This document shows, piece by piece, positions 1 through 64,000 of a stretch of 64,000 nt of DNA (its first letter is position 1; each line of letters opens with the position of its first letter). The position numbers were made by a program, and so were the translations under genes. The notes beneath the pieces are model-generated. The model ran no database searches. It was not told the origin of the DNA and saw nothing but the letters and a program-made list of their open reading frames with translations. Source of the stretch: Patescibacteria group bacterium (GTDB lineage: Bacteria > Patescibacteriota > Patescibacteriia > Patescibacteriales > UBA12465). Where the stretch lies: assembly GCA_041651095.1 (NCBI GenBank), contig JBAZJV010000001.1:147835-211834 (forward strand), written 5' to 3'.

Positions 1-17
1 TACACTGTGGGTCTAAA

Positions 18-770
18 ATGGAAGTTGAATCAAAAATGTTGCATAGTAGAAATCATGATTATGAGAACGAAGAAGTGCTTTTTACTTTCCGTTGCCCCGA
101 ATGCCAATCTGGGCGAGGTTTTTGGGAATATGGGGATGAGTGGGTATTGAAACCTAAGAAGTGTTCAAAGTGCGGTATTGCAATGGATGAAAGAAGCAGA
201 AGAGAAAATAAAAAAGTTTTTCATTTATCAGTCTGTCCTAGATGCGGCGAAAAAGATGAATTCATTCTTGATCTTGGTGAGAAAGACAAAGTGCAGATAG
301 ACCAAAATTACGAAAAAGACCGAGCTGAATTTTGTTTGTCGGAAGAAGAAGGCCGTAAATACTCGGATATGACTTTCCAATTGAAGAGTATTGGGAATTT
401 ATCAGCAAAAATTGAAGAAAGAGAAAAGAATAAAGATGTATATGACAAGATCGCTAAATTACAAAAATTATCTATAGCCCAGATACAAAAACTACTTACG
501 GATGTAATTGAACAAAATAAGTATAGCGATTTACAATTTTCAAAACCAGAATTTGGTCGCAATGTCATGGTTGAATTTACCTGCATAGAACAGGATCCTG
601 ACAGACAAGAATACAATAGTAAACAAAATTTAAAAAAACTTATCGAAAAAACCTTGGCAGATACCACGTGGAGATTGATGAGTGATGGTATAAATTATCG
701 GATGGGATATTTGAGTGGAAGAATTAAGGCTTACGAAAGTGAGGATGATTTAAAGAAATTAGTACAATAA
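18..770 (+). CDS. hypothetical protein with N-terminal zinc-ribbon-like CxxC pairs
   Basis: 250-aa ORF with CPECQ...CSKCG and CPRCG motifs in the first ~80 aa. Its stop lies 1 nt before the next ORF start, so the two are likely co-transcribed. Confidence 0.55.
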   Translation: MEVESKMLHSRNHDYENEEVLFTFRCPECQSGRGFWEYGDEWVLKPKKCSKCGIAMDERSRRENKKVFHLSVCPRCGEKDEFILDLGEKDKVQIDQNYEKDRAEFCLSEEEGRKYSDMTFQLKSIGNLSAKIEEREKNKDVYDKIAKLQKLSIAQIQKLLTDVIEQNKYSDLQFSKPEFGRNVMVEFTCIEQDPDRQEYNSKQNLKKLIEKTLADTTWRLMSDGINYRMGYLSGRIKAYESEDDLKKLVQ

Positions 771-771
771 T

Positions 772-1773
772 ATGAAAAAACTTACAAAAATATTACTAGA
801 TAAAAGTCACGAAAGTTTTTTGCTCGCACTTGAATTATTTAATAAACCTACAAGTGGATATAGAGTTGAATCATTTTGTTTGCTATTTAGTAACGCATGG
901 GAGTTGGCACTTAAAGCTTATATCTTCGAAAGTAATAATGGGAGTAAAAAAAGCATATTTATGAAGAAGAAAAGGCGTGAGAAGAGAAAAACAATAACTC
1001 TTGATCAATCTTTATCAAATGTTTTTGAGGAAAATAATCCAGTAAGAAAAAATATTGAATTCGTATCAGAATTAAGAAATGAAGCGGCCCACTTAATAAT
1101 TGAAGAAATGGAACCATATTTTTCTCGTGTTTTCCAAAGCGGTGTAATTAACTACATAGAATTTATTAATGAAAAATTCTCGATTGATATCATTGAAAGA
1201 TTAAATCCTGGATTTATAAGTCTTGTAAGCCAAGAAAAAGATATAAAAAATATAGGACTGTTAAAACAAAAATTAGCAAAAGAAGATCTAAATAATATAA
1301 AATCATGGCTGGACCGTTTTCAAGAGTTGGAAAATATGGGGCATAAAGCGGCCATACCTCTAACTTATAAAGTTGCTATAGTAAATAACCCAGAGCATGC
1401 AGATATAACTTTGTCTAATAGTAAAGTTGGCAATACTGGAAATGTTATGGCAGGGATTATTATAGAAAAAACAAAAGATAGAGATTTAACTCATCCCCAC
1501 ACTGCTAATGAAGCGTTGGCTGAGGTTAATCGTCGCTTAAATATCAGCCCTGTTTTATCAAGTTATGACTTCCAAGCCTATTGTTATTATAAAAATGTTA
1601 AAAAGACAAAAAAGAATGATTTGTTTTGGCATGCTAAACACTCAACTCCAACTTATTCTGATAAGTTTATTGATCAAATGACTAATTATTTTACTGAACA
1701 CTCAGATCAAAGAAATACAATGCGGAGTAAATACAAAAGCTATCTGAGAAGCAAAAACCCTAGAAAGAAATAA
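772..1773 (+). CDS. hypothetical protein; N-terminal helical region resembles a DUF3644-type domain (recollection only)
   Basis: 333-aa ORF. The N-terminus SHESFLLALELFNKP..YRVESFCLLFSNAWELALKAYI matches the signature I associate with DUF3644. The gene is tightly packed with its neighbours. Confidence 0.5.
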   Translation: MKKLTKILLDKSHESFLLALELFNKPTSGYRVESFCLLFSNAWELALKAYIFESNNGSKKSIFMKKKRREKRKTITLDQSLSNVFEENNPVRKNIEFVSELRNEAAHLIIEEMEPYFSRVFQSGVINYIEFINEKFSIDIIERLNPGFISLVSQEKDIKNIGLLKQKLAKEDLNNIKSWLDRFQELENMGHKAAIPLTYKVAIVNNPEHADITLSNSKVGNTGNVMAGIIIEKTKDRDLTHPHTANEALAEVNRRLNISPVLSSYDFQAYCYYKNVKKTKKNDLFWHAKHSTPTYSDKFIDQMTNYFTEHSDQRNTMRSKYKSYLRSKNPRKK

Positions 1774-1777
1774 AAAT

Positions 1778-1975
1778 ATGAGACGAAGACTTAGCTACAA
1801 ACAAAGAATAAATATTGGAAGACTTTCATGGTGGATCATGTTTTTAACTGGTGGTTCTCTAATCTGGAAATTTGTTAGTAACAACTATATTGCTGGCAGT
1901 TTAGTTTTTGTGTGGGGTTCTTTTGTTTATTTAATTAATCCCTATCTCTTAAAAGAGTTGCGTGTGTGGAAATAA
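1778..1975 (+). CDS. small membrane protein
   Basis: 65-aa ORF with two hydrophobic segments (LSWWIMFLTGGSLIW, IAGSLVFVWGSFVYLI). It starts 4 nt after the previous stop. Confidence 0.4.
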   Translation: MRRRLSYKQRINIGRLSWWIMFLTGGSLIWKFVSNNYIAGSLVFVWGSFVYLINPYLLKELRVWK

Positions 1976-1976
1976 T

Positions 1977-2162
1977 ATGAACAAAAAATTACTTATCATT
2001 TTAATTATATTCGCCATTTTATTTGGAGTGTTCTTGTTTATCTTCGGCGGATATGATGACAGTCCTGGAGCACAACTATTAGGTTTATTATTAGTTGTTA
2101 TTGGTATTGTTTTCATTTTTAAATTAAAAAAATATGATTTTCGAAAATCAATCAAAAAATAA
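1977..2162 (+). CDS. small two-TM membrane protein
   Basis: The ATG at 1977 lies 1 nt after the previous stop; the track start at 1962 is a GTG extension. Sequence MNKKLLIILIIFAILFGVFLFIFGG...LLGLLLVVIGIVFIF. Confidence 0.45.
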   Translation: MNKKLLIILIIFAILFGVFLFIFGGYDDSPGAQLLGLLLVVIGIVFIFKLKKYDFRKSIKK

Positions 2163-3348
2163 GAAAGTTTTGTTTATTATTTCTCTCATTATTTTAATAG
2201 TTGGAATTTCAGCTTTGTTGTATCTACCAGTCATTTTTCAAGAAGGCAATCCTTGGCCGCAGATAAAAGGAATAACCCAATTGAATTTTACAGGTAAAGA
2301 CATGGTAAAGTTATCTAGTGAAGAAAACAGATACATGACCAAGAGTAAAAATGGTGTTGAGGTTATTAAGGAATACATGAAAAATAAGGGGTATAATTTT
2401 ACCGAACAAATGGGTTCAGGTTATCTTTTTCAATCCACAACAGGAGAAAGTGCCGTTGCCACACATAAATATTACAGCCGATTTTATTCACTTTGGAAAA
2501 TAACAGAAAATACAAATAATACAGAAAATAATAATGATCTATGGACGACAGCAACTGTTGGCGATGGCATAACATTTCAATATCCAAAGGAACTATTGGC
2601 AAAATATATTAGTGAAATAGAATGGCCGCCACAGTTAAAAATAGAAGACAAGTTATTTGCTTGTAATCCGTCTGATAACGAAATTCAACAGGGCAGTCAA
2701 ACTGAACTGCGTTTAGTAGACAGCCGATCATATTGTGTGACTAAGGAAAGTGAGGGTGCGGCTGGTAGTATGTATACTGCTTACACTTATACTTTTCCAA
2801 AAGATAACAAAACAGGAGTTATCACTTTTGCTTTACGCTTTGTTCAGTGCCAAAATTACGACGAACCAAAAGCGTCAGAGTGTGAAAACGAACGATCTGC
2901 TTTTGATATAGATGGCACTATAGATAGAATTGCTCAAAGTATTAAAATGAAATCCGAACAATTATCCATCGCCGAAGAATTAAAAGATTGTTTGCCAAAA
3001 AGTGATACTGCCAGTCATGAAAAATGCAATGAGCTTTTAGCTACAATTAGAAACTTTGATGATTGTGTTAATGCTGGTTTTACTATAATGAAATCAAATC
3101 CACCTCAATGTGCTACTCCCGATGGTAGATCCTTTACTGACGAAACCAATAGTACTTGGGATGTAGTCTTAACAAGTCTTAATAACTGTGAAGTTGAAAG
3201 CGTCTTTCAAACTCATAGTAAATTAGTGACTCTTAAACTCAAAAATGGTAATAAGGTTACAGCTTACGAACCCCAAATTGATGATGTAATGAAGGTGGTC
3301 GCTGATTTAAAGGGTAAGTGTGGCGATATCCGAATGGCTACTGAGTAG
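2134..3348 (+). CDS. membrane-anchored Cys-containing protein, paralog of 15924..16700 with a ~145-aa central insertion
   Basis: 404 aa with an N-terminal TM. The blocks FQEGNPWPQIKGI, GYNFTEQMGSGYLF and C-terminal CLPKSD..CNELLATIRNFDDC..PPQCATPDGRSFTDETN..GKCGDIRMATE align with the 258-aa ORF at 15924. Confidence 0.7.
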   Translation: MIFENQSKNKKVLFIISLIILIVGISALLYLPVIFQEGNPWPQIKGITQLNFTGKDMVKLSSEENRYMTKSKNGVEVIKEYMKNKGYNFTEQMGSGYLFQSTTGESAVATHKYYSRFYSLWKITENTNNTENNNDLWTTATVGDGITFQYPKELLAKYISEIEWPPQLKIEDKLFACNPSDNEIQQGSQTELRLVDSRSYCVTKESEGAAGSMYTAYTYTFPKDNKTGVITFALRFVQCQNYDEPKASECENERSAFDIDGTIDRIAQSIKMKSEQLSIAEELKDCLPKSDTASHEKCNELLATIRNFDDCVNAGFTIMKSNPPQCATPDGRSFTDETNSTWDVVLTSLNNCEVESVFQTHSKLVTLKLKNGNKVTAYEPQIDDVMKVVADLKGKCGDIRMATE

Positions 3349-3546
3349 TGAGACATAAGACAATACCTCCATAAGTGTCCCACGTGTCCTGTCCCACATC
3401 AAAACCCCAGTATTTTAGCCTTTTACTTAATTGGGGTGGGACACAGACCCCGACCCACATACCTCAATTCGTCCCCTGGACAAATCGCTCAAAAACCCTT
3501 ATACTGATTGTAATTCTGGGTTACTTAACCCGAGTAGCCCGCCAGC

Positions 3547-3577
3547 AAAAAAGACCCAAAATGCTTTGGTCTTTTTT
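3547..3577. terminator. hairpin flanked by an A-run and a T-run (bidirectional-type intrinsic terminator)
   Basis: AAAAAAGACCCAAA-ATGC-TTTGGTCTTTTTT: about 11 bp of stem with one bulge, sited in the non-coding stretch after the 2134..3348 gene. Confidence 0.55.
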
Positions 3578-3823
3578 GTTAATATTGAATTTTTTTGGGG
3601 GGGGCGAAAGGCGATGCGCAGTTGTGCGCCGCCGAGCCCGGGTAGCGCAATCTTTCCTTCTCCACAGTATAAAATAAAATATCCTTTGGGGGTGTTTATT
3701 TTACATCTGGAGAGATAATAGGGATGAGAACCCATAGGGTTCGCCCGGGCAACGAGTGACGCGGCTCAAGCGCCACGAGGCGGGAATCCTTACCTGGCTA
3801 TCTTGTTATTTAGCTTAACTTAA

Positions 3824-3851
3824 TAAAAAAGCTCTACGTAAAATGTAGAGC
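3824..3851 (-). terminator. Rho-independent terminator of the 3874..4392 gene
   Basis: Perfect 7-bp stem GCTCTAC/GTAGAGC (3831-3837/3845-3851) with a 7-nt loop. On the minus strand it is followed by a T-run (plus-strand AAAAAAA 3824-3830). Confidence 0.7.
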
Positions 3852-3873
3852 TTCCAACAATTACTTAAGTTAA

Positions 3874-4392
3874 CTATTTAATTTTAGACAAATCAGATCC
3901 ATCTAAATATTCCACTGAAAGTAATTGGCCATAAGTTTCCCCAGTGCAGGCTTTTATTTGATAACTTGGTTTTTTAGCGCCGCTAGGGAATAAATTAATA
4001 ACCAAGTCATAAAATCTCTTATCATTAGCTTTAATATCCTTTAGATGCTCCTTAATATGTGGCGGCATATGGCTGTTATCAGGATGTTGGTGATAAGAAA
4101 TGATAGCTTGAGCCCTCACGGTTTTACAAATTGTAGTATAATCCTCCGGGCTAATATGCTCTGGGTTAGGCAACATTCGGTTAATATTTTCTGCAATACC
4201 AGTATGGGATTGTAGAAAGGAAGATATAGTTATTTTTTTTATGACCGTTGCCGTGATAAGTGCATGTAGCAATATTTCTGGCAAAAGAATAATGAGTTGA
4301 TAGCCAGGACTGTACAGCACCTCGTACTCCTTGCTTATCAGTTTGCGAAGTTTGGCATCCTGATAAATGCTCCATTTTTTTAATTTGATCAT
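3874..4392 (-). CDS. hypothetical protein
   Basis: 172-aa ORF with a terminator immediately downstream and an AT-rich promoter region upstream. I recognise no family motif. Confidence 0.55.
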   Translation of the reverse strand: MIKLKKWSIYQDAKLRKLISKEYEVLYSPGYQLIILLPEILLHALITATVIKKITISSFLQSHTGIAENINRMLPNPEHISPEDYTTICKTVRAQAIISYHQHPDNSHMPPHIKEHLKDIKANDKRFYDLVINLFPSGAKKPSYQIKACTGETYGQLLSVEYLDGSDLSKIK

Positions 4393-4744
4393 CGCGATTC
4401 TCCTTTTGGTTTTTAGGCTCGCTATGGCCTATTGTTTTTAGTTTGTTGCTTATTGCAACGTGACTTTTATTTTTAATGATCACTTTGTAATAAATAATTT
4501 TACATTATTTTTGTTGTTTTGTCAATATTAGTTTTGTATATAAAATTAAATTTTGTTTAATAATAGTAATTTTATTCCAAAAATAGAATAAAATATATAA
4601 CAGAGGCTCTCATTTACCACCCATCTCAGCCCCCAGCGTCTCTGGAATTGAGACGCCTTCATAGTTATCGGCCTTTTAAATAGGGAAATTGGGTTTTTAA
4701 ATAATCAGTGCTTTAAATAAATTTTGTGACAGCAAGGCTTAAAG

Positions 4745-4774
4745 CCGTTCCAACTACGCCCCACCCTCTCCGCA
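4745..4774 (+). repeat. copy 1 of a recurring motif ending in the tRNA-Ser 3'-end string
   Basis: CCGTTCCAACTACGCCCCACCCTCTCCGCA. Positions 4750-4774 match 13851-13875 at 23/25 nt. The last 10 nt, CCTCTCCGCA, equal 12752-12761 (tRNA-Ser 3' acceptor strand plus GCA). Confidence 0.6.
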
Positions 4775-4832
4775 GTATAGAGCCCATAGCGCTAGCTATA
4801 GATTTTTATTAGCCGGTTTTACTTCTGAGGTG

Positions 4833-4841
4833 TGCTATAAT
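4833..4841 (+). promoter_or_regulatory. extended -10 promoter element (TGcTATAAT) upstream of the oxidoreductase operon
   Basis: TGCTATAAT lies ~50 nt upstream of the ATG at 4893. The -35 element is weak. Confidence 0.35.
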
Positions 4842-4892
4842 ATCATTATCGGCTAAAACCATCATTATTCTCGGCCGAGCGTATTACTTTTC

Positions 4893-6599
4893 ATGACAGC
4901 CTTTACTTTCAAGATCGGCGGACGGGCCGGGGCCGGCATCACTTCGGCTGGCCTGACCTTTGCCAAGGTCGCGACCCGTTCCGGTTATCATATTTTCGAC
5001 TATTTAGAATATCCTTCTCTTATCCGCGGCGGGCATAACGTCATGCAGACGACCGTCGCCGATGAGCCGATAGGCGCTACTTCTTCAGCGACTGATTTTT
5101 TAGTGGCGCTCAATCAGGAAACCGTTGACCGGCATATCACTGAATTATCGCCTGATGGCATCCTGCTTTATGATGCTGATGAAAAGATCACGGTCGGCCA
5201 GTTGCCGGCCGGTGCCGCCGCCCTCGGCCTGCCTCTGCATAGTTTGTCCAAGCGCAGCAGCGCCAGCATCGCCGCAATCAATACCGTGGCTTTGGGCGCG
5301 ACTTTATATCTCTTAGGCGGAGAATTGAAGATTTTGCAGGATTTGCTGAGTGATCAGTTTGCTAAAAAAGGGCAGAAAGTCCAGCAAAATAATATTGATG
5401 CCGCGGCTATAGGATTCGAATATGCTCAGGATAATTTTGCTGCGCATGTTGCTCCAAGGCTGTCCAAGCGAAAGAAATCCGCGCCGCAAATAGTCATTAA
5501 CGGCAATGAAGCGGCGGCTCTCGGATCAATCGCGGCCGGCTTGCAATTCGCGGCCATCTATCCGATGACCCCGACCTCCCAGATCTTGGAGGTCCTGGCC
5601 CCGCTGCAAGAGGAATTCGGCTTTATTTATAAGCAGCCGGAGGACGAGATTGCCGCTATTAATATGGCGATTGGCGCTTCGTTCGCCGGCGCCCGCTCCA
5701 TGACCGCCACTTCCGGCGGCGGTTTCTGTCTGATGACCGAAGGTTTTGGTTTGGCCGGCATGACGGAAACGCCGGTCGTGATCATCGTCGGACAGCGTCC
5801 GGGTCCGGCCACCGGTTTGCCGACCTGGACCGAACAAGGCGACCTGCGTTTCGTGCTGCACGCGCATCAGGGCGATTTCCCGCGCCTGGTGCTGGCCCCC
5901 GGCGACGTTACCGAAACTTTTGAGTTGACCAGGCAGGCTTTTAATCTGGCGGATAAATATCAGACGCCGGTCATCGTCTTGTTGGATAAGCAGGTTTGCG
6001 AGAGCCATCAGAGCGTGCCGCTTTTTAGCGACGATAAGTATAAGATTGACCGCGGCAAATTCACGATTAAGGCAAATGGTAATTACGAGCGTTATGCTCT
6101 GAGCCCGGACGGGATTTCGCGTCGCGTGCCGGCCGGTTCCGGCGTCCACGTTATCGCCAACTCCGACGAGCACGACAGTTTCGGTTATTCTAACGAAGAA
6201 GCAGCGATCCGCCACCAGCAAGTGGAGAAACGGATGCAGAAATTAGCGACTTGCGAGCGGGAAGACCTGCCGGCGCCGCAACTTTATGGCCCGGCCGAAG
6301 CCGATCTGACCATTGTTGCCTGGGGGAGCAATAAGGGAGCGATCTTGGCGGCCTTAGCCGAGCATCCGCGGGTCAATTTCTTGCATCTGACTTGGCTTAA
6401 TCCTTTTCCGACGGAAGCGGTCGCCAAGATATTGAAAGGAGCCAAACGCGTTTTGAATATTGAAAATAATTATAGCGGTCAGCTGGCCGGCCTGATCGCG
6501 GAAAAGACCGGCCTTATGATTGAACATCAACTATTGAAATACGATGGCCGGCCGTTCTATCCGGCAGAGATTAGCAATAAGATCAAAGAACTATTATGA
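4893..6599 (+). CDS. korA: 2-oxoacid:ferredoxin oxidoreductase, alpha subunit (gamma-type domain fused at the N-terminus); substrate not determinable
   Basis: 568 aa. N-terminal FKIGGRAGAGITSAGLTFAK (gamma-type domain), then INGNEAAALGSIAAGLQFAAIYPMTPTS and TSGGGFCLMTEGFGLAGMTETPVVI (alpha). ATGA overlap with the beta subunit. Confidence 0.9.
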   Translation: MTAFTFKIGGRAGAGITSAGLTFAKVATRSGYHIFDYLEYPSLIRGGHNVMQTTVADEPIGATSSATDFLVALNQETVDRHITELSPDGILLYDADEKITVGQLPAGAAALGLPLHSLSKRSSASIAAINTVALGATLYLLGGELKILQDLLSDQFAKKGQKVQQNNIDAAAIGFEYAQDNFAAHVAPRLSKRKKSAPQIVINGNEAAALGSIAAGLQFAAIYPMTPTSQILEVLAPLQEEFGFIYKQPEDEIAAINMAIGASFAGARSMTATSGGGFCLMTEGFGLAGMTETPVVIIVGQRPGPATGLPTWTEQGDLRFVLHAHQGDFPRLVLAPGDVTETFELTRQAFNLADKYQTPVIVLLDKQVCESHQSVPLFSDDKYKIDRGKFTIKANGNYERYALSPDGISRRVPAGSGVHVIANSDEHDSFGYSNEEAAIRHQQVEKRMQKLATCEREDLPAPQLYGPAEADLTIVAWGSNKGAILAALAEHPRVNFLHLTWLNPFPTEAVAKILKGAKRVLNIENNYSGQLAGLIAEKTGLMIEHQLLKYDGRPFYPAEISNKIKELL

Positions 6600-7450
6600 C
6601 TTGGCAGGATTATTTAACACCCAATAAATGTACCTGGTGCCCCGGCTGCGGCAACTTCGGCATCTGGAGCGCTTTTGAACGGGCCGCTTTAGCCGCCGGC
6701 TGGGATAATTCCAATACGGCTCTCGTGGCCGGTATCGGCTGCCACGGACACATCGTCAATTTTATCGGTCTCACCACTTTCGAAGGTCTGCACGGCCGGC
6801 CGATTCCGGTCGCGGCCGGCTTGAAGCTGGCCAATAGCCAGTTGAATGTTTTTGTCTTTACCGGCGACGGCGATTGCTTGGCGGAAGGCGGCAATCATCT
6901 GATCCATGCCGCCCGCCGCAATCAGAATATCACGGTGATTATTCATGATAATGCTATTTACGGCCTGACTGCCGGCCAGACCTCGCCGCGTTCGCCGCAA
7001 GGTTTAGCCTCCAAGTCTACGCCGGACGGCAACCTGGAAGAACCCATTCATCCGTTGCGCCTGGCCTTGGCTGCGGGCGCCACTTTCTTGGCCCGGACCT
7101 ATTCCGGCGACATTGACCAGTGCTCCGATATCCTGATAAAAGCTAATCAGCACGACGGCCTGGCGGTCGTGCAAATTCTGCAGCCTTGCGTGACTTTCAA
7201 CCAGGTTTACAGCCATATTTTTTATCAGGAAAACACTTATCAGCTGCCGGCCGATTATGATCCGACGGATCGGGCCGCCGCTTTTGCCAAAACCATGGAA
7301 TGGGGCGAGAAGCAGATTCCGGTCGGCATCTTATATCAGGCCAATGAGCCGAGCTATGAAAGCCGGATACCGCAGATCAGCCGACAGCCGCTGGTCAAGG
7401 CGGCCGTCCGCAAGCGCAACATCGGCAAGATTTTAAAGCAGTACTTATGA
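6596..7450 (+). CDS. korB: 2-oxoacid:ferredoxin oxidoreductase, beta (TPP-binding) subunit
   Basis: 284 aa with WCPGCGNFGI and the TPP motif GDGDCLAEGGNHLIHAARRN. Translationally coupled on both sides by ATGA overlaps. Confidence 0.9.
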   Translation: MTWQDYLTPNKCTWCPGCGNFGIWSAFERAALAAGWDNSNTALVAGIGCHGHIVNFIGLTTFEGLHGRPIPVAAGLKLANSQLNVFVFTGDGDCLAEGGNHLIHAARRNQNITVIIHDNAIYGLTAGQTSPRSPQGLASKSTPDGNLEEPIHPLRLALAAGATFLARTYSGDIDQCSDILIKANQHDGLAVVQILQPCVTFNQVYSHIFYQENTYQLPADYDPTDRAAAFAKTMEWGEKQIPVGILYQANEPSYESRIPQISRQPLVKAAVRKRNIGKILKQYL

Positions 7451-7911
7451 GCAAACGGGTGATCATTGTTTACGCCAGCAATTCCGGCGCTACGTTCCTG
7501 GTGGCCGAGATTATCGCGCGCGTTTTAAAGCGCCGCTATCAGGTAACCATGCAAAAGGCGGCGGCGACTCAGCCGGTCGACTTAGAACAGTATGACGTAC
7601 TGCTCTTCGGTTCGCCCAGCTGGCGCGTGCCCGGTCGGGGCGACGGCTTCCCACAGGAAACTATGCTAGATTTTATGCGGCGCTGTGCCGGACGAGAATT
7701 TCCCGGTCAGCAATGCGCCGCTTTCGGCTGCGGCGACTCGTCTTATACTCTGTTTTGCGGCGCTGTCAACCAATTGGAAAAATTCCTGTTTGATTTGAAG
7801 GCTAAACGGGTGAGCGACTCTTTGCGTATTGACGGCTACTTCTTCGATCGGGAAAAGAATATGGCCCTGGCCGAGCGTTGGGCGGAGGAATTGCTGCAGA
7901 AAATCGTTTAG
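7447..7911 (+). CDS. flavodoxin
   Basis: 154 aa with VIIVYASNSGATFLVAE (FMN phosphate loop) and FGCGDSSYTLFCGAV. ATGA overlap with the beta subunit. Confidence 0.8.
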   Translation: MSKRVIIVYASNSGATFLVAEIIARVLKRRYQVTMQKAAATQPVDLEQYDVLLFGSPSWRVPGRGDGFPQETMLDFMRRCAGREFPGQQCAAFGCGDSSYTLFCGAVNQLEKFLFDLKAKRVSDSLRIDGYFFDREKNMALAERWAEELLQKIV

Positions 7912-7996
7912 CATTAGGCGGTAATTATTAGACGGCTTAAATTCCGGCTTGCGGCCGGTTTTTTTAAAACCAGGGCCGACATGATATAATAGAAAT

Positions 7997-8947
7997 ATGA
8001 TACGTTCAACCACCATTTTAGTAACCTGCTACGTCAACCCCGATCTGGACGGTTTTGCCAGCGCGGTGGCTTATGCCGAGTTCCTGAATCTTCATGGCCG
8101 GACAGCGCAGACCGGCATTTTGGGCGAACCTCATGCGGAGGCCAAGTATGTCGTCGATCGTTTCAAATTAGCGCCGCCGCCTGAAATAGCCAATGCTGAT
8201 GATTTTACGGCGGTTATCCTCGTTGACGCCAGCGATCTGAACGGATTGGAAGGCCGCGTGCCGCCGCAAAAAGTGATTGAGATTATCGATCATCGGCCCG
8301 TCAATGAAACGGAAAAGTTTACTCGGGCGAAAGTGCAGATTGAACTGGTCGGCGCGGCCGCGACTTTAATCGCGGAAAAATTCCAGTCGACCGGCTCGGC
8401 CGTATCGCCGGCCGCCGCCATTCTGCTTTATAGCGCGATCATTTCCAATACTTTGAATTTCCAAGCCAGTATTACCACGGAGCGCGACCGGGAAATGGCG
8501 GCTTGGCTCAGGCAGTTTGTCGGTGTGGCGGATGATTATTGGCGGGAACTATTCATCGCTAAGTCTGATTTATCCGGCAGCAAGCTAGCCAAACAGATCA
8601 GGAGCGACTTCGCTTGGTTCGTCCTGGAAGGGAAGAGAATCGGGGTAGCGCAACTGGAGATTATCGGCGCCGAGCAGCTAATTAGCGGCCGGTTGCCGGA
8701 AATTATCGCCGAACTGGGTCGACTGAAGGCCGATCTGAATTTGGATTATGTTTTCCAGAACACTATCGAGCTGGAGCAAACCGGCAATTATCTCGTGGCG
8801 CTGGATCGCGCTACCGAAAAAATTTTGACCCGAGCCTTAAATTTACAGTTTTCCAACCAGGTCGCTAAACGCCAGAAGCTGATTATGCGGAAACAGATCA
8901 TGCCGTTAATTAAAGCCGAATTGGAGAATAAAAGATTCATTTTTTAA
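7997..8947 (+). CDS. DHH/DHHA2 family phosphoesterase (family II pyrophosphatase-like)
   Basis: 316 aa with NPDLDGFASAVAYAEFL, ILVDASD and IIDHRP (a DHH-motif variant). The C-terminal region AKSDLSG...RIGVAQLEI resembles DHHA2. Confidence 0.7.
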   Translation: MIRSTTILVTCYVNPDLDGFASAVAYAEFLNLHGRTAQTGILGEPHAEAKYVVDRFKLAPPPEIANADDFTAVILVDASDLNGLEGRVPPQKVIEIIDHRPVNETEKFTRAKVQIELVGAAATLIAEKFQSTGSAVSPAAAILLYSAIISNTLNFQASITTERDREMAAWLRQFVGVADDYWRELFIAKSDLSGSKLAKQIRSDFAWFVLEGKRIGVAQLEIIGAEQLISGRLPEIIAELGRLKADLNLDYVFQNTIELEQTGNYLVALDRATEKILTRALNLQFSNQVAKRQKLIMRKQIMPLIKAELENKRFIF

Positions 8948-8968
8948 TGTCAGTCCGATTAATTATTA

Positions 8969-8995
8969 ATCAGCCGTTATCGGTTGATTTTATTT
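8969..8995 (+). terminator. intrinsic terminator after the DHH gene
   Basis: ATCAGCCG-TTAT-CGGTTGAT hairpin (one G-U pair) followed by a T-rich tract. Confidence 0.55.
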
Positions 8996-9003
8996 AGGTT
9001 TAT

Positions 9004-9032
9004 TTGACAAAAATTGATTTTTAGTGTATATT
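9004..9032 (+). promoter_or_regulatory. sigma70-type promoter TTGACA-N17-TATATT
   Basis: TTGACA 9004-9009, a 17-nt spacer, then TATATT 9027-9032. It lies ~70 nt upstream of the GTG start at 9105, which has an AGGAGG RBS. Confidence 0.7.
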
Positions 9033-9104
9033 AAACAGTTATATAGTTATTTAAAAATTTAAGTAAATTAAGCAAAAATCTAATCATAAATCATAGGAGG
9101 GCAA

Positions 9105-10700
9105 GTGAAGAGATTAACAGTAATTCTAGTAATTATATTCTGGGCGTTGATTATAAAAGCCCAAGACAAAATGGATATCAGTTTCACCGATAGTACCATT
9201 TCCATTATTTTGTCAGGGCAGGGTGTTATCCCGGGATTTTCGCCGGATAATCATCATGAGTTTGCCTTGTCTTTCCATAAAGTCGGCAACGCTTACGAAG
9301 CGGTGTTACCGGATTTTCAAAGAGGCATGTCCGCTGGTAAATTCGGGCCAATCATTGACCAGCTGCCAGCTGATATCGTGCCGATTAAATTGTCCGCACC
9401 GCTAAGAATCACCGTGCATATTCCTATGGGAAAAGTTTTGTTCTGGGGTTGTCAGCTTTGGACCGATGAATCAGCGATATTAACTTTCCGGGATTATTTT
9501 CAAGCCCGGGAATTTCCCATCATCTTAGTCGACCGGGATAGATATCTGGTTAGAACATCTTGGTTCAACAAGCTAGACTCTATGTCCGTCGTCTACATTT
9601 GGGACGACAGCACGGGTCACGCCGCTTTGCCAACAGCTTTTACGGCAGTAGATACTGCGGCGTTGAACTTCGGATTAATTACTCCCACTTACCTGGATAA
9701 GCATGTTATGGCTTATTTTTCCCAGGATAGCCGCAAACAGTATATGTTGGCCTATTTTATTACCAGCCGCCGTATCATGACCGGGGCAGAGCACTATAGT
9801 CAGCCTTTCGTAATAACGCCGCCCAAATGGATCAGGGAAGACGGCGTGTTCCACACCCTATTCCATAGCCTGGTGGGCAAATCCATCATCCCCAAAGAAT
9901 ATATGCGCTCCGACGGCCGCTATTGTCCGGCTGACGCTCTGGGGATGTATGAAGGTTTGACTACCTACATGTCCAATAAATATATTCGAGATGATTTCGC
10001 CGCTAACCTGTCGGCGATGCTGTATCGAGCCTGTTTGCGGCCGGACCTGATTGATTTAAGAAAAATTGGTTTGGATGCGGAACAAGAATCATATTACGCC
10101 AAAGGATATTTATTTTGGCTATATATGGAGGCTAACGGGCTTAATGTTGAATTGTTTACGAAATGGCTCTTTTCCATTTATCTGATTAATAAGCCATTCC
10201 CATATCAATTCGATTGGCAGGACGTAGTACATTGGATTAGCACTTATGATCAGCGTTTAGGCAAATTGGCCGAGGAAGTTTCTAGCGGCGCCTATCTTGA
10301 TGCAGCCTTTGAAATATTGGAAAAATCCGGCTGGTCGCCGATTCCGCTTAAGGATATGCCGGATTGGTATGACTTTTATGTCGGACCATACTCAGTCAAA
10401 CCGGGCGGTTATCAACTGCCGACTAATGAATATCCGCTTATGGATTCAGCGTATCCGGAATATTTATTAGAAAATGGTAAAAAATTTCAACTCGAAGCCA
10501 ATAAGAATAATCCGGCGTTGCGTCGGATTAAAGATAATCCTAGTCAAATGTTTTCGGTCCAATTCTCCGACAGCCGAGTCATAGAATTACGTGATTCTTT
10601 AACATTAGGCTCTCGTCCTTACTTTTTGGGCGGAAAGATAGATTATCAAAAAAATCCAGATTTTTGGAGAATGTTAACCAAATATACTCCAATCCAGTAA
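9105..10700 (+). CDS. secreted hypothetical protein
   Basis: 531 aa with a GTG start 6 nt after AGGAGG. Signal-peptide-like N-terminus MKRLTVILVIIFWALIIKAQ. GC is lower than in flanking genes. No family recognised; it carries an HTLFH HxxxH string, not HExxH. Confidence 0.7.
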   Translation: MKRLTVILVIIFWALIIKAQDKMDISFTDSTISIILSGQGVIPGFSPDNHHEFALSFHKVGNAYEAVLPDFQRGMSAGKFGPIIDQLPADIVPIKLSAPLRITVHIPMGKVLFWGCQLWTDESAILTFRDYFQAREFPIILVDRDRYLVRTSWFNKLDSMSVVYIWDDSTGHAALPTAFTAVDTAALNFGLITPTYLDKHVMAYFSQDSRKQYMLAYFITSRRIMTGAEHYSQPFVITPPKWIREDGVFHTLFHSLVGKSIIPKEYMRSDGRYCPADALGMYEGLTTYMSNKYIRDDFAANLSAMLYRACLRPDLIDLRKIGLDAEQESYYAKGYLFWLYMEANGLNVELFTKWLFSIYLINKPFPYQFDWQDVVHWISTYDQRLGKLAEEVSSGAYLDAAFEILEKSGWSPIPLKDMPDWYDFYVGPYSVKPGGYQLPTNEYPLMDSAYPEYLLENGKKFQLEANKNNPALRRIKDNPSQMFSVQFSDSRVIELRDSLTLGSRPYFLGGKIDYQKNPDFWRMLTKYTPIQ

Positions 10701-10722
10701 ATTAACAAATTAGCATCAAATC

Positions 10723-10750
10723 CCCCGTTGTTTTAACAGCGGGGTTTTTA
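10723..10750 (+). terminator. intrinsic terminator
   Basis: CCCCGTTG-TTTTAA-CAGCGGGG hairpin followed by TTTTTATTT. Confidence 0.7.
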
Positions 10751-10816
10751 TTTGTATTTTTTATCGTCCGGCCGGCGTATTACTTTATGAAGCTAATTAT
10801 CTAAATATTTAAATTT

Positions 10817-11254
10817 ATGCTAAAAATCGGCGACAGGACTCCTGATTGGGAGGCTAAAGATCAGAATGGAGATATCCATCGTTCTGCCGATTATCTCGGC
10901 CACTGGGTCGTCCTGTATTTTTATCCCAAAGACAATACACCGGGCTGTACGCAAGAAGCTTGCGCTTTCCGTGACGCTTATCCGGAATTTAAAAAGGACA
11001 AGGTGGCCGTGCTCGGCGTCAGCAAGGATTCAATAGAAAGCCACGAGAAGTTCGCTAACGAGTTCCGTTTACCTTTCACGCTCTTAGCTGATGTTGACCA
11101 CCGTTTGGTTAAAGATTTCGGTGCTGACGGGTTATCCGGGCGCATTTCTTATCTGATTGATCCGAGCGGCCGGATCGCCAAGGCTTATAGCCGGGTCAAT
11201 CCGGCTGAGCATGCTCAAGAAGTGCTGCGCGATTTGGCGGCATTGGAAAAATAA
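10817..11254 (+). CDS. bcp: thioredoxin-dependent thiol peroxidase (peroxiredoxin Bcp)
   Basis: 145 aa with the YFYPKDNTPGCTQEACAFRD peroxidatic-Cys motif. Confidence 0.9.
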   Translation: MLKIGDRTPDWEAKDQNGDIHRSADYLGHWVVLYFYPKDNTPGCTQEACAFRDAYPEFKKDKVAVLGVSKDSIESHEKFANEFRLPFTLLADVDHRLVKDFGADGLSGRISYLIDPSGRIAKAYSRVNPAEHAQEVLRDLAALEK

Positions 11255-11304
11255 GGCCCGGCTTGTTATAATAGGAATATAGCCACTAGGGTGGCGTTTC
11301 CTAT

Positions 11305-11718
11305 ATGGATTATCGCAAATTTCGTTCCCGGCGGTTCTGGCGGCACCTTATTTCGGCGCCTTTTATCTGGTTGCCGGTTTTGCCGTTGCTGCTCTTGGAT
11401 ATAGGCGTCTCGCTATATCAAGCTATTTGTTTTCCGCTTTATGGATTAGAGAAGGTCAAACGTTCGACCTACATTCTTGTTTTAGACCGCAATAAATTAG
11501 ATTATCTGAAGCCGCTGCAGAAAATTAACTGCATGTATTGCGGCTACGCCAACGGGTTTTTGCTGTACGCCAAAGAGATCGCCGGCCGCACCGAAAAATA
11601 CTGGTGTGGCATCATGCACGAGAATCGGCCCGGCTTCAAGACCCAAGTCAGCCAGGTCGAACAGGATTTTTCCCGTTTCGGCGATGAAGCTGATTTTCAT
11701 AATAAATACGGCGTTTAG
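11305..11718 (+). CDS. conserved hypothetical membrane protein with a Cys-rich motif
   Basis: 137 aa with an N-terminal TM region and NCMYCGYANG...YWCGIMHE motifs. Confidence 0.6.
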   Translation: MDYRKFRSRRFWRHLISAPFIWLPVLPLLLLDIGVSLYQAICFPLYGLEKVKRSTYILVLDRNKLDYLKPLQKINCMYCGYANGFLLYAKEIAGRTEKYWCGIMHENRPGFKTQVSQVEQDFSRFGDEADFHNKYGV

Positions 11719-11771
11719 CCGTTTTTATTCAGCTAATTTTTAAGATCCGCGTTATCGCGGGCGTTAAAATT

Positions 11772-12557
11772 ATGAAAAAATTTTTTATTTTATTAGTCTT
11801 AGCGGCCATATGGGGAGCCGCGGCAGCTGTCTTGCCGGCTAGAGCAGCAGAGCTGGAAAAGATCCTGACGCCCGATCAGATCAAGAATTACCAGGGAATA
11901 ATCAAGCGCGGCACCTCCTTGTATGGCATCAAAATAGAGAAGGCGTTGCAGGAAATCAAAGCCGACCTTCAGAATCTGGCAGATAGTGCCAGCAGCACTC
12001 CCGGCACCGGCGAAGACGCCAGTTTGACGAGCCGACAACTAGAAAAGATCGCGACGCCAGCCCAGATCCCGCTGTTTGAAAAGATAATCAAGATCGGTAC
12101 GGCCTTATGGGGCGTCAAGAAAGACATAGTTGATACTTTAAGGAGCAAGGCCTCGACTACGCCGGCCGTAATTTCCGCCAGCGAATCGGTCTGCGTCACG
12201 GCGGCGATAGACGTTAAAGATAAGGCCTTGATGGAAAAAATTACGGCTGCCGCCACTGGTCTGAATGCGGCGATTACGGCGCGCAGCGCTTGCCAGCAGA
12301 CCGCGATCCAATCAGCGGACCGCCAGCGGGCCAATCTGGAAGCTTGCGTCAAGACTTTCCAAAATGCCAGGAAGCAAGTTAATAATACGGCCCGCGCCGC
12401 TCAGCAGGCAATCTGGAAAACTTATCAGGCCAGCTTGAAGGCTTGCCGCCAGACTGTTGCCACCGGCACGGCGGCCACAGCCGAAACCGCTGAAATCATG
12501 ATTAACGACGGCAGCGAGGGTATCATGAATATGGTAACCGATATGGTCCAGCAGTGA
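11772..12557 (+). CDS. secreted hypothetical protein with an internal repeat
   Basis: 261 aa with signal peptide MKKFFILLVLAAIWGAAAAVLPARA. Contains the repeated block LEKI(L/A)TP.QI....II(K)(R/I)GT(S/A)L(Y/W)G(I/V)K. Confidence 0.65.
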   Translation: MKKFFILLVLAAIWGAAAAVLPARAAELEKILTPDQIKNYQGIIKRGTSLYGIKIEKALQEIKADLQNLADSASSTPGTGEDASLTSRQLEKIATPAQIPLFEKIIKIGTALWGVKKDIVDTLRSKASTTPAVISASESVCVTAAIDVKDKALMEKITAAATGLNAAITARSACQQTAIQSADRQRANLEACVKTFQNARKQVNNTARAAQQAIWKTYQASLKACRQTVATGTAATAETAEIMINDGSEGIMNMVTDMVQQ

Positions 12558-12580
12558 TTTCAAGAAGATTTATCGACCAG

Positions 12581-12608
12581 AAAAGCCCGTTACCAGCGGG
12601 CTTTTTGT
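12581..12608 (+). terminator. intrinsic terminator
   Basis: AAAAGCCCG-TTACCAG-CGGGCTTTTTG hairpin followed by a T-run. Confidence 0.75.
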
Positions 12609-12672
12609 TAGTTATTTTGGCTTGTTTTTCAGCCGATTTTATGTTAGAGTAGCTTTAGAAAATCAGGTATAA

Positions 12673-12759
12673 GGAGAGGTGCTAGAGTGGTTTAATAGGA
12701 CAGTCTTGAAAACTGTTGTCGATGCAAGTCGACCCAGGGTTCGAATCCCTGCCTCTCCG
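12673..12759 (+). tRNA. tRNA-Ser (anticodon UGA)
   Basis: Manual cloverleaf fold. Acceptor GGAGAGG/CCTCTCC; D stem CTA/TAG with a GG loop; anticodon stem ACAGT/ACTGT with loop CTTGAAA; long variable arm GTCGA-TGCAAG-TCGAC; T arm CAGGG-TTCGAAT-CCCTG; discriminator G. CCA is not encoded. Confidence 0.95.
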
Positions 12760-12784
12760 CAGAAAGTAAAAATAAATTTCAATT

Positions 12785-13843
12785 ATGCCTTTTGGAGGTA
12801 TAGAACAATTTAATAGCGTACCGGGGAAAAAGAACTCTATAGATGAGACGGGCCGGGATTATTTTGAAAAGGACAAGAAGCCCGGTTATCGATATTACTA
12901 CCACGCCACCTTCTTGCCGCTTTTTGAAAAGGTTGCAACTAGCGGGGTTTTTAAATTTAAAGAACATGTGCCAAATCTTACTATATCGCCAAATTTTAGT
13001 TTTCATTTTATTGCTAGCGAAGTGAGAAAGGGGCCAGAACAATTATTAAATAGGATGAAGCATTTGCCAGTCGACGAGAAAGAGCGCTTTGATCGGGAAA
13101 GATTTAATAATGATGAGGCCGTGATGCTAGTTATTGAGCCCGATGAAATATATAAGGTTTATAGTTCGTCCGAAGGAGCACCGAATATTTTTTCCACCGT
13201 CGACCAAATACCAGACGATGTCGATCGGGTGATTAGAACGCGCATCTGGGACTCTTATCAACATGCTATGTCAAAGGAGCCAATTTCTAAAACTCATACT
13301 TCCGGCATTAAACATCCCGGTTTGCGTCTTAATAAAAAAATACTGTCGGATGGAACATGGGAAAAGCTTCCAGAAGAACAGCGCATTAATCTTCCCGGCG
13401 AGCTGCCGGCTGATGCCATAAAGATGGCAATAAAAAGAAACCCTGAATTCTTAGGTATTTTTACGGAACTTAATAATAAGCTATCTGATGGCGGTCCAAT
13501 AGATTTTTCTCTATTCCAAGAAAAATTATCGGCATATCTCAAGAACGGACAAGGGATAATAAAAGACGAAATACCAGACAAAAAAGAATTGGCCGCGAAT
13601 ATGATCATGGGGGAAATTGAACATTTTTTGGTTTCGGCTGTAAGGCGCTTATATTTAGAAGTACAGAAATATAAAGGAAAAAAGATTTTAAAAGGGAAGG
13701 ATATGTCAGAACTCCCCGGCCCCGCCAGCAACCGAGAGCAATTACTTCAGAGAATACAAAAACTCACATCAATCGATCCCGGGAATGATGTCTTAAAGAG
13801 ATATATCGCTTCTGCTACCCGGGCCATAGAAAATGAAATTTAG
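12785..13843 (+). CDS. hypothetical protein
   Basis: 352-aa ORF starting 25 nt after the tRNA. No family recognised. A strong terminator follows. Confidence 0.6.
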   Translation: MPFGGIEQFNSVPGKKNSIDETGRDYFEKDKKPGYRYYYHATFLPLFEKVATSGVFKFKEHVPNLTISPNFSFHFIASEVRKGPEQLLNRMKHLPVDEKERFDRERFNNDEAVMLVIEPDEIYKVYSSSEGAPNIFSTVDQIPDDVDRVIRTRIWDSYQHAMSKEPISKTHTSGIKHPGLRLNKKILSDGTWEKLPEEQRINLPGELPADAIKMAIKRNPEFLGIFTELNNKLSDGGPIDFSLFQEKLSAYLKNGQGIIKDEIPDKKELAANMIMGEIEHFLVSAVRRLYLEVQKYKGKKILKGKDMSELPGPASNREQLLQRIQKLTSIDPGNDVLKRYIASATRAIENEI

Positions 13844-13846
13844 AAA

Positions 13847-13875
13847 CCGTCCAACTACGTCCCGCCCTCTCCGCA
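13847..13875 (+). repeat. copy 2 of the tRNA-Ser 3'-end-like motif
   Basis: CCGTCCAACTACGTCCCGCCCTCTCCGCA. It begins 4 nt after the stop codon and lies just before a terminator hairpin. Confidence 0.6.
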
Positions 13876-13882
13876 ATGAGAT

Positions 13883-13916
13883 AAAGACAGAGCCTAAGGC
13901 TCTGTCTTTGCTTTAT
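13883..13916 (+). terminator. intrinsic terminator
   Basis: Perfect 12-bp stem AAAGACAGAGCC-TAA-GGCTCTGTCTTT followed by GCTTTATC. Confidence 0.75.
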
Positions 13917-14024
13917 CTATAGGCGTATTCTGAGTTCCGGGGCAGTTCGAACGTTGTAATTTTCTCTTTAATAATAGCTTGTTTTATGATAAACTAAACA
14001 TAAGGGTGAAATAATTTAGTTATT

Positions 14025-15005
14025 ATGAAAGTATTAATCAAAAATCTGGCAAATCTCTGCGTGAAGATTCTGGAGAAAAAAGGTCTTTCCCAAAAGGATG
14101 CGCTTGTTATTTTTAATGACTATCTTGAACAAGAATTACAAGGGAAATCAGATCACGGTTTTCAGTCTTTTATCGGGTTCGGAGCAAAATTAGTTAAACC
14201 AGATGGTGCGCCAAAAATTATAAAACAGAATAGCGCTTTTCTTTTTATTGATGGGAAGAAGAACTTGGGGCAGATTGTTTGTAATAAGTTTATGCCTGTT
14301 TTGATGAAAAAGGCTAAGAAAAACGGTATCGCCATGATGGGAATATCAAACATGCATTCCTATCTTGCCCCTGGTAAATATGCTGGCTGGGCCGCGGAAA
14401 ATGATTTAGTGGCAATAATTATAAATTATGGCGGTTGGCCAAGAATTGCTCCGAGTGGCTCTATTGATCCTATATTTGGCACAAACCCGATTGCCATTGG
14501 TATTCCATCTAAAAGATTCCCTTTGGTGCTTGATATGGCCACTTCAAAAGTTGCTTTAATGAAAATAAGGTTAGCGCAAAAACTTGGATTCAATATTCCG
14601 TTCGATTGGGCGATCGATAAAAATGGAAAACCGACTACTAATCCGGCAAAAGCCCTGGAAGGCGCCGTTTTGCCATTTGGCGATTATAAGGGTTCTGGAT
14701 TAGCCTTGATGATTGAACTGCTCACAAAAACTTTATTTAATATAAATATCCACGATAAGCACAAAGTTAATAGAGGATTTTTCTTCATCTGTTTCGACCC
14801 ATCAGTTTTCCAAAATATCAATAAATATAAAGCTGACGTGACGGCCGTAATTGAAAAAATAAAAAGATCCAGAAAGGCCAAGGGTGTCAAAGAGATTTTT
14901 ATTCCCGGTGAACAGACTTATAGGACTAAGATTAGAAATACGAAAAAGAAATATATTAATTTGGATAAGGGAATAATGGAAGAAATAACTAATTTTAAGG
15001 ATTAA
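14025..15005 (+). CDS. Ldh_2 family (malate/L-lactate/sulfolactate-type) dehydrogenase
   Basis: 326 aa with SDHGFQSF, FGTNPIAIGIP, LDMATSKVALMKI and LPFGDYKGSGLALMIELL, which are typical of the Ldh_2 family. Confidence 0.8.
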   Translation: MKVLIKNLANLCVKILEKKGLSQKDALVIFNDYLEQELQGKSDHGFQSFIGFGAKLVKPDGAPKIIKQNSAFLFIDGKKNLGQIVCNKFMPVLMKKAKKNGIAMMGISNMHSYLAPGKYAGWAAENDLVAIIINYGGWPRIAPSGSIDPIFGTNPIAIGIPSKRFPLVLDMATSKVALMKIRLAQKLGFNIPFDWAIDKNGKPTTNPAKALEGAVLPFGDYKGSGLALMIELLTKTLFNINIHDKHKVNRGFFFICFDPSVFQNINKYKADVTAVIEKIKRSRKAKGVKEIFIPGEQTYRTKIRNTKKKYINLDKGIMEEITNFKD

Positions 15006-15057
15006 TTAAAATTTGTTAATTTTATTTACATTTTTCCTTATTCCAAGTTCAGATATA

Positions 15058-15074
15058 GCCCCACCTTCTCCGCA
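15058..15074 (+). repeat. copy 3 (short) of the tRNA-Ser 3'-end-like motif
   Basis: GCCCCACCTTCTCCGCA is a near match to the 3' part of copies 1 and 2. It lies after the Ldh_2 gene and before a weak hairpin with a T-run. Confidence 0.45.
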
Positions 15075-15210
15075 GACTGAAAAATGGCCCTGAATAGGGG
15101 TTATTTTTAATAGGGAGTTTATCGCCCTGGAACGATATGATATGATTATCGTATTGGATCCCGCCATCTCCCGGATGAAGATTAATATAATGATTTATTG
15201 ATTTTTAATT

Positions 15211-15927
15211 ATGATCGATGTTATTGAAAAAATAATTGCTGAAATAGACGCAAATGAAAAGGAATATTTCCTTTATCACCAGCATAGGTTTAAATATATA
15301 TTTTCTCTATTACAGCAGCATGATAATGGTGAGTCCCTGCTTGATATCGGGTCGCATTATGAGCATGTTTTGTTGGGGGCTCATTTTTTGGGCTATAAAA
15401 ATATATTCGGCATTGATTTAAGCGTTTTTAATGCCGTCGCAATCGATAGAGCTAAGAAAATAAATGCAGTAATTAAGGATTGCGATTTGGGGCAAGAGGG
15501 CATTCCTTTCGCTGACCAAAGCTTTAATATTGTTCTGCTGACCGAAACTCTCGAGCATTTTAACTTTCATCCCAAGAAAGTTTTTGCAGAGATTTCCAGG
15601 GTTTTAAAACCGGGCGGCGAGCTGGTTATCACTACGCCGAATCTTCTGAGATTGAACAATAGGCTAAAATTTATTTTAGGGAAAAGCATAAATTATGATA
15701 TTAAAGAAGATTATACGCCCGGGACGCACTTCAGAGAATATTCAGCCGTTGAGATAGCATATTTATTAAATATAGCCGGGCTTAAAAAAGTAAGATTGCA
15801 ATATATTGATTTTCATTATCCGAGCGGAAGTCAAATCGGGAACATGATAAATAAGGTTTTTGGGTATTTGTGCCCTAGTTTGGGGAAAAACATAATAATG
15901 ATTGGCAAAAAAGAGGGCCTATTATGA
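15211..15927 (+). CDS. class I SAM-dependent methyltransferase
   Basis: 238 aa with LLDIGSHYEH (motif I-like), IVLLTETLEH and VLKPGGELVITTPN. ATGA overlap with the next gene. Confidence 0.75.
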   Translation: MIDVIEKIIAEIDANEKEYFLYHQHRFKYIFSLLQQHDNGESLLDIGSHYEHVLLGAHFLGYKNIFGIDLSVFNAVAIDRAKKINAVIKDCDLGQEGIPFADQSFNIVLLTETLEHFNFHPKKVFAEISRVLKPGGELVITTPNLLRLNNRLKFILGKSINYDIKEDYTPGTHFREYSAVEIAYLLNIAGLKKVRLQYIDFHYPSGSQIGNMINKVFGYLCPSLGKNIIMIGKKEGLL

Positions 15928-16700
15928 TCTCTGAACGCTCATCAAAAAATAAAACAGTTCTGCTCATCGCCTCAGTCACTATTTTAGTATTGGGTATTTT
16001 GGTAATTTTTTTCTCCCCGGTCATGTTCCAGGAAGGCAATCCGTGGCCGCAGATTAAAGGCATCGCTCGGCTGACTTTTGGCAATAATGACCTGGTAAAA
16101 TTGGATATCGGAGGAAATAAATATATTACCAAAAGCGATAATCCGGAGATAATAAAATCTTTTATGAAAGCCAGAGGCTATGATTTTACGGAACAGCTGG
16201 GCTCGGGCTATCTTTTTAAATCGCCGACCGGAGTTGGCGCGGTCGCCGTTCATAGATATTACAGCCGATATTATTCTTTGTGGAGCGTTAGTGAAAATAT
16301 AGCTGCGCAAGACGAGACATTAGCCGATGAATTCAAAGAATGTTTGCCTAAAAGCGATAAGGCGAGTCAAGAAGGATGCAACGAATTGCTGGCTACGATC
16401 AGAAATTTTGATGATTGCGCTAATGCCGGTTTTCCTATTATGGAGTCCGATCCGCCGCAATGCGCTACTCCTGATGACAGAAATTTTACGGATGAAACTA
16501 ATAGTAAATGGAGTATCGTTTTGACCGCTCTGAACAATTGCGAAGCAAAAAGCGTATTTCAAACCCACAGTAAATTAGTAATGCTTAAGCTTAAAAATGG
16601 CGACCAGATTACCGCCTATGAACCTAAAATAGACGATGTAATGAGGGCAGTCGAAAGCTTGAATGGCAAATGCGGCGATATCCGAATAAGCACTGAATAA
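15924..16700 (+). CDS. membrane-anchored Cys-containing protein, short paralog of 2134..3348
   Basis: 258 aa with an N-terminal TM. FQEGNPWPQIKGI, GYDFTEQLGSGYLF and CLPKSD..CNELLATIRNFDDC..PPQCATPDDRNFTDETN..GKCGDIRISTE align with the 404-aa ORF. Confidence 0.7.
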   Translation: MISERSSKNKTVLLIASVTILVLGILVIFFSPVMFQEGNPWPQIKGIARLTFGNNDLVKLDIGGNKYITKSDNPEIIKSFMKARGYDFTEQLGSGYLFKSPTGVGAVAVHRYYSRYYSLWSVSENIAAQDETLADEFKECLPKSDKASQEGCNELLATIRNFDDCANAGFPIMESDPPQCATPDDRNFTDETNSKWSIVLTALNNCEAKSVFQTHSKLVMLKLKNGDQITAYEPKIDDVMRAVESLNGKCGDIRISTE

Positions 16701-16750
16701 TGGGCGACATTGGCCGGCTATTAATAGGATCTTTTAGAGTCGCCCGCGCT

Positions 16751-16779
16751 AAAAAACAGATAGTCGCCTATCTGTTTTT
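16751..16779. terminator. bidirectional intrinsic terminator between convergent genes
   Basis: AAAAA-ACAGATA-GTCGCC-TATCTGT-TTTT: a perfect 7-bp stem flanked by A and T runs. Confidence 0.75.
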
Positions 16780-16801
16780 AGTACCCTTATGTGACCTTGG
16801 T

Positions 16802-17437
16802 TTATCTGGTTTTCAGTAAACCGCGTCCAATTCCCTGATGGCCCCGTAAACCGGGTCCGAAACCGGCGCCATCCATAAATTCGCCCATAAATTTCGATTC
16901 TATATTATTGGTTAATCCGAGACTGAGCATAATGCTGTGAGCCTGATCGCTTAGCTGGTAAGCTTGGGCATATTGGCTGAAATTGGCGGCAGTGATTTTT
17001 TGCAGAAGCGGGGAATCGCTGTTGAGAGCCGTCTCCGCCGTTACCCAGGCGTTGTAGTCGTTATTCTTAAGAGCGGTCCTGACGGCCGTCAGCTTGGCTT
17101 GGCGATCCGCTTGTTTAGCCGCCCGGTCTTTGAACTTGGCGGCGTAGTCTGAAAAATTGGCGGCGGTCAATTGTTGGAGAAGCGGCGAATTCGGATTGAG
17201 CGCGGTCTCTGCCTTTACCCAGGCATTATAATCGCCGGCCGTTAAGGCGTCCTTTATGGCCTCCCGCTTGGCTGGCAGTTCCGCTTTTTGGGCTTCAGTC
17301 AGATTTTGGTTGCCGGGTATGGACGCTCTGCCGTGCCACGGTCCATTCGATCCGGCCGCCAGGGCGGTCGTCGTACCGGCCGATACGGCCAAGATAGACA
17401 AGATTGATAAAGCCAGGATGAGATTTTTTTTAGTCAT
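16802..17437 (-). CDS. secreted hypothetical protein with a tandem ~45-aa repeat
   Basis: 211 aa with signal peptide MTKKNLILALSILSILAVSAG. The block DYNAWV.AETALN..SPLLQ..TAANFS.YA occurs twice. Confidence 0.65.
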   Translation of the reverse strand: MTKKNLILALSILSILAVSAGTTTALAAGSNGPWHGRASIPGNQNLTEAQKAELPAKREAIKDALTAGDYNAWVKAETALNPNSPLLQQLTAANFSDYAAKFKDRAAKQADRQAKLTAVRTALKNNDYNAWVTAETALNSDSPLLQKITAANFSQYAQAYQLSDQAHSIMLSLGLTNNIESKFMGEFMDGAGFGPGLRGHQGIGRGLLKTR

Positions 17438-17701
17438 AAATTTATAGTTAATGATTTAAAGCTTCCCCAGGCGCGCGTGTTTATTAATACGCAGGCCAGG
17501 CTTAAATCTTCTGCCTCCGAATCATGAATATTATGTAGTATTTTATGTTTATTTTAGCTGTAATTTAAAAATAACTAAACGCATGGTATAATTAAATAAA
17601 GCCAACCGGAATATTTTATGGACCCGATAAAAACCGTATAAACATCGTCGCACCCCGGACCGGCGGCTAATAGATTTTTGGAATAGTCAAATCATAACCT
17701 T

Positions 17702-18205
17702 ATGTTCTGGTCTTATCTTTATTTCATCCTGATGGCTCCCGGCATCATAGTCCACGAACTGGCCCACGCTTTTTTTTGCTGGTTGTTCAAGGTAAAAATT
17801 TACAGCATCAATCTATTGCGTTTTGACCGGGTGGCCGGTTATGTCACCCACGAGGAGCCGCGCGGTTTCTTCGCCAGTTTCTTCGTTTCTTTCGGGCCGC
17901 TCATCATCAACTCGGCGCTCGCGGTCTGGTTATTTGCCAAGGTCAATTGGGCGTCGCACGATTGGCGGATATTGCTGTATTTATGGCTGGCCATCGCCCT
18001 GGGGCTGCAGGCTATTCCTTCGACCGGCGACGCCAAAGCCTTATGGCAGAGCGCCAATCACAAGCTGCTGCGCAATCCGCTAGTGATCCTGTTTTATCCG
18101 TTGGTCCTGTTGTTGTATATCTTGAATTTCTTGAAACGCCTGTACATTGATTTTATCTTTGTCGTCTTCTTATTTTATGTAGCCCGGACTTATTGGCCGT
18201 TTTAA
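17702..18205 (+). CDS. integral membrane protein with an HExxH motif (putative zinc metalloprotease)
   Basis: 167 aa, polytopic, with VHELAHAFFCW near the N-terminus. Confidence 0.55.
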   Translation: MFWSYLYFILMAPGIIVHELAHAFFCWLFKVKIYSINLLRFDRVAGYVTHEEPRGFFASFFVSFGPLIINSALAVWLFAKVNWASHDWRILLYLWLAIALGLQAIPSTGDAKALWQSANHKLLRNPLVILFYPLVLLLYILNFLKRLYIDFIFVVFLFYVARTYWPF

Positions 18206-18209
18206 ATTT

Positions 18210-18866
18210 ATGATCAAAGCGGTAATCTTCGATATCGACGGCGTTCTACTGGATTCTTTCCAGGCTAATTTCAAGTTTTACCATGACTTGATGACTGCTA
18301 ACGGTTACCGGCCCTTTACGCTGGAAGAATTCGCCCCCTTGTTTCATCTGACGCTCTGGGACGCGGTCAAAGCGATGACTAAATCCGATTCGGAAGAGGA
18401 AATCCGCCGGATTTGGGAAATCGGCCGGCGCCGGGACGTTAAATATGATACGAGCTTATTGACCATGCCGGCGGGGGCCGCCGAAGTAATAGACGCTTTA
18501 AGCCATTTTTATCGTTTGGGCATCGTTACCAGCCGGGTGCAGAATAGCGTCTATGAATTCGCCGATTTAGCCGGCCTGAAGGATTATTTTCAAGCCGTTG
18601 TCGTTTTTGAAGATACTATCAAGCATAAGCCCGACCCGGAACCGCTGCTTTTGGCCGCCTCGCGCTTAGGCGCCAGCCCGGCGGAATGCGTCTATATCGG
18701 CGATGTGGCCAACGATATCACGGCCGCCCGGAGCGCGGGCACGAAAATAATCATTTATTCGCCTCAGCCCTTGGCCGCCGCGGACGCCAACACGCCGGAT
18801 TTCCGCCGGTTGCCGGAGCTGATCGCCGCTTTGTCCGGCGGCGGTCAAAAGCCAGCGCGGTCATAA
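18210..18866 (+). CDS. HAD-IA family hydrolase/phosphatase
   Basis: 218 aa with VIFDIDGVLLDS (DxDG), GIVTSR and GDVANDITAARSAG motifs. Confidence 0.85.
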   Translation: MIKAVIFDIDGVLLDSFQANFKFYHDLMTANGYRPFTLEEFAPLFHLTLWDAVKAMTKSDSEEEIRRIWEIGRRRDVKYDTSLLTMPAGAAEVIDALSHFYRLGIVTSRVQNSVYEFADLAGLKDYFQAVVVFEDTIKHKPDPEPLLLAASRLGASPAECVYIGDVANDITAARSAGTKIIIYSPQPLAAADANTPDFRRLPELIAALSGGGQKPARS

Positions 18867-18882
18867 GCCGACGTCATCATAT

Positions 18883-19671
18883 ATGGCCATCGATAAAATA
18901 ATTTTAGCCGCCGACCCTTCCCGTTATACGGTCTATCAGATGCTGGATTATGTTAAAGAGACCAGAGGCTGGCAGCTGAGACAGACGGTCACTGAGCATT
19001 TATACCTCTTCAAGACCGAGCCTTATGTCAGCGACTTGTATAATTATGCCCACATTCTGGACGGCCGGATCACTTCCGACGAATTGGCGGCCATCAGAGA
19101 TTTTTTCGGCGATGACCATTTCCGAATCAATGTGCCGGTTAAGGATAACCTGAAAGACCGTTTGCTGGAACAGGGCTTCAAGTTCAAGAACAACGGCTAT
19201 ATCATGCGCGCGGATCATTTCGTGATCCCTCTCGGGCTCCGGCCGCGGCCGGCCGACGTGGTCGTTCGGCCGGTCGATACCCCGCAGGCTCTGGCCGACT
19301 ATAAAGCGATATTCGCCGCCGCCTTCGACCGTAGCCAGGCGGAAGTCGAAGAACGGCTAGGTTTCCTGGATCGGACCATTATCGATGCCGCCGACCGGCA
19401 CATTAAATCTTTCGTATTATATGAGGCTGGGCGGCCGGCGGCCACCGGTTCCTATTATGCTTTTGATTATTTTTCCGTGGAGAGTATCGGCACTAAGCCG
19501 GAATGCCGCGGCCGCGGCTATGCCCAGCTGATCCTGGCCCGCTTGGCTCAGGCCGCGACGGAATTAGGTTACCGCGCCGCCTGTCTGAACGCCTCCGAGG
19601 CCGGAGCGCCGGTCTATCGGAAATTCGGTTTTGACACTCTGGCCGCGACGGAAACCTTTACTTCTTTTTAG
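18883..19671 (+). CDS. GNAT family N-acetyltransferase
   Basis: 262 aa. The C-terminal half carries RGRGYAQLILARLAQAA and YRKFGF, an acetyl-CoA-binding type pattern. Confidence 0.65.
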   Translation: MAIDKIILAADPSRYTVYQMLDYVKETRGWQLRQTVTEHLYLFKTEPYVSDLYNYAHILDGRITSDELAAIRDFFGDDHFRINVPVKDNLKDRLLEQGFKFKNNGYIMRADHFVIPLGLRPRPADVVVRPVDTPQALADYKAIFAAAFDRSQAEVEERLGFLDRTIIDAADRHIKSFVLYEAGRPAATGSYYAFDYFSVESIGTKPECRGRGYAQLILARLAQAATELGYRAACLNASEAGAPVYRKFGFDTLAATETFTSF

Positions 19672-19711
19672 GCATCGCTCCGCCGGCGAATAAGCCGCGT
19701 TTTAGTCTGCC

Positions 19712-19740
19712 CGGCGCTTCCCGGCGCCGGTTTTGATTTT
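19712..19740 (+). terminator. intrinsic terminator
   Basis: CCGGCGC-TTCCCG-GCGCCGG hairpin followed by TTTTGATTTT. Confidence 0.65.
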
Positions 19741-19781
19741 CTGGAATTTTTGTTATACCATTAAATGACTATTAGCTAACT

Positions 19782-20453
19782 ATGAATCCGATTTTACGCC
19801 ATTTTAATACCTTGGACGAAGTAGCCGCGGCTGTTGCCCGGCCGATTGCCGAGGCCTTACGGCTTGGCCGCTCCGTCCTCTGGCTGGTGCCCGGTGGATC
19901 CGGAATCGCCGTCGCCGCGTACGCCGCCGAGTTGCTCAATGCTGCTGCCGGCGGGAACTTAACTAATCTGGCCGTGACTTTGACCGATGAGCGCTACGGT
20001 CCGGTCGATCACCCGGACTCTAATTGGCGCCAATTACGGGCGGCCGGCTTTATGCTGCCTTCGGCCCGCCTGATCCCAGTTTTAGACGGCGCTAATCAGC
20101 TTGAGACGACCCGGTCTTTTGCTGTGCGCCTGGAACAAGAACTGGCTCAGGCCGATTTTGCCATCGGCCTCTTCGGTATCGGCGCCGACGGCCATACCGC
20201 CGGCATTTTGCCGCACAGCCCGGCCGTCGGTTCGGCCGATTTGGCTTATGCCTATGACGCCGGCAATTTTCGGCGTATTACCATTACGCCGCGCGCTATC
20301 GGACGCTTGTCTGAAATCGTCGTTTACGCCCAGGGCCCGGAAAAATGGCCGGCGCTGGCGCGCCTGTCGGAGCGGCTAGATCCGGCCGAACAGCCGGCTC
20401 AAGCCTTGAAACAGGTAAAAAAATTAACGGTGTTCAGCGATTACCGGGGCTAA
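19782..20453 (+). CDS. pgl: 6-phosphogluconolactonase
   Basis: 223 aa with LVPGGSG, LTDERYGPVDHPDSN and GIGADGHTAGILP motifs. Sits next to gnd and zwf. Confidence 0.85.
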   Translation: MNPILRHFNTLDEVAAAVARPIAEALRLGRSVLWLVPGGSGIAVAAYAAELLNAAAGGNLTNLAVTLTDERYGPVDHPDSNWRQLRAAGFMLPSARLIPVLDGANQLETTRSFAVRLEQELAQADFAIGLFGIGADGHTAGILPHSPAVGSADLAYAYDAGNFRRITITPRAIGRLSEIVVYAQGPEKWPALARLSERLDPAEQPAQALKQVKKLTVFSDYRG

Positions 20454-20511
20454 GCGCGCTGACCCAGCTAATAGACTGCTAAATTTAAGAAATCAATCAC
20501 TTAAGCCATAT

Positions 20512-21417
20512 ATGAAAATAGCGATCAGCGGCTTAGGCCGCATGGGCGGACAAATCGCCCGCAAATTGCAGGCCGGCGGGCATTCGGTCATCGCGCATAA
20601 CCGCAGCCGCGGCCCGATAGACGAGATGAAGGCTCAAGGCCTGGTGCCGGCCTATTCCAAAGAGGAGGTGGTCGCGGCTTTTAGCGGCGAGCGGGCCGTG
20701 ATCTGGCTGATGGTGCCGGCCGAAGCGGTTGAGGCGGAATTGGCGGCCTGGCTGGAGATTATTCCCCGGGACAGCTTGCTGATTGATGGCGGCAATTCTA
20801 ATTTCCAGTCTACGCAAAAACATGCGGCTTTGGTGGCGGCACGGGGCAGCCGTTGGCTGGATGTCGGCACGAGCGGCGGCATCTGGGGCTATCAGAACGG
20901 TTTTTCCATGATGGTCGGCGGTGATCGCTCGGACTATGAGATTTTAGAGCCGGCGCTTAAGACCTTGGCGGCGCCGGGCGGCGCCTATCATTTATTCGGT
21001 CCGGCGGGTGCCGGCCACTACGTCAAGATGATCCATAATGCGATAGAATATGGCATGATGGAAAGCCTGGCCGAAGGCTACCGGCTGTTAAAAGAAGGCC
21101 CTTACGATAACTTGGATTTGGCCGCGGCCGGCGAAGTCTGGCAGCATCATAGCGTCATCACTTCCTGGCTGAACGAATTAGCGCGCGATGTTTTGCGACC
21201 GAATCCGCAGCTGGACGGCATCGACGGCTATGTAGCGGAATCAGGCGAAGCGCGCTGGGCTCTGGCGCTGGCTCGGGAGCGGCACATTCCGTTGCCGGCT
21301 ATCCAGGCGGCCTTTGACGTGCGCCTGGCTTCGCAGCAAGGAGAAACTAATTTCGCGACCAAGCTGCTGGCCGCTATGCGTAACGCCTTCGGCGGCCACC
21401 AACTGAATCAAAGTTGA
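20512..21417 (+). CDS. gnd: 6-phosphogluconate dehydrogenase, decarboxylating (short form)
   Basis: 301 aa with MKIAISGLGRMGGQIARKL (Rossmann), IDGGNSNFQST, DVGTSGGIWG and GHYVKMIHNAIEYGMM. Confidence 0.85.
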   Translation: MKIAISGLGRMGGQIARKLQAGGHSVIAHNRSRGPIDEMKAQGLVPAYSKEEVVAAFSGERAVIWLMVPAEAVEAELAAWLEIIPRDSLLIDGGNSNFQSTQKHAALVAARGSRWLDVGTSGGIWGYQNGFSMMVGGDRSDYEILEPALKTLAAPGGAYHLFGPAGAGHYVKMIHNAIEYGMMESLAEGYRLLKEGPYDNLDLAAAGEVWQHHSVITSWLNELARDVLRPNPQLDGIDGYVAESGEARWALALARERHIPLPAIQAAFDVRLASQQGETNFATKLLAAMRNAFGGHQLNQS

Positions 21418-21445
21418 GTCGAGCGGAAATTTAACATCAGTCCCT

Positions 21446-22798
21446 ATGAGCGACATCAAGGCCACCATTTTAATCATTATCGGTATTGCCGGCGATCTGG
21501 CCGTCCGCAAGCTTTTGCCGGCCATCAGCCGGCTGGCCAAAGCCGGAGTTCTGCCGGCTGATTTTAGAATCATCGGCATCACGCGCCGGTCCGACATTCC
21601 GCTTGACCGGCTATTCGCCCAGACGGCGGACGCGACTTATTTGCGTCGCCACATTGAGCTCCTGACCGCCGACGTAACCGAGCCGGGTGACTACCAGCGA
21701 ATCGCCAGCCGTTTACGGGAAATTGAAAGCGATATCGGCCGCCCGACCCAGCGCTTGTTCTATCTATCCGTGCCACCGCAGGTTTCGCGGCCGATCATCG
21801 AATTGCTCGGCCAATCGGAATTAGCGAAGATCGGCGATCTCAAGCTGCTGCTGGAAAAACCTTTCGGCGTCGATCTGGCCAGCGCCGAAGAGCTGAACCA
21901 ATACATCGACCGCTATTTCGAGCCCGACCAGGTATACCGCATCGATCATTACCTGGCCCGGGAAACTTCGCAGAATCTCATCGTCTTCCGGGAGCATAAC
22001 CCTTTGTTCAAGCATAGCTGGAATCGTGATTTTATTTCCCGGATCGAGATCATTGCCACGGAAACCATCGGCATCGAAGGCCGGGCAGTGTTTTATGAAC
22101 AGACCGGCGCCCTGCGTGACTGGGTGCAGAGCCATTTGTTGCAACTGGCCGCCCTGGCTTTGATGGAAGCGCCGCCGGCCGACCGGTTGGAAGAAGTGTC
22201 GGCTCGGCGCCTGGACGCTTTGCGGCAGCTGCATTTGCCGGCCGGCGCCGCGCCGACCCAGCATGTCCGGCGCGGCCAGTACCAGGGCTACCAGGCGGAA
22301 GTGAATAATCCCGGCAGCCAGGTGGAGACCTTTGTCTCTCTAGCCTTGGAATCGGATGATCCGCGCTGGCAGGGCGTGCCGATTATCCTGACGGCGGGCA
22401 AAGCCATGAATCAGAAGTATACCGGCATCAAGGTTTCTTACCGCTCGGTGGCCGGCCAGGCAGCCAACCAGCTGATTTTGCGCCTGTTGCCGGACGCCGG
22501 CGTCGAACTCTGCCTCTGGGCCAAGCGCCCCGGTTACGACCACGTGATTACTAAACATCCCCTGAAATTCGATTTCCAGGATTATTATGCCAACCTGCCG
22601 GAAGCCTATGAACAAGTCCTATTCCACGCGTTCCGAGCCGATCACAGCTTATTCACGTCCAGCGATGAAGTCCGGGAAACTTGGCGGATCCTGGATCCGA
22701 TCCAGCGCGCCTGGGAGATGTCCGGCGACGACCTGATCAGTTATCGGCCGGGCGCCCGCCGAGAAGAGATTTTAGCGGGAGCGGAAATTTTGTTATAA
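21446..22798 (+). CDS. zwf: glucose-6-phosphate dehydrogenase
   Basis: 450 aa with IIGIAGDLAVRKLLPAI (NADP site), EKPFG and YRIDHYLARE (the RIDHYLGKE active-site motif). Confidence 0.9.
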   Translation: MSDIKATILIIIGIAGDLAVRKLLPAISRLAKAGVLPADFRIIGITRRSDIPLDRLFAQTADATYLRRHIELLTADVTEPGDYQRIASRLREIESDIGRPTQRLFYLSVPPQVSRPIIELLGQSELAKIGDLKLLLEKPFGVDLASAEELNQYIDRYFEPDQVYRIDHYLARETSQNLIVFREHNPLFKHSWNRDFISRIEIIATETIGIEGRAVFYEQTGALRDWVQSHLLQLAALALMEAPPADRLEEVSARRLDALRQLHLPAGAAPTQHVRRGQYQGYQAEVNNPGSQVETFVSLALESDDPRWQGVPIILTAGKAMNQKYTGIKVSYRSVAGQAANQLILRLLPDAGVELCLWAKRPGYDHVITKHPLKFDFQDYYANLPEAYEQVLFHAFRADHSLFTSSDEVRETWRILDPIQRAWEMSGDDLISYRPGARREEILAGAEILL

Positions 22799-23361
22799 TG
22801 GAAAATAGCTTAGTATTTCTTCATAGTTGTTCTATGGCTCAAATAAGTTTGCGCTACCAACAATTAAAAGACGCCCGGATCTTCTGGCGCATCCTGAATA
22901 ATCCGCATTTCCGGTATATGAGCGTCAAGGCGAAGACGCTCCGGGAAGAGGAGGCCTGGCTGCGCGCCAATCCGGCCAAACGGCGCCAGAACCGAGAGTG
23001 GAATTACGCGATTCTTTTAGATGGGGCGGTGGTCGGCGCTATCGGTATCAAGATTAACCGGTTCCGGCCGCAGATCGGGGAAATCGGCTATTTTGTCGCC
23101 GAAGAATATTGGGGGTGGGGAATTACGACCCGGGCGGTCAAGCTCGCGGAAGAGATCGCCTTTAAGCGTTTGCGATTGCATCGCCTGGAAATCATGATGC
23201 GGCCGGAGAATCTGGCCAGCGAACGGGTGGCGATCAAGAATAAGTACCGAAAAGAGGGGCGCCTGAAGCATTTGGAACAGGATGGACAAGGGCGTTGGCG
23301 GGATTTCTGGCTATACGCCAAAGTTTGCCCGACGGCTCGCCGCCGCCCTGGCGCTAAATAA
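22798..23361 (+). CDS. GNAT family N-acetyltransferase (RimJ/RimL-like)
   Basis: The ATG at 22798 overlaps the zwf stop (TAATG); the track start at 22681 is an in-gene extension. An alternative ATG lies at 22834. Motifs GYFVAEEYWGWGITTRAVKL and LHRLEIMMRPENLASERV. Confidence 0.7.
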   Translation: MENSLVFLHSCSMAQISLRYQQLKDARIFWRILNNPHFRYMSVKAKTLREEEAWLRANPAKRRQNREWNYAILLDGAVVGAIGIKINRFRPQIGEIGYFVAEEYWGWGITTRAVKLAEEIAFKRLRLHRLEIMMRPENLASERVAIKNKYRKEGRLKHLEQDGQGRWRDFWLYAKVCPTARRRPGAK

Positions 23362-23368
23362 TTAAATT

Positions 23369-23605
23369 ATGGAACAGCTCATCGGCATCGTGGCTATTCT
23401 GATTTATCTTAGTTATATCTTCGGCCATGAAAAGGATTGGTTGAAGTTTTCTGAGCGTTTCAAGGAACGCTGGCACCGGCAGCGCCGGCGCCGCCTTAAT
23501 CATCATGAATATATCGAACAGGTGGTAGATAGCGCCAATGAGAAATACTGGGTGCAGAAGAGAGCGGCGGCAGATAAGGAGCGGGTCAAGAAGAATTTTT
23601 TATGA
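23369..23605 (+). CDS. small hypothetical protein with an N-terminal TM
   Basis: 78-aa ORF with the hydrophobic N-terminus IGIVAILIYLSYIFG followed by a basic tail. Confidence 0.4.
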   Translation: MEQLIGIVAILIYLSYIFGHEKDWLKFSERFKERWHRQRRRRLNHHEYIEQVVDSANEKYWVQKRAAADKERVKKNFL

Positions 23606-23615
23606 TCAACATCTT

Positions 23616-24317
23616 ATGCCGCGCCGCTGCTTAAATCTTAATTTGCTGCTGGCCGCCGGCCTGCTGGTTTTGGCCGGCGCGCTGTTTAATCCGGTCCCAT
23701 CGGCCGGAGCGGCTTCAGTCGCCCAGCCGGACATTATCGATCAGGACGTGCCTTTTACTTCCCAAGCGCCGCTCGGGGAATGGCGCGATGTCCGCCAGCA
23801 GGATGGCTGTGAAGAGGCGGGAGCTGCTATGGCCATGGCCTGGGTCGGCGGCGAGAAAGATATTAGTAAAGCGGACTGGCGCTTAAGAATACTTATTCTC
23901 TCTACTTTTGAAAATAAAAAATATGGCGAATACCGCGATGTATCCCTGCCGGATATGGCGGCTTGGCTGTTTAACGATTATTTCCGCCACCAGGCGGTCG
24001 CAGTCAAACCGGTAGCCGGGCCGGCGGATATCGTGACGGAACTTGAACAGGGCAATATCATGCTCGCCCCGATGAACGGCCGACGGCTGAAGAATCCGCA
24101 TTATACCGCCCCGGGGCCGGAGCGGCACATGATCCTGATCAAGGGCTATGATTATGAGCGGCAGGAATTCATCACTAATGATCCCGGTACGCGTTTCGGC
24201 GCCAATTACCGCTATCCGGCCGATTTGTTTTTCCGGGCCATCCGAGACTATCAGACCGGCGATAAGCGGCCGTTCCAGGAATTGAGCCAGCACATGCTCG
24301 TCGTCAGTCGGCCGTAA
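23616..24317 (+). CDS. secreted peptidase C39-like domain protein
   Basis: The start at ATG 23616 gives the signal-like N-terminus MPRRCLNLNLLLAAGLLVLAGALF. VPFTSQAPLGEW...GCEEAGAAMAMAW resembles the Peptidase_C39_2 pattern (VP..SQ...C....A..M). Confidence 0.5.
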   Translation: MPRRCLNLNLLLAAGLLVLAGALFNPVPSAGAASVAQPDIIDQDVPFTSQAPLGEWRDVRQQDGCEEAGAAMAMAWVGGEKDISKADWRLRILILSTFENKKYGEYRDVSLPDMAAWLFNDYFRHQAVAVKPVAGPADIVTELEQGNIMLAPMNGRRLKNPHYTAPGPERHMILIKGYDYERQEFITNDPGTRFGANYRYPADLFFRAIRDYQTGDKRPFQELSQHMLVVSRP

Positions 24318-24385
24318 TCAGCCGGTTTTTCCGGTGGCCGGCTCCGGGCGTTTGACCCGCCCGGTCCTCCGATCTGATTGAGACA

Positions 24386-24416
24386 ACAAAAAAGCGGCTG
24401 TTCGGCCGCTCTTTTC
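24386..24416. terminator. bidirectional terminator between convergent genes
   Basis: AAAAAA-AGCGGC-TGTTCG-GCCGCT-CTTTTC. Confidence 0.6.
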
Positions 24417-24431
24417 GTTACCGCTTATGGC

Positions 24432-24950
24432 TTATTCCCGGCAGCAATCGATGACTTTTTTGACCAGGGCGCCCAGCGTCTCCGCCAGCCCCTGCTTCTT
24501 GGTATTTATGGCGTCGTCATCAATTTTTCTGACCTCGCCGAGATCAATGAGTTTCATATTCAGGCCCCAGAACAAGGAATAGAGGTCATAGGCCTTCTTG
24601 AACATTTCCTGCGCCTCCGCTTTATCGCCCTTGCCCTGGGCCTTGGTGCCGACTTCCATCAGACGGTACGAGGCGGCCAGGAGATGCTTGGAAATGCACC
24701 AGACTTCACCTTCGTATTCCTTGATGATTTTCTTCAGCAGCGCTTTGCGCATTTCCCGTACTTCGGCCAGCAGGTCGTAATATTTCGGTTGGCCGGTTTT
24801 GGCGCCGGTGAAGAAGAAGTGTTCCTCGATGCTGACCAGGTTCATGATGGCGATGGACAAGTCCTCGTCGGAAGAGAGATCAAGCGCATGGTCTTTTTTC
24901 AAGTGATCGACTTTTTCGATCATCTCGTTGAGGCTGAGCATGTTATTCAT
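24432..24950 (-). CDS. hypothetical cytoplasmic protein (C-terminal CC pair)
   Basis: 172-aa ORF, last gene of a three-gene minus-strand cluster. The 240-aa plus-strand ORF covering it also spans the neighbouring gene and reads as an antisense shadow. Confidence 0.55.
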   Translation of the reverse strand: MNNMLSLNEMIEKVDHLKKDHALDLSSDEDLSIAIMNLVSIEEHFFFTGAKTGQPKYYDLLAEVREMRKALLKKIIKEYEGEVWCISKHLLAASYRLMEVGTKAQGKGDKAEAQEMFKKAYDLYSLFWGLNMKLIDLGEVRKIDDDAINTKKQGLAETLGALVKKVIDCCRE

Positions 24951-24968
24951 ATGTTTAAGTTGGTTATT

Positions 24969-25478
24969 TTAATAGCGGGTAATGAAATAGAAGACGAAGC
25001 TGAGGATGAGCAGGGCGCTGACCGGCAGAGCGACTTTTTCATAAGGGAAATGCGGCCGGCCGCGCCGGGTCTTGATCCGGTTATACCACAGCGTCATTAG
25101 CAGAAAAGCCAGGCTGCCGATCAAGGCTCCCAAGATGATTTTATCTGCCCCCCAAAGCCGGCTGTTCGGATAGCCGATCAGGTTCTGCGACCAGAGCGGC
25201 CAGAAAGTCAGGCCGTAATACAGGACGGCGACCAGGATATCCCGCAGGTCCTTATTGCCGAAAGACCATTCTTTCTTGTTCAGCCAATTAATGGTCCAGG
25301 CGGTCAGAGAAACCAGCAAGCCGCCGATCCACAAGCCGGCGATGGTATTGTCGATACCCAGGTATTCGCTCAGCCCCAGGCCGGCGCCGACCGCGACGAC
25401 GCAGACCGGACAAACGGCCGAGGCCGGCCAGGCGGTCAAGCTTAAGATCGGTATACTCAAATAAAATAATTTTTTCAT
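24969..25478 (-). CDS. polytopic membrane protein with a CPVC motif
   Basis: 169 aa with about 5-6 hydrophobic segments and VCPVCVVAVGAG at the start of the second. Confidence 0.6.
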   Translation of the reverse strand: MKKLFYLSIPILSLTAWPASAVCPVCVVAVGAGLGLSEYLGIDNTIAGLWIGGLLVSLTAWTINWLNKKEWSFGNKDLRDILVAVLYYGLTFWPLWSQNLIGYPNSRLWGADKIILGALIGSLAFLLMTLWYNRIKTRRGRPHFPYEKVALPVSALLILSFVFYFITRY

Positions 25479-25507
25479 ATGGTTATGCCGTTAGATCGGC
25501 AACTGTT

Positions 25508-25849
25508 TTATTTTTGAAAATATCGGATAATCTCCTGATCACCCATCAGGCAATTCTGCCCGTCGAAGAAGAAGGGCACGCCCAGACCCTGCGCCGCATC
25601 TAAGCCGCAAGCGCGCGCCTTCCTTTCCATCAAGGAGGCGTTAGCCTGGTTTTGCGATACTTCCAGTTCCTGGAAGCGGAACCGGTCCCGGACGCCGTTA
25701 TCGCCGATGTATTTTTCTACGACCTGGCAATGCGGGCAGGACAGGCTGTAGAAGAGGATCATCTTGGGTCTTTGGCCGGCCCAGAGCACGACCCCGACAG
25801 CCAACAGAGCCAGAACAAAGATGAGGCCCAAGGCTTTATATTTTATCAT
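25508..25849 (-). CDS. membrane-anchored thioredoxin/glutaredoxin-fold protein (CPHC)
   Basis: 113 aa with an N-terminal TM, then ILFYSLSCPHCQVVEKY and GVPFFF, a typical thioredoxin-fold pattern. Confidence 0.7.
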   Translation of the reverse strand: MIKYKALGLIFVLALLAVGVVLWAGQRPKMILFYSLSCPHCQVVEKYIGDNGVRDRFRFQELEVSQNQANASLMERKARACGLDAAQGLGVPFFFDGQNCLMGDQEIIRYFQK

Positions 25850-26003
25850 AAAATAATTTATATTAATTAATAAGCCGGTCTTTATCAGACAGGTATTTTT
25901 ATAATAACATATTTTATATTGATTTGATATATATTATATTTATTTTAAATTTAGCTTATTTTATTGTAAATCAGTCGGGCAAAGGGAAATTGGGGTGAAT
26001 ACA

Positions 26004-26032
26004 TTGACAAGAATTCAAAAATATGATAATAT
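26004..26032 (+). promoter_or_regulatory. sigma70-type promoter TTGACA-N17-TAATAT
   Basis: TTGACA 26004-26009, a 17-nt spacer, then TAATAT 26027-26032. It lies ~150 nt upstream of the 26182 start. Confidence 0.6.
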
Positions 26033-26086
26033 GCCAACAATGTATTTAAATCTTATTTTATCTGCGGTTCTTTTAAAACCTGCTGT

Positions 26087-26138
26087 TTATTAGACCGTCC
26101 GAGCCCAATCTGACGATCGGACTGGGATGGTCTAATAA
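26087..26138 (+). promoter_or_regulatory. 52-nt nested inverted repeat in the 5' leader of the 26182 gene
   Basis: Outer arms TTATTAGACC/GGTCTAATAA are perfect over 10 nt. The inner arms are GTCCGA/TCGGAC. Loop GCCCA is complementary to the downstream TGGG. Confidence 0.5.
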
Positions 26139-26181
26139 ATAAAATAAATATCTTAAACAAATTCCCTAGGAGGTTATAATA

Positions 26182-26766
26182 GTGGAAAAAGCCAAGAAAT
26201 ATGGCAAACCGCCTTGCCTGTTCAAGGTGAATATTACTGAACAGGAGTTCATATTTCTGACCCGCAACTTTGAACATAGCGGAGATTGGTCGCAAGCGAT
26301 TTATCTATACTTTGATTCGAGCAGTGATCAGGATCAAGCCAGGCTGTTCGGCAGACATCTGCGTCTGCGAGTTCGCCTGAAATACGGCAACTATTCTCTG
26401 GAATTAAAAAATCAAGTGGCCGGAGATCGTTGGGAATTGACCCAGCCGATTTCTTCGGAAGAATTCCGGTTGATTTTCCAGGGCGTATTACCGGCCGGCG
26501 AAATTAGCCAGAGGTTGGCGGAACTTAATTTTAGCTTGCCGCTAAAATGGATCGGGACAACGCAGACGACCCGGAAGAAAGTCCATTTCCAGGACGGAGT
26601 ATTGGTTCTGGATCAGACGGATTGCTGTAATAAGGCAAAAACTTTCTATCAGGTCGAATTCCGGTCGTCGGCCGATCATCTGCCGGGAAAGGTAGAAAAA
26701 ATTAAGGAAAAACTTAATGTCTTTATGCGGCGCTATATCAGCAAGGAAGATGAAATCTGGGATTAA
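26182..26766 (+). CDS. hypothetical protein (weak CYTH/triphosphate-tunnel-like strand pattern; not secure)
   Basis: 194 aa with a GTG start after a TAGGAGG RBS. Alternating-charge strands RLRVRLKYGNYSLELK and FYQVEFRS are present, but there is no clear N-terminal ExExK motif. Confidence 0.4.
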   Translation: MEKAKKYGKPPCLFKVNITEQEFIFLTRNFEHSGDWSQAIYLYFDSSSDQDQARLFGRHLRLRVRLKYGNYSLELKNQVAGDRWELTQPISSEEFRLIFQGVLPAGEISQRLAELNFSLPLKWIGTTQTTRKKVHFQDGVLVLDQTDCCNKAKTFYQVEFRSSADHLPGKVEKIKEKLNVFMRRYISKEDEIWD

Positions 26767-26832
26767 ATTTTGAAACAAAGCGGAGATATTTATGAGAAGG
26801 ATAATTAACGGGATAATCAAAGAAATAAGCTG

Positions 26833-26866
26833 AAAAGAGGTTCGCGGCCAGCCAACCTCTTTTTTA
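26833..26866. terminator. bidirectional terminator between convergent genes
   Basis: GAAAAGAGGTT-CGCGGCCAGCC-AACCTCTTTTTT. Confidence 0.7.
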
Positions 26867-26931
26867 TTTTTATTCTATAATTCCGTTGGTTTTCGTCCGG
26901 GCCGAAACGTCGCGATGACCGGTAAGGCCGG

Positions 26932-28743
26932 CTATTGTCTATTCCTGACTTTCTCCTGCACTTCAGCGATGAAACTATCCGGCGCGATTTCCCTGGTGTC
27001 CTGCGCGCCGCGGTCTCTGACGCTTAACACCGGCGCGTTCATTTCCTTGTCGCCGATGACCAGCATATAGGGGACCTTGTCCGCCACGGCTTTGCGGATC
27101 TTATTGCCGACCGTCTCATTGCTGTCATCTATTTCCGCCCGCAGGCCGGCGTCGCGGAATTGCGCCGCCAGTTTCTCGCAGGCCGGGACATGGTTTTCGC
27201 CGACGGAAACGATCTTGATCTGGACCGGCGAGATCCAGACCGGGAAGGCGCCGGCGTAATGTTCTATTAGCAGGCCGATAAATCTTTCGAAGGAGCCGAA
27301 GAGCGCGCGGTGCAGCATGTAGGGGCGCTCCTTTTCACCTTGGGCGTTGGTGAAGTTCATATCGAATCTTTCCGGCAGGTTGAAGTCGAATTGCAATGTT
27401 GAGCACTGCCATTCGCGGCCCAGCGAGTCCTTGACCTTGAAGTCCAGCTTCGGGCCGTAGAAGACGGCGCCGCCGATGTCTTTCTGGTAAGTCAGATGTT
27501 TGGCCTGAGCGACTTTTTCCAGAATCTGCTCGGTAAAGGCCCAGCCGGCGTCGCTGCCCGCGTACTTGTCATTTTCCGGATCGCGGACTGAAAGATAGAC
27601 CTGAACGTCTTCGGTCTTGAAGCCAAAGGAACGGTACATGAACAGGATGAAATCGACGACCCGTGCCAATTCCGCTTCCACCTGGTCGGCCCGGCAGACG
27701 ATATGGGCATCATCCTGGGTAAAGCCGCGGACGCGGGTGAGGCCGGAGAGCTCGCCCTTCTTTTCGAAACGGTAGACCGTACCGCATTCGGCCCAGCGCA
27801 GCGGGAATTCGCGGTAGGAGTGCAGGCGATGCTTGTAAATCTGGACATGGAAGGGGCAGTTCATCGGTTTGAGCAGATAGGCCTCCGGTTCCTTCGCCGC
27901 TTCCTGGTTCTGGTTGGCCGACAGGCTTTGGCCGACTTCAAGCGGCGGATACATGCTGTCGTTATAGAAGCCCCAATGGCCGGAAGTTTCCCAGAGCGCC
28001 TTGTTGCCGATATGCGGCGACCGGACCAGGTCGTAGCCGGCTTTTTCATGTTCGCGATACCAGAAATCTTCGATGAGCCGCCAGAGCTTGGCGCCTTTCG
28101 GGTGCCAGAGCGGCAGGCCGAGGCCGACCATCTCATCGACATGGAAGAGATCCAGCTCCTTGCCCAGCTTGCGGTGGTCCCGTTTTTCCGCTTCCGCCAG
28201 CAATTTCAAATAGTCGTCCAATTCTTCTTTAGTATCGAAAGCCAGGCCGTAGATGCGGGTGAGCATCTTGTTCTTCTCGTCGCCGCGCCAGTAAGCGCCA
28301 GCAAGTTTATCCAGCTTGAAACTGCCGGGCTTTATTTCCTTGGTATTGGTAACATGTCCGCCGCGGCAGAGATCAGTGAATTTGCCGACGGTATAGTAGC
28401 TGACGGTGGTTTCGCCGGCGGCCTTCAGGTCGGCGATAAGTTCAGCCTTGTAAGTTTCGCCGGCCTCCCGGGCGGCCGCGAGGGCCTCGTCTATCGGCTT
28501 CTCACTGCGGATGAAATCCGCATTCTGTTTGGCCAGATGGGCCATCTTCTTTTCTATCTCCCGCAAGTCGGCTTCACTGATCTTAGTCTCACCGAAGTCG
28601 ATATCGTAATAGAAGCCGTTATCGATAACGGGGCCGATGGACAGCTGGGCCTTGGGATATATTTCCAGGACCGCGGCGGCCAAAAGATGCGATAAGGAAT
28701 GGCGCTTGTCGGCCAAGCTGGCCGACGGTTTTTCTTTAGACAT
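26932..28743 (-). CDS. thrS: threonine--tRNA ligase
   Basis: 603 aa from the ATG at 28743; the track start at 28791 is a TTG inside the leader hairpin. Motifs RHSLSHLLAAAV (editing domain), HRKLGKELDLF, RGFTQDDAHIV and FYGPKLDF. Confidence 0.95.
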   Translation of the reverse strand: MSKEKPSASLADKRHSLSHLLAAAVLEIYPKAQLSIGPVIDNGFYYDIDFGETKISEADLREIEKKMAHLAKQNADFIRSEKPIDEALAAAREAGETYKAELIADLKAAGETTVSYYTVGKFTDLCRGGHVTNTKEIKPGSFKLDKLAGAYWRGDEKNKMLTRIYGLAFDTKEELDDYLKLLAEAEKRDHRKLGKELDLFHVDEMVGLGLPLWHPKGAKLWRLIEDFWYREHEKAGYDLVRSPHIGNKALWETSGHWGFYNDSMYPPLEVGQSLSANQNQEAAKEPEAYLLKPMNCPFHVQIYKHRLHSYREFPLRWAECGTVYRFEKKGELSGLTRVRGFTQDDAHIVCRADQVEAELARVVDFILFMYRSFGFKTEDVQVYLSVRDPENDKYAGSDAGWAFTEQILEKVAQAKHLTYQKDIGGAVFYGPKLDFKVKDSLGREWQCSTLQFDFNLPERFDMNFTNAQGEKERPYMLHRALFGSFERFIGLLIEHYAGAFPVWISPVQIKIVSVGENHVPACEKLAAQFRDAGLRAEIDDSNETVGNKIRKAVADKVPYMLVIGDKEMNAPVLSVRDRGAQDTREIAPDSFIAEVQEKVRNRQ

Positions 28744-28971
28744 ATTGTTTAGTTTAATTATATTCCTAATTAAAAAGTCCCCTCCTCGCAAAAACAGCCA
28801 AAGCTGCTTTTGCCAGGACGGGACTTGTCAGGGCTCTTGGCCCGGGGTCTCGCGGTTCCACCCGGCTTTATCCGCCAAATTGGCGGAAACGCTCGTCTGA
28901 TTGTTTGTGCTTTAGGAGCCAGGCTCGCCGGTACTATCCGGCCCGCGTTTGGTAAGCGCGGCAATCAGCAT
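28744..28971 (-). promoter_or_regulatory. T-box-like leader (tRNA-sensing riboswitch candidate) of thrS
   Basis: The minus strand contains AAAGCCGGGTGGAACCGCGAG (plus-strand 28849-28869), matching the conserved T-box GGGTGGnACCGCG core. A Stem-III-position hairpin CCGCCAATTTGGCGG lies just upstream and a long terminator hairpin downstream. Confidence 0.6.
28772..28826 (-). terminator. leader terminator/attenuator hairpin of the thrS leader
   Basis: About 23 bp of stem (AAGTCCCGTCCTGGCAAAAGCAG / CTGTTTTTGCGAGGAGGGGACTT, 2 mismatches) followed by TTTTT on the minus strand. It ends ~28 nt before the thrS ATG. Confidence 0.7.
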
Positions 28972-28977
28972 AAGTAT

Positions 28978-29006
28978 ATTATATGGCAAGCGGGACGATT
29001 TGTAAA
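28978..29006 (-). promoter_or_regulatory. sigma70-type promoter TTTACA-N17-TATAAT for the thrS leader
   Basis: Minus-strand TTTACA (29001-29006), a 17-nt spacer, then TATAAT (28978-28983). Confidence 0.65.
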
Positions 29007-29039
29007 TATCCGGCCTGAAGTTTGGTTTTCGGCGAGGAT

Positions 29040-29771
29040 TTAGCCTTTAGCCAGAACCAGGCCATAAATTTTTCCGGCTCCGCCCGCCTGCAAAGCTGAC
29101 GCCGCTTCATTCAAGGTCGCGCCGGTAGTTACGACGTCATCTATCAGGATGATTGTTTGCCCGGCGAGCGGCGCACCAGTCCAGACAAAGGCGCCGCGCA
29201 GATTCTGCTGGCGTTCCCGACCCTTTAATTTAGCCTGCACTTCAGTATGCTTGATGCGTCGTAAGCCGGCTAGCAGGGGATAGCCGAAAGCGGCGCCGAG
29301 CTCTCGGGCCAATAGTTCCGCCTGGTTGGAGCCGCGCCAATGGAGGCGCCGTTTAGCCAGCGGCACCGGCGCCAAGACCACCGTTTCCCAGAGATTCCGG
29401 CCCTGGACGGAATTTTCGGCCAAGGCGAGCCGCCCTTGCCAGAACAAGGTCAAAAAGCGTCCCAGCGGTTTAGCCAGCTCGGTCAGAAAATTGTATTTGA
29501 ATTTTTTGATCAGGCGAGAAAGCAGCGGATCTTCATAATCGCCGGCAATGAATAATCCGCTTAGCGCCGGCGCGGCTATTAGCGCCGTTTGCTCGGCGCT
29601 CCGGGGAGTTTTATAGAAACGCAGACGCCTGAAACAATCGGAGCAAAGCGCGGCGTCCTCCCGGCCGCAGCCATAGCAGGCAGCCGGGAACAGCCAGGCG
29701 AGCAAGAATGATCGAAGCAGGCCTAAAGGACGGAACATAATGGCCAAATTAAATTTTTTTAAAATATTCAT
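29040..29771 (-). CDS. comFC: ComF family protein (ComFC-type phosphoribosyltransferase)
   Basis: 243 aa with the N-terminal zinc-finger-like CYGCGREDAALCSDC and the C-terminal PRTase motif ILIDDVVTTGATLNEAA. Confidence 0.85.
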   Translation of the reverse strand: MNILKKFNLAIMFRPLGLLRSFLLAWLFPAACYGCGREDAALCSDCFRRLRFYKTPRSAEQTALIAAPALSGLFIAGDYEDPLLSRLIKKFKYNFLTELAKPLGRFLTLFWQGRLALAENSVQGRNLWETVVLAPVPLAKRRLHWRGSNQAELLARELGAAFGYPLLAGLRRIKHTEVQAKLKGRERQQNLRGAFVWTGAPLAGQTIILIDDVVTTGATLNEAASALQAGGAGKIYGLVLAKG

Positions 29772-29868
29772 CGGTTCAAAGCCGGAAAAACAAACACCTT
29801 CCGTTCGGGCGGAAGGTGTTTAATTTTTAGTTGTCCGTGAATATCGGATTTGATTAGCGTTTTCCGGC

Positions 29869-31101
29869 TTAAGGCAGCTTTATCGTGTATAGCTGGTTGG
29901 TCTTCTTGTCCGTAAAATACAGGGCATGGTTCGCTGACGATACCAAGATCTGGGAAATATTATAAGTCCCGGCCGGCACGGCGATGAGTTCCTTGACGCC
30001 GGTCGTCAGGTTGATCCGGTACAGGTTGTCCTTGGTTTTGTCGGCCAATTCCGGGAACATGCCGGCGCCCCGTTCCAGGTTTTCCGGCACGGCGCAGTAG
30101 ACCTCCGTATTGGAGGCGAAGCTGCATTTATCGGCCCAGGTGTTCAGATCGATGCTGCGGCGATTCTGGCCGATCGCGTCGCCGCTCGCGTCAACGATCC
30201 AGAGTTTCGGATTCAAATTGGTGTCCGTGCTATAGACGCTGTAGAGCAGGCGGTCGCCGGTCTGGGACCATTGGGGCTGGAAACCGCGCCCTTCGATTAT
30301 GGTCGATTTGAAATTTTCGCCATTCTGGCCGACGAAGAAGACTTCCTGGCGGTTGAAATCCAATCCTTGCGTATACATGGCGACGATCTGTTTGTTCGGC
30401 GACCAGTCAGGAAAGACCGTCTTGTCATTCGTACCGATATTTTCCAGGGTTTGCGCCTGCGAACCGTCATCGTTGGCCGTTATCAGCCAGCGGTTTTCCG
30501 GATCCAGCCCCAGGCTTTTGGCGACCACCCGGCCGCTATCCGGCGAGAAAGAAAAATCTTCCCAATGGGCGGGCAGTGTCACTTGTTCTTTGGTCTGGAA
30601 ATTGTAGAGAATCTTGTTGCCGTCGGGGTATTCCAGGATGGCCCGGTTCTTGTCCGGCGCCCAAACCGCGTCCTTGACGTTATAGAAGACTTTGTCGGAC
30701 ATGGCGATGGCCTGGCCGTTCTGGTCGATGCGGTAGAAGCGGCCGTCGCCCCGGTTGTAATATTGGACCTGGCCGTCGCCCGTCAAGGTCGGGGAAGTAA
30801 TCTGGTCCTGAGTCAGAGTCGTCGTCTTGGTCGCGCCGCCGGTCGCGACCGGGCTGGGTCCGCTCGATACGTCTTCGCCACTGATGCCGGGCAAGAGGCC
30901 GGTGCCGGTCGCCTGGTTGGTCGTGGCGGTTCCCGGTCCGGCCACCGGCAGGCCGGCGCCGGTTTCCGGCACCGTTACTTCGATCGGCGTGATGTTAGAC
31001 GGCTGAAAAAACAGCCGCCACAGCAGGTAGCCGATCAACAGCACCAAGATCAGGAAACCGAGGACGATAATCGGCTTTTGATAGCGGCGGAAAAAGTTCA
31101 T
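29869..31101 (-). CDS. membrane-anchored PD40/TolB-like beta-propeller repeat protein
   Basis: 410 aa with an N-terminal TM and a Pro/Thr/Gly-rich linker. WD40-like PD40 strings FSPDSGRVV, PDWSPNKQIV and PQWSQTGDRLLYS are present. Confidence 0.6.
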   Translation of the reverse strand: MNFFRRYQKPIIVLGFLILVLLIGYLLWRLFFQPSNITPIEVTVPETGAGLPVAGPGTATTNQATGTGLLPGISGEDVSSGPSPVATGGATKTTTLTQDQITSPTLTGDGQVQYYNRGDGRFYRIDQNGQAIAMSDKVFYNVKDAVWAPDKNRAILEYPDGNKILYNFQTKEQVTLPAHWEDFSFSPDSGRVVAKSLGLDPENRWLITANDDGSQAQTLENIGTNDKTVFPDWSPNKQIVAMYTQGLDFNRQEVFFVGQNGENFKSTIIEGRGFQPQWSQTGDRLLYSVYSTDTNLNPKLWIVDASGDAIGQNRRSIDLNTWADKCSFASNTEVYCAVPENLERGAGMFPELADKTKDNLYRINLTTGVKELIAVPAGTYNISQILVSSANHALYFTDKKTNQLYTIKLP

Positions 31102-31106
31102 ATCGC

Positions 31107-31135
31107 TTGTTTATTGTTTTTAGATGTTGTATAAT
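31107..31135 (+). promoter_or_regulatory. candidate promoter of the pilus operon (TTGTTT-N17-TATAAT)
   Basis: TATAAT at 31130-31135 with TTGTTT 17 nt upstream, ~75 nt before the pilM ATG. Confidence 0.45.
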
Positions 31136-31208
31136 TCATTATATACTAAGCGGAGAGATAATTCAATTTAAATCCGGCTTTTTAGCGTAAGAATTTACCC
31201 TAAGCATT

Positions 31209-32261
31209 ATGAGTTTGTTTTCTTTTGGCGGCGAAAATTTGTTCCTGGGCGTTGATATTGGCGACTCTTCTTTGAAGATGGTAGAACTGAAGAAAAAGAA
31301 CCGCCGGATTTACCTTTCCAACTACGCCTTTAGCGAGAATATTTCCGAGGTCAATTTCATGAAAATGGATGATATCAATTATCTGGCCCGGGCGATCAAT
31401 AAAGTCAAGAGCGAGGCCGGCATCGTCGCCACGAAGGTGACCGCCTCATTGCCGACTTTTGCCGTTTTTTCCTCGATCATCAATATCAACGGGACGGATA
31501 AGAAGCGGATTACCGAAGAAGTCAACGAAGAAGCCAAGAAGGTCATACCCTTGCCTCTGGAAGAAATGACCCTGGATTGGAAGATCGTACCGGATGGCGG
31601 CGCGAAATCGGGCCCGAAAGGAGATCTACGAGTGTTTCTCACCGGCAGCCCCAAGAAATTGGTCCGTAAATATATTGATATTTTTGCGGCCGCAAAATTA
31701 GAACTGGCCAGCCTGGAAACGGAAACTTTTTCGTTGGTCCGTTCCCTAGTCGGCGACGACAAATCCACGGTTATGATCGTGGAAATCGGCGCGAACAGCA
31801 CTGATTTTTCCATCGTCAAGGAAAGTATCCCGGTCTTGAACCGCAGCCTGGCCGTTTGTGGCTCGACGATAACGAAGGCTATTGCCGATAAGCTCGGCCT
31901 GCCCTTTGCTCAGGCTGAGCAATTCAAATTCGACCTGAGCGTTTCCCTGAGCGCCGACACTCGCGAGGAATTGCCGCAGCTGGTGATCAAGACCTTAGAA
32001 CCGATAGTTACCGAGATTCAGTACATGCTTGATTTCTTCCATTCGCAGAATAATGGGGAAGTGGAGAAACTGATCTTGTCCGGCGGCGGCGCGCTGCTCC
32101 TTAATTTGACCGATTATCTGTCCAAGCGCCTGAATCTGAAAGTGATCGTCGGCGATCCTTGGAACCGCATCCATTATCCGGCGGAACTCAAGCCGGTTTT
32201 GGCCGAAGTCGGCCCGCGCCTAGCCGTCGCCATCGGTTTGGCGATGCGGGAGATTGAATAA
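31209..32261 (+). CDS. pilM: type IV pilus assembly protein PilM (actin-like ATPase fold)
   Basis: 350 aa with LGVDIGDSSLKMVELKK and ILSGGGALL. First gene of the pilMNO-pilBC order. Confidence 0.85.
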   Translation: MSLFSFGGENLFLGVDIGDSSLKMVELKKKNRRIYLSNYAFSENISEVNFMKMDDINYLARAINKVKSEAGIVATKVTASLPTFAVFSSIININGTDKKRITEEVNEEAKKVIPLPLEEMTLDWKIVPDGGAKSGPKGDLRVFLTGSPKKLVRKYIDIFAAAKLELASLETETFSLVRSLVGDDKSTVMIVEIGANSTDFSIVKESIPVLNRSLAVCGSTITKAIADKLGLPFAQAEQFKFDLSVSLSADTREELPQLVIKTLEPIVTEIQYMLDFFHSQNNGEVEKLILSGGGALLLNLTDYLSKRLNLKVIVGDPWNRIHYPAELKPVLAEVGPRLAVAIGLAMREIE

Positions 32262-32267
32262 ATAGCC

Positions 32268-32897
32268 ATGTTTTTATTAAAGAAAAAACTCGGCCGGAAG
32301 GACACGAAGGACAGAGGCTTTTTGCAGAACCCGAAAATTTTGGATGTTAATCTGGTGAAAGATGAAGTCCAGGTTTCTTTTGATTGGCGCAAACAGCTTT
32401 TGGTCCTGGCTTTAATCCTGGCCTTAGCCGCCCTGTTCGTCGGCGAGATCTATTTCGGGCTGGACCAATGGGAGAAGCAAGAAGCGGCGAGGACCAAGGT
32501 TCTGGAAGAGCAGGTCGACCGCACTAACGCCGAAATCAGCCAGCTCAGGAATCAAATCGGGGCCGCCTTGTCGTATAAGGACAAAGCGGCGATTTTCGGT
32601 GAATTATTGGATAACCATATTTACTGGACCAATTTTTTCAGCTGGCTGGAAAAGAATACCCTGAGCTCCGTGACCTATGAACAGTTCGCCGGCGGCACGG
32701 ACGGGCTCTATGTCTTGACGGCACGCGCCAAGACCTATGCCGACATTTCCTGGCAAGTCCGAGCCTTCCTGAAGGATCCACTGGTGGAAAAAGCGCAGGT
32801 CGTCGCCGCGGAGTCGAGCCGGGAAGGCGAGGATCAGACCGGCGACTTGAGTTTCAGAATTACTTTGCAAGTCAAACCGGAAATTTTTAAGAAATAG
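32268..32897 (+). CDS. pilN: PilN-like pilus assembly membrane protein
   Basis: 209 aa with a single TM (LLVLALILALAALFVGEIYF) followed by a coiled-coil-like segment. Its position directly after pilM supports the call. Confidence 0.55.
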   Translation: MFLLKKKLGRKDTKDRGFLQNPKILDVNLVKDEVQVSFDWRKQLLVLALILALAALFVGEIYFGLDQWEKQEAARTKVLEEQVDRTNAEISQLRNQIGAALSYKDKAAIFGELLDNHIYWTNFFSWLEKNTLSSVTYEQFAGGTDGLYVLTARAKTYADISWQVRAFLKDPLVEKAQVVAAESSREGEDQTGDLSFRITLQVKPEIFKK

Positions 32898-32899
32898 TT

Positions 32900-33496
32900 A
32901 TGGCCAACGTCCGCAACCAAAAGAATAAGAATGCGCTTAATCTTTTTCTCCGGGAATACGCCCCGGCTCTGATGGCCGCCGTTCTGGTCGTCTGTCTGCT
33001 CTTATCCTATATTCTCCTGCTGGCTCCGAAATTCGCGGCGGCGAAAGCCGGCATCCGGGCCAATCTGGAGAGCGAGCAGAAGCTTTATCTCAACAGTTTG
33101 CGGAAACTGGCTGTTTATCGGGCGATTGATCAAGTTTATCAGCAGATCAATCCGAACGACTTGCAGCGCTTCAACGGCGTCTTGCCCGACGATTACGTGC
33201 CGGAAAGGCTGTTCGGCGAAGTGGAAGAAATGGCGGCGCAGGGCGGCTGGCTGATCAGCAGCCTGACGATCAGCGAACCGAAGGCCGACGAAACGCCACC
33301 CGGTGTCGTGCGGCCTGGTTTGGGTCGCTATAATCTGGAGCTGTCTATAGCCAGCATCGATTATAGCGGGCTCAAGAAACTCCTGAAGATATTCGAGAAT
33401 AACCTGCGCCTCTTCGACGTGACCGAGGTTAACTTTTCACCGTCGGAAGCGACGGCCGACATCATCCTGACCACTTATTATTATCAGGCGCCCTAG
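32900..33496 (+). CDS. pilO: PilO-like pilus assembly membrane protein
   Basis: 198 aa with a single TM (LMAAVLVVCLLLSYILLLA). The call rests on position after pilN and typical size and topology. Confidence 0.5.
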   Translation: MANVRNQKNKNALNLFLREYAPALMAAVLVVCLLLSYILLLAPKFAAAKAGIRANLESEQKLYLNSLRKLAVYRAIDQVYQQINPNDLQRFNGVLPDDYVPERLFGEVEEMAAQGGWLISSLTISEPKADETPPGVVRPGLGRYNLELSIASIDYSGLKKLLKIFENNLRLFDVTEVNFSPSEATADIILTTYYYQAP

Positions 33497-33503
33497 CTGT
33501 CAT

Positions 33504-33902
33504 ATGACGAAACCAGCTTACAACATCGTTTTATATTCCCTGATCGGCCTGCTACTCTTGGCCGGCGGCTTGTTATTCCTGTTTCATGGCCGGCTCTTCG
33601 ACTATCTGGGGTCGCAAATGGACCTGGCGCCTCTGACCACCGGGACGGTGACGGTCGTGCCGCCCGGGGAGGCTCTGGACACTTCGGCTTTGCAATCGCC
33701 GCGCTTCCTGGCCCTGGCCGATTACGTGGTTAATTTCGATTTTGACAATATCTGCTGGCGGCCGGACACGAAGGCGAACCGCTCATTGATCTTGAATCCG
33801 GCCGTGATTGCCACCAGCACGGCGACCGCCACGGCCGCCACCGGCGCCACCCTAAACTGCCAGACCGGCAACGATTTGCCCTTTCAGGCTAAAGTGAAAT
33901 AG
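33504..33902 (+). CDS. membrane-anchored hypothetical protein in the pilus operon
   Basis: 132 aa with an N-terminal TM (IVLYSLIGLLLLAGGLLFLF). Sits between the pilO-like gene and pilB. Confidence 0.55.
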   Translation: MTKPAYNIVLYSLIGLLLLAGGLLFLFHGRLFDYLGSQMDLAPLTTGTVTVVPPGEALDTSALQSPRFLALADYVVNFDFDNICWRPDTKANRSLILNPAVIATSTATATAATGATLNCQTGNDLPFQAKVK

Positions 33903-33905
33903 ATT

Positions 33906-35666
<1,761 letters not shown>

Positions 35667-35681
35667 GTTTTTTAGAATCAT

Positions 35682-36887
35682 ATGCCTATTTTCAAATATC
35701 AAGCGGAGGATGCGAGCGGCCGGAGCCGCCGCGGCCAAGTCGTCGGCCTGTCCGAGGCGGAAGTGACCGCCAAGCTGCGCAAGCAGGACTTGAACGCGAC
35801 CAGCATCCAGGATGTGACGAATACGCCGTTAAGCCGTTTTTCCCGCTTGATCGCGCCGGTCCGCGCCAAGGATCTGGTCATTTTCGCCCGCCAGTTCTCG
35901 GTCATGATTTCTTCCAATGTCCCGGTGGTGGAATCCCTCTTGGTGCTGGTCGATCAGACGAACAACCTGTCTTTGAAGAACTTGATCGCCGACGTCGCCT
36001 ACGACGTCAACGCCGGCGCTTTTTTGTCCGACGCTCTGGCCAAGTACCCGAAGATCTTTTCCGAATTCTTCATCAATATCGTCCGCTCCGGCGAAACTTC
36101 CGGCAAACTGGATGAGGTGCTGAATTATTTGGCTGATGAAATGGAAAAGAATTACGACATGGTTTCCAAGATCCGCGGCGCCATGATTTATCCGGCCTTC
36201 ATCATTACCGCCCTCTTCGGCGTCGGCATCGTACTGATGGTCTACGTCATCCCGAACCTGACTTCCATTTTGACTGAAACCGGCGCGACTCTGCCGCTCT
36301 CGACCCGGCTAGTGATCTGGACTTCCAATTTTCTGATCGATTACGCGGTGCTCATCGTCATCGCCTTGGTTATTATCATCATCTTGGTCCGTCTTTATCT
36401 CCGGACCTATGCCGGCCGCCGGAACGTGGATAGCCTGAAGTTGCGCCTGCCGATTTTCGGACCGCTTTTCAAATACATCTATCTGATGCGTTTTTCCCGT
36501 TCCTTGTCGACGCTCCTGAAGGGAGGCGTGACCATCACCCGCAGCTTGGAAATCGTGGCGGACGTCGTCGGCAACCTGGTTTATCGCGAATTGATTCTGG
36601 ATACTCTGGAATCGATCAACGACGGCAATCCTTTCGCCACGGTTTTCGAGTCCAGCAAGTACGTTCCGAAAATGGTGCCGCAAATGATCGCCGTCGGCGA
36701 ACGGACCGGCAAAATAGACGCGGTCCTGGACCGGATTACGATCTTCTACACCCGGGAAAGCACCAATATGCTGGACAATCTCAGCAAGCTGATGGAGCCG
36801 CTCATCATGGTCATCATGGGCATCGGCGTCGGCGTGATGGTCGCCGCGGTCCTTCTGCCGATGTATAACCTGGCCAGCCAATTCTAA
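35682..36887 (+). CDS. pilC: type IV pilus platform protein PilC (GspF family)
   Basis: 401 aa with a duplicated GspF-type domain (FARQFSVMISSNVPVVESL, FSRSLSTLLKGGVTITRSL) and three TM regions. Confidence 0.9.
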   Translation: MPIFKYQAEDASGRSRRGQVVGLSEAEVTAKLRKQDLNATSIQDVTNTPLSRFSRLIAPVRAKDLVIFARQFSVMISSNVPVVESLLVLVDQTNNLSLKNLIADVAYDVNAGAFLSDALAKYPKIFSEFFINIVRSGETSGKLDEVLNYLADEMEKNYDMVSKIRGAMIYPAFIITALFGVGIVLMVYVIPNLTSILTETGATLPLSTRLVIWTSNFLIDYAVLIVIALVIIIILVRLYLRTYAGRRNVDSLKLRLPIFGPLFKYIYLMRFSRSLSTLLKGGVTITRSLEIVADVVGNLVYRELILDTLESINDGNPFATVFESSKYVPKMVPQMIAVGERTGKIDAVLDRITIFYTRESTNMLDNLSKLMEPLIMVIMGIGVGVMVAAVLLPMYNLASQF

Positions 36888-36900
36888 TTTACTCGGGATA

Positions 36901-36929
36901 TTGTGGTTTCCGAGCTCGGCTGTTATAAT
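36901..36929 (+). promoter_or_regulatory. promoter TTGTGG-N17-TATAAT (with TGt extended -10) for pilin gene 1
   Basis: TTGTGG 36901-36906 and TATAAT 36924-36929 preceded by TGT. RBS TAAGGAGA; ATG at 36961. Confidence 0.6.
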
Positions 36930-36960
36930 ATAGTGGTAAGGAGAATTAAAGAAAAAAAGT

Positions 36961-37443
36961 ATGTCTAAAATTAATCCCCGCCTGCCTCTGCTGACGGTTA
37001 ATGCGGCTGCTCGCCTGCGCGGCTTCACGCTGATCGAGCTCTTGGTAGTCATCGCCATCATCGGCCTGCTATCGACTCTCTCGGTCCTGGCCCTGAACAC
37101 GGCGCGAGCTAGAGCGCGTGACGCCAAGCGCGTCGCGGACGTGAAGCAGATTCAGACCGCTCTGGAAATGTATTACAACGACGTCGGCTCTTACCCGGCG
37201 ACGGCTTCGGTAGCTGCCGGTGCGGCCATTTCTACGACCAACGGCGTTTACCTGTCGGTCGTGCCGACTCCGCCGACCCCGTTTGATTTCACGACCGGCA
37301 ACTGCGTGGGTCAGCCCGAGTACACCTATACCGCCGACGGCTTAGCCCCTTATTCCACTTACCACATCAACTACTGCCTGGGCGCCCAGACCGGCGGCGT
37401 GAGCGCCGGCGCCAAGACCGCGACTCCGGCCGGTATCCAGTAA
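36961..37443 (+). CDS. type IV pilin (prepilin with a 21-aa leader)
   Basis: 160 aa. MSKINPRLPLLTVNAAARLRG/FTLIELLVVIAIIGLLSTL is the class III signal, cleaved at G/F with Glu at +5. Confidence 0.85.
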   Translation: MSKINPRLPLLTVNAAARLRGFTLIELLVVIAIIGLLSTLSVLALNTARARARDAKRVADVKQIQTALEMYYNDVGSYPATASVAAGAAISTTNGVYLSVVPTPPTPFDFTTGNCVGQPEYTYTADGLAPYSTYHINYCLGAQTGGVSAGAKTATPAGIQ

Positions 37444-37446
37444 ACC
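37021..37446 (+). repeat. pilin duplication, copy A
   Basis: 37021-37403 is identical to 37630-38012 (383 nt). A ~20-nt variable patch follows, then the copies are identical again through the stop codon. Confidence 0.95.
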
Positions 37447-37476
37447 GTTCGGCATCGCCGTCCTCTGCCAGATTCG

Positions 37477-37505
37477 TTGTGGTTTTTCGGGCGGTGTGAT
37501 ATAAT
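37477..37505 (+). promoter_or_regulatory. promoter TTGTGG-N17-TATAAT (with TGa extended -10) for pilin gene 2
   Basis: TTGTGG 37477-37482 and TATAAT 37500-37505 preceded by TGA. It has the same -35 hexamer and adjoining TTT as the pilin-1 promoter. Confidence 0.55.
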
Positions 37506-37611
37506 CATAAATAACTACAGGCGACAGAAGTGCGTCTCCATTTAAAATAATTTAATTTTTCAATTAGCGCCGGCATTAGCCGGATTGCGGTTGAGATAAC
37601 GCTACATATTT

Positions 37612-38052
37612 ATGAGCAAAAATCAAAAAGGCTTCACGCTGATCGAGCTCTTGGTAGTCATCGCCATCATCGGCCTGCTATCGACTCTCTCGGTCCTGGC
37701 CCTGAACACGGCGCGAGCTAGAGCGCGTGACGCCAAGCGCGTCGCGGACGTGAAGCAGATTCAGACCGCTCTGGAAATGTATTACAACGACGTCGGCTCT
37801 TACCCGGCGACGGCTTCGGTAGCTGCCGGTGCGGCCATTTCTACGACCAACGGCGTTTACCTGTCGGTCGTGCCGACTCCGCCGACCCCGTTTGATTTCA
37901 CGACCGGCAACTGCGTGGGTCAGCCCGAGTACACCTATACCGCCGACGGCTTAGCCCCTTATTCCACTTACCACATCAACTACTGCCTGGGCGCCCAGAC
38001 CGGCGGCGTGAGTTCCGGTCTTAAGACCGCCACTCCGGCCGGTATCCAGTAA
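37612..38052 (+). CDS. type IV pilin (prepilin with a 7-aa leader)
   Basis: 146 aa. MSKNQKG/FTLIELLVVIAIIGLLSTL. The mature part is identical to pilin 1 except SAGAK versus SSGLK near the C-terminus. Confidence 0.9.
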   Translation: MSKNQKGFTLIELLVVIAIIGLLSTLSVLALNTARARARDAKRVADVKQIQTALEMYYNDVGSYPATASVAAGAAISTTNGVYLSVVPTPPTPFDFTTGNCVGQPEYTYTADGLAPYSTYHINYCLGAQTGGVSSGLKTATPAGIQ

Positions 38053-38055
38053 ACC
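37630..38055 (+). repeat. pilin duplication, copy B
   Basis: See copy A. The offset between copies is 609 nt. Confidence 0.95.
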
Positions 38056-38085
38056 TCGGTTAGCAAAAATTTATCACAAGAAAAG

Positions 38086-38118
38086 TCCGTCGCACGGCCA
38101 GTGTCGGCGGGTTTTTTT
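38086..38118 (+). terminator. intrinsic terminator after pilin gene 2
   Basis: GC-rich hairpin TCCGTCGCAC-GGCCA-GTGTCGGCGGG (one bulge) followed by TTTTTTT. Confidence 0.65.
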
Positions 38119-38149
38119 GCTTGTTTGGCTTTTATGTTATACTGGCAAT

Positions 38150-39184
38150 ATGGAAATTTTTACTTTCGGCGACACTTTCAAGGATAAGTCGGCTTGGGAT
38201 GGTTTCGTCAAAAATGCCGGTGACCCGACTGGCGTCGTTCAAGGAGCAACCCCGCCGCCGGGCGGGGAGTATCTGCAGTCCTGGGAATGGGCCGAGATTT
38301 GGCGTGCCGGCGGCCAGGCCGTCAAGCGCTTTGGCTTGCGCGATAAAGGTAAAATCGTGGCAGCCGCGGCCGTTATCAAAGCGTCTCTACCCCTAGGGCA
38401 GCACTATTGGTATGCGCCGCGCGGACCGGTTTTTAGCCCAGACCTGCCAACTGACGCCAAACACTTGGCCAGCTATGTGGATGTCCTGAGCCGGGAATTG
38501 CGACGGCAGGATCCGCGGGCGATTTTTTGGCGCCTGGAGCCGGCTATCTATAGAACCGCGGGAGAAGTTTTGCCCTGGCTCAGGACCGTCGACCGGCAGC
38601 CGGCGCAAACTTTATTTTTAGATTTGTCGCCGAGCGAAGCCGAGCTGCTTGCCGCCATGGGACAGAAGACCCGCTACAATATCCGGCTCGCTGAAAAGAA
38701 AAACGTACGGATAAAATCTGGTCAAGCAACCGATTTTCCGGAGTTCTGGCGGCTGCTGCGATTGACCGGGGAACGGGACGGTTTCCGCACCCATACCCAG
38801 GAACATTACCGGCGCTTGTTAACGGCCGCGAACGGATTTATCAGGCTCCGCCTGGCCGAATATGAAGGCCGGATTATCGCCGCCGGACTATTCTGTTTCT
38901 GGGGCGGCCGGGCGACCTATTTGCACGGCGCCTCCGACAATGAGTACCGCAATGTGATGGCGCCGTATCTCCTGCAGTGGTCGGTCATTAAGGAAGCCAA
39001 GCAGTCGGGCGTCCGATGTTATGATTTTTACGGGCTTGATGAGCGGCGCTTCCCGGGCGTGACCCGGTTCAAACTCGGTTTCGGCGGCGAACGTTTCAAT
39101 TACCCCGGCACTTATGACCTGGTTTTCCGTCCGTCGACCTATCGGCTTTATGACCGGTTGCGGCGGCTGAAGCGGTCGATGTAA
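38150..39184 (+). CDS. FemAB family peptidoglycan interpeptide-bridge aminoacyltransferase
   Basis: ATG at 38150; the track start at 38117 is a TTG. Motifs YLQSWEWAEIW, TRYNIRLAEKKNV and YLHGASDNEYRNVMAPYLLQWSVIKEAKQSG..YDFYG. Confidence 0.8.
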   Translation: MEIFTFGDTFKDKSAWDGFVKNAGDPTGVVQGATPPPGGEYLQSWEWAEIWRAGGQAVKRFGLRDKGKIVAAAAVIKASLPLGQHYWYAPRGPVFSPDLPTDAKHLASYVDVLSRELRRQDPRAIFWRLEPAIYRTAGEVLPWLRTVDRQPAQTLFLDLSPSEAELLAAMGQKTRYNIRLAEKKNVRIKSGQATDFPEFWRLLRLTGERDGFRTHTQEHYRRLLTAANGFIRLRLAEYEGRIIAAGLFCFWGGRATYLHGASDNEYRNVMAPYLLQWSVIKEAKQSGVRCYDFYGLDERRFPGVTRFKLGFGGERFNYPGTYDLVFRPSTYRLYDRLRRLKRSM

Positions 39185-39186
39185 AT

Positions 39187-39212
39187 AAAAATCTCCCCGG
39201 CGGGGAGATTTT
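39187..39212 (+). terminator. intrinsic terminator
   Basis: AAAATCTCCCC-GGC-GGGGAGATTTT: a perfect stem followed by a T-run. Confidence 0.8.
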
Positions 39213-39280
39213 ATAGATTCCGTTGCGGTCTTGAAGTATTTAGAATCAACTCTGACATTGCTATAATTATATCATCACTC

Positions 39281-39757
39281 ATGCTAGAGATCAATAACAC
39301 GACGCGGCAAAAAATCAATCCGGCGGCCACTGAAAAATTGGTCGATCGTTTTTTGCGCGCCTATAAGCAATCTGGAGCAGAGGTTTCTCTGGCTATTGTC
39401 GGTGATGCCCGGATGAAGAGCCTGAACCGGACTTATCGGGGCATTGATAAGACGACCGATGTTTTGTCTTTTAGCCCGGACAAGCCCGGAACGGACCGAG
39501 GCGGACGCCGAGCCAGGCAGTATCTGGGCGAAATCGTCATCAATATCCAGGAAGCGCGCCGGATAGGGAAATATCGTCAAATGTTAGCCGAATTAAATTT
39601 AAACATTAAAGGTCGGAAATTAAAAGATTATCTGTTTTATTTCTTGCTCGTCCACGGTCTGCTGCATTTAATCGGCTACGACGATACGACAGATCATGCC
39701 CGGCGCAAAATGTTGCGCCTGGGCCGGGAATTTCTGGAAAAATATCAAAAATTCTGA
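39281..39757 (+). CDS. ybeY: rRNA maturation endoribonuclease YbeY
   Basis: 158 aa with the HGLLHLIGYDD zinc-binding motif and TDVLSF. A TGcTATAAT element lies 14 nt upstream of the ATG. Confidence 0.9.
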   Translation: MLEINNTTRQKINPAATEKLVDRFLRAYKQSGAEVSLAIVGDARMKSLNRTYRGIDKTTDVLSFSPDKPGTDRGGRRARQYLGEIVINIQEARRIGKYRQMLAELNLNIKGRKLKDYLFYFLLVHGLLHLIGYDDTTDHARRKMLRLGREFLEKYQKF

Positions 39758-39793
39758 AACGCTGGCAGCGAAGATGCCGGCTGCCTGCCGACG

Positions 39794-39816
39794 CCGCCCC
39801 TAGAGGCGGTTTTTTA
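39794..39816 (+). terminator. intrinsic terminator
   Basis: CCGCC-CCTAGA-GGCGG followed by TTTTTT. Confidence 0.65.
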
Positions 39817-39866
39817 ATTCCAAAAAATCCGGAAAAATGCTATGATTAAAGCATTAAAGACTGATA

Positions 39867-41300
39867 ATGATTATCCGGCCTAAAATTAGAATTATCATCC
39901 TCATGGCGGTAGCGATACCGGTTTTTTTCGCGGCTAAAACCGCCGCCGCGGTTTCCTATATCCACGGCGCGGCCTGGTGGAGCGGCCAGTCGCAATATCT
40001 GGCGATGGACTGCATCGATGATGTTTCCGGCGACCGCTTTGACGTTCCCGGCAATCTGACCACGCCGCCGGGTTTCGCGTTCTATTCCGTCCCTTGCACG
40101 AATATCGTCCACCACGTCTCCATAGACGATAACGGCAATTTCGCCGGCGAGGCCTGGAATTATACCAAGGGCCTGATCACCTTTGCTGCGACGACCACAC
40201 CGCCGGATAATTATGCCTTCAGCGCCAATTGTCCGGGCACTTGCAACGGCAGCAACAGCTGTTCGGCTTGCTATAACGAAAGCACCCAGCGGGTCTACGG
40301 CTGGGCGCGGGTCTTAAGCGACGGCACCTGGATCAGGCTGGACAGCGCGCCGACCGCGACCCGGACGCCGGTCGCTATCCAGTCCTGGGATCTCAGCAGC
40401 CCGGTCCTGCCCGGGCATGGCATCCAGCCCGGCGATTTTGTCGGTTACGCCACTACGACCGATGACGTTATTAGCTTCAACTGCGAAAGCGAATGGAACG
40501 GGCTGAGCGTCGGCAATTGCGCTACACGCAACTATAAGGCCTATGTCAGCAACTTGGAAATCGGCCATTTGTCGGCGCCGAATTGGAGCTATAGCGAAGC
40601 CTGCGATTTCGGCGCGCGGAAAGTCGTCCTGAAATGGCTGCTCGGCAGCGGCACGCAGACTGCCTATCGGATCATCATCAATACCGTTAACGCCACTTCC
40701 AGCCCGGTTTTTGACAGCGGCAAGCAGGTTGCGGCCGATGCCCGGCAGCTGACCTGCCCCAGCGCGCTCTGCGTGAACGCCCTGGATTCGTTGATTTGGA
40801 CGCCGGCTTATGGCACCAATTACTATTGGTGGATCCAACTTTGGGACGGCGATGACCAGCCGACGACCTGGTATCAATTCGGTACGCTGGACGGCCATAA
40901 TGGCAACCTTGACGAGTCGACCGACGGGAATCCGGACGGCAACAACAAGACCTTCACGACTTACGCCCATGAATTCCCGAATCCTTTCTTTACCTGGGAG
41001 CCGACGGATATCCTGGTCGGGACGACCACTAATTTTACCAGCAACTACTACAGCGGCACGCCGCTGCCGCGCAGCTGCTACGGCAACTGCACTTACCTCT
41101 GGACGACGAGCGATCCGCAGGATACTATTGATAGCCCCTATGGCGCCACGACTTCCATCAAATTCTTCCATAAGTCGACCAATACCGTAGTCACTTTGCG
41201 CGTTACAGACGCCAATAATTACTATTGCAGCACTTCCACTTCCTTGACCATCAATTACGGCCTGCCGATCTGGCGTGAAGTCAAGGCGGAAGAATATTAA
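39867..41300 (+). CDS. secreted hypothetical protein heading the pseudopilin cluster
   Basis: 477 aa with a signal/anchor (IIILMAVAIPVFFAAKTAAA). Degenerate aromatic repeats occur (HGAAWW, GEAWNYTKGLITF, YGWARVLSDGTWIRL, VGYATTTDDVISF). The 363-aa antisense ORF is a GC shadow. Confidence 0.65.
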   Translation: MIIRPKIRIIILMAVAIPVFFAAKTAAAVSYIHGAAWWSGQSQYLAMDCIDDVSGDRFDVPGNLTTPPGFAFYSVPCTNIVHHVSIDDNGNFAGEAWNYTKGLITFAATTTPPDNYAFSANCPGTCNGSNSCSACYNESTQRVYGWARVLSDGTWIRLDSAPTATRTPVAIQSWDLSSPVLPGHGIQPGDFVGYATTTDDVISFNCESEWNGLSVGNCATRNYKAYVSNLEIGHLSAPNWSYSEACDFGARKVVLKWLLGSGTQTAYRIIINTVNATSSPVFDSGKQVAADARQLTCPSALCVNALDSLIWTPAYGTNYYWWIQLWDGDDQPTTWYQFGTLDGHNGNLDESTDGNPDGNNKTFTTYAHEFPNPFFTWEPTDILVGTTTNFTSNYYSGTPLPRSCYGNCTYLWTTSDPQDTIDSPYGATTSIKFFHKSTNTVVTLRVTDANNYYCSTSTSLTINYGLPIWREVKAEEY

Positions 41301-41310
41301 ACCGAATGTT

Positions 41311-41913
41311 ATGAAGGATAAGCGGCGACAACCAGGATTCACGCTGATCGAGATGATCGTCAGCATCAGCATCATCGTTATCATCACGGTTTTGTTCATC
41401 GTCAACTACCATTCGACGGACAAGCGGACCGACCTGGCCATGGCCGCCCAGAACCTGGTCGCCGATTTGCATCTAGCCCAGAATAATACCCTGGGATTGG
41501 TGAAATATAACGGCGATATCGGCGGCGTGCCGCCCGGCGGCTGGGGTATCAGCCTGGATACGGCCAGCACCAGCTATGTCATGTTCGCCGACTTGGACCA
41601 GCCGGCCTCGCCCGGCCACCCCAGCCCGGGCTACTTGAAATACGATCAGTCCTCGGAAGGGAATGTCCGTTACGGCGCCCGGGTGACACCGCTGCCGCCG
41701 CAAATAGAGATCGCCGAACTCCGGACCGGCACCGGCGTGCTCAATAACCGCGTTAACGTCAGCTTCCTGCCGCCCGACCCGCAGACCAATATCTACCGGG
41801 TGGATGCGGCGAGTACTTCGACGGTCCTGGAAATCAAGTTGCAGGAAAAACAGAACAATACTACTAAGACCGTCCGGGTGAATTTTTTGGGCTTGATCGA
41901 AGTCATTGATTAG
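41311..41913 (+). CDS. pseudopilin / minor pilin (prepilin-type N-terminal cleavage/methylation domain)
   Basis: The ATG at 41311 gives MKDKRRQPG/FTLIEMIVSISIIVIITVLF. Confidence 0.8.
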   Translation: MKDKRRQPGFTLIEMIVSISIIVIITVLFIVNYHSTDKRTDLAMAAQNLVADLHLAQNNTLGLVKYNGDIGGVPPGGWGISLDTASTSYVMFADLDQPASPGHPSPGYLKYDQSSEGNVRYGARVTPLPPQIEIAELRTGTGVLNNRVNVSFLPPDPQTNIYRVDAASTSTVLEIKLQEKQNNTTKTVRVNFLGLIEVID

Positions 41914-41917
41914 CCAT

Positions 41918-42406
41918 ATGAAAAAAGGATTCTCGCTCGTGGAAATAATCACCATTCTCTTCATCGTTTCGCTGGCTCTAGTCGGCATATTGTCTTTGCT
42001 TATCCAGAACATCCAGAGCCAGAGCTACAACAAGAACAACCTAATCGCCTACCAATTGGCCCAGGAGGGCGTCGAGCTGATCCGTAAAGTCCGGGATTCT
42101 AATTGGCGGGGGGCTAAGCAGCCCTTGAACCAGGTTTTTCAAAACGGGCAATTTTATATGGATTATCAGGATGCGTCTCCTCAGCCCTATAGCGGCTACG
42201 CGCCGGAATTGTCTTTGAAACAGGATAGTAACGGCTTTTATTTCCATGACACGGCTAGCGCGGCGCCAGACAGCGGCTTCCGACGCTTAATCGTTTTACA
42301 GAATGTCAGCGCCACCTCAATCCGGGTGATTTCCCGGGTTACCTGGACTGATCATCAACGTAATTATGCCTATGATTTGGAAACGATGCTCTATGACTGG
42401 CGCTAG
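41918..42406 (+). CDS. pseudopilin / minor pilin
   Basis: The ATG at 41918 gives MKKG/FSLVEIITILFIVSLALVGILSL. Confidence 0.8.
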   Translation: MKKGFSLVEIITILFIVSLALVGILSLLIQNIQSQSYNKNNLIAYQLAQEGVELIRKVRDSNWRGAKQPLNQVFQNGQFYMDYQDASPQPYSGYAPELSLKQDSNGFYFHDTASAAPDSGFRRLIVLQNVSATSIRVISRVTWTDHQRNYAYDLETMLYDWR

Positions 42407-42971
42407 ACCGGGCGGCGGCCGCTTCGGAAACTGCCGCGCGGCCGGTTTTTCCTTGATGGAAGTCGTGATGTCGGTGACCATCTTCGTCGTCATCATCCTG
42501 TCGGCTACAGGTATTTTCAAGCTGGTCATTGACAGCCAGCGGAGCGCGCTCGCGGCGCAGAATGTCCAGGAGAGCCTGAAATATTTCTTCGAAGTGGTGG
42601 ATAAGGAAATCCGCATGGCCCAGATCAATAAAGGGGTCTGTCCGGGCATCCCGAATAACCGGGTATATACGGTCACGACCGGTTCGCTCGGCGACAGCTT
42701 GTCTTTCCGGAACTATTATAACCAATGCGTGACTTATTCCCTGGTAGCCGATGGCACTAACCAGCGCTTCCAGGTCAGCCGCAACGGCATCGCCGATTTT
42801 ATCTCGCCGAAGAAAATCAAAATAGATACTCTGCACTTCATCCTTAACGATCTGGGCGCGGTTCAGCCCATGGTTACCTTGAATCTACGGGCGCATGCCT
42901 TGGACCAGGAGAAGTTCCAGTCGGATATGGTTATTCAGACCAGCCTGACCTCGCGGTATTATAAGGAATAA
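42393..42971 (+). CDS. pseudopilin / minor pilin
   Basis: The ATG at 42393 gives MTGARPGGGRFGNCRAAG/FSLMEVVMSVTIFVVIIL. It overlaps the previous gene by 14 nt. Confidence 0.7.
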   Translation: MTGARPGGGRFGNCRAAGFSLMEVVMSVTIFVVIILSATGIFKLVIDSQRSALAAQNVQESLKYFFEVVDKEIRMAQINKGVCPGIPNNRVYTVTTGSLGDSLSFRNYYNQCVTYSLVADGTNQRFQVSRNGIADFISPKKIKIDTLHFILNDLGAVQPMVTLNLRAHALDQEKFQSDMVIQTSLTSRYYKE

Positions 42972-42972
42972 T

Positions 42973-43350
42973 ATGATGAATAAATTGGCTATTATCAAAA
43001 GAAAAAAAGGCAGCGCCCTGATCTTAACCATGTTCATCATGTCCGGCATGCTGATTGTCGCGATGGGCGGTGCCTACGTAGTCTGGCTGGGCATCAAGGC
43101 CGGCGGCATCCAGGCCCAGTCGACCAAGGCTTATTACGCGGCCGAAGCCGGTGCCGAACGGTTGCTCTACGAATTAAACTATGGCTCCTATGTCTATGGT
43201 GCTCCGTCCCTAGCGAGCATCTTTAGCGATACCCTGAACTCCGGCGCCGTCTATGACGATTATTTCATCTCGGCCCCGCCCCTAGTCTTCCAGGCTATCG
43301 GCGACTATCAGAGCACGAAACGGAGCGTGGAAATCCGCTTCGGAGATTGA
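42973..43350 (+). CDS. PilX-like pilus-associated protein (hydrophobic N-terminus without Glu5)
   Basis: 125 aa. KKGSALILTMFIMSGMLIVAMGG followed by AYYAAEAGAERLLYEL is the pattern I associate with the PilX N-terminal domain. Confidence 0.55.
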   Translation: MMNKLAIIKRKKGSALILTMFIMSGMLIVAMGGAYVVWLGIKAGGIQAQSTKAYYAAEAGAERLLYELNYGSYVYGAPSLASIFSDTLNSGAVYDDYFISAPPLVFQAIGDYQSTKRSVEIRFGD

Positions 43351-43384
43351 CCGATGATTAGCGGTTTTTTGCCCTTATTTTTCC

Positions 43385-43413
43385 TTGGCAAACTACTCGG
43401 GAAATGGTATAAT
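43385..43413 (+). promoter_or_regulatory. promoter TTGGCA-N17-TATAAT (TGg extended -10) giving a leaderless transcript
   Basis: TTGGCA 43385-43390 and TATAAT 43408-43413 preceded by TGG. The ATG at 43420 begins 7 nt after the -10 element. Confidence 0.6.
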
Positions 43414-43419
43414 TTGGAT

Positions 43420-43671
43420 ATGGAAAAATTTGCTAAAAATCGGCCATATTTGTTTTGGTCGACCACTAATTACCGGTCATTGTCACCGGCAGTGATTTTA
43501 GAAAATACCCTAAATTACGGAGATTTTTCAGATGTGCAGGAGTTGATGAGAGGGTTAGGGAAAAATCGGGCCGCTCTTATTTTTCGGCAACAACTGAAGA
43601 GCAAAAGGCATAATTATCAGCCGGCCGTAGCTAATTACTTTAAACTCTATTTCCGGAAATATGCACCTTGA
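43420..43671 (+). CDS. small hypothetical protein, upstream partner of the AbiEii-like gene (possible antitoxin)
   Basis: 83 aa from the ATG at 43420. A longer form from 43354 is possible but would contain the promoter. It overlaps the next gene by 11 nt. Confidence 0.5.
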   Translation: MEKFAKNRPYLFWSTTNYRSLSPAVILENTLNYGDFSDVQELMRGLGKNRAALIFRQQLKSKRHNYQPAVANYFKLYFRKYAP

Positions 43672-44272
43672 TATCTTGGCTGCCAAACAACAACGCCTGT
43701 TGCCCTGGCTGAAAGAATTCCGGCCAGATTTCGGTTTGGTCGGCGGCACGGCCTTGGCTTTGCAAATCGGCCACCGCCAGTCGATAGATTTTGATCTGTT
43801 CACTTGCCAAGAATTCGATAACTTAACTCTGCAACGCCGAATCTTCAAAAAAGAAAAAATCAGCAAAATTTTGGTTGACCAGCAAGGCGAGCTAACCGTT
43901 GTAGTCAAGGGCGTTAAAATCACTTTTTTATATTATCCTTTCAAGATCAGCTTTGCCGTGCCTTTGGCGAGCACTATCAAGATGGCGGACATCCTGACCA
44001 TCGCGGCTCTTAAAGCTTACGCCTTAGGGCGCCGGGCCAAGTGGAAAGACTATGTGGATCTATACGTGATTTTAAAAGATTTTTACACTCTACCGGAAAT
44101 AGTTAAAAAAGCCGAACAAATTTTTAAAAATAATTTTAACGAAAAAATCCTGCGAGCCCAGTTGGCTTATTTTAAAGATTTGGATTATTCGGAAAAAGTC
44201 ATTTATCAGCCTGGATACAAGATGGCCGACGCCAGCATCAAGAAATTTTTAACAGCCGTTAGTTTATCATAG
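43661..44272 (+). CDS. nucleotidyltransferase, AbiEii/DUF1814-like (type IV toxin-antitoxin toxin family)
   Basis: 203 aa. FGLVGGTALALQIGHRQSIDFDLFT matches the GGTAL....G.R.S.D.D signature as I recall it. Later AALKAYALGRRAKWKDYVDLY is also present. Confidence 0.55.
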   Translation: MHLDILAAKQQRLLPWLKEFRPDFGLVGGTALALQIGHRQSIDFDLFTCQEFDNLTLQRRIFKKEKISKILVDQQGELTVVVKGVKITFLYYPFKISFAVPLASTIKMADILTIAALKAYALGRRAKWKDYVDLYVILKDFYTLPEIVKKAEQIFKNNFNEKILRAQLAYFKDLDYSEKVIYQPGYKMADASIKKFLTAVSLS

Positions 44273-44285
44273 GCTAATTGTTTTA

Positions 44286-47200
44286 ATGCCCCGATTCTAT
44301 AGTCGGAAAACCGGAATATTACTTTTTGCTTTATTATTAAGCGGCGGTTTTTTGTTATTCTCTAACGCTAAAAACGCCCAAGCCTATCATGCCACTTCCA
44401 GCTATAATAAAACTTTTAACGATACCCTGACTTCCCAGAATTGGAACGACCTGTTCAGCGATTTTGTAAATACCTGGTTGCCGGTTTCTTTGAACGGCCC
44501 GGTCGGCATCGCCACGGGAGCGCCGGCCGCCGGACTGAGCGTCAACGGGCCGGTTAACGCGACCAACCTGTTTACAGGCGGATTGTTCACGACCGGCAAC
44601 GTCGGCGTCGGGACGACCAATCCCGGCTCCAACCTGCATATCGTCGGCAGCTTGGACGCTTCCGGCACGGTAAACGGCACCGGCCTCTGCATCGCCGGCG
44701 TTTGCAAGACCGACTGGAGCGGCGTCGGCGCGACCAGCGGCTGGACGATAAACGGCACGACGGTCTATAAGACGGATACGAACGGGAATGTGGGAGTGGG
44801 GACAACCAACCCCGCAGCGACTCTTAATTTAGAAAGATCAAACGCCGCAGGAGCGCCATCCTTAAGACTTTCATTGTCGGACAGTCCGGCGTCATATAGA
44901 GTAGATCTGAAGGCGCAGTATGACGATGTCACATCACTTGCCTTGCAGCAATCAGGACAGAACATACTGACGGCCGGCCGATCTCCGTCGAAGACTGCCC
45001 TTTATACCTTTAATGGCGGAGGAACTTCAAACGAAAGGATTACAATCCTCGGCAGTTCAGGCAACGTCGGCATCGGGACGACTAACCCCGTCCAAAAGCT
45101 AGCCATAGCCAATGGGCGCTTGTTAGTGGATAATTATAATACTTATTCCGAGGGTTCCATACAGAATAATTTAGCGGAATTTACTTTGCGTACAACGAAC
45201 GGGCCCAATTATTCATCGGTTTATTCTTATCAGACCATTGATTCTAGTAATGGCGGGAGCAATAACGCGCAGGCTAATTGGTTATTAGCTGTAAATAATG
45301 CGACGGCCGGCGACTACCAACTAGGAGGGCTTAGCTTGTACCCCGCTAACTATTGGACCGCGTCCAAGCGTGGTTTGTATGTATATTCCACCAACGTTCC
45401 GATTAAGTTCGCCACCGGCATTGGAGCGCAAAGTTCCAAGCTTTATGGCGCTGATGACGCCAATGTCAAGATGACCATAGATAATAACGGCCGAGTCGGA
45501 ATCGGAACGACGAACCCCGGCAACCAGCTGACGGTAAACGGCCGAGGCGGTTTCAATAACGACCAAGTCACTATCGGCGGCACTTCCGGCTTAGCGGCGG
45601 AAAGAATATATCTAAATTACGATGGCGCCAATACCTTAGGGAGACTTAATGCCATCAGCGGAGTAGGTCTGAGTTTTGGCAGCAACGGAGCGAATGATCG
45701 TCTGGTTATTACCTCTGGCGGCAACATCGGCATCGGGACTACTGCCCCCGGCTCCAATCTCGACGTCGTCGGCAGCATCAACGCTTCCGGCACGGTGAAC
45801 GGCACCGGTCTCTGCATCGGCGGCGACTGCAAAGTCAGCTGGCCAGCCATCATTGCCGCCGGAGGAGGGAATCTTTGGAGCGGCACGACGACCGGAGCGA
45901 TTTGGAATGCGAATTCCGGGGATGTCGGGATCGGGACGACGGCGCCGGGGGCGAGAATAGAAATAAAGGGAAGTGGTAATACGTTTGCTACTACAAATTT
46001 TAGGTTAGCTAATTCAGATAATACAACAATATTCACAGTCCAAGATCATTCCGTGGGTAAGTTTACGGGGCAATTTCAGATTTTAGGTGGAACCGGGACA
46101 AACCAATTATATGTTCAGGATGGGGGGGCATATATTGCCGGCAACGTCGGCATCGGAACCAGCACGCCGACACAACAGCTGGCAGTCGGCGGAAATGGCA
46201 ATATCTGGTTAGCTGGCAGCAACCCGGGTATATTCTTGATGGATACTCCCAGCGCGGACGGGTATGGTTATAGGATTTATAACGATGGCGATTCTATTGT
46301 AGGCAACTTAGTGACTAATGCCGGCGCCGGGGCGACTCAGATATTTGATTTTAAATACGGCAATCCGTCAGTGTATTCATTCACCGGCAATACCGTCAGA
46401 TTTGGCATCGGCACTTCTACGCCGACGGCCAATCTGGAAATCTACCAATATTCCAGCGACGCTGATTTGCTGAAGCTCTCCTCGGCAGGAGGTTCCAGTG
46501 GAGACTTGTTAACCGTAAGAAACAGTGGCAACGTCGGTATCATGAAATCCAGCCCCGGCGCCAACTTAGACGTCGTCGGCAGCATCAACGCCTCCGGCAC
46601 GGTAAACGGCACCGGCCTCTGTATTGGCGGTGACTGCCGTACTTCCTGGGCAGCGGCCGGCGCCTATTGGACCGGCTATGGCAGCGATATAGCCAGCAAT
46701 AACTCCGGTAATGTCGGTGTAGGGACGACAGCCCCTTCCCAGAAGCTTCATGTCGCAGGCGGAGCCTATATAACGCAAAGAACCGGGATTGGCGTTACCC
46801 CTGGCGGCCACGGGTCCATCTTATCTGCTCAACTTGATGGGAGCAACGGGCAGAGAGGTGTAGTGGTTTTCAATAATACAGGCGATACGGACAATGACCA
46901 GCAGTTGTTCGCAGGCCTTAATCATTCCGGCAATTTCACATCTTGGATAAACGGCGCGGGCTCAGCTTACTTCGGCGGCAACGTCGGGATCGGGACAACC
47001 GCTCCTAGTAACAGGTTGCATACGGTTGGTTTTGGATCATATCCAGGTAACTTATCTGAAATTCCGCAGTACTCTCATATAAGGTTTCAACCGCGAAGCG
47101 ATCAGAACGGCTCTCTTTTTATAGCTGGCAATAGCGATTCATCAACCCTTATTATTCAAGGCGCTTTAGACGGAACTACCGCTAGGGCAATTTCATTGAA

Positions 47201-50200
47201 TCCGTACGGCGGCAATGTCGGTGTGGGAGTGATGACTCCGGCGGCTAAGTTACAGGTTGCTGGCGGGCAATTGTATCTAAGCGGGAAGGGGAGTGCCACG
47301 GGACTGACTTTTACTAACCACTCTATTTATCAGGATGCCAATAATATTTTGATCCTTGATTCTTCCGGAAATCAGAATATGGCTTTTATGCCAGGAACGG
47401 GTAATATCGGCATCGCCAAGACAAATCCCAGCTCCAACCTGGATGTCGTCGGCAGCATAAACGCTTCCGGCACCGTGAACGGCACCGGCCTCTGCATCGG
47501 CGGGGACTGTAAAGTTTCTTGGCCGGCCATCATCGCCGCCGGCGGAGGGAACCTCTGGAGCGGCACGACGACCGGGGCGATCTGGAATGCGAATTCCGGG
47601 GATGTCGGGATCGGGACGACGGCGCCGGGGGCGAGAATAGAAATAAAGGGAAGTGGTAATACGTTTGCTACTACAAATTTTAGGTTAGCTAATTCAGATA
47701 ATACAACAATATTCACAGTCCAAGATCATTCCGTGGGTAAGTTTACGGGGCAATTTCAGATTTTAGGTGGAACCGGGACAAACCAATTATATGTTCAGGA
47801 TGGGGGGGCATATATTGCCGGCAACGTCGGCATCGGAACCAGCACGCCGACACAACAGCTGGCAGTCGGCGGAAATGGCAATATCTGGTTAGCTGGCAGC
47901 AACCCGGGTATATTCTTGATGGATACTCCCAGCGCGGACGGGTATGGTTATAGGATTTATAACGATGGCGATTCTATTGTAGGCAACTTAGTGACTAATG
48001 CCGGCGCCGGGGCGACTCAGATATTTGATTTTAAATACGGCAATCCGTCAGTGTATTCATTCACCGGCAATACCGTCAGATTTGGCATCGGCACTTCTAC
48101 GCCGACGGCCAATCTGGAAATCTACCAATATTCCAGCGACGCTGATTTGCTGAAGCTCTCCTCGGCAGGAGGTTCCAGTGGAGACTTGTTAACCGTAAGA
48201 AACAGTGGCAACGTCGGTATCATGAAATCCAGCCCCGGCGCCAACTTAGACGTCGTCGGCAGCATCAACGCCTCCGGCACGGTAAACGGCACCGGCCTCT
48301 GTATTGGCGGTGACTGCCGTACTTCCTGGGCAGCGGCCGGCGCCTATTGGACCGGCTATGGCAGCGATATAGCCAGCAATAACTCCGGTAATGTCGGTGT
48401 AGGGACGACAGCCCCTTCCCAGAAGCTTCATGTCGCAGGCGGAGCCTATATAACGCAAAGAACCGGGATTGGCGTTACCCCTGGCGGCCACGGGTCCATC
48501 TTATCTGCTCAACTTGATGGGAGCAACGGGCAGAGAGGTGTAGTGGTTTTCAATAATACAGGCGATACGGACAATGACCAGCAGTTGTTCGCAGGCCTTA
48601 ATCATTCCGGCAATTTCACATCTTGGATAAACGGCGCGGGCTCAGCTTACTTCGGCGGCAACGTCGGGATCGGGACAACCGCTCCTAGTAACAGGTTGCA
48701 TACGGTTGGTTTTGGATCATATCCAGGTAACTTATCTGAAATTCCGCAGTACTCTCATATAAGGTTTCAACCGCGAAGCGATCAGAACGGCTCTCTTTTT
48801 ATAGCTGGCAATAGCGATTCATCAACCCTTATTATTCAAGGCGCTTTAGACGGAACTACCGCTAGGGCAATTTCATTGAATCCGTACGGCGGCAATGTCG
48901 GTGTGGGAGTGATGACTCCGGCGGCTAAGTTACAGGTTGCTGGCGGGCAATTGTATCTAAGCGGGAAGGGGAGTGCCACGGGACTGACTTTTACTAACCA
49001 CTCTATTTATCAGGATGCCAATAATATTTTGATCCTTGATTCTTCCGGAAATCAGAATATGGCTTTTATGCCAGGAACGGGTAATATCGGCATCGCCAAG
49101 ACAAATCCCAGCTCCAACCTGGATGTCGTCGGCAGCATAAACGCTTCCGGCACCGTGAACGGCACCGGCCTCTGCATCGGCGGGGACTGTAAAGTTTCTT
49201 GGCCGGCCATCATCGCCGCCGGCGGAGGGAACCTCTGGAGCGGCACGACGACCGGGGCGATCTGGAATGCGAATTCTGGCAATGTGGGGATTGGGACGAC
49301 AAACCCTCTTTCTAAATTTGAAATTTATGGTGGAAATCTAAATATACGTAATAATGATAATGGAATAAATGTATTAGGTTTAGGTCTAGCCACATCAGAT
49401 AGCGGCGCACCTGGTGGTGCATATGGTACCTCTTTTATTGTTGGTAACTCTAGCACTGGTTCAGGCCATCCTTCTTCACTTGCGTTCTATACAGAATCTA
49501 GTGGTGCTGTTGGTGAACGAGTACGTATTGATTCCATAGGCAACGTCGGGATCGGGACCACTAGCCCGGCTGGAAAGCTGGAAGTGAGTGGGACGGCAAT
49601 AATAAATAACACCCTGACATTAAATGGCGCTGGTTCGGCAATAGAACAAATTTGGAAGGGGGGCACCTGGTATCACATAAAAGCAAATGCGAGCAATTTG
49701 TTTAATATATTTGAAGATAACTATGAAACTACAAGGAATATTGCTTTAGTGGCCGGAAATGTCGGGGTGGGGACGACAGCGCCTTCTTCAAAGCTGCAGG
49801 TTGGCGCAACGACAGGAAGCAACTTTATTACCTTAGCTGGCGGCGTCACCGGAGCAAGCTATGGTATTGATTGGTCATTTAATAACCCGGGCGTAAATAA
49901 GTATGCCCAAGTTATGTTCTCTTATGATGATAGGTCCACAAAGGGGCTCCAATTCAATATCAATAATGGATATCAGATGTCGTTTAACAGGATCGATACC
50001 GTTGGTACATTCCAAGCTAATTTAATGACAATACTATCGGCCGGCAACGTCGGCATCGCCAAGACTAATCCCGGCACTACACTGGATGTTACTGGCGGTA
50101 TTAACGCTTCCGGCACGGTGAACGGTACGGGTCTCTGCATCGGCGGGGACTGTAAAGTTTCCTGGCCCTCCATCGTTTCGGCCGGCGGCGGCAATCTCTG

Positions 50201-50597
50201 GAGCGGCACGACGACCAGTGCGATTTGGAACGCTAATATCGGCTATAATGTCGGTATCGGGACGACTAATCCGCAGGCCACCCTGCAAGTGGCTGGCGGT
50301 CTGTCATTGAACCGGACGACGGTAGCGGACGCTGACTATACGACCCAGTCTACGGATTACATCATCGGTTATACTACGCTCACCACAAATCGGACAGTTA
50401 CCCTGCCTAATGCTTTATGCACGCCGGGCCGTTTCTTCGTGGTCTTGGATGAAAGCGGCAGCGCTTCGGCCAGCAAGAAGATCATCATTGATCCGGAAGG
50501 CGCGACGACCATCGTCGGCCAACCTACTTTTACGCTCTCCGGCGCCTACAATTCTGTCTACGTTTTCTGTGGCAGTTCGGCTTGGTATGTGTTATAA
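44286..50597 (+). CDS. giant secreted/surface repeat protein, tail-fibre-like
   Basis: 2103 aa with an N-terminal signal/anchor (ILLFALLLSGGFLLF). It has more than 20 G-N-V-G-I-G-T-T-x-P-xxx-L-x-V motifs and 7 two-Cys modules ASGTVNGTGLCIGGDCKxSW. Confidence 0.85.
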   Translation: MPRFYSRKTGILLFALLLSGGFLLFSNAKNAQAYHATSSYNKTFNDTLTSQNWNDLFSDFVNTWLPVSLNGPVGIATGAPAAGLSVNGPVNATNLFTGGLFTTGNVGVGTTNPGSNLHIVGSLDASGTVNGTGLCIAGVCKTDWSGVGATSGWTINGTTVYKTDTNGNVGVGTTNPAATLNLERSNAAGAPSLRLSLSDSPASYRVDLKAQYDDVTSLALQQSGQNILTAGRSPSKTALYTFNGGGTSNERITILGSSGNVGIGTTNPVQKLAIANGRLLVDNYNTYSEGSIQNNLAEFTLRTTNGPNYSSVYSYQTIDSSNGGSNNAQANWLLAVNNATAGDYQLGGLSLYPANYWTASKRGLYVYSTNVPIKFATGIGAQSSKLYGADDANVKMTIDNNGRVGIGTTNPGNQLTVNGRGGFNNDQVTIGGTSGLAAERIYLNYDGANTLGRLNAISGVGLSFGSNGANDRLVITSGGNIGIGTTAPGSNLDVVGSINASGTVNGTGLCIGGDCKVSWPAIIAAGGGNLWSGTTTGAIWNANSGDVGIGTTAPGARIEIKGSGNTFATTNFRLANSDNTTIFTVQDHSVGKFTGQFQILGGTGTNQLYVQDGGAYIAGNVGIGTSTPTQQLAVGGNGNIWLAGSNPGIFLMDTPSADGYGYRIYNDGDSIVGNLVTNAGAGATQIFDFKYGNPSVYSFTGNTVRFGIGTSTPTANLEIYQYSSDADLLKLSSAGGSSGDLLTVRNSGNVGIMKSSPGANLDVVGSINASGTVNGTGLCIGGDCRTSWAAAGAYWTGYGSDIASNNSGNVGVGTTAPSQKLHVAGGAYITQRTGIGVTPGGHGSILSAQLDGSNGQRGVVVFNNTGDTDNDQQLFAGLNHSGNFTSWINGAGSAYFGGNVGIGTTAPSNRLHTVGFGSYPGNLSEIPQYSHIRFQPRSDQNGSLFIAGNSDSSTLIIQGALDGTTARAISLNPYGGNVGVGVMTPAAKLQVAGGQLYLSGKGSATGLTFTNHSIYQDANNILILDSSGNQNMAFMPGTGNIGIAKTNPSSNLDVVGSINASGTVNGTGLCIGGDCKVSWPAIIAAGGGNLWSGTTTGAIWNANSGDVGIGTTAPGARIEIKGSGNTFATTNFRLANSDNTTIFTVQDHSVGKFTGQFQILGGTGTNQLYVQDGGAYIAGNVGIGTSTPTQQLAVGGNGNIWLAGSNPGIFLMDTPSADGYGYRIYNDGDSIVGNLVTNAGAGATQIFDFKYGNPSVYSFTGNTVRFGIGTSTPTANLEIYQYSSDADLLKLSSAGGSSGDLLTVRNSGNVGIMKSSPGANLDVVGSINASGTVNGTGLCIGGDCRTSWAAAGAYWTGYGSDIASNNSGNVGVGTTAPSQKLHVAGGAYITQRTGIGVTPGGHGSILSAQLDGSNGQRGVVVFNNTGDTDNDQQLFAGLNHSGNFTSWINGAGSAYFGGNVGIGTTAPSNRLHTVGFGSYPGNLSEIPQYSHIRFQPRSDQNGSLFIAGNSDSSTLIIQGALDGTTARAISLNPYGGNVGVGVMTPAAKLQVAGGQLYLSGKGSATGLTFTNHSIYQDANNILILDSSGNQNMAFMPGTGNIGIAKTNPSSNLDVVGSINASGTVNGTGLCIGGDCKVSWPAIIAAGGGNLWSGTTTGAIWNANSGNVGIGTTNPLSKFEIYGGNLNIRNNDNGINVLGLGLATSDSGAPGGAYGTSFIVGNSSTGSGHPSSLAFYTESSGAVGERVRIDSIGNVGIGTTSPAGKLEVSGTAIINNTLTLNGAGSAIEQIWKGGTWYHIKANASNLFNIFEDNYETTRNIALVAGNVGVGTTAPSSKLQVGATTGSNFITLAGGVTGASYGIDWSFNNPGVNKYAQVMFSYDDRSTKGLQFNINNGYQMSFNRIDTVGTFQANLMTILSAGNVGIAKTNPGTTLDVTGGINASGTVNGTGLCIGGDCKVSWPSIVSAGGGNLWSGTTTSAIWNANIGYNVGIGTTNPQATLQVAGGLSLNRTTVADADYTTQSTDYIIGYTTLTTNRTVTLPNALCTPGRFFVVLDESGSASASKKIIIDPEGATTIVGQPTFTLSGAYNSVYVFCGSSAWYVL
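45903..49276 (+). repeat. perfect tandem duplication, period 1680 nt (560 codons), ~2.0 copies
   Basis: By line-by-line comparison, bases 45903-47596 are identical to 47583-49276. The flanking partial copy 45720-45902 is only ~80-90 percent similar to 47400-47582. Confidence 0.95.
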
Positions 50598-50645
50598 TAT
50601 AATAACAAGAGAGCGGAGGAAAACTCCGCTGCGGTTAGATATATT

Positions 50646-53600
50646 ATGAAGTTTAGAATAAAAAATCTCGGGAAGATTTTTACCCTGGTCTTTTTGGTTA
50701 TCCTGGGGGTTTTTTATTTCTCGGCCATCGCCCGCGCCGCTTTTATCACCTCCGGCGGTTCGCAGTGGACTGACGTTTCGGGCGGCATATATTATACCGG
50801 CAATATCGGGGTCGGAACGTCAACGCCAACCGGGCCGCTAGATGTTATGACTAGCGGTGCGGATGGTGGATTTAGAGTAAGGTATAATGGTAATGGAGCC
50901 GAATGGTTTAGTGTTGGCAATGGTGGTACCGGAGTTGTCAGATTTGGTGCTGCCGGAGGATATACTGATGTAGGCGGTGCCGGAAACTTAGGCGGTCGTA
51001 TGAACATTAGCTCTCTTAATACTGGTGGCTCCGTTCCGCTAGTTTTAACTGGAGTAACCAGCCAGACGGCTAATTTATTTGAAATTAATGATATTGGCGA
51101 TCAATCAGGAAACAAGTTTGTCGTCCAATTTGGCGGGAATGTCGGTGTTGCTAAGACCAACCCCGGAACCACTTTAGATATCGTCGGCGGCCTGAACGCC
51201 TCCGGCACCGTAAACGGTACCGGGCTCTGCATTAGCAGCGACTGCCGTACTTCCTGGGCGGCGGCGGGAGCGTATTGGACGGGGAACGGGAGTAATATTT
51301 ATAGCAATAATTCCGGGAATGTGGGAATCGGGACGACGACACCAAATTATAAATTATATGTAAATGGGATAACATACATTTCAGGAGATGTTTTAGGGGG
51401 TGGTTTTGTTACGGATAATGGTTTCTATGCAATGAATACTAAATATGGGTGGAGCGATTATTATAGTATCTATGCAAAGACTGGTATAAATGCTCAATTA
51501 AATAATACGACCCAAGGGCCATTTAATATTTGGTCATCACAATTGAATGTCCATTCGGGTTTGTATGTCTCGGGCAACGTCGGCATCGCCAAGACTAACC
51601 CCGGCACGACCCTGGATATCGTCGGCGGTATCAACGCTTCCGGCACCGTCAATGGCACCGGCCTCTGTATCGGCGGAGACTGTAAGACTACCTGGCCGAC
51701 CATAGTTCAGGCCGGTCTGCCTTCCGGCACGGCCGGACAGACCCTCTATAGTGACGGGACTCAATGGTTAACCAGTTCCGCGTTGATTAATAACGGCACG
51801 AATATCGGGATCGGGACGACGAATCCTGTTGAAAAATTATCCGTAAGCGGAAATATGTATATTACAGGAACGAGTTCATTGATAGGAAAAGTTGGAATTG
51901 GGACCAACTCTCCTGACCCAGTTAGAAAATTAACCATAAAAGCTGGAAGAGATGCACAAAATTATGGCGGATCTATAGCTTTTTATAATGATAATTATTC
52001 TTCCGGAAGAAATTTTTATATTGGTAATGTGTATGATGGAGTAAATGCAATGCGTTTTCAAGTTGGGCGGTATGATAATTCTACATATAATGACTTTTTT
52101 TCTATTACAGAATCTGGCAATGTCGGGATAGGGACGACGGCGCCCGTGGGCGCGCTAGACACAGTTTTAGGATCAGGAACATGGAGTAAATATACTGAGA
52201 TAGTATTAGCTCAAGAAAGTGATAACCCCTCCGTTAGAATGTATCGACCAGCCGGATCTGGGACATTAAGAACGCCCTGGTGGATTTCAATTGAAAATAG
52301 TGCTTTACAATTTAAGACTGGCAGTAATGCTGAATTAGGCAACGAAAGCGTTGCTTCAAAGTTAACAATATTGAATGGTGGCAATGTCGGCATCGCGAAG
52401 ACCAACCCCGGCACGACCCTGGATATTACCGGCGGCGTCAGCGCCTCCGGCACCGTAAACGGCACCGGCCTCTGCATTGCCGGCGACTGCCGCACTTCCT
52501 GGGCGGCAGCGGGGGCTTATTGGACGGGGAACGGTAACAACGTATATAGCAATAATTCCGGCAATGTCGGGATCGGGACGACCAACCCGGTCGGCAAGCT
52601 TGATGTCCGGCCGGCTGGCAATAACGGCAATGGTAAAATTTATGTCGGCGGCGATAATACTTATCCGCGCCTGTATATGGGCGGCGATAGTACCACCGTG
52701 GCCGGCGTATTCAACCGGACGCAGGGTAGCGCTACTATGTATTTCGGAGAATTTTCAGATACGGGCGGCTTTGAGATGCGCGGCACCGGCAACTATAATT
52801 TCGGCGCCGACCGCCTGTTCCTGTCATCCGGCGGCAATACCGGTATCGGCACGACCAATCCCTTATCCAAGCTGGACGTCTATAATGGCAATATCGGCGT
52901 CTCTAATAATGTCGCCTCCGGCGGCAATGCGAGCGGCCTCATTTTCTATCACACCGCCGGCTTGGGCAGCAATTGGTACTCCGGCCTGGTTCCTTATGTG
53001 ACCAGCAGCTATGATCGGGTCGGTTTGAAATTCTTGACCGCGAATTCGGGGGCGGCCACGGAAAAAATGGTCATTGCTCCGGATGGTAATGTGGGAATCG
53101 GGACGACGAATCCGCTTACTAAATTGCATATTTCCAGTGGAGATTTTTCGATTAATCGCGCCAGCACATCTACTTTTGCTAATTTAGGTTGGCAAACGGC
53201 GGGGGCGGCTAAATGGTGGTTAGGATTAAGAAACGACGGAACTGATCAATTATACCTATATGATCAGGCTGCCGGACAAGCTAGGGTTACGTTCAGTCAA
53301 AATGGCAACGTCGGAATTGGGACGACGAATCCAACACAGGCTAGATTGGTGAGCGCTGGAACTGCATCAGTCGGGCCGTATGTTGGATTGAATGATAATA
53401 ACGTCAAGATATTTGAGATAACTTATGGCGCGGGCCGCGATGGAGTATTAAAACTTTTTAAAAATGATACGACATTAAATGTCTTATTAAATTCCAATGG
53501 AAATAGTTATGTAAACTCTGGCAACGTCGGCATCGCCAAGACCGATCCCGGCACCACCCTAGATATTGTCGGCGGTTTGAGCGCCTCCGGCACGGTGAAC

Positions 53601-56045
53601 GGCACCGGTCTCTGTATTGCTGGCGATTGTAAAACCAGTTGGGAGGCGGTCGGCGGCGGCGGCTGGTTGCTGAATGGCATCGACACCTATAAGGCTGATA
53701 CGAGTGGGAATGTCGGGATTGGGACGACAAATCCTAATAATAAGCTAGAAGTAAACGGACAGATAGCTCAAAATGCTGCTAGTGGCGGCACTATTACTAG
53801 TTTTTCTTCTGATACACTTTTAAGAATGTGGGCCGATACTGGAAATAATTGGGGGGCAATTGAAGTAACTAATGCCGCTAATAACACAAAAAAGAATTTG
53901 GTATTAAATCCTTGGGGCGGCAACGTCGGGATTGGGACGACGAATCCGGGAGGTGCGAAGTTATTTGTAAATGATGGGATAACTCATCTCGGAGGGTATA
54001 CGGGAAGTGACATATTACAGATTCAACCGGGAGATGATAATAATCCGAGTTATGCGGCTATAGTGGTTGGAAATTCGACTTGGACAGGGTGGCCATTTGT
54101 TGTGAGGAAAAACGGAGACATCGGTGGTAATACAATATATTTATCAGGAAGTAGCAATAACTATTTTGCCGGCAACGTCGGGATTGGGACAACGAATCCG
54201 GGGGCAACTTTAGATGTAAATACATCAAACGCAATGCCATTTAGAATTAGAAGATCAGGAGCTCTAGGTGGTGGATGGATGGGTGCAAATAATGTGATGA
54301 GCGGATCAGTCTCGGATTTACTAATTGTACCTGAAAATGATGGAGTAGGCGCTGGCGGCATCGCTTTTTATTCAACAGCTGGAGCTACTGAAGCATTTGC
54401 TATGGGAATCAATTCTTCTGGCAACGTCGGGGTGGGGATGACAAATCCGACCGATCGGCTCCAAGTTGGTGGCACAGCAGATAATAAATTAAGTCTTAGT
54501 GATTTAAGATCCGGCAGAGCGATCGCAGTCGGGCAGAAGAATCAGATATCTTTCTACAACTACGCCGGCAGTGGCCCCCCTATTTCTACTACGACTATAG
54601 GGTCAATAGTGGAATTTACGCCCTCAGGAGTGGGCGGAAATACTGGTATATTTTTCGGAACTACTGATTATAGCCTTGGTTATGGTGAAAGGATGAGGAT
54701 TTCGTCTAGTGGCAATATCGGCATCATGAAGACCAACCCCGGCACTACCCTTGATGTCGTCGGCGGCATTACCGCCTCCGGCACGATTAACGGCACCAGC
54801 CTCTGTATCGCCGGCGATTGTAAAGCTAACTGGGCGGCGGTCGGCGGCGGCGGCTGGAGCTTGAATGGCATTAATACCTATAAGACGGATACGACCGGCA
54901 ACGTCGGCATCGGTACGACCGATCCCGGCGCTTATAAGTTGAATGTTGGCGGCGATATTTATGCTGCCGGCGCCTTGACGGTGACCGGCTCCATTACGGC
55001 TTCCGGCGGCAATAGCGGCAATTGGAATACGGCCTATTCGGAAAGGGCGCAATGGGACGGCGGTTCGACTAATTTGGTGGCGGCCACCGGTCGCACCTCT
55101 TTAGGCCTCGGTTCTTTAGCGACGCTCAATTCCATTAATAACTCCAACTGGTCCGGCACGCAGTTATCGGTCGCTAACGGCGGCACTGGCACGACCACTC
55201 TGACCGGCATCCTGAAAGGGAACGGTACCTCCAACTTTACGGCGCTGACCGGCACCAGCGGTTACGTCACCCGTTGGACTGATAATAATACTATAGGTAT
55301 CGGCACGCTGTATGATAATTCTACCAACGTCGGCATCGGCAAAACCAATCCCGGCGCGACTCTAGATGTAGTCGGCAGCATCAACTCTTCCGGCACGGTA
55401 AACGGCACCGGTTTGTGCATGGCCGGCGACTGCAAGACCAGCTGGGCCAGCGTCACCGGCCCCTGGACAGCGAATGGCACCCATATCTATAATAACAATT
55501 CCGGCAATGTCGGCATCGGTGCGACCAATCCGGCCGCTAAATTGGATGTGGCCGGCGTCGTTAATGCCACCGGCGCGTCGTTCACCGGCTCGGTCAACAT
55601 GAATAATAATAATATTACTAATATTAACAAGATTTATGTTGGCACGATCGACCCGTTGTATAAGATAAAAGGCATCAATTATGCTACCTATGCCGCCTCC
55701 GTAGCCGGTGGAGTCAAGGAAGAGTATGTCGGCCGGCTGGCCATTACCCGTAAAGCGTCGGCCAAGGAATATGAAGCAGCGATAGATTTCTCTAAAGCCG
55801 CCGAAGGCAGCGACCTCTGGCTCTGGCGCAAGATCGTTGATTTCAATGCCGATAACGTGGAGGTCATCGCCACCCCCTATGGTCGGGCCGCCCAGGTTTA
55901 TTATATAATAGAAGGAGAGCGGATAATTTTCCGCTCCGATCGGCCGGCCGAGATTTCATACCGTCTGACCGGCAAGCGTTTTGACTGGCGAGAATGGCCG
56001 ACGGTGTCGGAAGACCAGGCTTTACAGGGCAGAGAAGTGGATTAA
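50646..56045 (+). CDS. giant secreted/surface repeat protein, tail-fibre-like (second copy of the architecture)
   Basis: 1799 aa with an N-terminal anchor (IFTLVFLVILGVFYF). It has the same GNVGIGTTNP motif family, 6 two-Cys modules and an LSVANGGTGTTTLTG fibre-like string. Confidence 0.85.
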   Translation: MKFRIKNLGKIFTLVFLVILGVFYFSAIARAAFITSGGSQWTDVSGGIYYTGNIGVGTSTPTGPLDVMTSGADGGFRVRYNGNGAEWFSVGNGGTGVVRFGAAGGYTDVGGAGNLGGRMNISSLNTGGSVPLVLTGVTSQTANLFEINDIGDQSGNKFVVQFGGNVGVAKTNPGTTLDIVGGLNASGTVNGTGLCISSDCRTSWAAAGAYWTGNGSNIYSNNSGNVGIGTTTPNYKLYVNGITYISGDVLGGGFVTDNGFYAMNTKYGWSDYYSIYAKTGINAQLNNTTQGPFNIWSSQLNVHSGLYVSGNVGIAKTNPGTTLDIVGGINASGTVNGTGLCIGGDCKTTWPTIVQAGLPSGTAGQTLYSDGTQWLTSSALINNGTNIGIGTTNPVEKLSVSGNMYITGTSSLIGKVGIGTNSPDPVRKLTIKAGRDAQNYGGSIAFYNDNYSSGRNFYIGNVYDGVNAMRFQVGRYDNSTYNDFFSITESGNVGIGTTAPVGALDTVLGSGTWSKYTEIVLAQESDNPSVRMYRPAGSGTLRTPWWISIENSALQFKTGSNAELGNESVASKLTILNGGNVGIAKTNPGTTLDITGGVSASGTVNGTGLCIAGDCRTSWAAAGAYWTGNGNNVYSNNSGNVGIGTTNPVGKLDVRPAGNNGNGKIYVGGDNTYPRLYMGGDSTTVAGVFNRTQGSATMYFGEFSDTGGFEMRGTGNYNFGADRLFLSSGGNTGIGTTNPLSKLDVYNGNIGVSNNVASGGNASGLIFYHTAGLGSNWYSGLVPYVTSSYDRVGLKFLTANSGAATEKMVIAPDGNVGIGTTNPLTKLHISSGDFSINRASTSTFANLGWQTAGAAKWWLGLRNDGTDQLYLYDQAAGQARVTFSQNGNVGIGTTNPTQARLVSAGTASVGPYVGLNDNNVKIFEITYGAGRDGVLKLFKNDTTLNVLLNSNGNSYVNSGNVGIAKTDPGTTLDIVGGLSASGTVNGTGLCIAGDCKTSWEAVGGGGWLLNGIDTYKADTSGNVGIGTTNPNNKLEVNGQIAQNAASGGTITSFSSDTLLRMWADTGNNWGAIEVTNAANNTKKNLVLNPWGGNVGIGTTNPGGAKLFVNDGITHLGGYTGSDILQIQPGDDNNPSYAAIVVGNSTWTGWPFVVRKNGDIGGNTIYLSGSSNNYFAGNVGIGTTNPGATLDVNTSNAMPFRIRRSGALGGGWMGANNVMSGSVSDLLIVPENDGVGAGGIAFYSTAGATEAFAMGINSSGNVGVGMTNPTDRLQVGGTADNKLSLSDLRSGRAIAVGQKNQISFYNYAGSGPPISTTTIGSIVEFTPSGVGGNTGIFFGTTDYSLGYGERMRISSSGNIGIMKTNPGTTLDVVGGITASGTINGTSLCIAGDCKANWAAVGGGGWSLNGINTYKTDTTGNVGIGTTDPGAYKLNVGGDIYAAGALTVTGSITASGGNSGNWNTAYSERAQWDGGSTNLVAATGRTSLGLGSLATLNSINNSNWSGTQLSVANGGTGTTTLTGILKGNGTSNFTALTGTSGYVTRWTDNNTIGIGTLYDNSTNVGIGKTNPGATLDVVGSINSSGTVNGTGLCMAGDCKTSWASVTGPWTANGTHIYNNNSGNVGIGATNPAAKLDVAGVVNATGASFTGSVNMNNNNITNINKIYVGTIDPLYKIKGINYATYAASVAGGVKEEYVGRLAITRKASAKEYEAAIDFSKAAEGSDLWLWRKIVDFNADNVEVIATPYGRAAQVYYIIEGERIIFRSDRPAEISYRLTGKRFDWREWPTVSEDQALQGREVD

Positions 56046-56081
56046 GTTTAAAAATTAATAAATTTATATATAATTAAATTT

Positions 56082-56774
56082 ATGGACAACAAACCTATGG
56101 ACAACAAGCCAGTGGGCGGCGCCAAGAAGATCTGGATCCTCTTGGGGGTGCTGGTAGTCATCGTGATTATCATCATTGTGGCTGCTATGCAGGGGAAAAA
56201 GCCCGCCAATCAGGGAACTAGTCAAGAGCCGCAGACGAGCGGCAACGAAGTCGAGACGACCGGTGCCGAGAAGACTCCGGCCGGCGAAGAAGGCACGACG
56301 CCGGTGCAGAACCTGGAAGACAATAAAGTCTACAGCCTGGATGACGCCAAGGCTCAGATTCCTGGCGCCAGCCTGGTTACCGCCGGCGAGCAGAAGGTCG
56401 TAACATCGGAAGGCAAGGCCGCTCAGAACGATGCTATCCCGAACAGTCCGGCTGCGCCGAAACCGGTTTTGGTCGCCAAAGATCAGCTGCCGGCAGCTGC
56501 CGTCAAGCTGGAAGTCGGTAACGGCAAGATTACGCCCGCCTCGTTTACGGTCACTGCCGGCCAAGTCGTGAATCTGGCGGTTTCTTCCGCCGATAATCAG
56601 GTCCACGTCTTCATCTTCACCAATTCCGCGGTCGGCGCCATCGCCATGGGCGTCGGACCGGGCGAGACCAAGGCGATTACCTTCAATGCGCCGGCAGCCG
56701 GCAGCTATGATTTCCGCTGCGACGTTCCCGGCCATAAGGAAAAGGGCGAAGTCGGCAAGATGATCGTCAAGTAA
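56082..56774 (+). CDS. membrane-anchored cupredoxin (type-1 copper) domain protein
   Basis: 230 aa with a TM (ILLGVLVVIVIIIIVAA) and a low-complexity linker. The C-terminal domain carries candidate ligands H (NQVHVF) and FRCDVPGHKEKGEVGKM. Confidence 0.65.
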   Translation: MDNKPMDNKPVGGAKKIWILLGVLVVIVIIIIVAAMQGKKPANQGTSQEPQTSGNEVETTGAEKTPAGEEGTTPVQNLEDNKVYSLDDAKAQIPGASLVTAGEQKVVTSEGKAAQNDAIPNSPAAPKPVLVAKDQLPAAAVKLEVGNGKITPASFTVTAGQVVNLAVSSADNQVHVFIFTNSAVGAIAMGVGPGETKAITFNAPAAGSYDFRCDVPGHKEKGEVGKMIVK

Positions 56775-56909
56775 TAGTCGGCCAATCATCAGTTTTCATA
56801 CTAAGAACGCCCGCCGTCCGGCGGGTGTTTTTAGTTGGAGAATATGCTATAATTAGCTTATCATCCGTTAATCATTCTTAGGCTCGCCGGCATCAGGCCG
56901 GCCATCATT

Positions 56910-58349
56910 ATGCCGCATTTTTCTTCCGGGGCGCGTAAACTGTTTTTTATCTTCGTCCTGGTCATCATCTTCGTTATACCCGTTTCTCTGAGCGTGCTGG
57001 ACTGTGTCCCGCCGGATGCCGCGATTTCTCCGGCTGACACTGTGGCTACTGGCACGCCCGTCGTTACGGTTACTTCTTCGTTGCCCGTTGTTTCGTCTGG
57101 CGCCTCTTTATCGCCGGCCGCTGTTCAGCCGGCCAAGCCAGCCGGCGGATCCCCGATTGACTCCCTGGCCGCGGCGCAGCAATTCGGCTCCTTCGCTTAT
57201 AGCCAGGTTAATTTTCATTTATCAGGCAGTGCTATTCGTTTTGACAACGAGACGCGCGGCCTGTCTTTTTATCCGGATTACGCCATGAGCGGGGCCGGCA
57301 GCCAATTGCTCGGCACCGCCGTACAAAAATCCCTACAAGACGCGGCTGCTAACGATTTTAACGGTCCATACGCGGACCGCCGCTGTCTGGGTAATGATTG
57401 CCTGGAACAGAAAGACTGGGAATTATTTTATAACGACCGGTATTTGGATTTGCCGCTTAGCAGCAGTTCTTTAACCGCCGTTTCCATCGCCGGCCTGCAG
57501 AAAATCTGGCTGGTCGGGTTGACTTTCCGAGCGGGCGAAGGATATCGGGGCCGAGCCTTTCGTTTTGACGGCCGGGAATTTACGGAAATCGTGACGCCGT
57601 CGCCGATCACTTCCTTATACCCCGGTCTATTTGGTTTCGGCGGCGAGGACGATGATTTTTTGGTCTTATATAGCGCGGATCAGGGCACGGCTTACCGCAT
57701 CCGCGGCGGCCGGTTTACCGAAGCGATCAATATCAGTCGCTTCTTCAATATTCGCGGTCCGTTGGCCGCTTTCAAGGCGGAAGCGATCAAGGTGGTAAAC
57801 GGCAGCGATACCGTCTGGTATATTTATAGCTCCACTTTGTCCCGGCCGCGGCTCTTGAAACTCTGGCAGAACCGGACCGCGGAAATTGTCGGCAGCCTGT
57901 CTTTCGATAATTTTCCGGGCAGCCGGGCCAAGGCCGCCCTATTTCGTAAACTGGACGTGAGCACCGGGCAGATCCGGCTGGCTGCCCTGGTCCGGGATTA
58001 CCGGGGCGGGGAAGATTGGCAGATCTTTAGCGACCGTGGCTTTAAAAATACCAAGCCGGTTTCGCTTGCCACGCCGGCGCTGGGGAAACTGTCCGGCGGC
58101 GCCGCTTACCGGATAATTTCTATCGCGAACAGTGCTTTGGATATTGATCCACCCAGCCAGGATAAGGTGAAATGGCTATTTTCAACCGATAATAAAAATT
58201 GGCGAACCGTGCCTTTGGGCCGCAACTTGGAGTTTAAGACGGCGACGGCCAACTCCTATTTTTTCCGGCTAGATTTCCCGGCCAGCGGCGATAAGTTCTT
58301 TTCCCCTTTTATTAGTGCGATTTTCTTTGATTATTATTTCCAAAAGTGA
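56910..58349 (+). CDS. secreted/membrane-anchored hypothetical protein
   Basis: 479 aa with an N-terminal TM (LFFIFVLVIIFVIPVSL) and a Ser/Pro/Val-rich linker. No family recognised. Confidence 0.65.
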   Translation: MPHFSSGARKLFFIFVLVIIFVIPVSLSVLDCVPPDAAISPADTVATGTPVVTVTSSLPVVSSGASLSPAAVQPAKPAGGSPIDSLAAAQQFGSFAYSQVNFHLSGSAIRFDNETRGLSFYPDYAMSGAGSQLLGTAVQKSLQDAAANDFNGPYADRRCLGNDCLEQKDWELFYNDRYLDLPLSSSSLTAVSIAGLQKIWLVGLTFRAGEGYRGRAFRFDGREFTEIVTPSPITSLYPGLFGFGGEDDDFLVLYSADQGTAYRIRGGRFTEAINISRFFNIRGPLAAFKAEAIKVVNGSDTVWYIYSSTLSRPRLLKLWQNRTAEIVGSLSFDNFPGSRAKAALFRKLDVSTGQIRLAALVRDYRGGEDWQIFSDRGFKNTKPVSLATPALGKLSGGAAYRIISIANSALDIDPPSQDKVKWLFSTDNKNWRTVPLGRNLEFKTATANSYFFRLDFPASGDKFFSPFISAIFFDYYFQK

Positions 58350-58424
58350 TATAATTAGCTTAGGCTTAAAATAGGTCTAAATTTAGTTAAATTAAATATA
58401 ACATTTAAAAATAATCTCATTATT

Positions 58425-58922
58425 ATGAGCAAAAAGACTTACCTTTGGCTGGCCGTGGCGGTCATTGTCGTCATCGCGGCCATCTACGTTCTCGTCTCCT
58501 TGAATTCTCAAGGTTTGAACGGAGAATACGCCGATCAGGGCCAGGCCCAGACCCTGAATAACAACCTCATTCCGACCGGCAATGAAGCGGCCGCGCTCAA
58601 ACAGGGTGATGTCATTCCGGGCTATGCCACGGACAGCAATTCCATCGAGCAGGCGCCGATAATCATCACGGCCGAAGCCAAATCTTTCAGCCCGACCGCG
58701 GTGACGGCCAAGCTGAATTCCAAGATTACCTTCATCCTGGAGGCGACCGACGACGCGACCCACTCGTTGTCTTTTTCCAGCAAGCAATTCGGCTACATCC
58801 AGGACGTCAATTTCTCCAAGGCTAGCGGTCGCAAGTCAATAACCTTCCCGGGCAATATCGCCGGATCTTTTAATTTTTACATCGATCAGGAGAGCAATAA
58901 GGGAACCCTGGTGGTTAAATAG
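58425..58922 (+). CDS. membrane-anchored cupredoxin-like protein lacking the Cys/His/Met copper ligands
   Basis: 165 aa with the same TM-linker-beta-domain layout as 56082..56774. The C-terminal GSFNFYIDQESNKGTLVV replaces the C..H..M ligand region. Confidence 0.55.
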   Translation: MSKKTYLWLAVAVIVVIAAIYVLVSLNSQGLNGEYADQGQAQTLNNNLIPTGNEAAALKQGDVIPGYATDSNSIEQAPIIITAEAKSFSPTAVTAKLNSKITFILEATDDATHSLSFSSKQFGYIQDVNFSKASGRKSITFPGNIAGSFNFYIDQESNKGTLVVK

Positions 58923-58955
58923 CCTAGTTGAGCGTTTAATTTTTAAAATACCCTT

Positions 58956-61900
58956 ATGAATTTTAAAAAACTAAAACTAAGCAAATCCTTGGTGTTTGCT
59001 TCAGTTTTTATTGCCGTTGCCGTCGCGGCCGCTTTCTTGTCGCTGCGGCCGGTCGGGCCGCCAGCCTTAGCTGCCAGCGACTGCCGGCTTAACGTGACGG
59101 CCAGCGGCAATATTTCCGTCAGTCCGGTTTCCGGCAGTAATTGTACTATTACGGCCGGCACCATCGAAGGCGTTGACAGCGGCGACCTGATTATCCCCGC
59201 TAACAAGACGATTACCATCGGCTCGGGCGCCCAACTGGTTATGGATCCGAACCATCCTTTGGATAAGACGGCCCTTGGCACCAAGATCATCATCGAGAAG
59301 CCGAGCGCGGCGGGCGGCGCTATCGTCAAGGGCTATATCTGCGCGGTTGACGCCGATAATGACGGCTACGCCGATAAAGTCGGGAGTAACAGTGAGCCGA
59401 TCTATCAGTATTCAGCTTCGCCAGATTGTCCGGCCAACACAGTTCGCAAAGCAAGCCTAGGCAATAACATTACCCAATTGGACTGCGTCTCCGGCACCGG
59501 GCAGAAGTTGAACGCGACCTGCTCGCCCAAGCTCGGCAATTGGGAAGATATAGGCGGCTGCGGCGATTATGCCCCCGGCATCCAGTACCAAAAGATGGAT
59601 TGGACCCGGACGACTTTGACCGCAGCCAACTGCGGTGGTAATGACTGCGTCCTGTCCGGTACGGACTATGATTATACTACGACTTGCGAATGTAACCCCG
59701 GTGCCACTACCACCTATTCTTGCGGTACTGGCAACTGTACCCGTTCCGGCACCAAGACTTGCGGTAGCGACCGCAAATGGGGCGCCGGCAATTGTGTGGC
59801 CGGCACACCCGGCACCTGCCAATCTTTGGGCTATGAATGTGGCCAGGATTTAAGCGACGGCTGTGGCAACTATAACCTGAATTGCGGCAATGATAATAGT
59901 TCTACCAGTTGTACGGTCGGCGTTGGCGCCTGTCAAAACACCGGTACCAAGTCCCGAACCTGCTCCGGCGGCGTTTGGGGCACTTATGGCGCTTGTTCGG
60001 CCACGGCCGGCATCCCGAGCACGGAAATTTGCAACGGCGATGATGATGATTGTGATGGGTCAACTGACGCTATTGACTCCGATTTGCTTCCCCAGACTCA
60101 GAGCTGCACGGTCGGCGTTGGCAATTGTGCCCGCACCGGCACTCAAAGTCGGACTTGTTTCAATGGTGCCTGGCCGACTTGGGGCGCTTGTTCCGCCACG
60201 CCCGGCACGCCGGACACCTGCAGTTCCTTAGGTTATGTTTGCGGTAGCAGCGTATCGGACGGTTGCGGCGGCACTCTGAATTGCGGTACTGACACTTCTT
60301 CGACCAGCTGCACGGTTGGCGAGGGGGATTGCCAACGTACTGGTACTAAGACTAGGTCCTGCTCCGGCGGCGCCTGGGGCGCCTATGGCGCCTGTTCAGC
60401 TACGGCCGGGGCACCGACCAAGACTTGTGCGACGGCGGTAGAGGACGGAGCCTTTTGCGGCACTCCGCCAAATGGTTGTGGTGGCACATTAAGTTGCGGT
60501 TCCTGTGGTACCGGTTATACATGTTCTAACTATAAATGTGTTTTTGATGGTGCTAACTTCACAACCGGTTATACAGACGTTGATAAAGATGGATATGGCA
60601 GCGGCAGCTATGGTATTTGGGCAAATAGTTCTTCCTATAACGTCGTTTCTAACGATTCCGACTGCGATGACAGCAATGCCAGCATCACGCCCGGTTCTTA
60701 CGCCACCTGTGATTCTAACGGCGACGGAGCGGCTTGCGGCTATAAACACTGTTCGGCCGGTTCCTGGACTTCTTGCCAAGATGACGATTCTGCTACTTAT
60801 TATCGCGACGCCGATGGTGATGGAGCTGGCGATCCTAGCGTGTCGACCACCGCTTGCCAGTCTAGCTGGGGTCCACCCGTCTGCCATTCAGAGCCGGCGA
60901 TTTGTCCGAGCACTTGGTGTAATTCTTCCTCTAGCGGATATTATATAACTTGTAGCTGTTTCCAGATAGTTTGTCCGCCGCAAGCGTCACCTGTCAAAGA
61001 ATTTATTTCTTATGGTGGCTATACCTATGTCCGTACATCCAATGATTGCAATGACTCCAATTCCAACATAACTTCTAGTTCCAGCAGTACTTGCGACTCT
61101 AACGGTGATGGCTCATATTGCGGCACCAAAACCTGCAGTAATGGGCTCTGGAGTTCCTGTACCGGAGATCATTCTTTGCAAGCGTATTATTATGACTTTG
61201 ATTATGATGGACTTGGTAATCCATCTCAAACCATATATGCTTGCACCGATGTTCACATTGGATATCCTAGCTCCACTGATGGTACTGACTGCAATGATAA
61301 CGACGCAAATATTAAGGCATATGTTTTTAATACCTATTCTTGTTCAGTCGGCACTGGCGCCTGCCAACGCAGTGGAACCTATGACCATTATTGTTTAGGC
61401 GGTGTCTGGGGGTCTAATAATTGTAGAGCCACAGCCGGTTCACCAAGTTCGGAAACCTGCAACGGTGTTGACGATGATTGCGACGGCTCAGTTGACGAAG
61501 GCTTGAGCCAGAGCACGAGCTGTTCGGCTGGCACCGGCGCTTGTTATCGCACTGGTACTATGAGTAGAACCTGTGCCGGAGACGGTTCTTGGAATCCCTG
61601 GGGCGCCTGTTCAGCCACGGCCGGCTCGCCCAGCTCTGAATCTTGCAATGGCGTTGATGACGATTGCGACGGGTCAACGGATGAAGGCTTGAGCCAGAGC
61701 ACGAGCTGTACGGTCGGCACCGGCTATTGTGCTAATACCGGCACCCAGAGCAGATCCTGCTCCGGCGGTTCCTGGAGTTCCTGGAGTTCCTGTTCGGCTT
61801 CGCCACTTTCACCGCCATCTTGTAGCTATTTCGGCTATGTCTGCGGCAGCAGCATGTCAAACGGTTGCGGCGGCACCATGAATTGCGGTTCAAACTCCCA

Positions 61901-62387
61901 GTCGCAGAGCTGTTCAGTCGGTACTGGCGCCTGTTACCGGACCGGCACCCAGAGCAGATCCTGCTCCGGCGGTTCCTGGGGTTCCTGGGGGTCCTGTTCG
62001 GCCACGGCCGGCTCGCCCAGTTCGGAAAGTTGTAATGGCACTGACGATGATTGCGACGGCTCGACCGATGAAGGAACTAATTATAATCAGTCTTGCAATA
62101 ACGGACAATCCGGCAGCTGTTACCGGACCGGTACTTATTATATGGCCTGTAACAACGGATCATATATCCAGACCACTGGCTGTTCCGCTCCTTATGTCGC
62201 GCCCGGCACCTGTTCTTCCTTGGGGTATTCCTGCGGCAGCAGCATGTCCAACGGCTGCGGCGGGACGATAAATTGCGGCGCCAATTCTCGCACCAGATCC
62301 TGCACGGTCGGCGGCAGCCCGGGCTATTATTATGACACTTGCTCCGGCGGCAGCTGGTCTAACGGAACGACGTGTTATAAGTCATAA
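58956..62387 (+). CDS. giant Cys-rich secreted protein with MopE-type CNGxDDDCDG motifs
   Basis: 1143 aa with a signal peptide (LVFASVFIAVAVAAAFL). It has 4 CNG(D/V/T)DDDCDGS(T/V)D motifs, ~8 C(T/S)VGxGxCxRTGTxSRxCSGGxWGxxGxCSAT modules and 4-5 SLGYxCGxxxSxGCGGTxNCG modules. Confidence 0.85.
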   Translation: MNFKKLKLSKSLVFASVFIAVAVAAAFLSLRPVGPPALAASDCRLNVTASGNISVSPVSGSNCTITAGTIEGVDSGDLIIPANKTITIGSGAQLVMDPNHPLDKTALGTKIIIEKPSAAGGAIVKGYICAVDADNDGYADKVGSNSEPIYQYSASPDCPANTVRKASLGNNITQLDCVSGTGQKLNATCSPKLGNWEDIGGCGDYAPGIQYQKMDWTRTTLTAANCGGNDCVLSGTDYDYTTTCECNPGATTTYSCGTGNCTRSGTKTCGSDRKWGAGNCVAGTPGTCQSLGYECGQDLSDGCGNYNLNCGNDNSSTSCTVGVGACQNTGTKSRTCSGGVWGTYGACSATAGIPSTEICNGDDDDCDGSTDAIDSDLLPQTQSCTVGVGNCARTGTQSRTCFNGAWPTWGACSATPGTPDTCSSLGYVCGSSVSDGCGGTLNCGTDTSSTSCTVGEGDCQRTGTKTRSCSGGAWGAYGACSATAGAPTKTCATAVEDGAFCGTPPNGCGGTLSCGSCGTGYTCSNYKCVFDGANFTTGYTDVDKDGYGSGSYGIWANSSSYNVVSNDSDCDDSNASITPGSYATCDSNGDGAACGYKHCSAGSWTSCQDDDSATYYRDADGDGAGDPSVSTTACQSSWGPPVCHSEPAICPSTWCNSSSSGYYITCSCFQIVCPPQASPVKEFISYGGYTYVRTSNDCNDSNSNITSSSSSTCDSNGDGSYCGTKTCSNGLWSSCTGDHSLQAYYYDFDYDGLGNPSQTIYACTDVHIGYPSSTDGTDCNDNDANIKAYVFNTYSCSVGTGACQRSGTYDHYCLGGVWGSNNCRATAGSPSSETCNGVDDDCDGSVDEGLSQSTSCSAGTGACYRTGTMSRTCAGDGSWNPWGACSATAGSPSSESCNGVDDDCDGSTDEGLSQSTSCTVGTGYCANTGTQSRSCSGGSWSSWSSCSASPLSPPSCSYFGYVCGSSMSNGCGGTMNCGSNSQSQSCSVGTGACYRTGTQSRSCSGGSWGSWGSCSATAGSPSSESCNGTDDDCDGSTDEGTNYNQSCNNGQSGSCYRTGTYYMACNNGSYIQTTGCSAPYVAPGTCSSLGYSCGSSMSNGCGGTINCGANSRTRSCTVGGSPGYYYDTCSGGSWSNGTTCYKS

Positions 62388-62414
62388 GATAAGAAATTAC
62401 TGTATAGATAGCAG

Positions 62415-62442
62415 AAAGCGCTGAAGAGCGCTTTTTGCTTTT
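62415..62442 (+). terminator. intrinsic terminator
   Basis: AAAGCGCT-GAAG-AGCGCTTT followed by TTGCTTTT. Confidence 0.7.
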
Positions 62443-62488
62443 ATTAGCCTAATATTATATTACAATTTGACAAAAATTAGTAAAAATA

Positions 62489-62517
62489 TTGACAAAAATC
62501 AAAATGTGTAGTATAAT
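62489..62517 (+). promoter_or_regulatory. consensus sigma70 promoter TTGACA-N17-TATAAT
   Basis: TTGACA 62489-62494, a 17-nt spacer, then TATAAT 62512-62517. A second TTGACA lies 22 nt upstream. Confidence 0.75.
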
Positions 62518-62608
62518 ATAATCAATTAATGAAGTGAAATGGGCACTAGTTAAAGCCCTTTAAAAATTGAATAAAAAACAAAAAACATATATCCGTAAGG
62601 AGGATACA

Positions 62609-64000
62609 ATGAAAAAGTTAAATTTAATGTTGTTATGGTTTTTACTTGTTCCGCTGTTCATAAACGGACAAGTAAAGAATCAGATGGGCTATCCTCTGAT
62701 GAATTTAGAGGTTAGCTCAAGGGAAGCGCCGGTAGAAAACTATTACCAGCAACCCCAGAAATTATACAAGACAACGATTACTTCTGTTGATCACTCGAAT
62801 TTAGTTACAGTGCGTGATCAGTACCCCGGGAATACTTGTGTCCCATTTTCAGTAACATCCGGTCTGGAGTTTGCTCATAATATGAAGCACGGTAGCAAGC
62901 AAGAGCCGCTTTTTTCCCCAAGTTTCATTTATAATTTTATAAATGCTAATAATTTGGGCAGTGGCAAATCCAGCGCATTTGGTTTTCTGCAACGGCAAGG
63001 GTGTGCCAAGGAGAGCTTATTTCCTTATATGGCCAATGATTGGAAGACTTTACCTAATTTTCGGGTAATGGAATCCGCTTTGCCATATCGTATTGACAGT
63101 TGGAGCTGGTGGTATATGGGCGATACGTTGCCTCGTCCCGATCCAGGTTCTTATCCGATAGCGGTAGCCGGTCCTCTTGGCCTTAATATTGCTAAGCAAG
63201 TTTTAGCATCGGGTAACCCAGTGGTTATGGACTGGGGCATCACTGAAGGCTTTAGCGAAAAAATGCACTCAGATAATTGGGTGTATAGCTACGCTAGATT
63301 CGGCCAGATGCCATTTATCGGATCGCACTCACTATTAATGGTTGGATATGATGATAATAAAGATACCCCTGACGGTCCTGGGGCCATTCGGTGCCTAAAT
63401 TCCTGGGGAAACAATTTCGACAACGGATTTGTCTGGGTAAGTTATAAGGCGATTGCCATGCAACAGTATAATGGTAGGTTTTATAGCTTTAAATTAAGGA
63501 ATAATTACCAACCGAAATTGTTTGTAGAGCTGTCTTTGGACAGCCTAAGTTTAGGCGAATATGCTTGGACATATAGCGGTCTTAAAGTTAATGGCAATAC
63601 CTATACCCAATCATCTCTCAGCTTCCAAGGGGCAATTAATTATGTTTATCCTAAGGAATTGGTTATTGATCTTACTGATTTATTCAATGGCGATATTGCT
63701 TCCGCCACATTCTTTTTACAGATGAAGGACAAACAGGGCAGCGCGCTTAATCCAGTCATAAAATCATTACATTTCGTTGATACTAGTCGTAATATAGATT
63801 ACTATGTTACGGCTAATACTGCTGTCAGCGGCAACACTTTTTATGCCGAATGGGATTTTAGGGCCACTGATTTTAGTTTGTCGGTTCAGCCGGCCGATTC
63901 CGTCGAAGTTTATGAGCAAAAACCACTATCGGTCAAAGTCGATGCTACTCCGGAAAAACAATTACATTACAGTCTGATTACAGTCCCTGTAATTGACGGT
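62609..64000 (+). CDS. secreted papain-family (C1) cysteine peptidase, 3'-truncated by the window end
   Basis: This ORF is absent from the supplied track because it has no stop in the window. I translated it by hand: ATG at 62609 after a TAAGGAGG RBS, open for 464 codons to position 64000. Signal peptide MKKLNLMLLWFLLVPLFINGQ. Candidate catalytic strings: DQYPGNTCVPFS (Cys), GSHSLLMVGYDD (His) and LNSWGNNFDNGFVWVSY (Asn). Confidence 0.8.
   Translation, partial: MKKLNLMLLWFLLVPLFINGQVKNQMGYPLMNLEVSSREAPVENYYQQPQKLYKTTITSVDHSNLVTVRDQYPGNTCVPFSVTSGLEFAHNMKHGSKQEPLFSPSFIYNFINANNLGSGKSSAFGFLQRQGCAKESLFPYMANDWKTLPNFRVMESALPYRIDSWSWWYMGDTLPRPDPGSYPIAVAGPLGLNIAKQVLASGNPVVMDWGITEGFSEKMHSDNWVYSYARFGQMPFIGSHSLLMVGYDDNKDTPDGPGAIRCLNSWGNNFDNGFVWVSYKAIAMQQYNGRFYSFKLRNNYQPKLFVELSLDSLSLGEYAWTYSGLKVNGNTYTQSSLSFQGAINYVYPKELVIDLTDLFNGDIASATFFLQMKDKQGSALNPVIKSLHFVDTSRNIDYYVTANTAVSGNTFYAEWDFRATDFSLSVQPADSVEVYEQKPLSVKVDATPEKQLHYSLITVPVIDG

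Follow-up and report, generated by a model that had tools for sequence, protein, structure and literature searches.

A cysteine-rich MopE-related repeat protein, predicted to be exported, encoded at the end of a conserved Patescibacteria gene cluster

The gene and its cluster

The gene lies on the + strand at 58956–62387 of the window, which here means the whole 64,000-nt stretch of Patescibacteria DNA that was analysed. It encodes 1143 aa, including 100 Cys residues (8.7%), 15.0% Ser, 14.3% Gly, and 10.6% Thr, with just 6 His and 8 Met. It is the last gene of a cluster downstream of type IV pilus genes, laid out as follows.

44286–50597, +: cluster gene 1, giant exported protein of 2103 aa; 51% identity (best tblastn segment) to its counterpart in locus L001
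50646–56045, +: cluster gene 2, giant exported protein of 1799 aa
56082–56774, +: cluster gene 3, N-terminally anchored cupredoxin (PF13473 and PF00127) with H...C-x4-H-x8-M, a type-1 copper ligand set
56910–58349, +: cluster gene 4, 479-aa exported protein without family match; 59% identity to L001 and 39% to L079
58425–58922, +: cluster gene 5, cupredoxin-like (PF13473); Cys, second His, and Met missing in the alignment
58956–62387, +: whole gene for the Cys-rich “MopE-related” repeat protein, ATG start
62410–62439, +: intrinsic-terminator-like hairpin directly past the stop codon, 13-bp stem and T run
62489–62517: perfect TTGACA-17-TATAAT, the promoter of the next gene
62609–64000, +: conserved neighbor with its own promoter, a papain-like (weak PF00112) exported protein running into the window end

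Three Patescibacteria genomes (the window, L001/L005, and L079/L080) share the same gene order: giant, giant, cupredoxin with H/C/H/M, a protein of ~480–520 aa, ligand-less cupredoxin, and the MopE-related protein with its head domain, with an AbiE pair inserted in the L079 cluster. The initial annotation had described a neighborhood of surface proteins with giant proteins and cupredoxins, and this description holds in all three. The MopE-related protein is 58% identical to that of the window in L001/L005 and 41% in L079/L080, while the papain-like protein is 53% identical to the product of the gene following the L001 orthologue. Each of the six cluster proteins has a hydrophobic segment in its N-terminal part. 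The H/C/H/M ligands of cluster gene 3 are kept in three orthologues; cluster gene 5 has no type-1 copper site, given the missing Cys, second His, and Met.

Family membership and module architecture

The Pfam search found PF11617 (Cu-binding_MopE) in five stretches of the protein at 53.5 bits (E = 2.8e-14; gathering score 27 bits), the best being aa 833–848 at profile positions 15–30, so that the MopE-type link made from the motif alone was confirmed. On the other hand, little is left of the novelty first claimed for the protein. NCBI already holds an identical one from a Patescibacteria MAG (metagenome-assembled genome) as “MopE-related protein [Patescibacteria group bacterium]”, and PF11617 is found in all but one (P0093) of 120 listed homologues. 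The protein is thus a further example of a named, widespread class without studied function; to our knowledge, no experiment exists on PF11617 repeat proteins apart from MopE, and none has an established function. Neither the Myxococcus cysteine-rich repeat TIGR02232 nor any other family appeared at E ≤ 1 in the NCBIfam search, and Pfam did not report the corresponding PF13948. EGF-type families were also absent from the Pfam search at E ≤ 1, module A having four Cys versus the six-Cys EGF pattern (1–3, 2–4, 5–6).

Three Cys-rich module types occur in about the numbers initially given. Module A, C[TS][VA]GxGxC, has seven copies (aa 319, 384, 452, 796, 856, 918, and 986) and three degenerate ones (near aa 256–287, 1047, and 1117). 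Module B, CNGxDDDCDG, has four (aa 359, 835, 897, and 1026). Module C, CxSLGYxCG, has four (aa 288, 422, 956, and 1086) and a variant at aa 491–530. The calcium-binding-like DxDxDG strings that had been noted are also present beyond module B, at aa 132, 541, 618, and 747. The protein is not made almost entirely of modules, however, as the three types cover about 47% of residues, or about 55% when linkers are included (blocks aa 256–530 and 796–1143), and the N-terminal (40–255) and central (535–795) parts differ in kind from these blocks.

58956–59072, +: predicted Sec signal peptide (aa 1–39)
59076–59330, +: N-terminal head domain (aa 41–125), lineage-restricted, with regular short beta strands
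59331–59720, +: first long MopE-type unit (YICAVDADNDGYAD...LDC, aa 126–178), then a Cys-containing region (aa 179–255) common to close relatives
59721–60545, +: proximal module block (aa 256–530), A'-C-A-B-A-C-A-C', from motif positions and supermodule alignment
59817–59888, +: module C copy 1 (CQSLGYECGQDLSDGCGNYNLNCG)
60024–60074, +: module B copy 1 (EICNGDDDDCDGSTDAI), second half of PF11617, putative DxDxDGxxD Ca2+ loop
60219–60290, +: module C copy 2
60426–60545, +: module C variant (CATAVEDGAFCGTPPNGCGGTLSCGSCGTGYTCSNYKCV)
60558–61340, +: central divergent region (aa 535–795), three long MopE-type units (Y.D.D.DG ... DC[DN]D....I) with CDSNGDG..C inserts
61341–62384, +: distal module block (aa 796–1143), A-B-A-B-A-C-A-B-A'-C-A'', from the same two sources
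61452–61502, +: module B copy 2 (ETCNGVDDDCDGSVDEG), holding the best Pfam stretch
61497–61523, +: 27-nt exact repeat, copy 1, encoding EGLSQSTSC in the linker past B copy 2
61638–61688, +: module B copy 3 (ESCNGVDDDCDGSTDEG); predicted block mean pLDDT 96–97, without regular secondary structure
61683–61709, +: 27-nt exact repeat, copy 2, in the linker past B copy 3; flanking codons differ at synonymous sites
61821–61892, +: module C copy 3; predicted block mean pLDDT about 73–80
62025–62075, +: module B copy 4 (ESCNGTDDDCDGSTDEG)
62211–62282, +: module C copy 4

The putative signal peptide, with which the 1143-aa protein would be exported, has a K-rich N-region, a hydrophobic core at aa 12–30 (hydropathy 2.65 at aa 12), and an ALA/AS cleavage-like junction immediately ahead of the first Cys; relatives have the same AxA-then-Cys pattern. 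The head domain that follows (consensus GV.nGNLTI..g.TLTI..G..LV.NPG) is matched at E ≤ 1e-3 by just 23 proteins among 1.84 billion representatives, and the only relative with an organism name is from Patescibacteria. In the alignment of the head and first unit with relatives, columns D92, D94, D96, Y98, and D136 are nearly invariant, and identity to the orthologue P0002 is 58–78% in 50-aa windows over aa 101–250. In the central region, DCDD/DCND strings are seen in the translation at about aa 569, 697, and 778.

AlphaFold2 (AF2) models were made for two parts. The head model has pLDDT of 77–94 over its residues 1–100 (aa 41–140) and low confidence beyond residue ~135. The model of aa 853–985 has pLDDT of 91.6 and pTM of 0.65, with module A predicted as a beta-hairpin and module B as a loop lacking secondary structure, placed with high confidence; the module models are of high confidence as predictions. 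Neither model matched a solved fold in the PDB, the Foldseek search with aa 853–985 giving none at E < 1. For domains so small, this is weak evidence on the cysteine-knot-like build first suggested for the modules, a fold in which one of three disulfides passes through the ring closed by the others.

The A+B unit (~58 aa) recurs 857 times among the 120 listed homologues and is therefore a standard building block, found in hundreds of proteins from Myxococcota, Bacteroidota, and further groups. Restriction to this lineage is seen only for the head domain and module C, the latter being found in just three Patescibacteria-type loci.

Adjacent modules had been described as near-identical and thus recently duplicated. 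The 27-mer does occur exactly twice (0 expected in shuffles), but over 158 nt the modules around it reach only 76% identity. Nucleotide identity between copies in the gene is 66–76%, the same range as for orthologous pairs, and each of the four A-B units has a positional orthologue in the P0002 genome across synonymous divergence near saturation (pS 0.69). Recent internal duplication is therefore not supported.

Proposed role and its alternatives

The protein is, on balance, probably a Sec-exported, elongated structural or adhesive rod outside the cell, cross-linked by disulfides, stabilized by calcium, and part of a surface apparatus. About 20 small modules would be strung into the rod behind the beta-rich, lineage-restricted head at its N-terminus. 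Module A would be a four-Cys beta-hairpin; module B would be an Asp-rich loop without regular secondary structure that coordinates Ca2+ as thrombospondin type 3 repeats and the teneurin C-rich domain do; and module C would be a lineage-specific four-Cys linker able to fill a B slot. The C-terminal 158 aa, the most strongly constrained part, would be the likeliest site for docking a partner. Encoded at the end of the exported-protein cluster behind a type IV pilus locus, the rod would probably serve the apparatus by which episymbionts make contact with cells or surfaces. Because the protein showed neither a sortase motif nor a lipobox nor an anchor at its C-terminus, its attachment to the surface is an assumption. 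As for a disulfide-forming system, a point raised in the initial annotation, one weak candidate oxidase lies within the window (25508–25849), and no convincing one was found in the window or around the L079 orthologue, where a DsbA-like protein has SPYS in place of CxxC.

The gene is under purifying selection, with dN/dS of 0.16 over its whole length relative to P0002 and 93 of the 100 Cys conserved; in aa 986–1143, dN/dS is 0.04 (pS 0.64). The central region (aa 535–795) is only 14–54% identical to the orthologue in 50-aa windows and has many indels, versus 58–96% in the flanks. Together with the slot of module C copy 2, which is filled by a B-like module in P0002, and with the strain variation noted for Cys-rich exported proteins of Peribacteria (PMC4736985), this divergence would fit a variable surface antigen or specificity determinant, in which conserved ends keep the protein within an assembly while the central region and B/C swapping diversify host or receptor recognition, or aid escape from phages and hosts. 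We consider this reading unlikely. With only one close orthologue, and with synonymous sites saturated in the central region, positive selection is inseparable there from relaxed constraint, and neither a diversity-generating element nor a recombination cassette was seen near the gene.

Calcium in the proposed rod, rather than copper, is suggested by comparison of the motif. The PF11617 consensus aligns with the core of the teneurin C-rich domain (PMC3278476), whose crystal structure is thrombospondin type 3-like with three Ca2+ bound (PMC9058538), and PF11617 is described as non-specific beyond its putative metal site (PMC6189053). In MopE, the motif lies within the first 46 residues of MopE*, a disordered segment that the crystal structure does not show. 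This segment is separate from the His/His/kynurenine Cu(I) site and has been linked only to weak retention of Cu(II); CaCl2 stabilizes MopE* (PMC3423442). By this analogy, the DxDxDGxxD core of module B most likely coordinates Ca2+, copper being unlikely. The analogy rests on the 9-residue DxDxDGxxD motif, because no thrombospondin or teneurin chain was matched by the full protein or the A-B profile among PDB sequences, and Pfam did not report PF02412 (TSP_3) at E ≤ 1. Nor did the PDB sequences, which include 2vov_A, yield the MopE*/CorA copper domain (no match to 2vov or CorA; phmmer with the whole protein at E ≤ 1, A-B profile at E ≤ 10). Judged from these comparisons, MopE-like copper binding does not follow from the motif, and ‘Cu-binding’ is a misleading name for a family with such members, as the motif is calcium-loop-like and outside the copper site of MopE.

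Copper handling would mean that the Asp-rich motifs catch extracellular Cu(II) and pass it to the membrane-anchored blue-copper cupredoxin three genes upstream, or buffer it. The motif family takes its name from MopE, MopE* needs its first 24 residues (GLDTLDRDGDGSTADADCNDFAPT) to be retained by columns charged with Cu(II) (PMC3423442), the gene adjoins cupredoxin-domain genes in all three genomes, and the larger cupredoxin keeps its ligand set. Even so, we regard copper handling as quite unlikely, since the high-affinity Cu(I) site of MopE and CorA (two His and kynurenine) belongs to a domain absent here, His and Met are scarce, Cys are conserved evenly and module by module, as is typical of disulfides, copper ligands are missing from the cupredoxin-like gene next to it, PF11617 is non-specific beyond its putative site, and in teneurin this motif binds Ca2+.

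A purely structural role of the rod would leave its conserved pairing with cupredoxin genes unexplained. A decidedly speculative extension, to which we give little credence, is that the cluster forms a Patescibacteria-specific extracellular machine, composed of the two giant repeat proteins, the anchored blue-copper cupredoxin, the 479-aa protein, the ligand-less cupredoxin, the rod, and possibly the papain-like neighbor, in which the rod is more than a spacer and gathers Cu or Ca ions or docks the copper protein at some distance from the cell. If so, an organism otherwise regarded as purely fermentative would couple attachment by the type IV pilus neighborhood to redox or metal chemistry outside the cell.

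It is highly improbable that the gene is a recent passenger from Myxococcota-like bacteria that plays no integrated part, or that repetitive, GC-rich DNA gave rise to a false gene prediction. Myxococcota, Deltaproteobacteria, or Bacteroidota do account for most of the PF11617-rich relatives, but the GC of the gene (0.54) is like that of neighboring genes (0.50–0.59), its position is the same in three Patescibacteria genomes, its dN/dS and Cys indicate constraint, and its N-terminal domain is confined to a few relatives, the sole organism-named one being from Patescibacteria. The Myxococcota-like horizontal origin first suggested is not demonstrated, the best-matching A-B units being those of metagenome contigs and one archaeal MAG.

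Predatory and surface-associated bacteria have PF11617 repeat proteins in abundance. A small-genome episymbiont keeping one under strong purifying selection in a fixed cluster for exported proteins offers a simpler setting for learning the role of the repeat. For the biology of the candidate phyla radiation (CPR), one well-defined component is added to a poorly understood surface apparatus beside type IV pilus genes. Current views are not overturned, as the protein was already annotated and similar CPR proteins had been reported (PMC4736985).

Comparison with known systems

Two copper-binding proteins of the cell surface, MopE of Methylococcus capsulatus and CorA of Methylomicrobium album (PDB 2vov), have no more than the short Asp/Cys motif in common with the window protein. 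The latter has no detectable similarity to their beta-sandwich, the domain that bears the His/His/kynurenine Cu(I) site and a structural Ca2+ site, and it carries the motif in many copies in a host that is not a methanotroph.

The eukaryotic teneurin C-rich domain and thrombospondin type 3 repeats (the latter with tandem DxDxDGxxDxxDxC Ca2+ loops), Ca2+-binding loops braced by disulfides, have the same Cys-flanked D-x-D-x-D-G-x-x-D core and place an irregular loop between small disulfide modules of an extracellular adhesion protein; for the window protein, we infer Ca2+ binding, disulfides, and adhesion. The likeness to teneurin is confined to the DNDGDGLTD/DDDCDGSTD core, and the CC pair of the teneurin C-rich domain (ExxCxDxxDxDxDxxxDCxxxDCC...C; six Cys paired 1–3, 2–5, 4–6; three Ca2+) is absent here.

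There is also a resemblance in build to the PF11617 repeat proteins of Myxococcota, Bradymonadia, Bacteroidota, and others, named ‘MopE-related protein’ or ‘putative metal-binding motif-containing protein’ by PGAP. They share the ~58-aa A+B unit (CxVGxGxCxRxGxxxC...CxAxxGxPxxExCNGxDDDCDGxxDEG) and the long Y.D.DGDGY...DCxDxxxxIxPG units, and are likewise exported, very long, and Cys-rich. The window protein differs in its lineage-restricted head domain and module C, in having 4 B motifs versus up to 22, and in its small CPR genome with a fixed cluster of cupredoxins and giant proteins.

The initial annotation regarded such a protein as unusual for a reduced genome, a view weakened by the large, exported, very Cys-rich proteins described in CPR Peribacteria, which weakly resemble Myxococcus Cys-rich repeat proteins, come from gene clusters, and have a proposed role in attachment (Anantharaman et al. 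2016, PMC4736985). Although these are not reported to carry PF11617 (PMC4736985), they resemble the window protein by description in their CPR host, signal peptide, Cys content (about 7%), and length of >1000 aa.

Module architecture of the MopE-related protein

The MopE-related gene was confirmed at the position given by the initial annotation, and its 1143-aa product contains 100 Cys (8.7%), with Ser, Gly and Thr also abundant. The three module types described for it, a four-Cys hairpin unit (A), a CNGxDDDCDG motif (B) and a four-Cys linker (C), were reproduced by regular-expression counts on the protein.

Features of the MopE-related gene and protein
58956–62387, + strand: MopE-related gene, ATG start
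aa 41–262: N-terminal region, a domain in its own right
aa 319, 384, 452, 796, 856, 918 and 986: module A, C[TS][VA]GxGxC...C[SR]A[TSP], 7 canonical copies (regular expression)
about aa 256–287, 1047 and 1117: module A, 3 further, degenerate copies
aa 359, 835, 897 and 1026: module B, CNGxDDDCDG, 4 copies (regular expression)
aa 288, 422, 956 and 1086: module C, CxSLGYxCG...GCGGTxNCG, 4 copies (regular expression)
aa 491–530: module C variant
aa 132, 541, 618 and 747: 4 DxDxDG strings outside module B
aa 535–795: central region, three long MopE-type units (Y.D.D.DG ... DC[DN]D....I)

The protein had been said to be made almost entirely of such modules, which is an overstatement because A, B and C together account for about 47% of its residues (55% including linkers). 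A and B are not independent inventions but one joint unit of ~58 aa (CxVGxGxCxRxGxxxC...CxAxxGxPxxExCNGxDDDCDGxxDEG), which gave 857 domain matches across 120 homologues. At a higher order, an A-B-A-C supermodule occurs in three copies (aa 316–451, 853–985 and 983–1116). In P0002, a full-length orthologue from a second Patescibacteria metagenome-assembled genome (MAG) with 58% identity, the slot at aa 422–445 is occupied by a B-like module in place of C, and therefore B and C are interchangeable linkers between A hairpins.

The supermodule at aa 853–985 was modeled by AF2 from a 50-sequence alignment of homologous units, with a mean pLDDT of 91.6 and pTM of 0.65. In this model, module A forms a beta-hairpin, module B a loop that is placed with confidence and has no regular secondary structure, and module C a small helix plus a hairpin at lower confidence. 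Foldseek searches of the model against PDB and BFVD returned nothing at E<1; as small disulfide domains are hard for Foldseek, this empty result is no proof of a new fold. When PDB sequences were searched by phmmer/hmmsearch with the whole protein, a 151-aa fragment or a profile of the A-B unit, only chance matches were found, to an NTPDase and to CD200 receptors. The cystine-knot label for the modules was without support and is not used here.

For the N-terminal domain, the block mean pLDDT was 77–94 in the first ~100 residues, 53–93 in the next 40 and poor beyond, and the modeled 4-residue strands in regular series suggest a small solenoid-like sheet stack. A Foldseek search of this model against PDB gave nothing at E<1. 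When 1.84 billion representative proteins were scanned exhaustively with HMMER, only 23 relatives of the domain were found at E<=1e-3, just one of which carries an organism name, Patescibacteria. In most relatives, the domain is preceded by a signal-peptide end of the AxA type and a Cys. When the N-terminal 216 aa were used in a word-indexed homologue search, no match was obtained and the database copy of the query itself was missed; the word index apparently does not cover this part of the protein.

Module C was found only in the query, P0002 and P0122 (a third relative) among the 120 homologues and 80 fetched loci. This restriction to three loci rests on regular-expression scans, because an alignment of module C used as a search query returned no matches, the motif being too short for significance.

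Family relatives and duplication history

The proposed MopE link is right at the motif level, as PF11617 (Cu-binding_MopE, ‘putative metal-binding motif’) matches the protein at 53.5 bits (E = 2.8e-14) against a cutoff of 27 bits. The matches lie in five stretches, and module B aligns to profile positions 15–30. Nothing else in Pfam, and nothing in NCBIfam, matched the protein at E<=1, and memberships in EGF, TSP_3 and Myxococcus-repeat families were rejected as they gave no HMM matches. The protein clearly belongs to the PF11617 repeat class and has been annotated accordingly before, an identical protein being public as ‘MAG: MopE-related protein [Patescibacteria group bacterium]’.

PF11617 is present in all but one of 118 other listed relatives, which align over only about a quarter of the protein and, where named, belong mainly to Myxococcales, Deltaproteobacteria or Bradymonadia. 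Long MopE-type units also came up in a pattern-based scan of GTDB species genomes, in a set including many Bacteroidota, Myxococcota, two Methanosarcinales MAGs and two further Patescibacteria or Parcubacteria MAGs. In the literature, we found nothing joining MopE with Patescibacteria, or ‘putative metal-binding motif’ with Myxococc*.

The closest relatives of the A-B units, which share a Trp-containing variant, are metagenome contigs and one Euryarchaeota MAG fragment, from which no donor lineage could be named. The GC content of the gene (0.54) matches that of its cluster (0.50–0.59), thus giving no sign of recent transfer.

A repeated 27-mer had been taken to indicate recent internal duplication. 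It indeed occurs exactly twice, at 61497 and 61683 (chance expectation, none), within 158-nt copies that are 76% identical. Recent duplication was nevertheless rejected, because each of the four A-B units has a positional orthologue in P0002, and nucleotide identity between copies within the gene (66–76%) falls in the same range as that between orthologous pairs (60–77%). The duplications are thus older than the split of the two genomes, which are near synonymous saturation. The identical 27 nt code for the linker EGLSQSTSC, have synonymous differences on both flanks, and represent at most a small conversion tract.

Compared with P0002, 93 of the 100 Cys are kept, and the centre of the protein is the most divergent part. 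The dN/dS ratio is 0.16 overall and 0.04 in the last 158 aa, where raw synonymous differences (pS) are just as high (0.64). Therefore, the conserved C-terminus reflects protein-level constraint, not recent exchange.

The cluster of predicted exported proteins and its surroundings

The neighbourhood of giant proteins and cupredoxins noted in the initial annotation holds. The gene is the last of six same-strand genes for predicted exported proteins, all of which have an N-terminal hydrophobic segment. The order is a 2103-aa giant, a 1799-aa giant, a 230-aa cupredoxin, a 479-aa protein without family match, a 165-aa cupredoxin-like protein and the MopE-related protein.

Features around the MopE-related gene
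25508–25849, minus strand: 113-aa ORF with an N-terminal membrane helix and a CPHC motif
31209–43350: type IV pilus locus, directly upstream of the cluster, with PilM, PilB, PilC and five or more pilin-like genes, among which lie FemAB, YbeY and a 477-aa Ig-like exported protein
43354–44272: AbiEii toxin gene (GC 0.43 versus about 0.52 around) and small upstream ORF, just before the giant genes
44286–56045, + strand: two giant genes
56082–56774, + strand: 230-aa cupredoxin
58425–58922, + strand: smaller cupredoxin-fold protein
62609–64000: downstream gene with a weak papain-family (PF00112) match

The stop codon of the MopE-related gene is followed by a terminator with a 13-bp stem, and the next gene is preceded by a perfect TTGACA-17-TATAAT promoter. 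The cluster order is kept at the locus of the 58% identical protein (L001/L005), with neighbours 38–76% identical, and at that of a 41% identical one (L079/L080), with neighbours 26–58% identical and an AbiE pair in between. Both loci also keep the papain-like downstream gene. Its product in the window shares 53% identity with the 701-aa He_PIG/Por_Secre_tail protein after the L001 orthologue; Por_Secre_tail is a type IX secretion sorting domain, which one would not expect in a Patescibacterium.

The 230-aa cupredoxin is N-terminally membrane-anchored, weakly matches plastocyanin, CopI and rusticyanin models, and has H...C-x4-H-x8-M conserved in all three Patescibacteria genomes. It is likely a blue-copper protein, which is unexpected in a supposedly fermentative small-genome bacterium. 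The smaller cupredoxin-fold protein contains a single His and no Cys, lacking the second His and the Met. The ligands are missing from its orthologues as well, and it appears to be a copper-free paralogue maintained beside the MopE-related gene.

The giant genes have repeats in common, a 143-nt unit occurring 13 times over both. Within giant 1, a tandem duplication of 1680 nt includes a stretch of 247 nt with 100% identity (46508–46754 and 48188–48434) and is recent, in contrast to the copies in the MopE-related gene. At L079, the cluster itself contains a related AbiEii pair (3466–4924), and its placement relative to that in the window suggests a mobile toxin-antitoxin module. GC is 0.32–0.42 at 1–4000 (a DUF3644 gene and unannotated ORFs), 14001–16000 and 62001–64000 of the window, versus 0.45–0.58 elsewhere, and these stretches may be islands of foreign DNA.

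As for disulfide formation, no Pfam match to DsbA, DsbB or VKOR was found among the window ORFs scanned. The 113-aa CPHC protein, with glutaredoxin/YruB similarity below threshold, is a candidate exported thiol-disulfide oxidoreductase and the sole one seen in the window. At L079, a DsbA/Thioredoxin_4-family gene lies about 9 kb downstream of the orthologue (18445–19155), with SPYS replacing the expected CxxC.

Metal binding and comparison with known systems

In MopE* (2vov_A in PDB), residues 1–24 (GLDTLDRDGDGSTADADCNDFAPT) and 35–43 (DGVDSNCDG) fit the PF11617 pattern. The first 46 residues are invisible in the electron density, and what is lost without the first 24 is only a weak retention on Cu(II) columns; Cu(I) is bound with high affinity at a site elsewhere, and CaCl2 protects MopE* (PMC3423442). 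Two His residues and a kynurenine form the Cu(I) site, within a beta-sandwich common to MopE and CorA (PMC3912023). PDB sequence searches with the whole protein and the A-B profile found no similarity to this beta-sandwich in the MopE-related protein, which was accordingly rejected as a MopE/CorA homologue.

The consensus of PF11617 can be aligned to the core conserved in the teneurin C-rich domain (PMC3278476), whose 1.5 Å structure has three bound Ca2+, two coordinated like those of thrombospondin type 3 repeats (PMC9058538). Both module B (D-D-D-C-D-G-S-T-D) and the four DxDxDG strings outside it conform to the teneurin/thrombospondin-type D-x-D-x-D-G-x-x-D loop, and the MopE-related protein has only 6 His and 8 Met. 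The motif lying outside the Cu(I) site, the lack of similarity to the copper domain, the likeness to teneurin and the scarcity of His and Met lead us to favour calcium-stabilised loops over copper sites, judging from a short motif. They also make a copper-handling role, which the gene order suggests, an improbable one for this protein.

We lean slightly towards an exported rod or adhesin, disulfide-braced and Ca2+-stabilised, that forms part of an episymbiont surface apparatus. The PF11617 repeat class and the annotation as MopE-related were already known, as were Cys-rich exported proteins in Peribacteria of the candidate phyla radiation (CPR). What is new is modest: the lineage-restricted head domain, module C, and a conserved association with two giant proteins and two proteins of the cupredoxin fold. 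The Peribacteria proteins, described in 2016, are likewise large, exported and very Cys-rich, are encoded in clusters, weakly resemble Myxococcus repeat proteins, and have been proposed to serve in attachment (PMC4736985).
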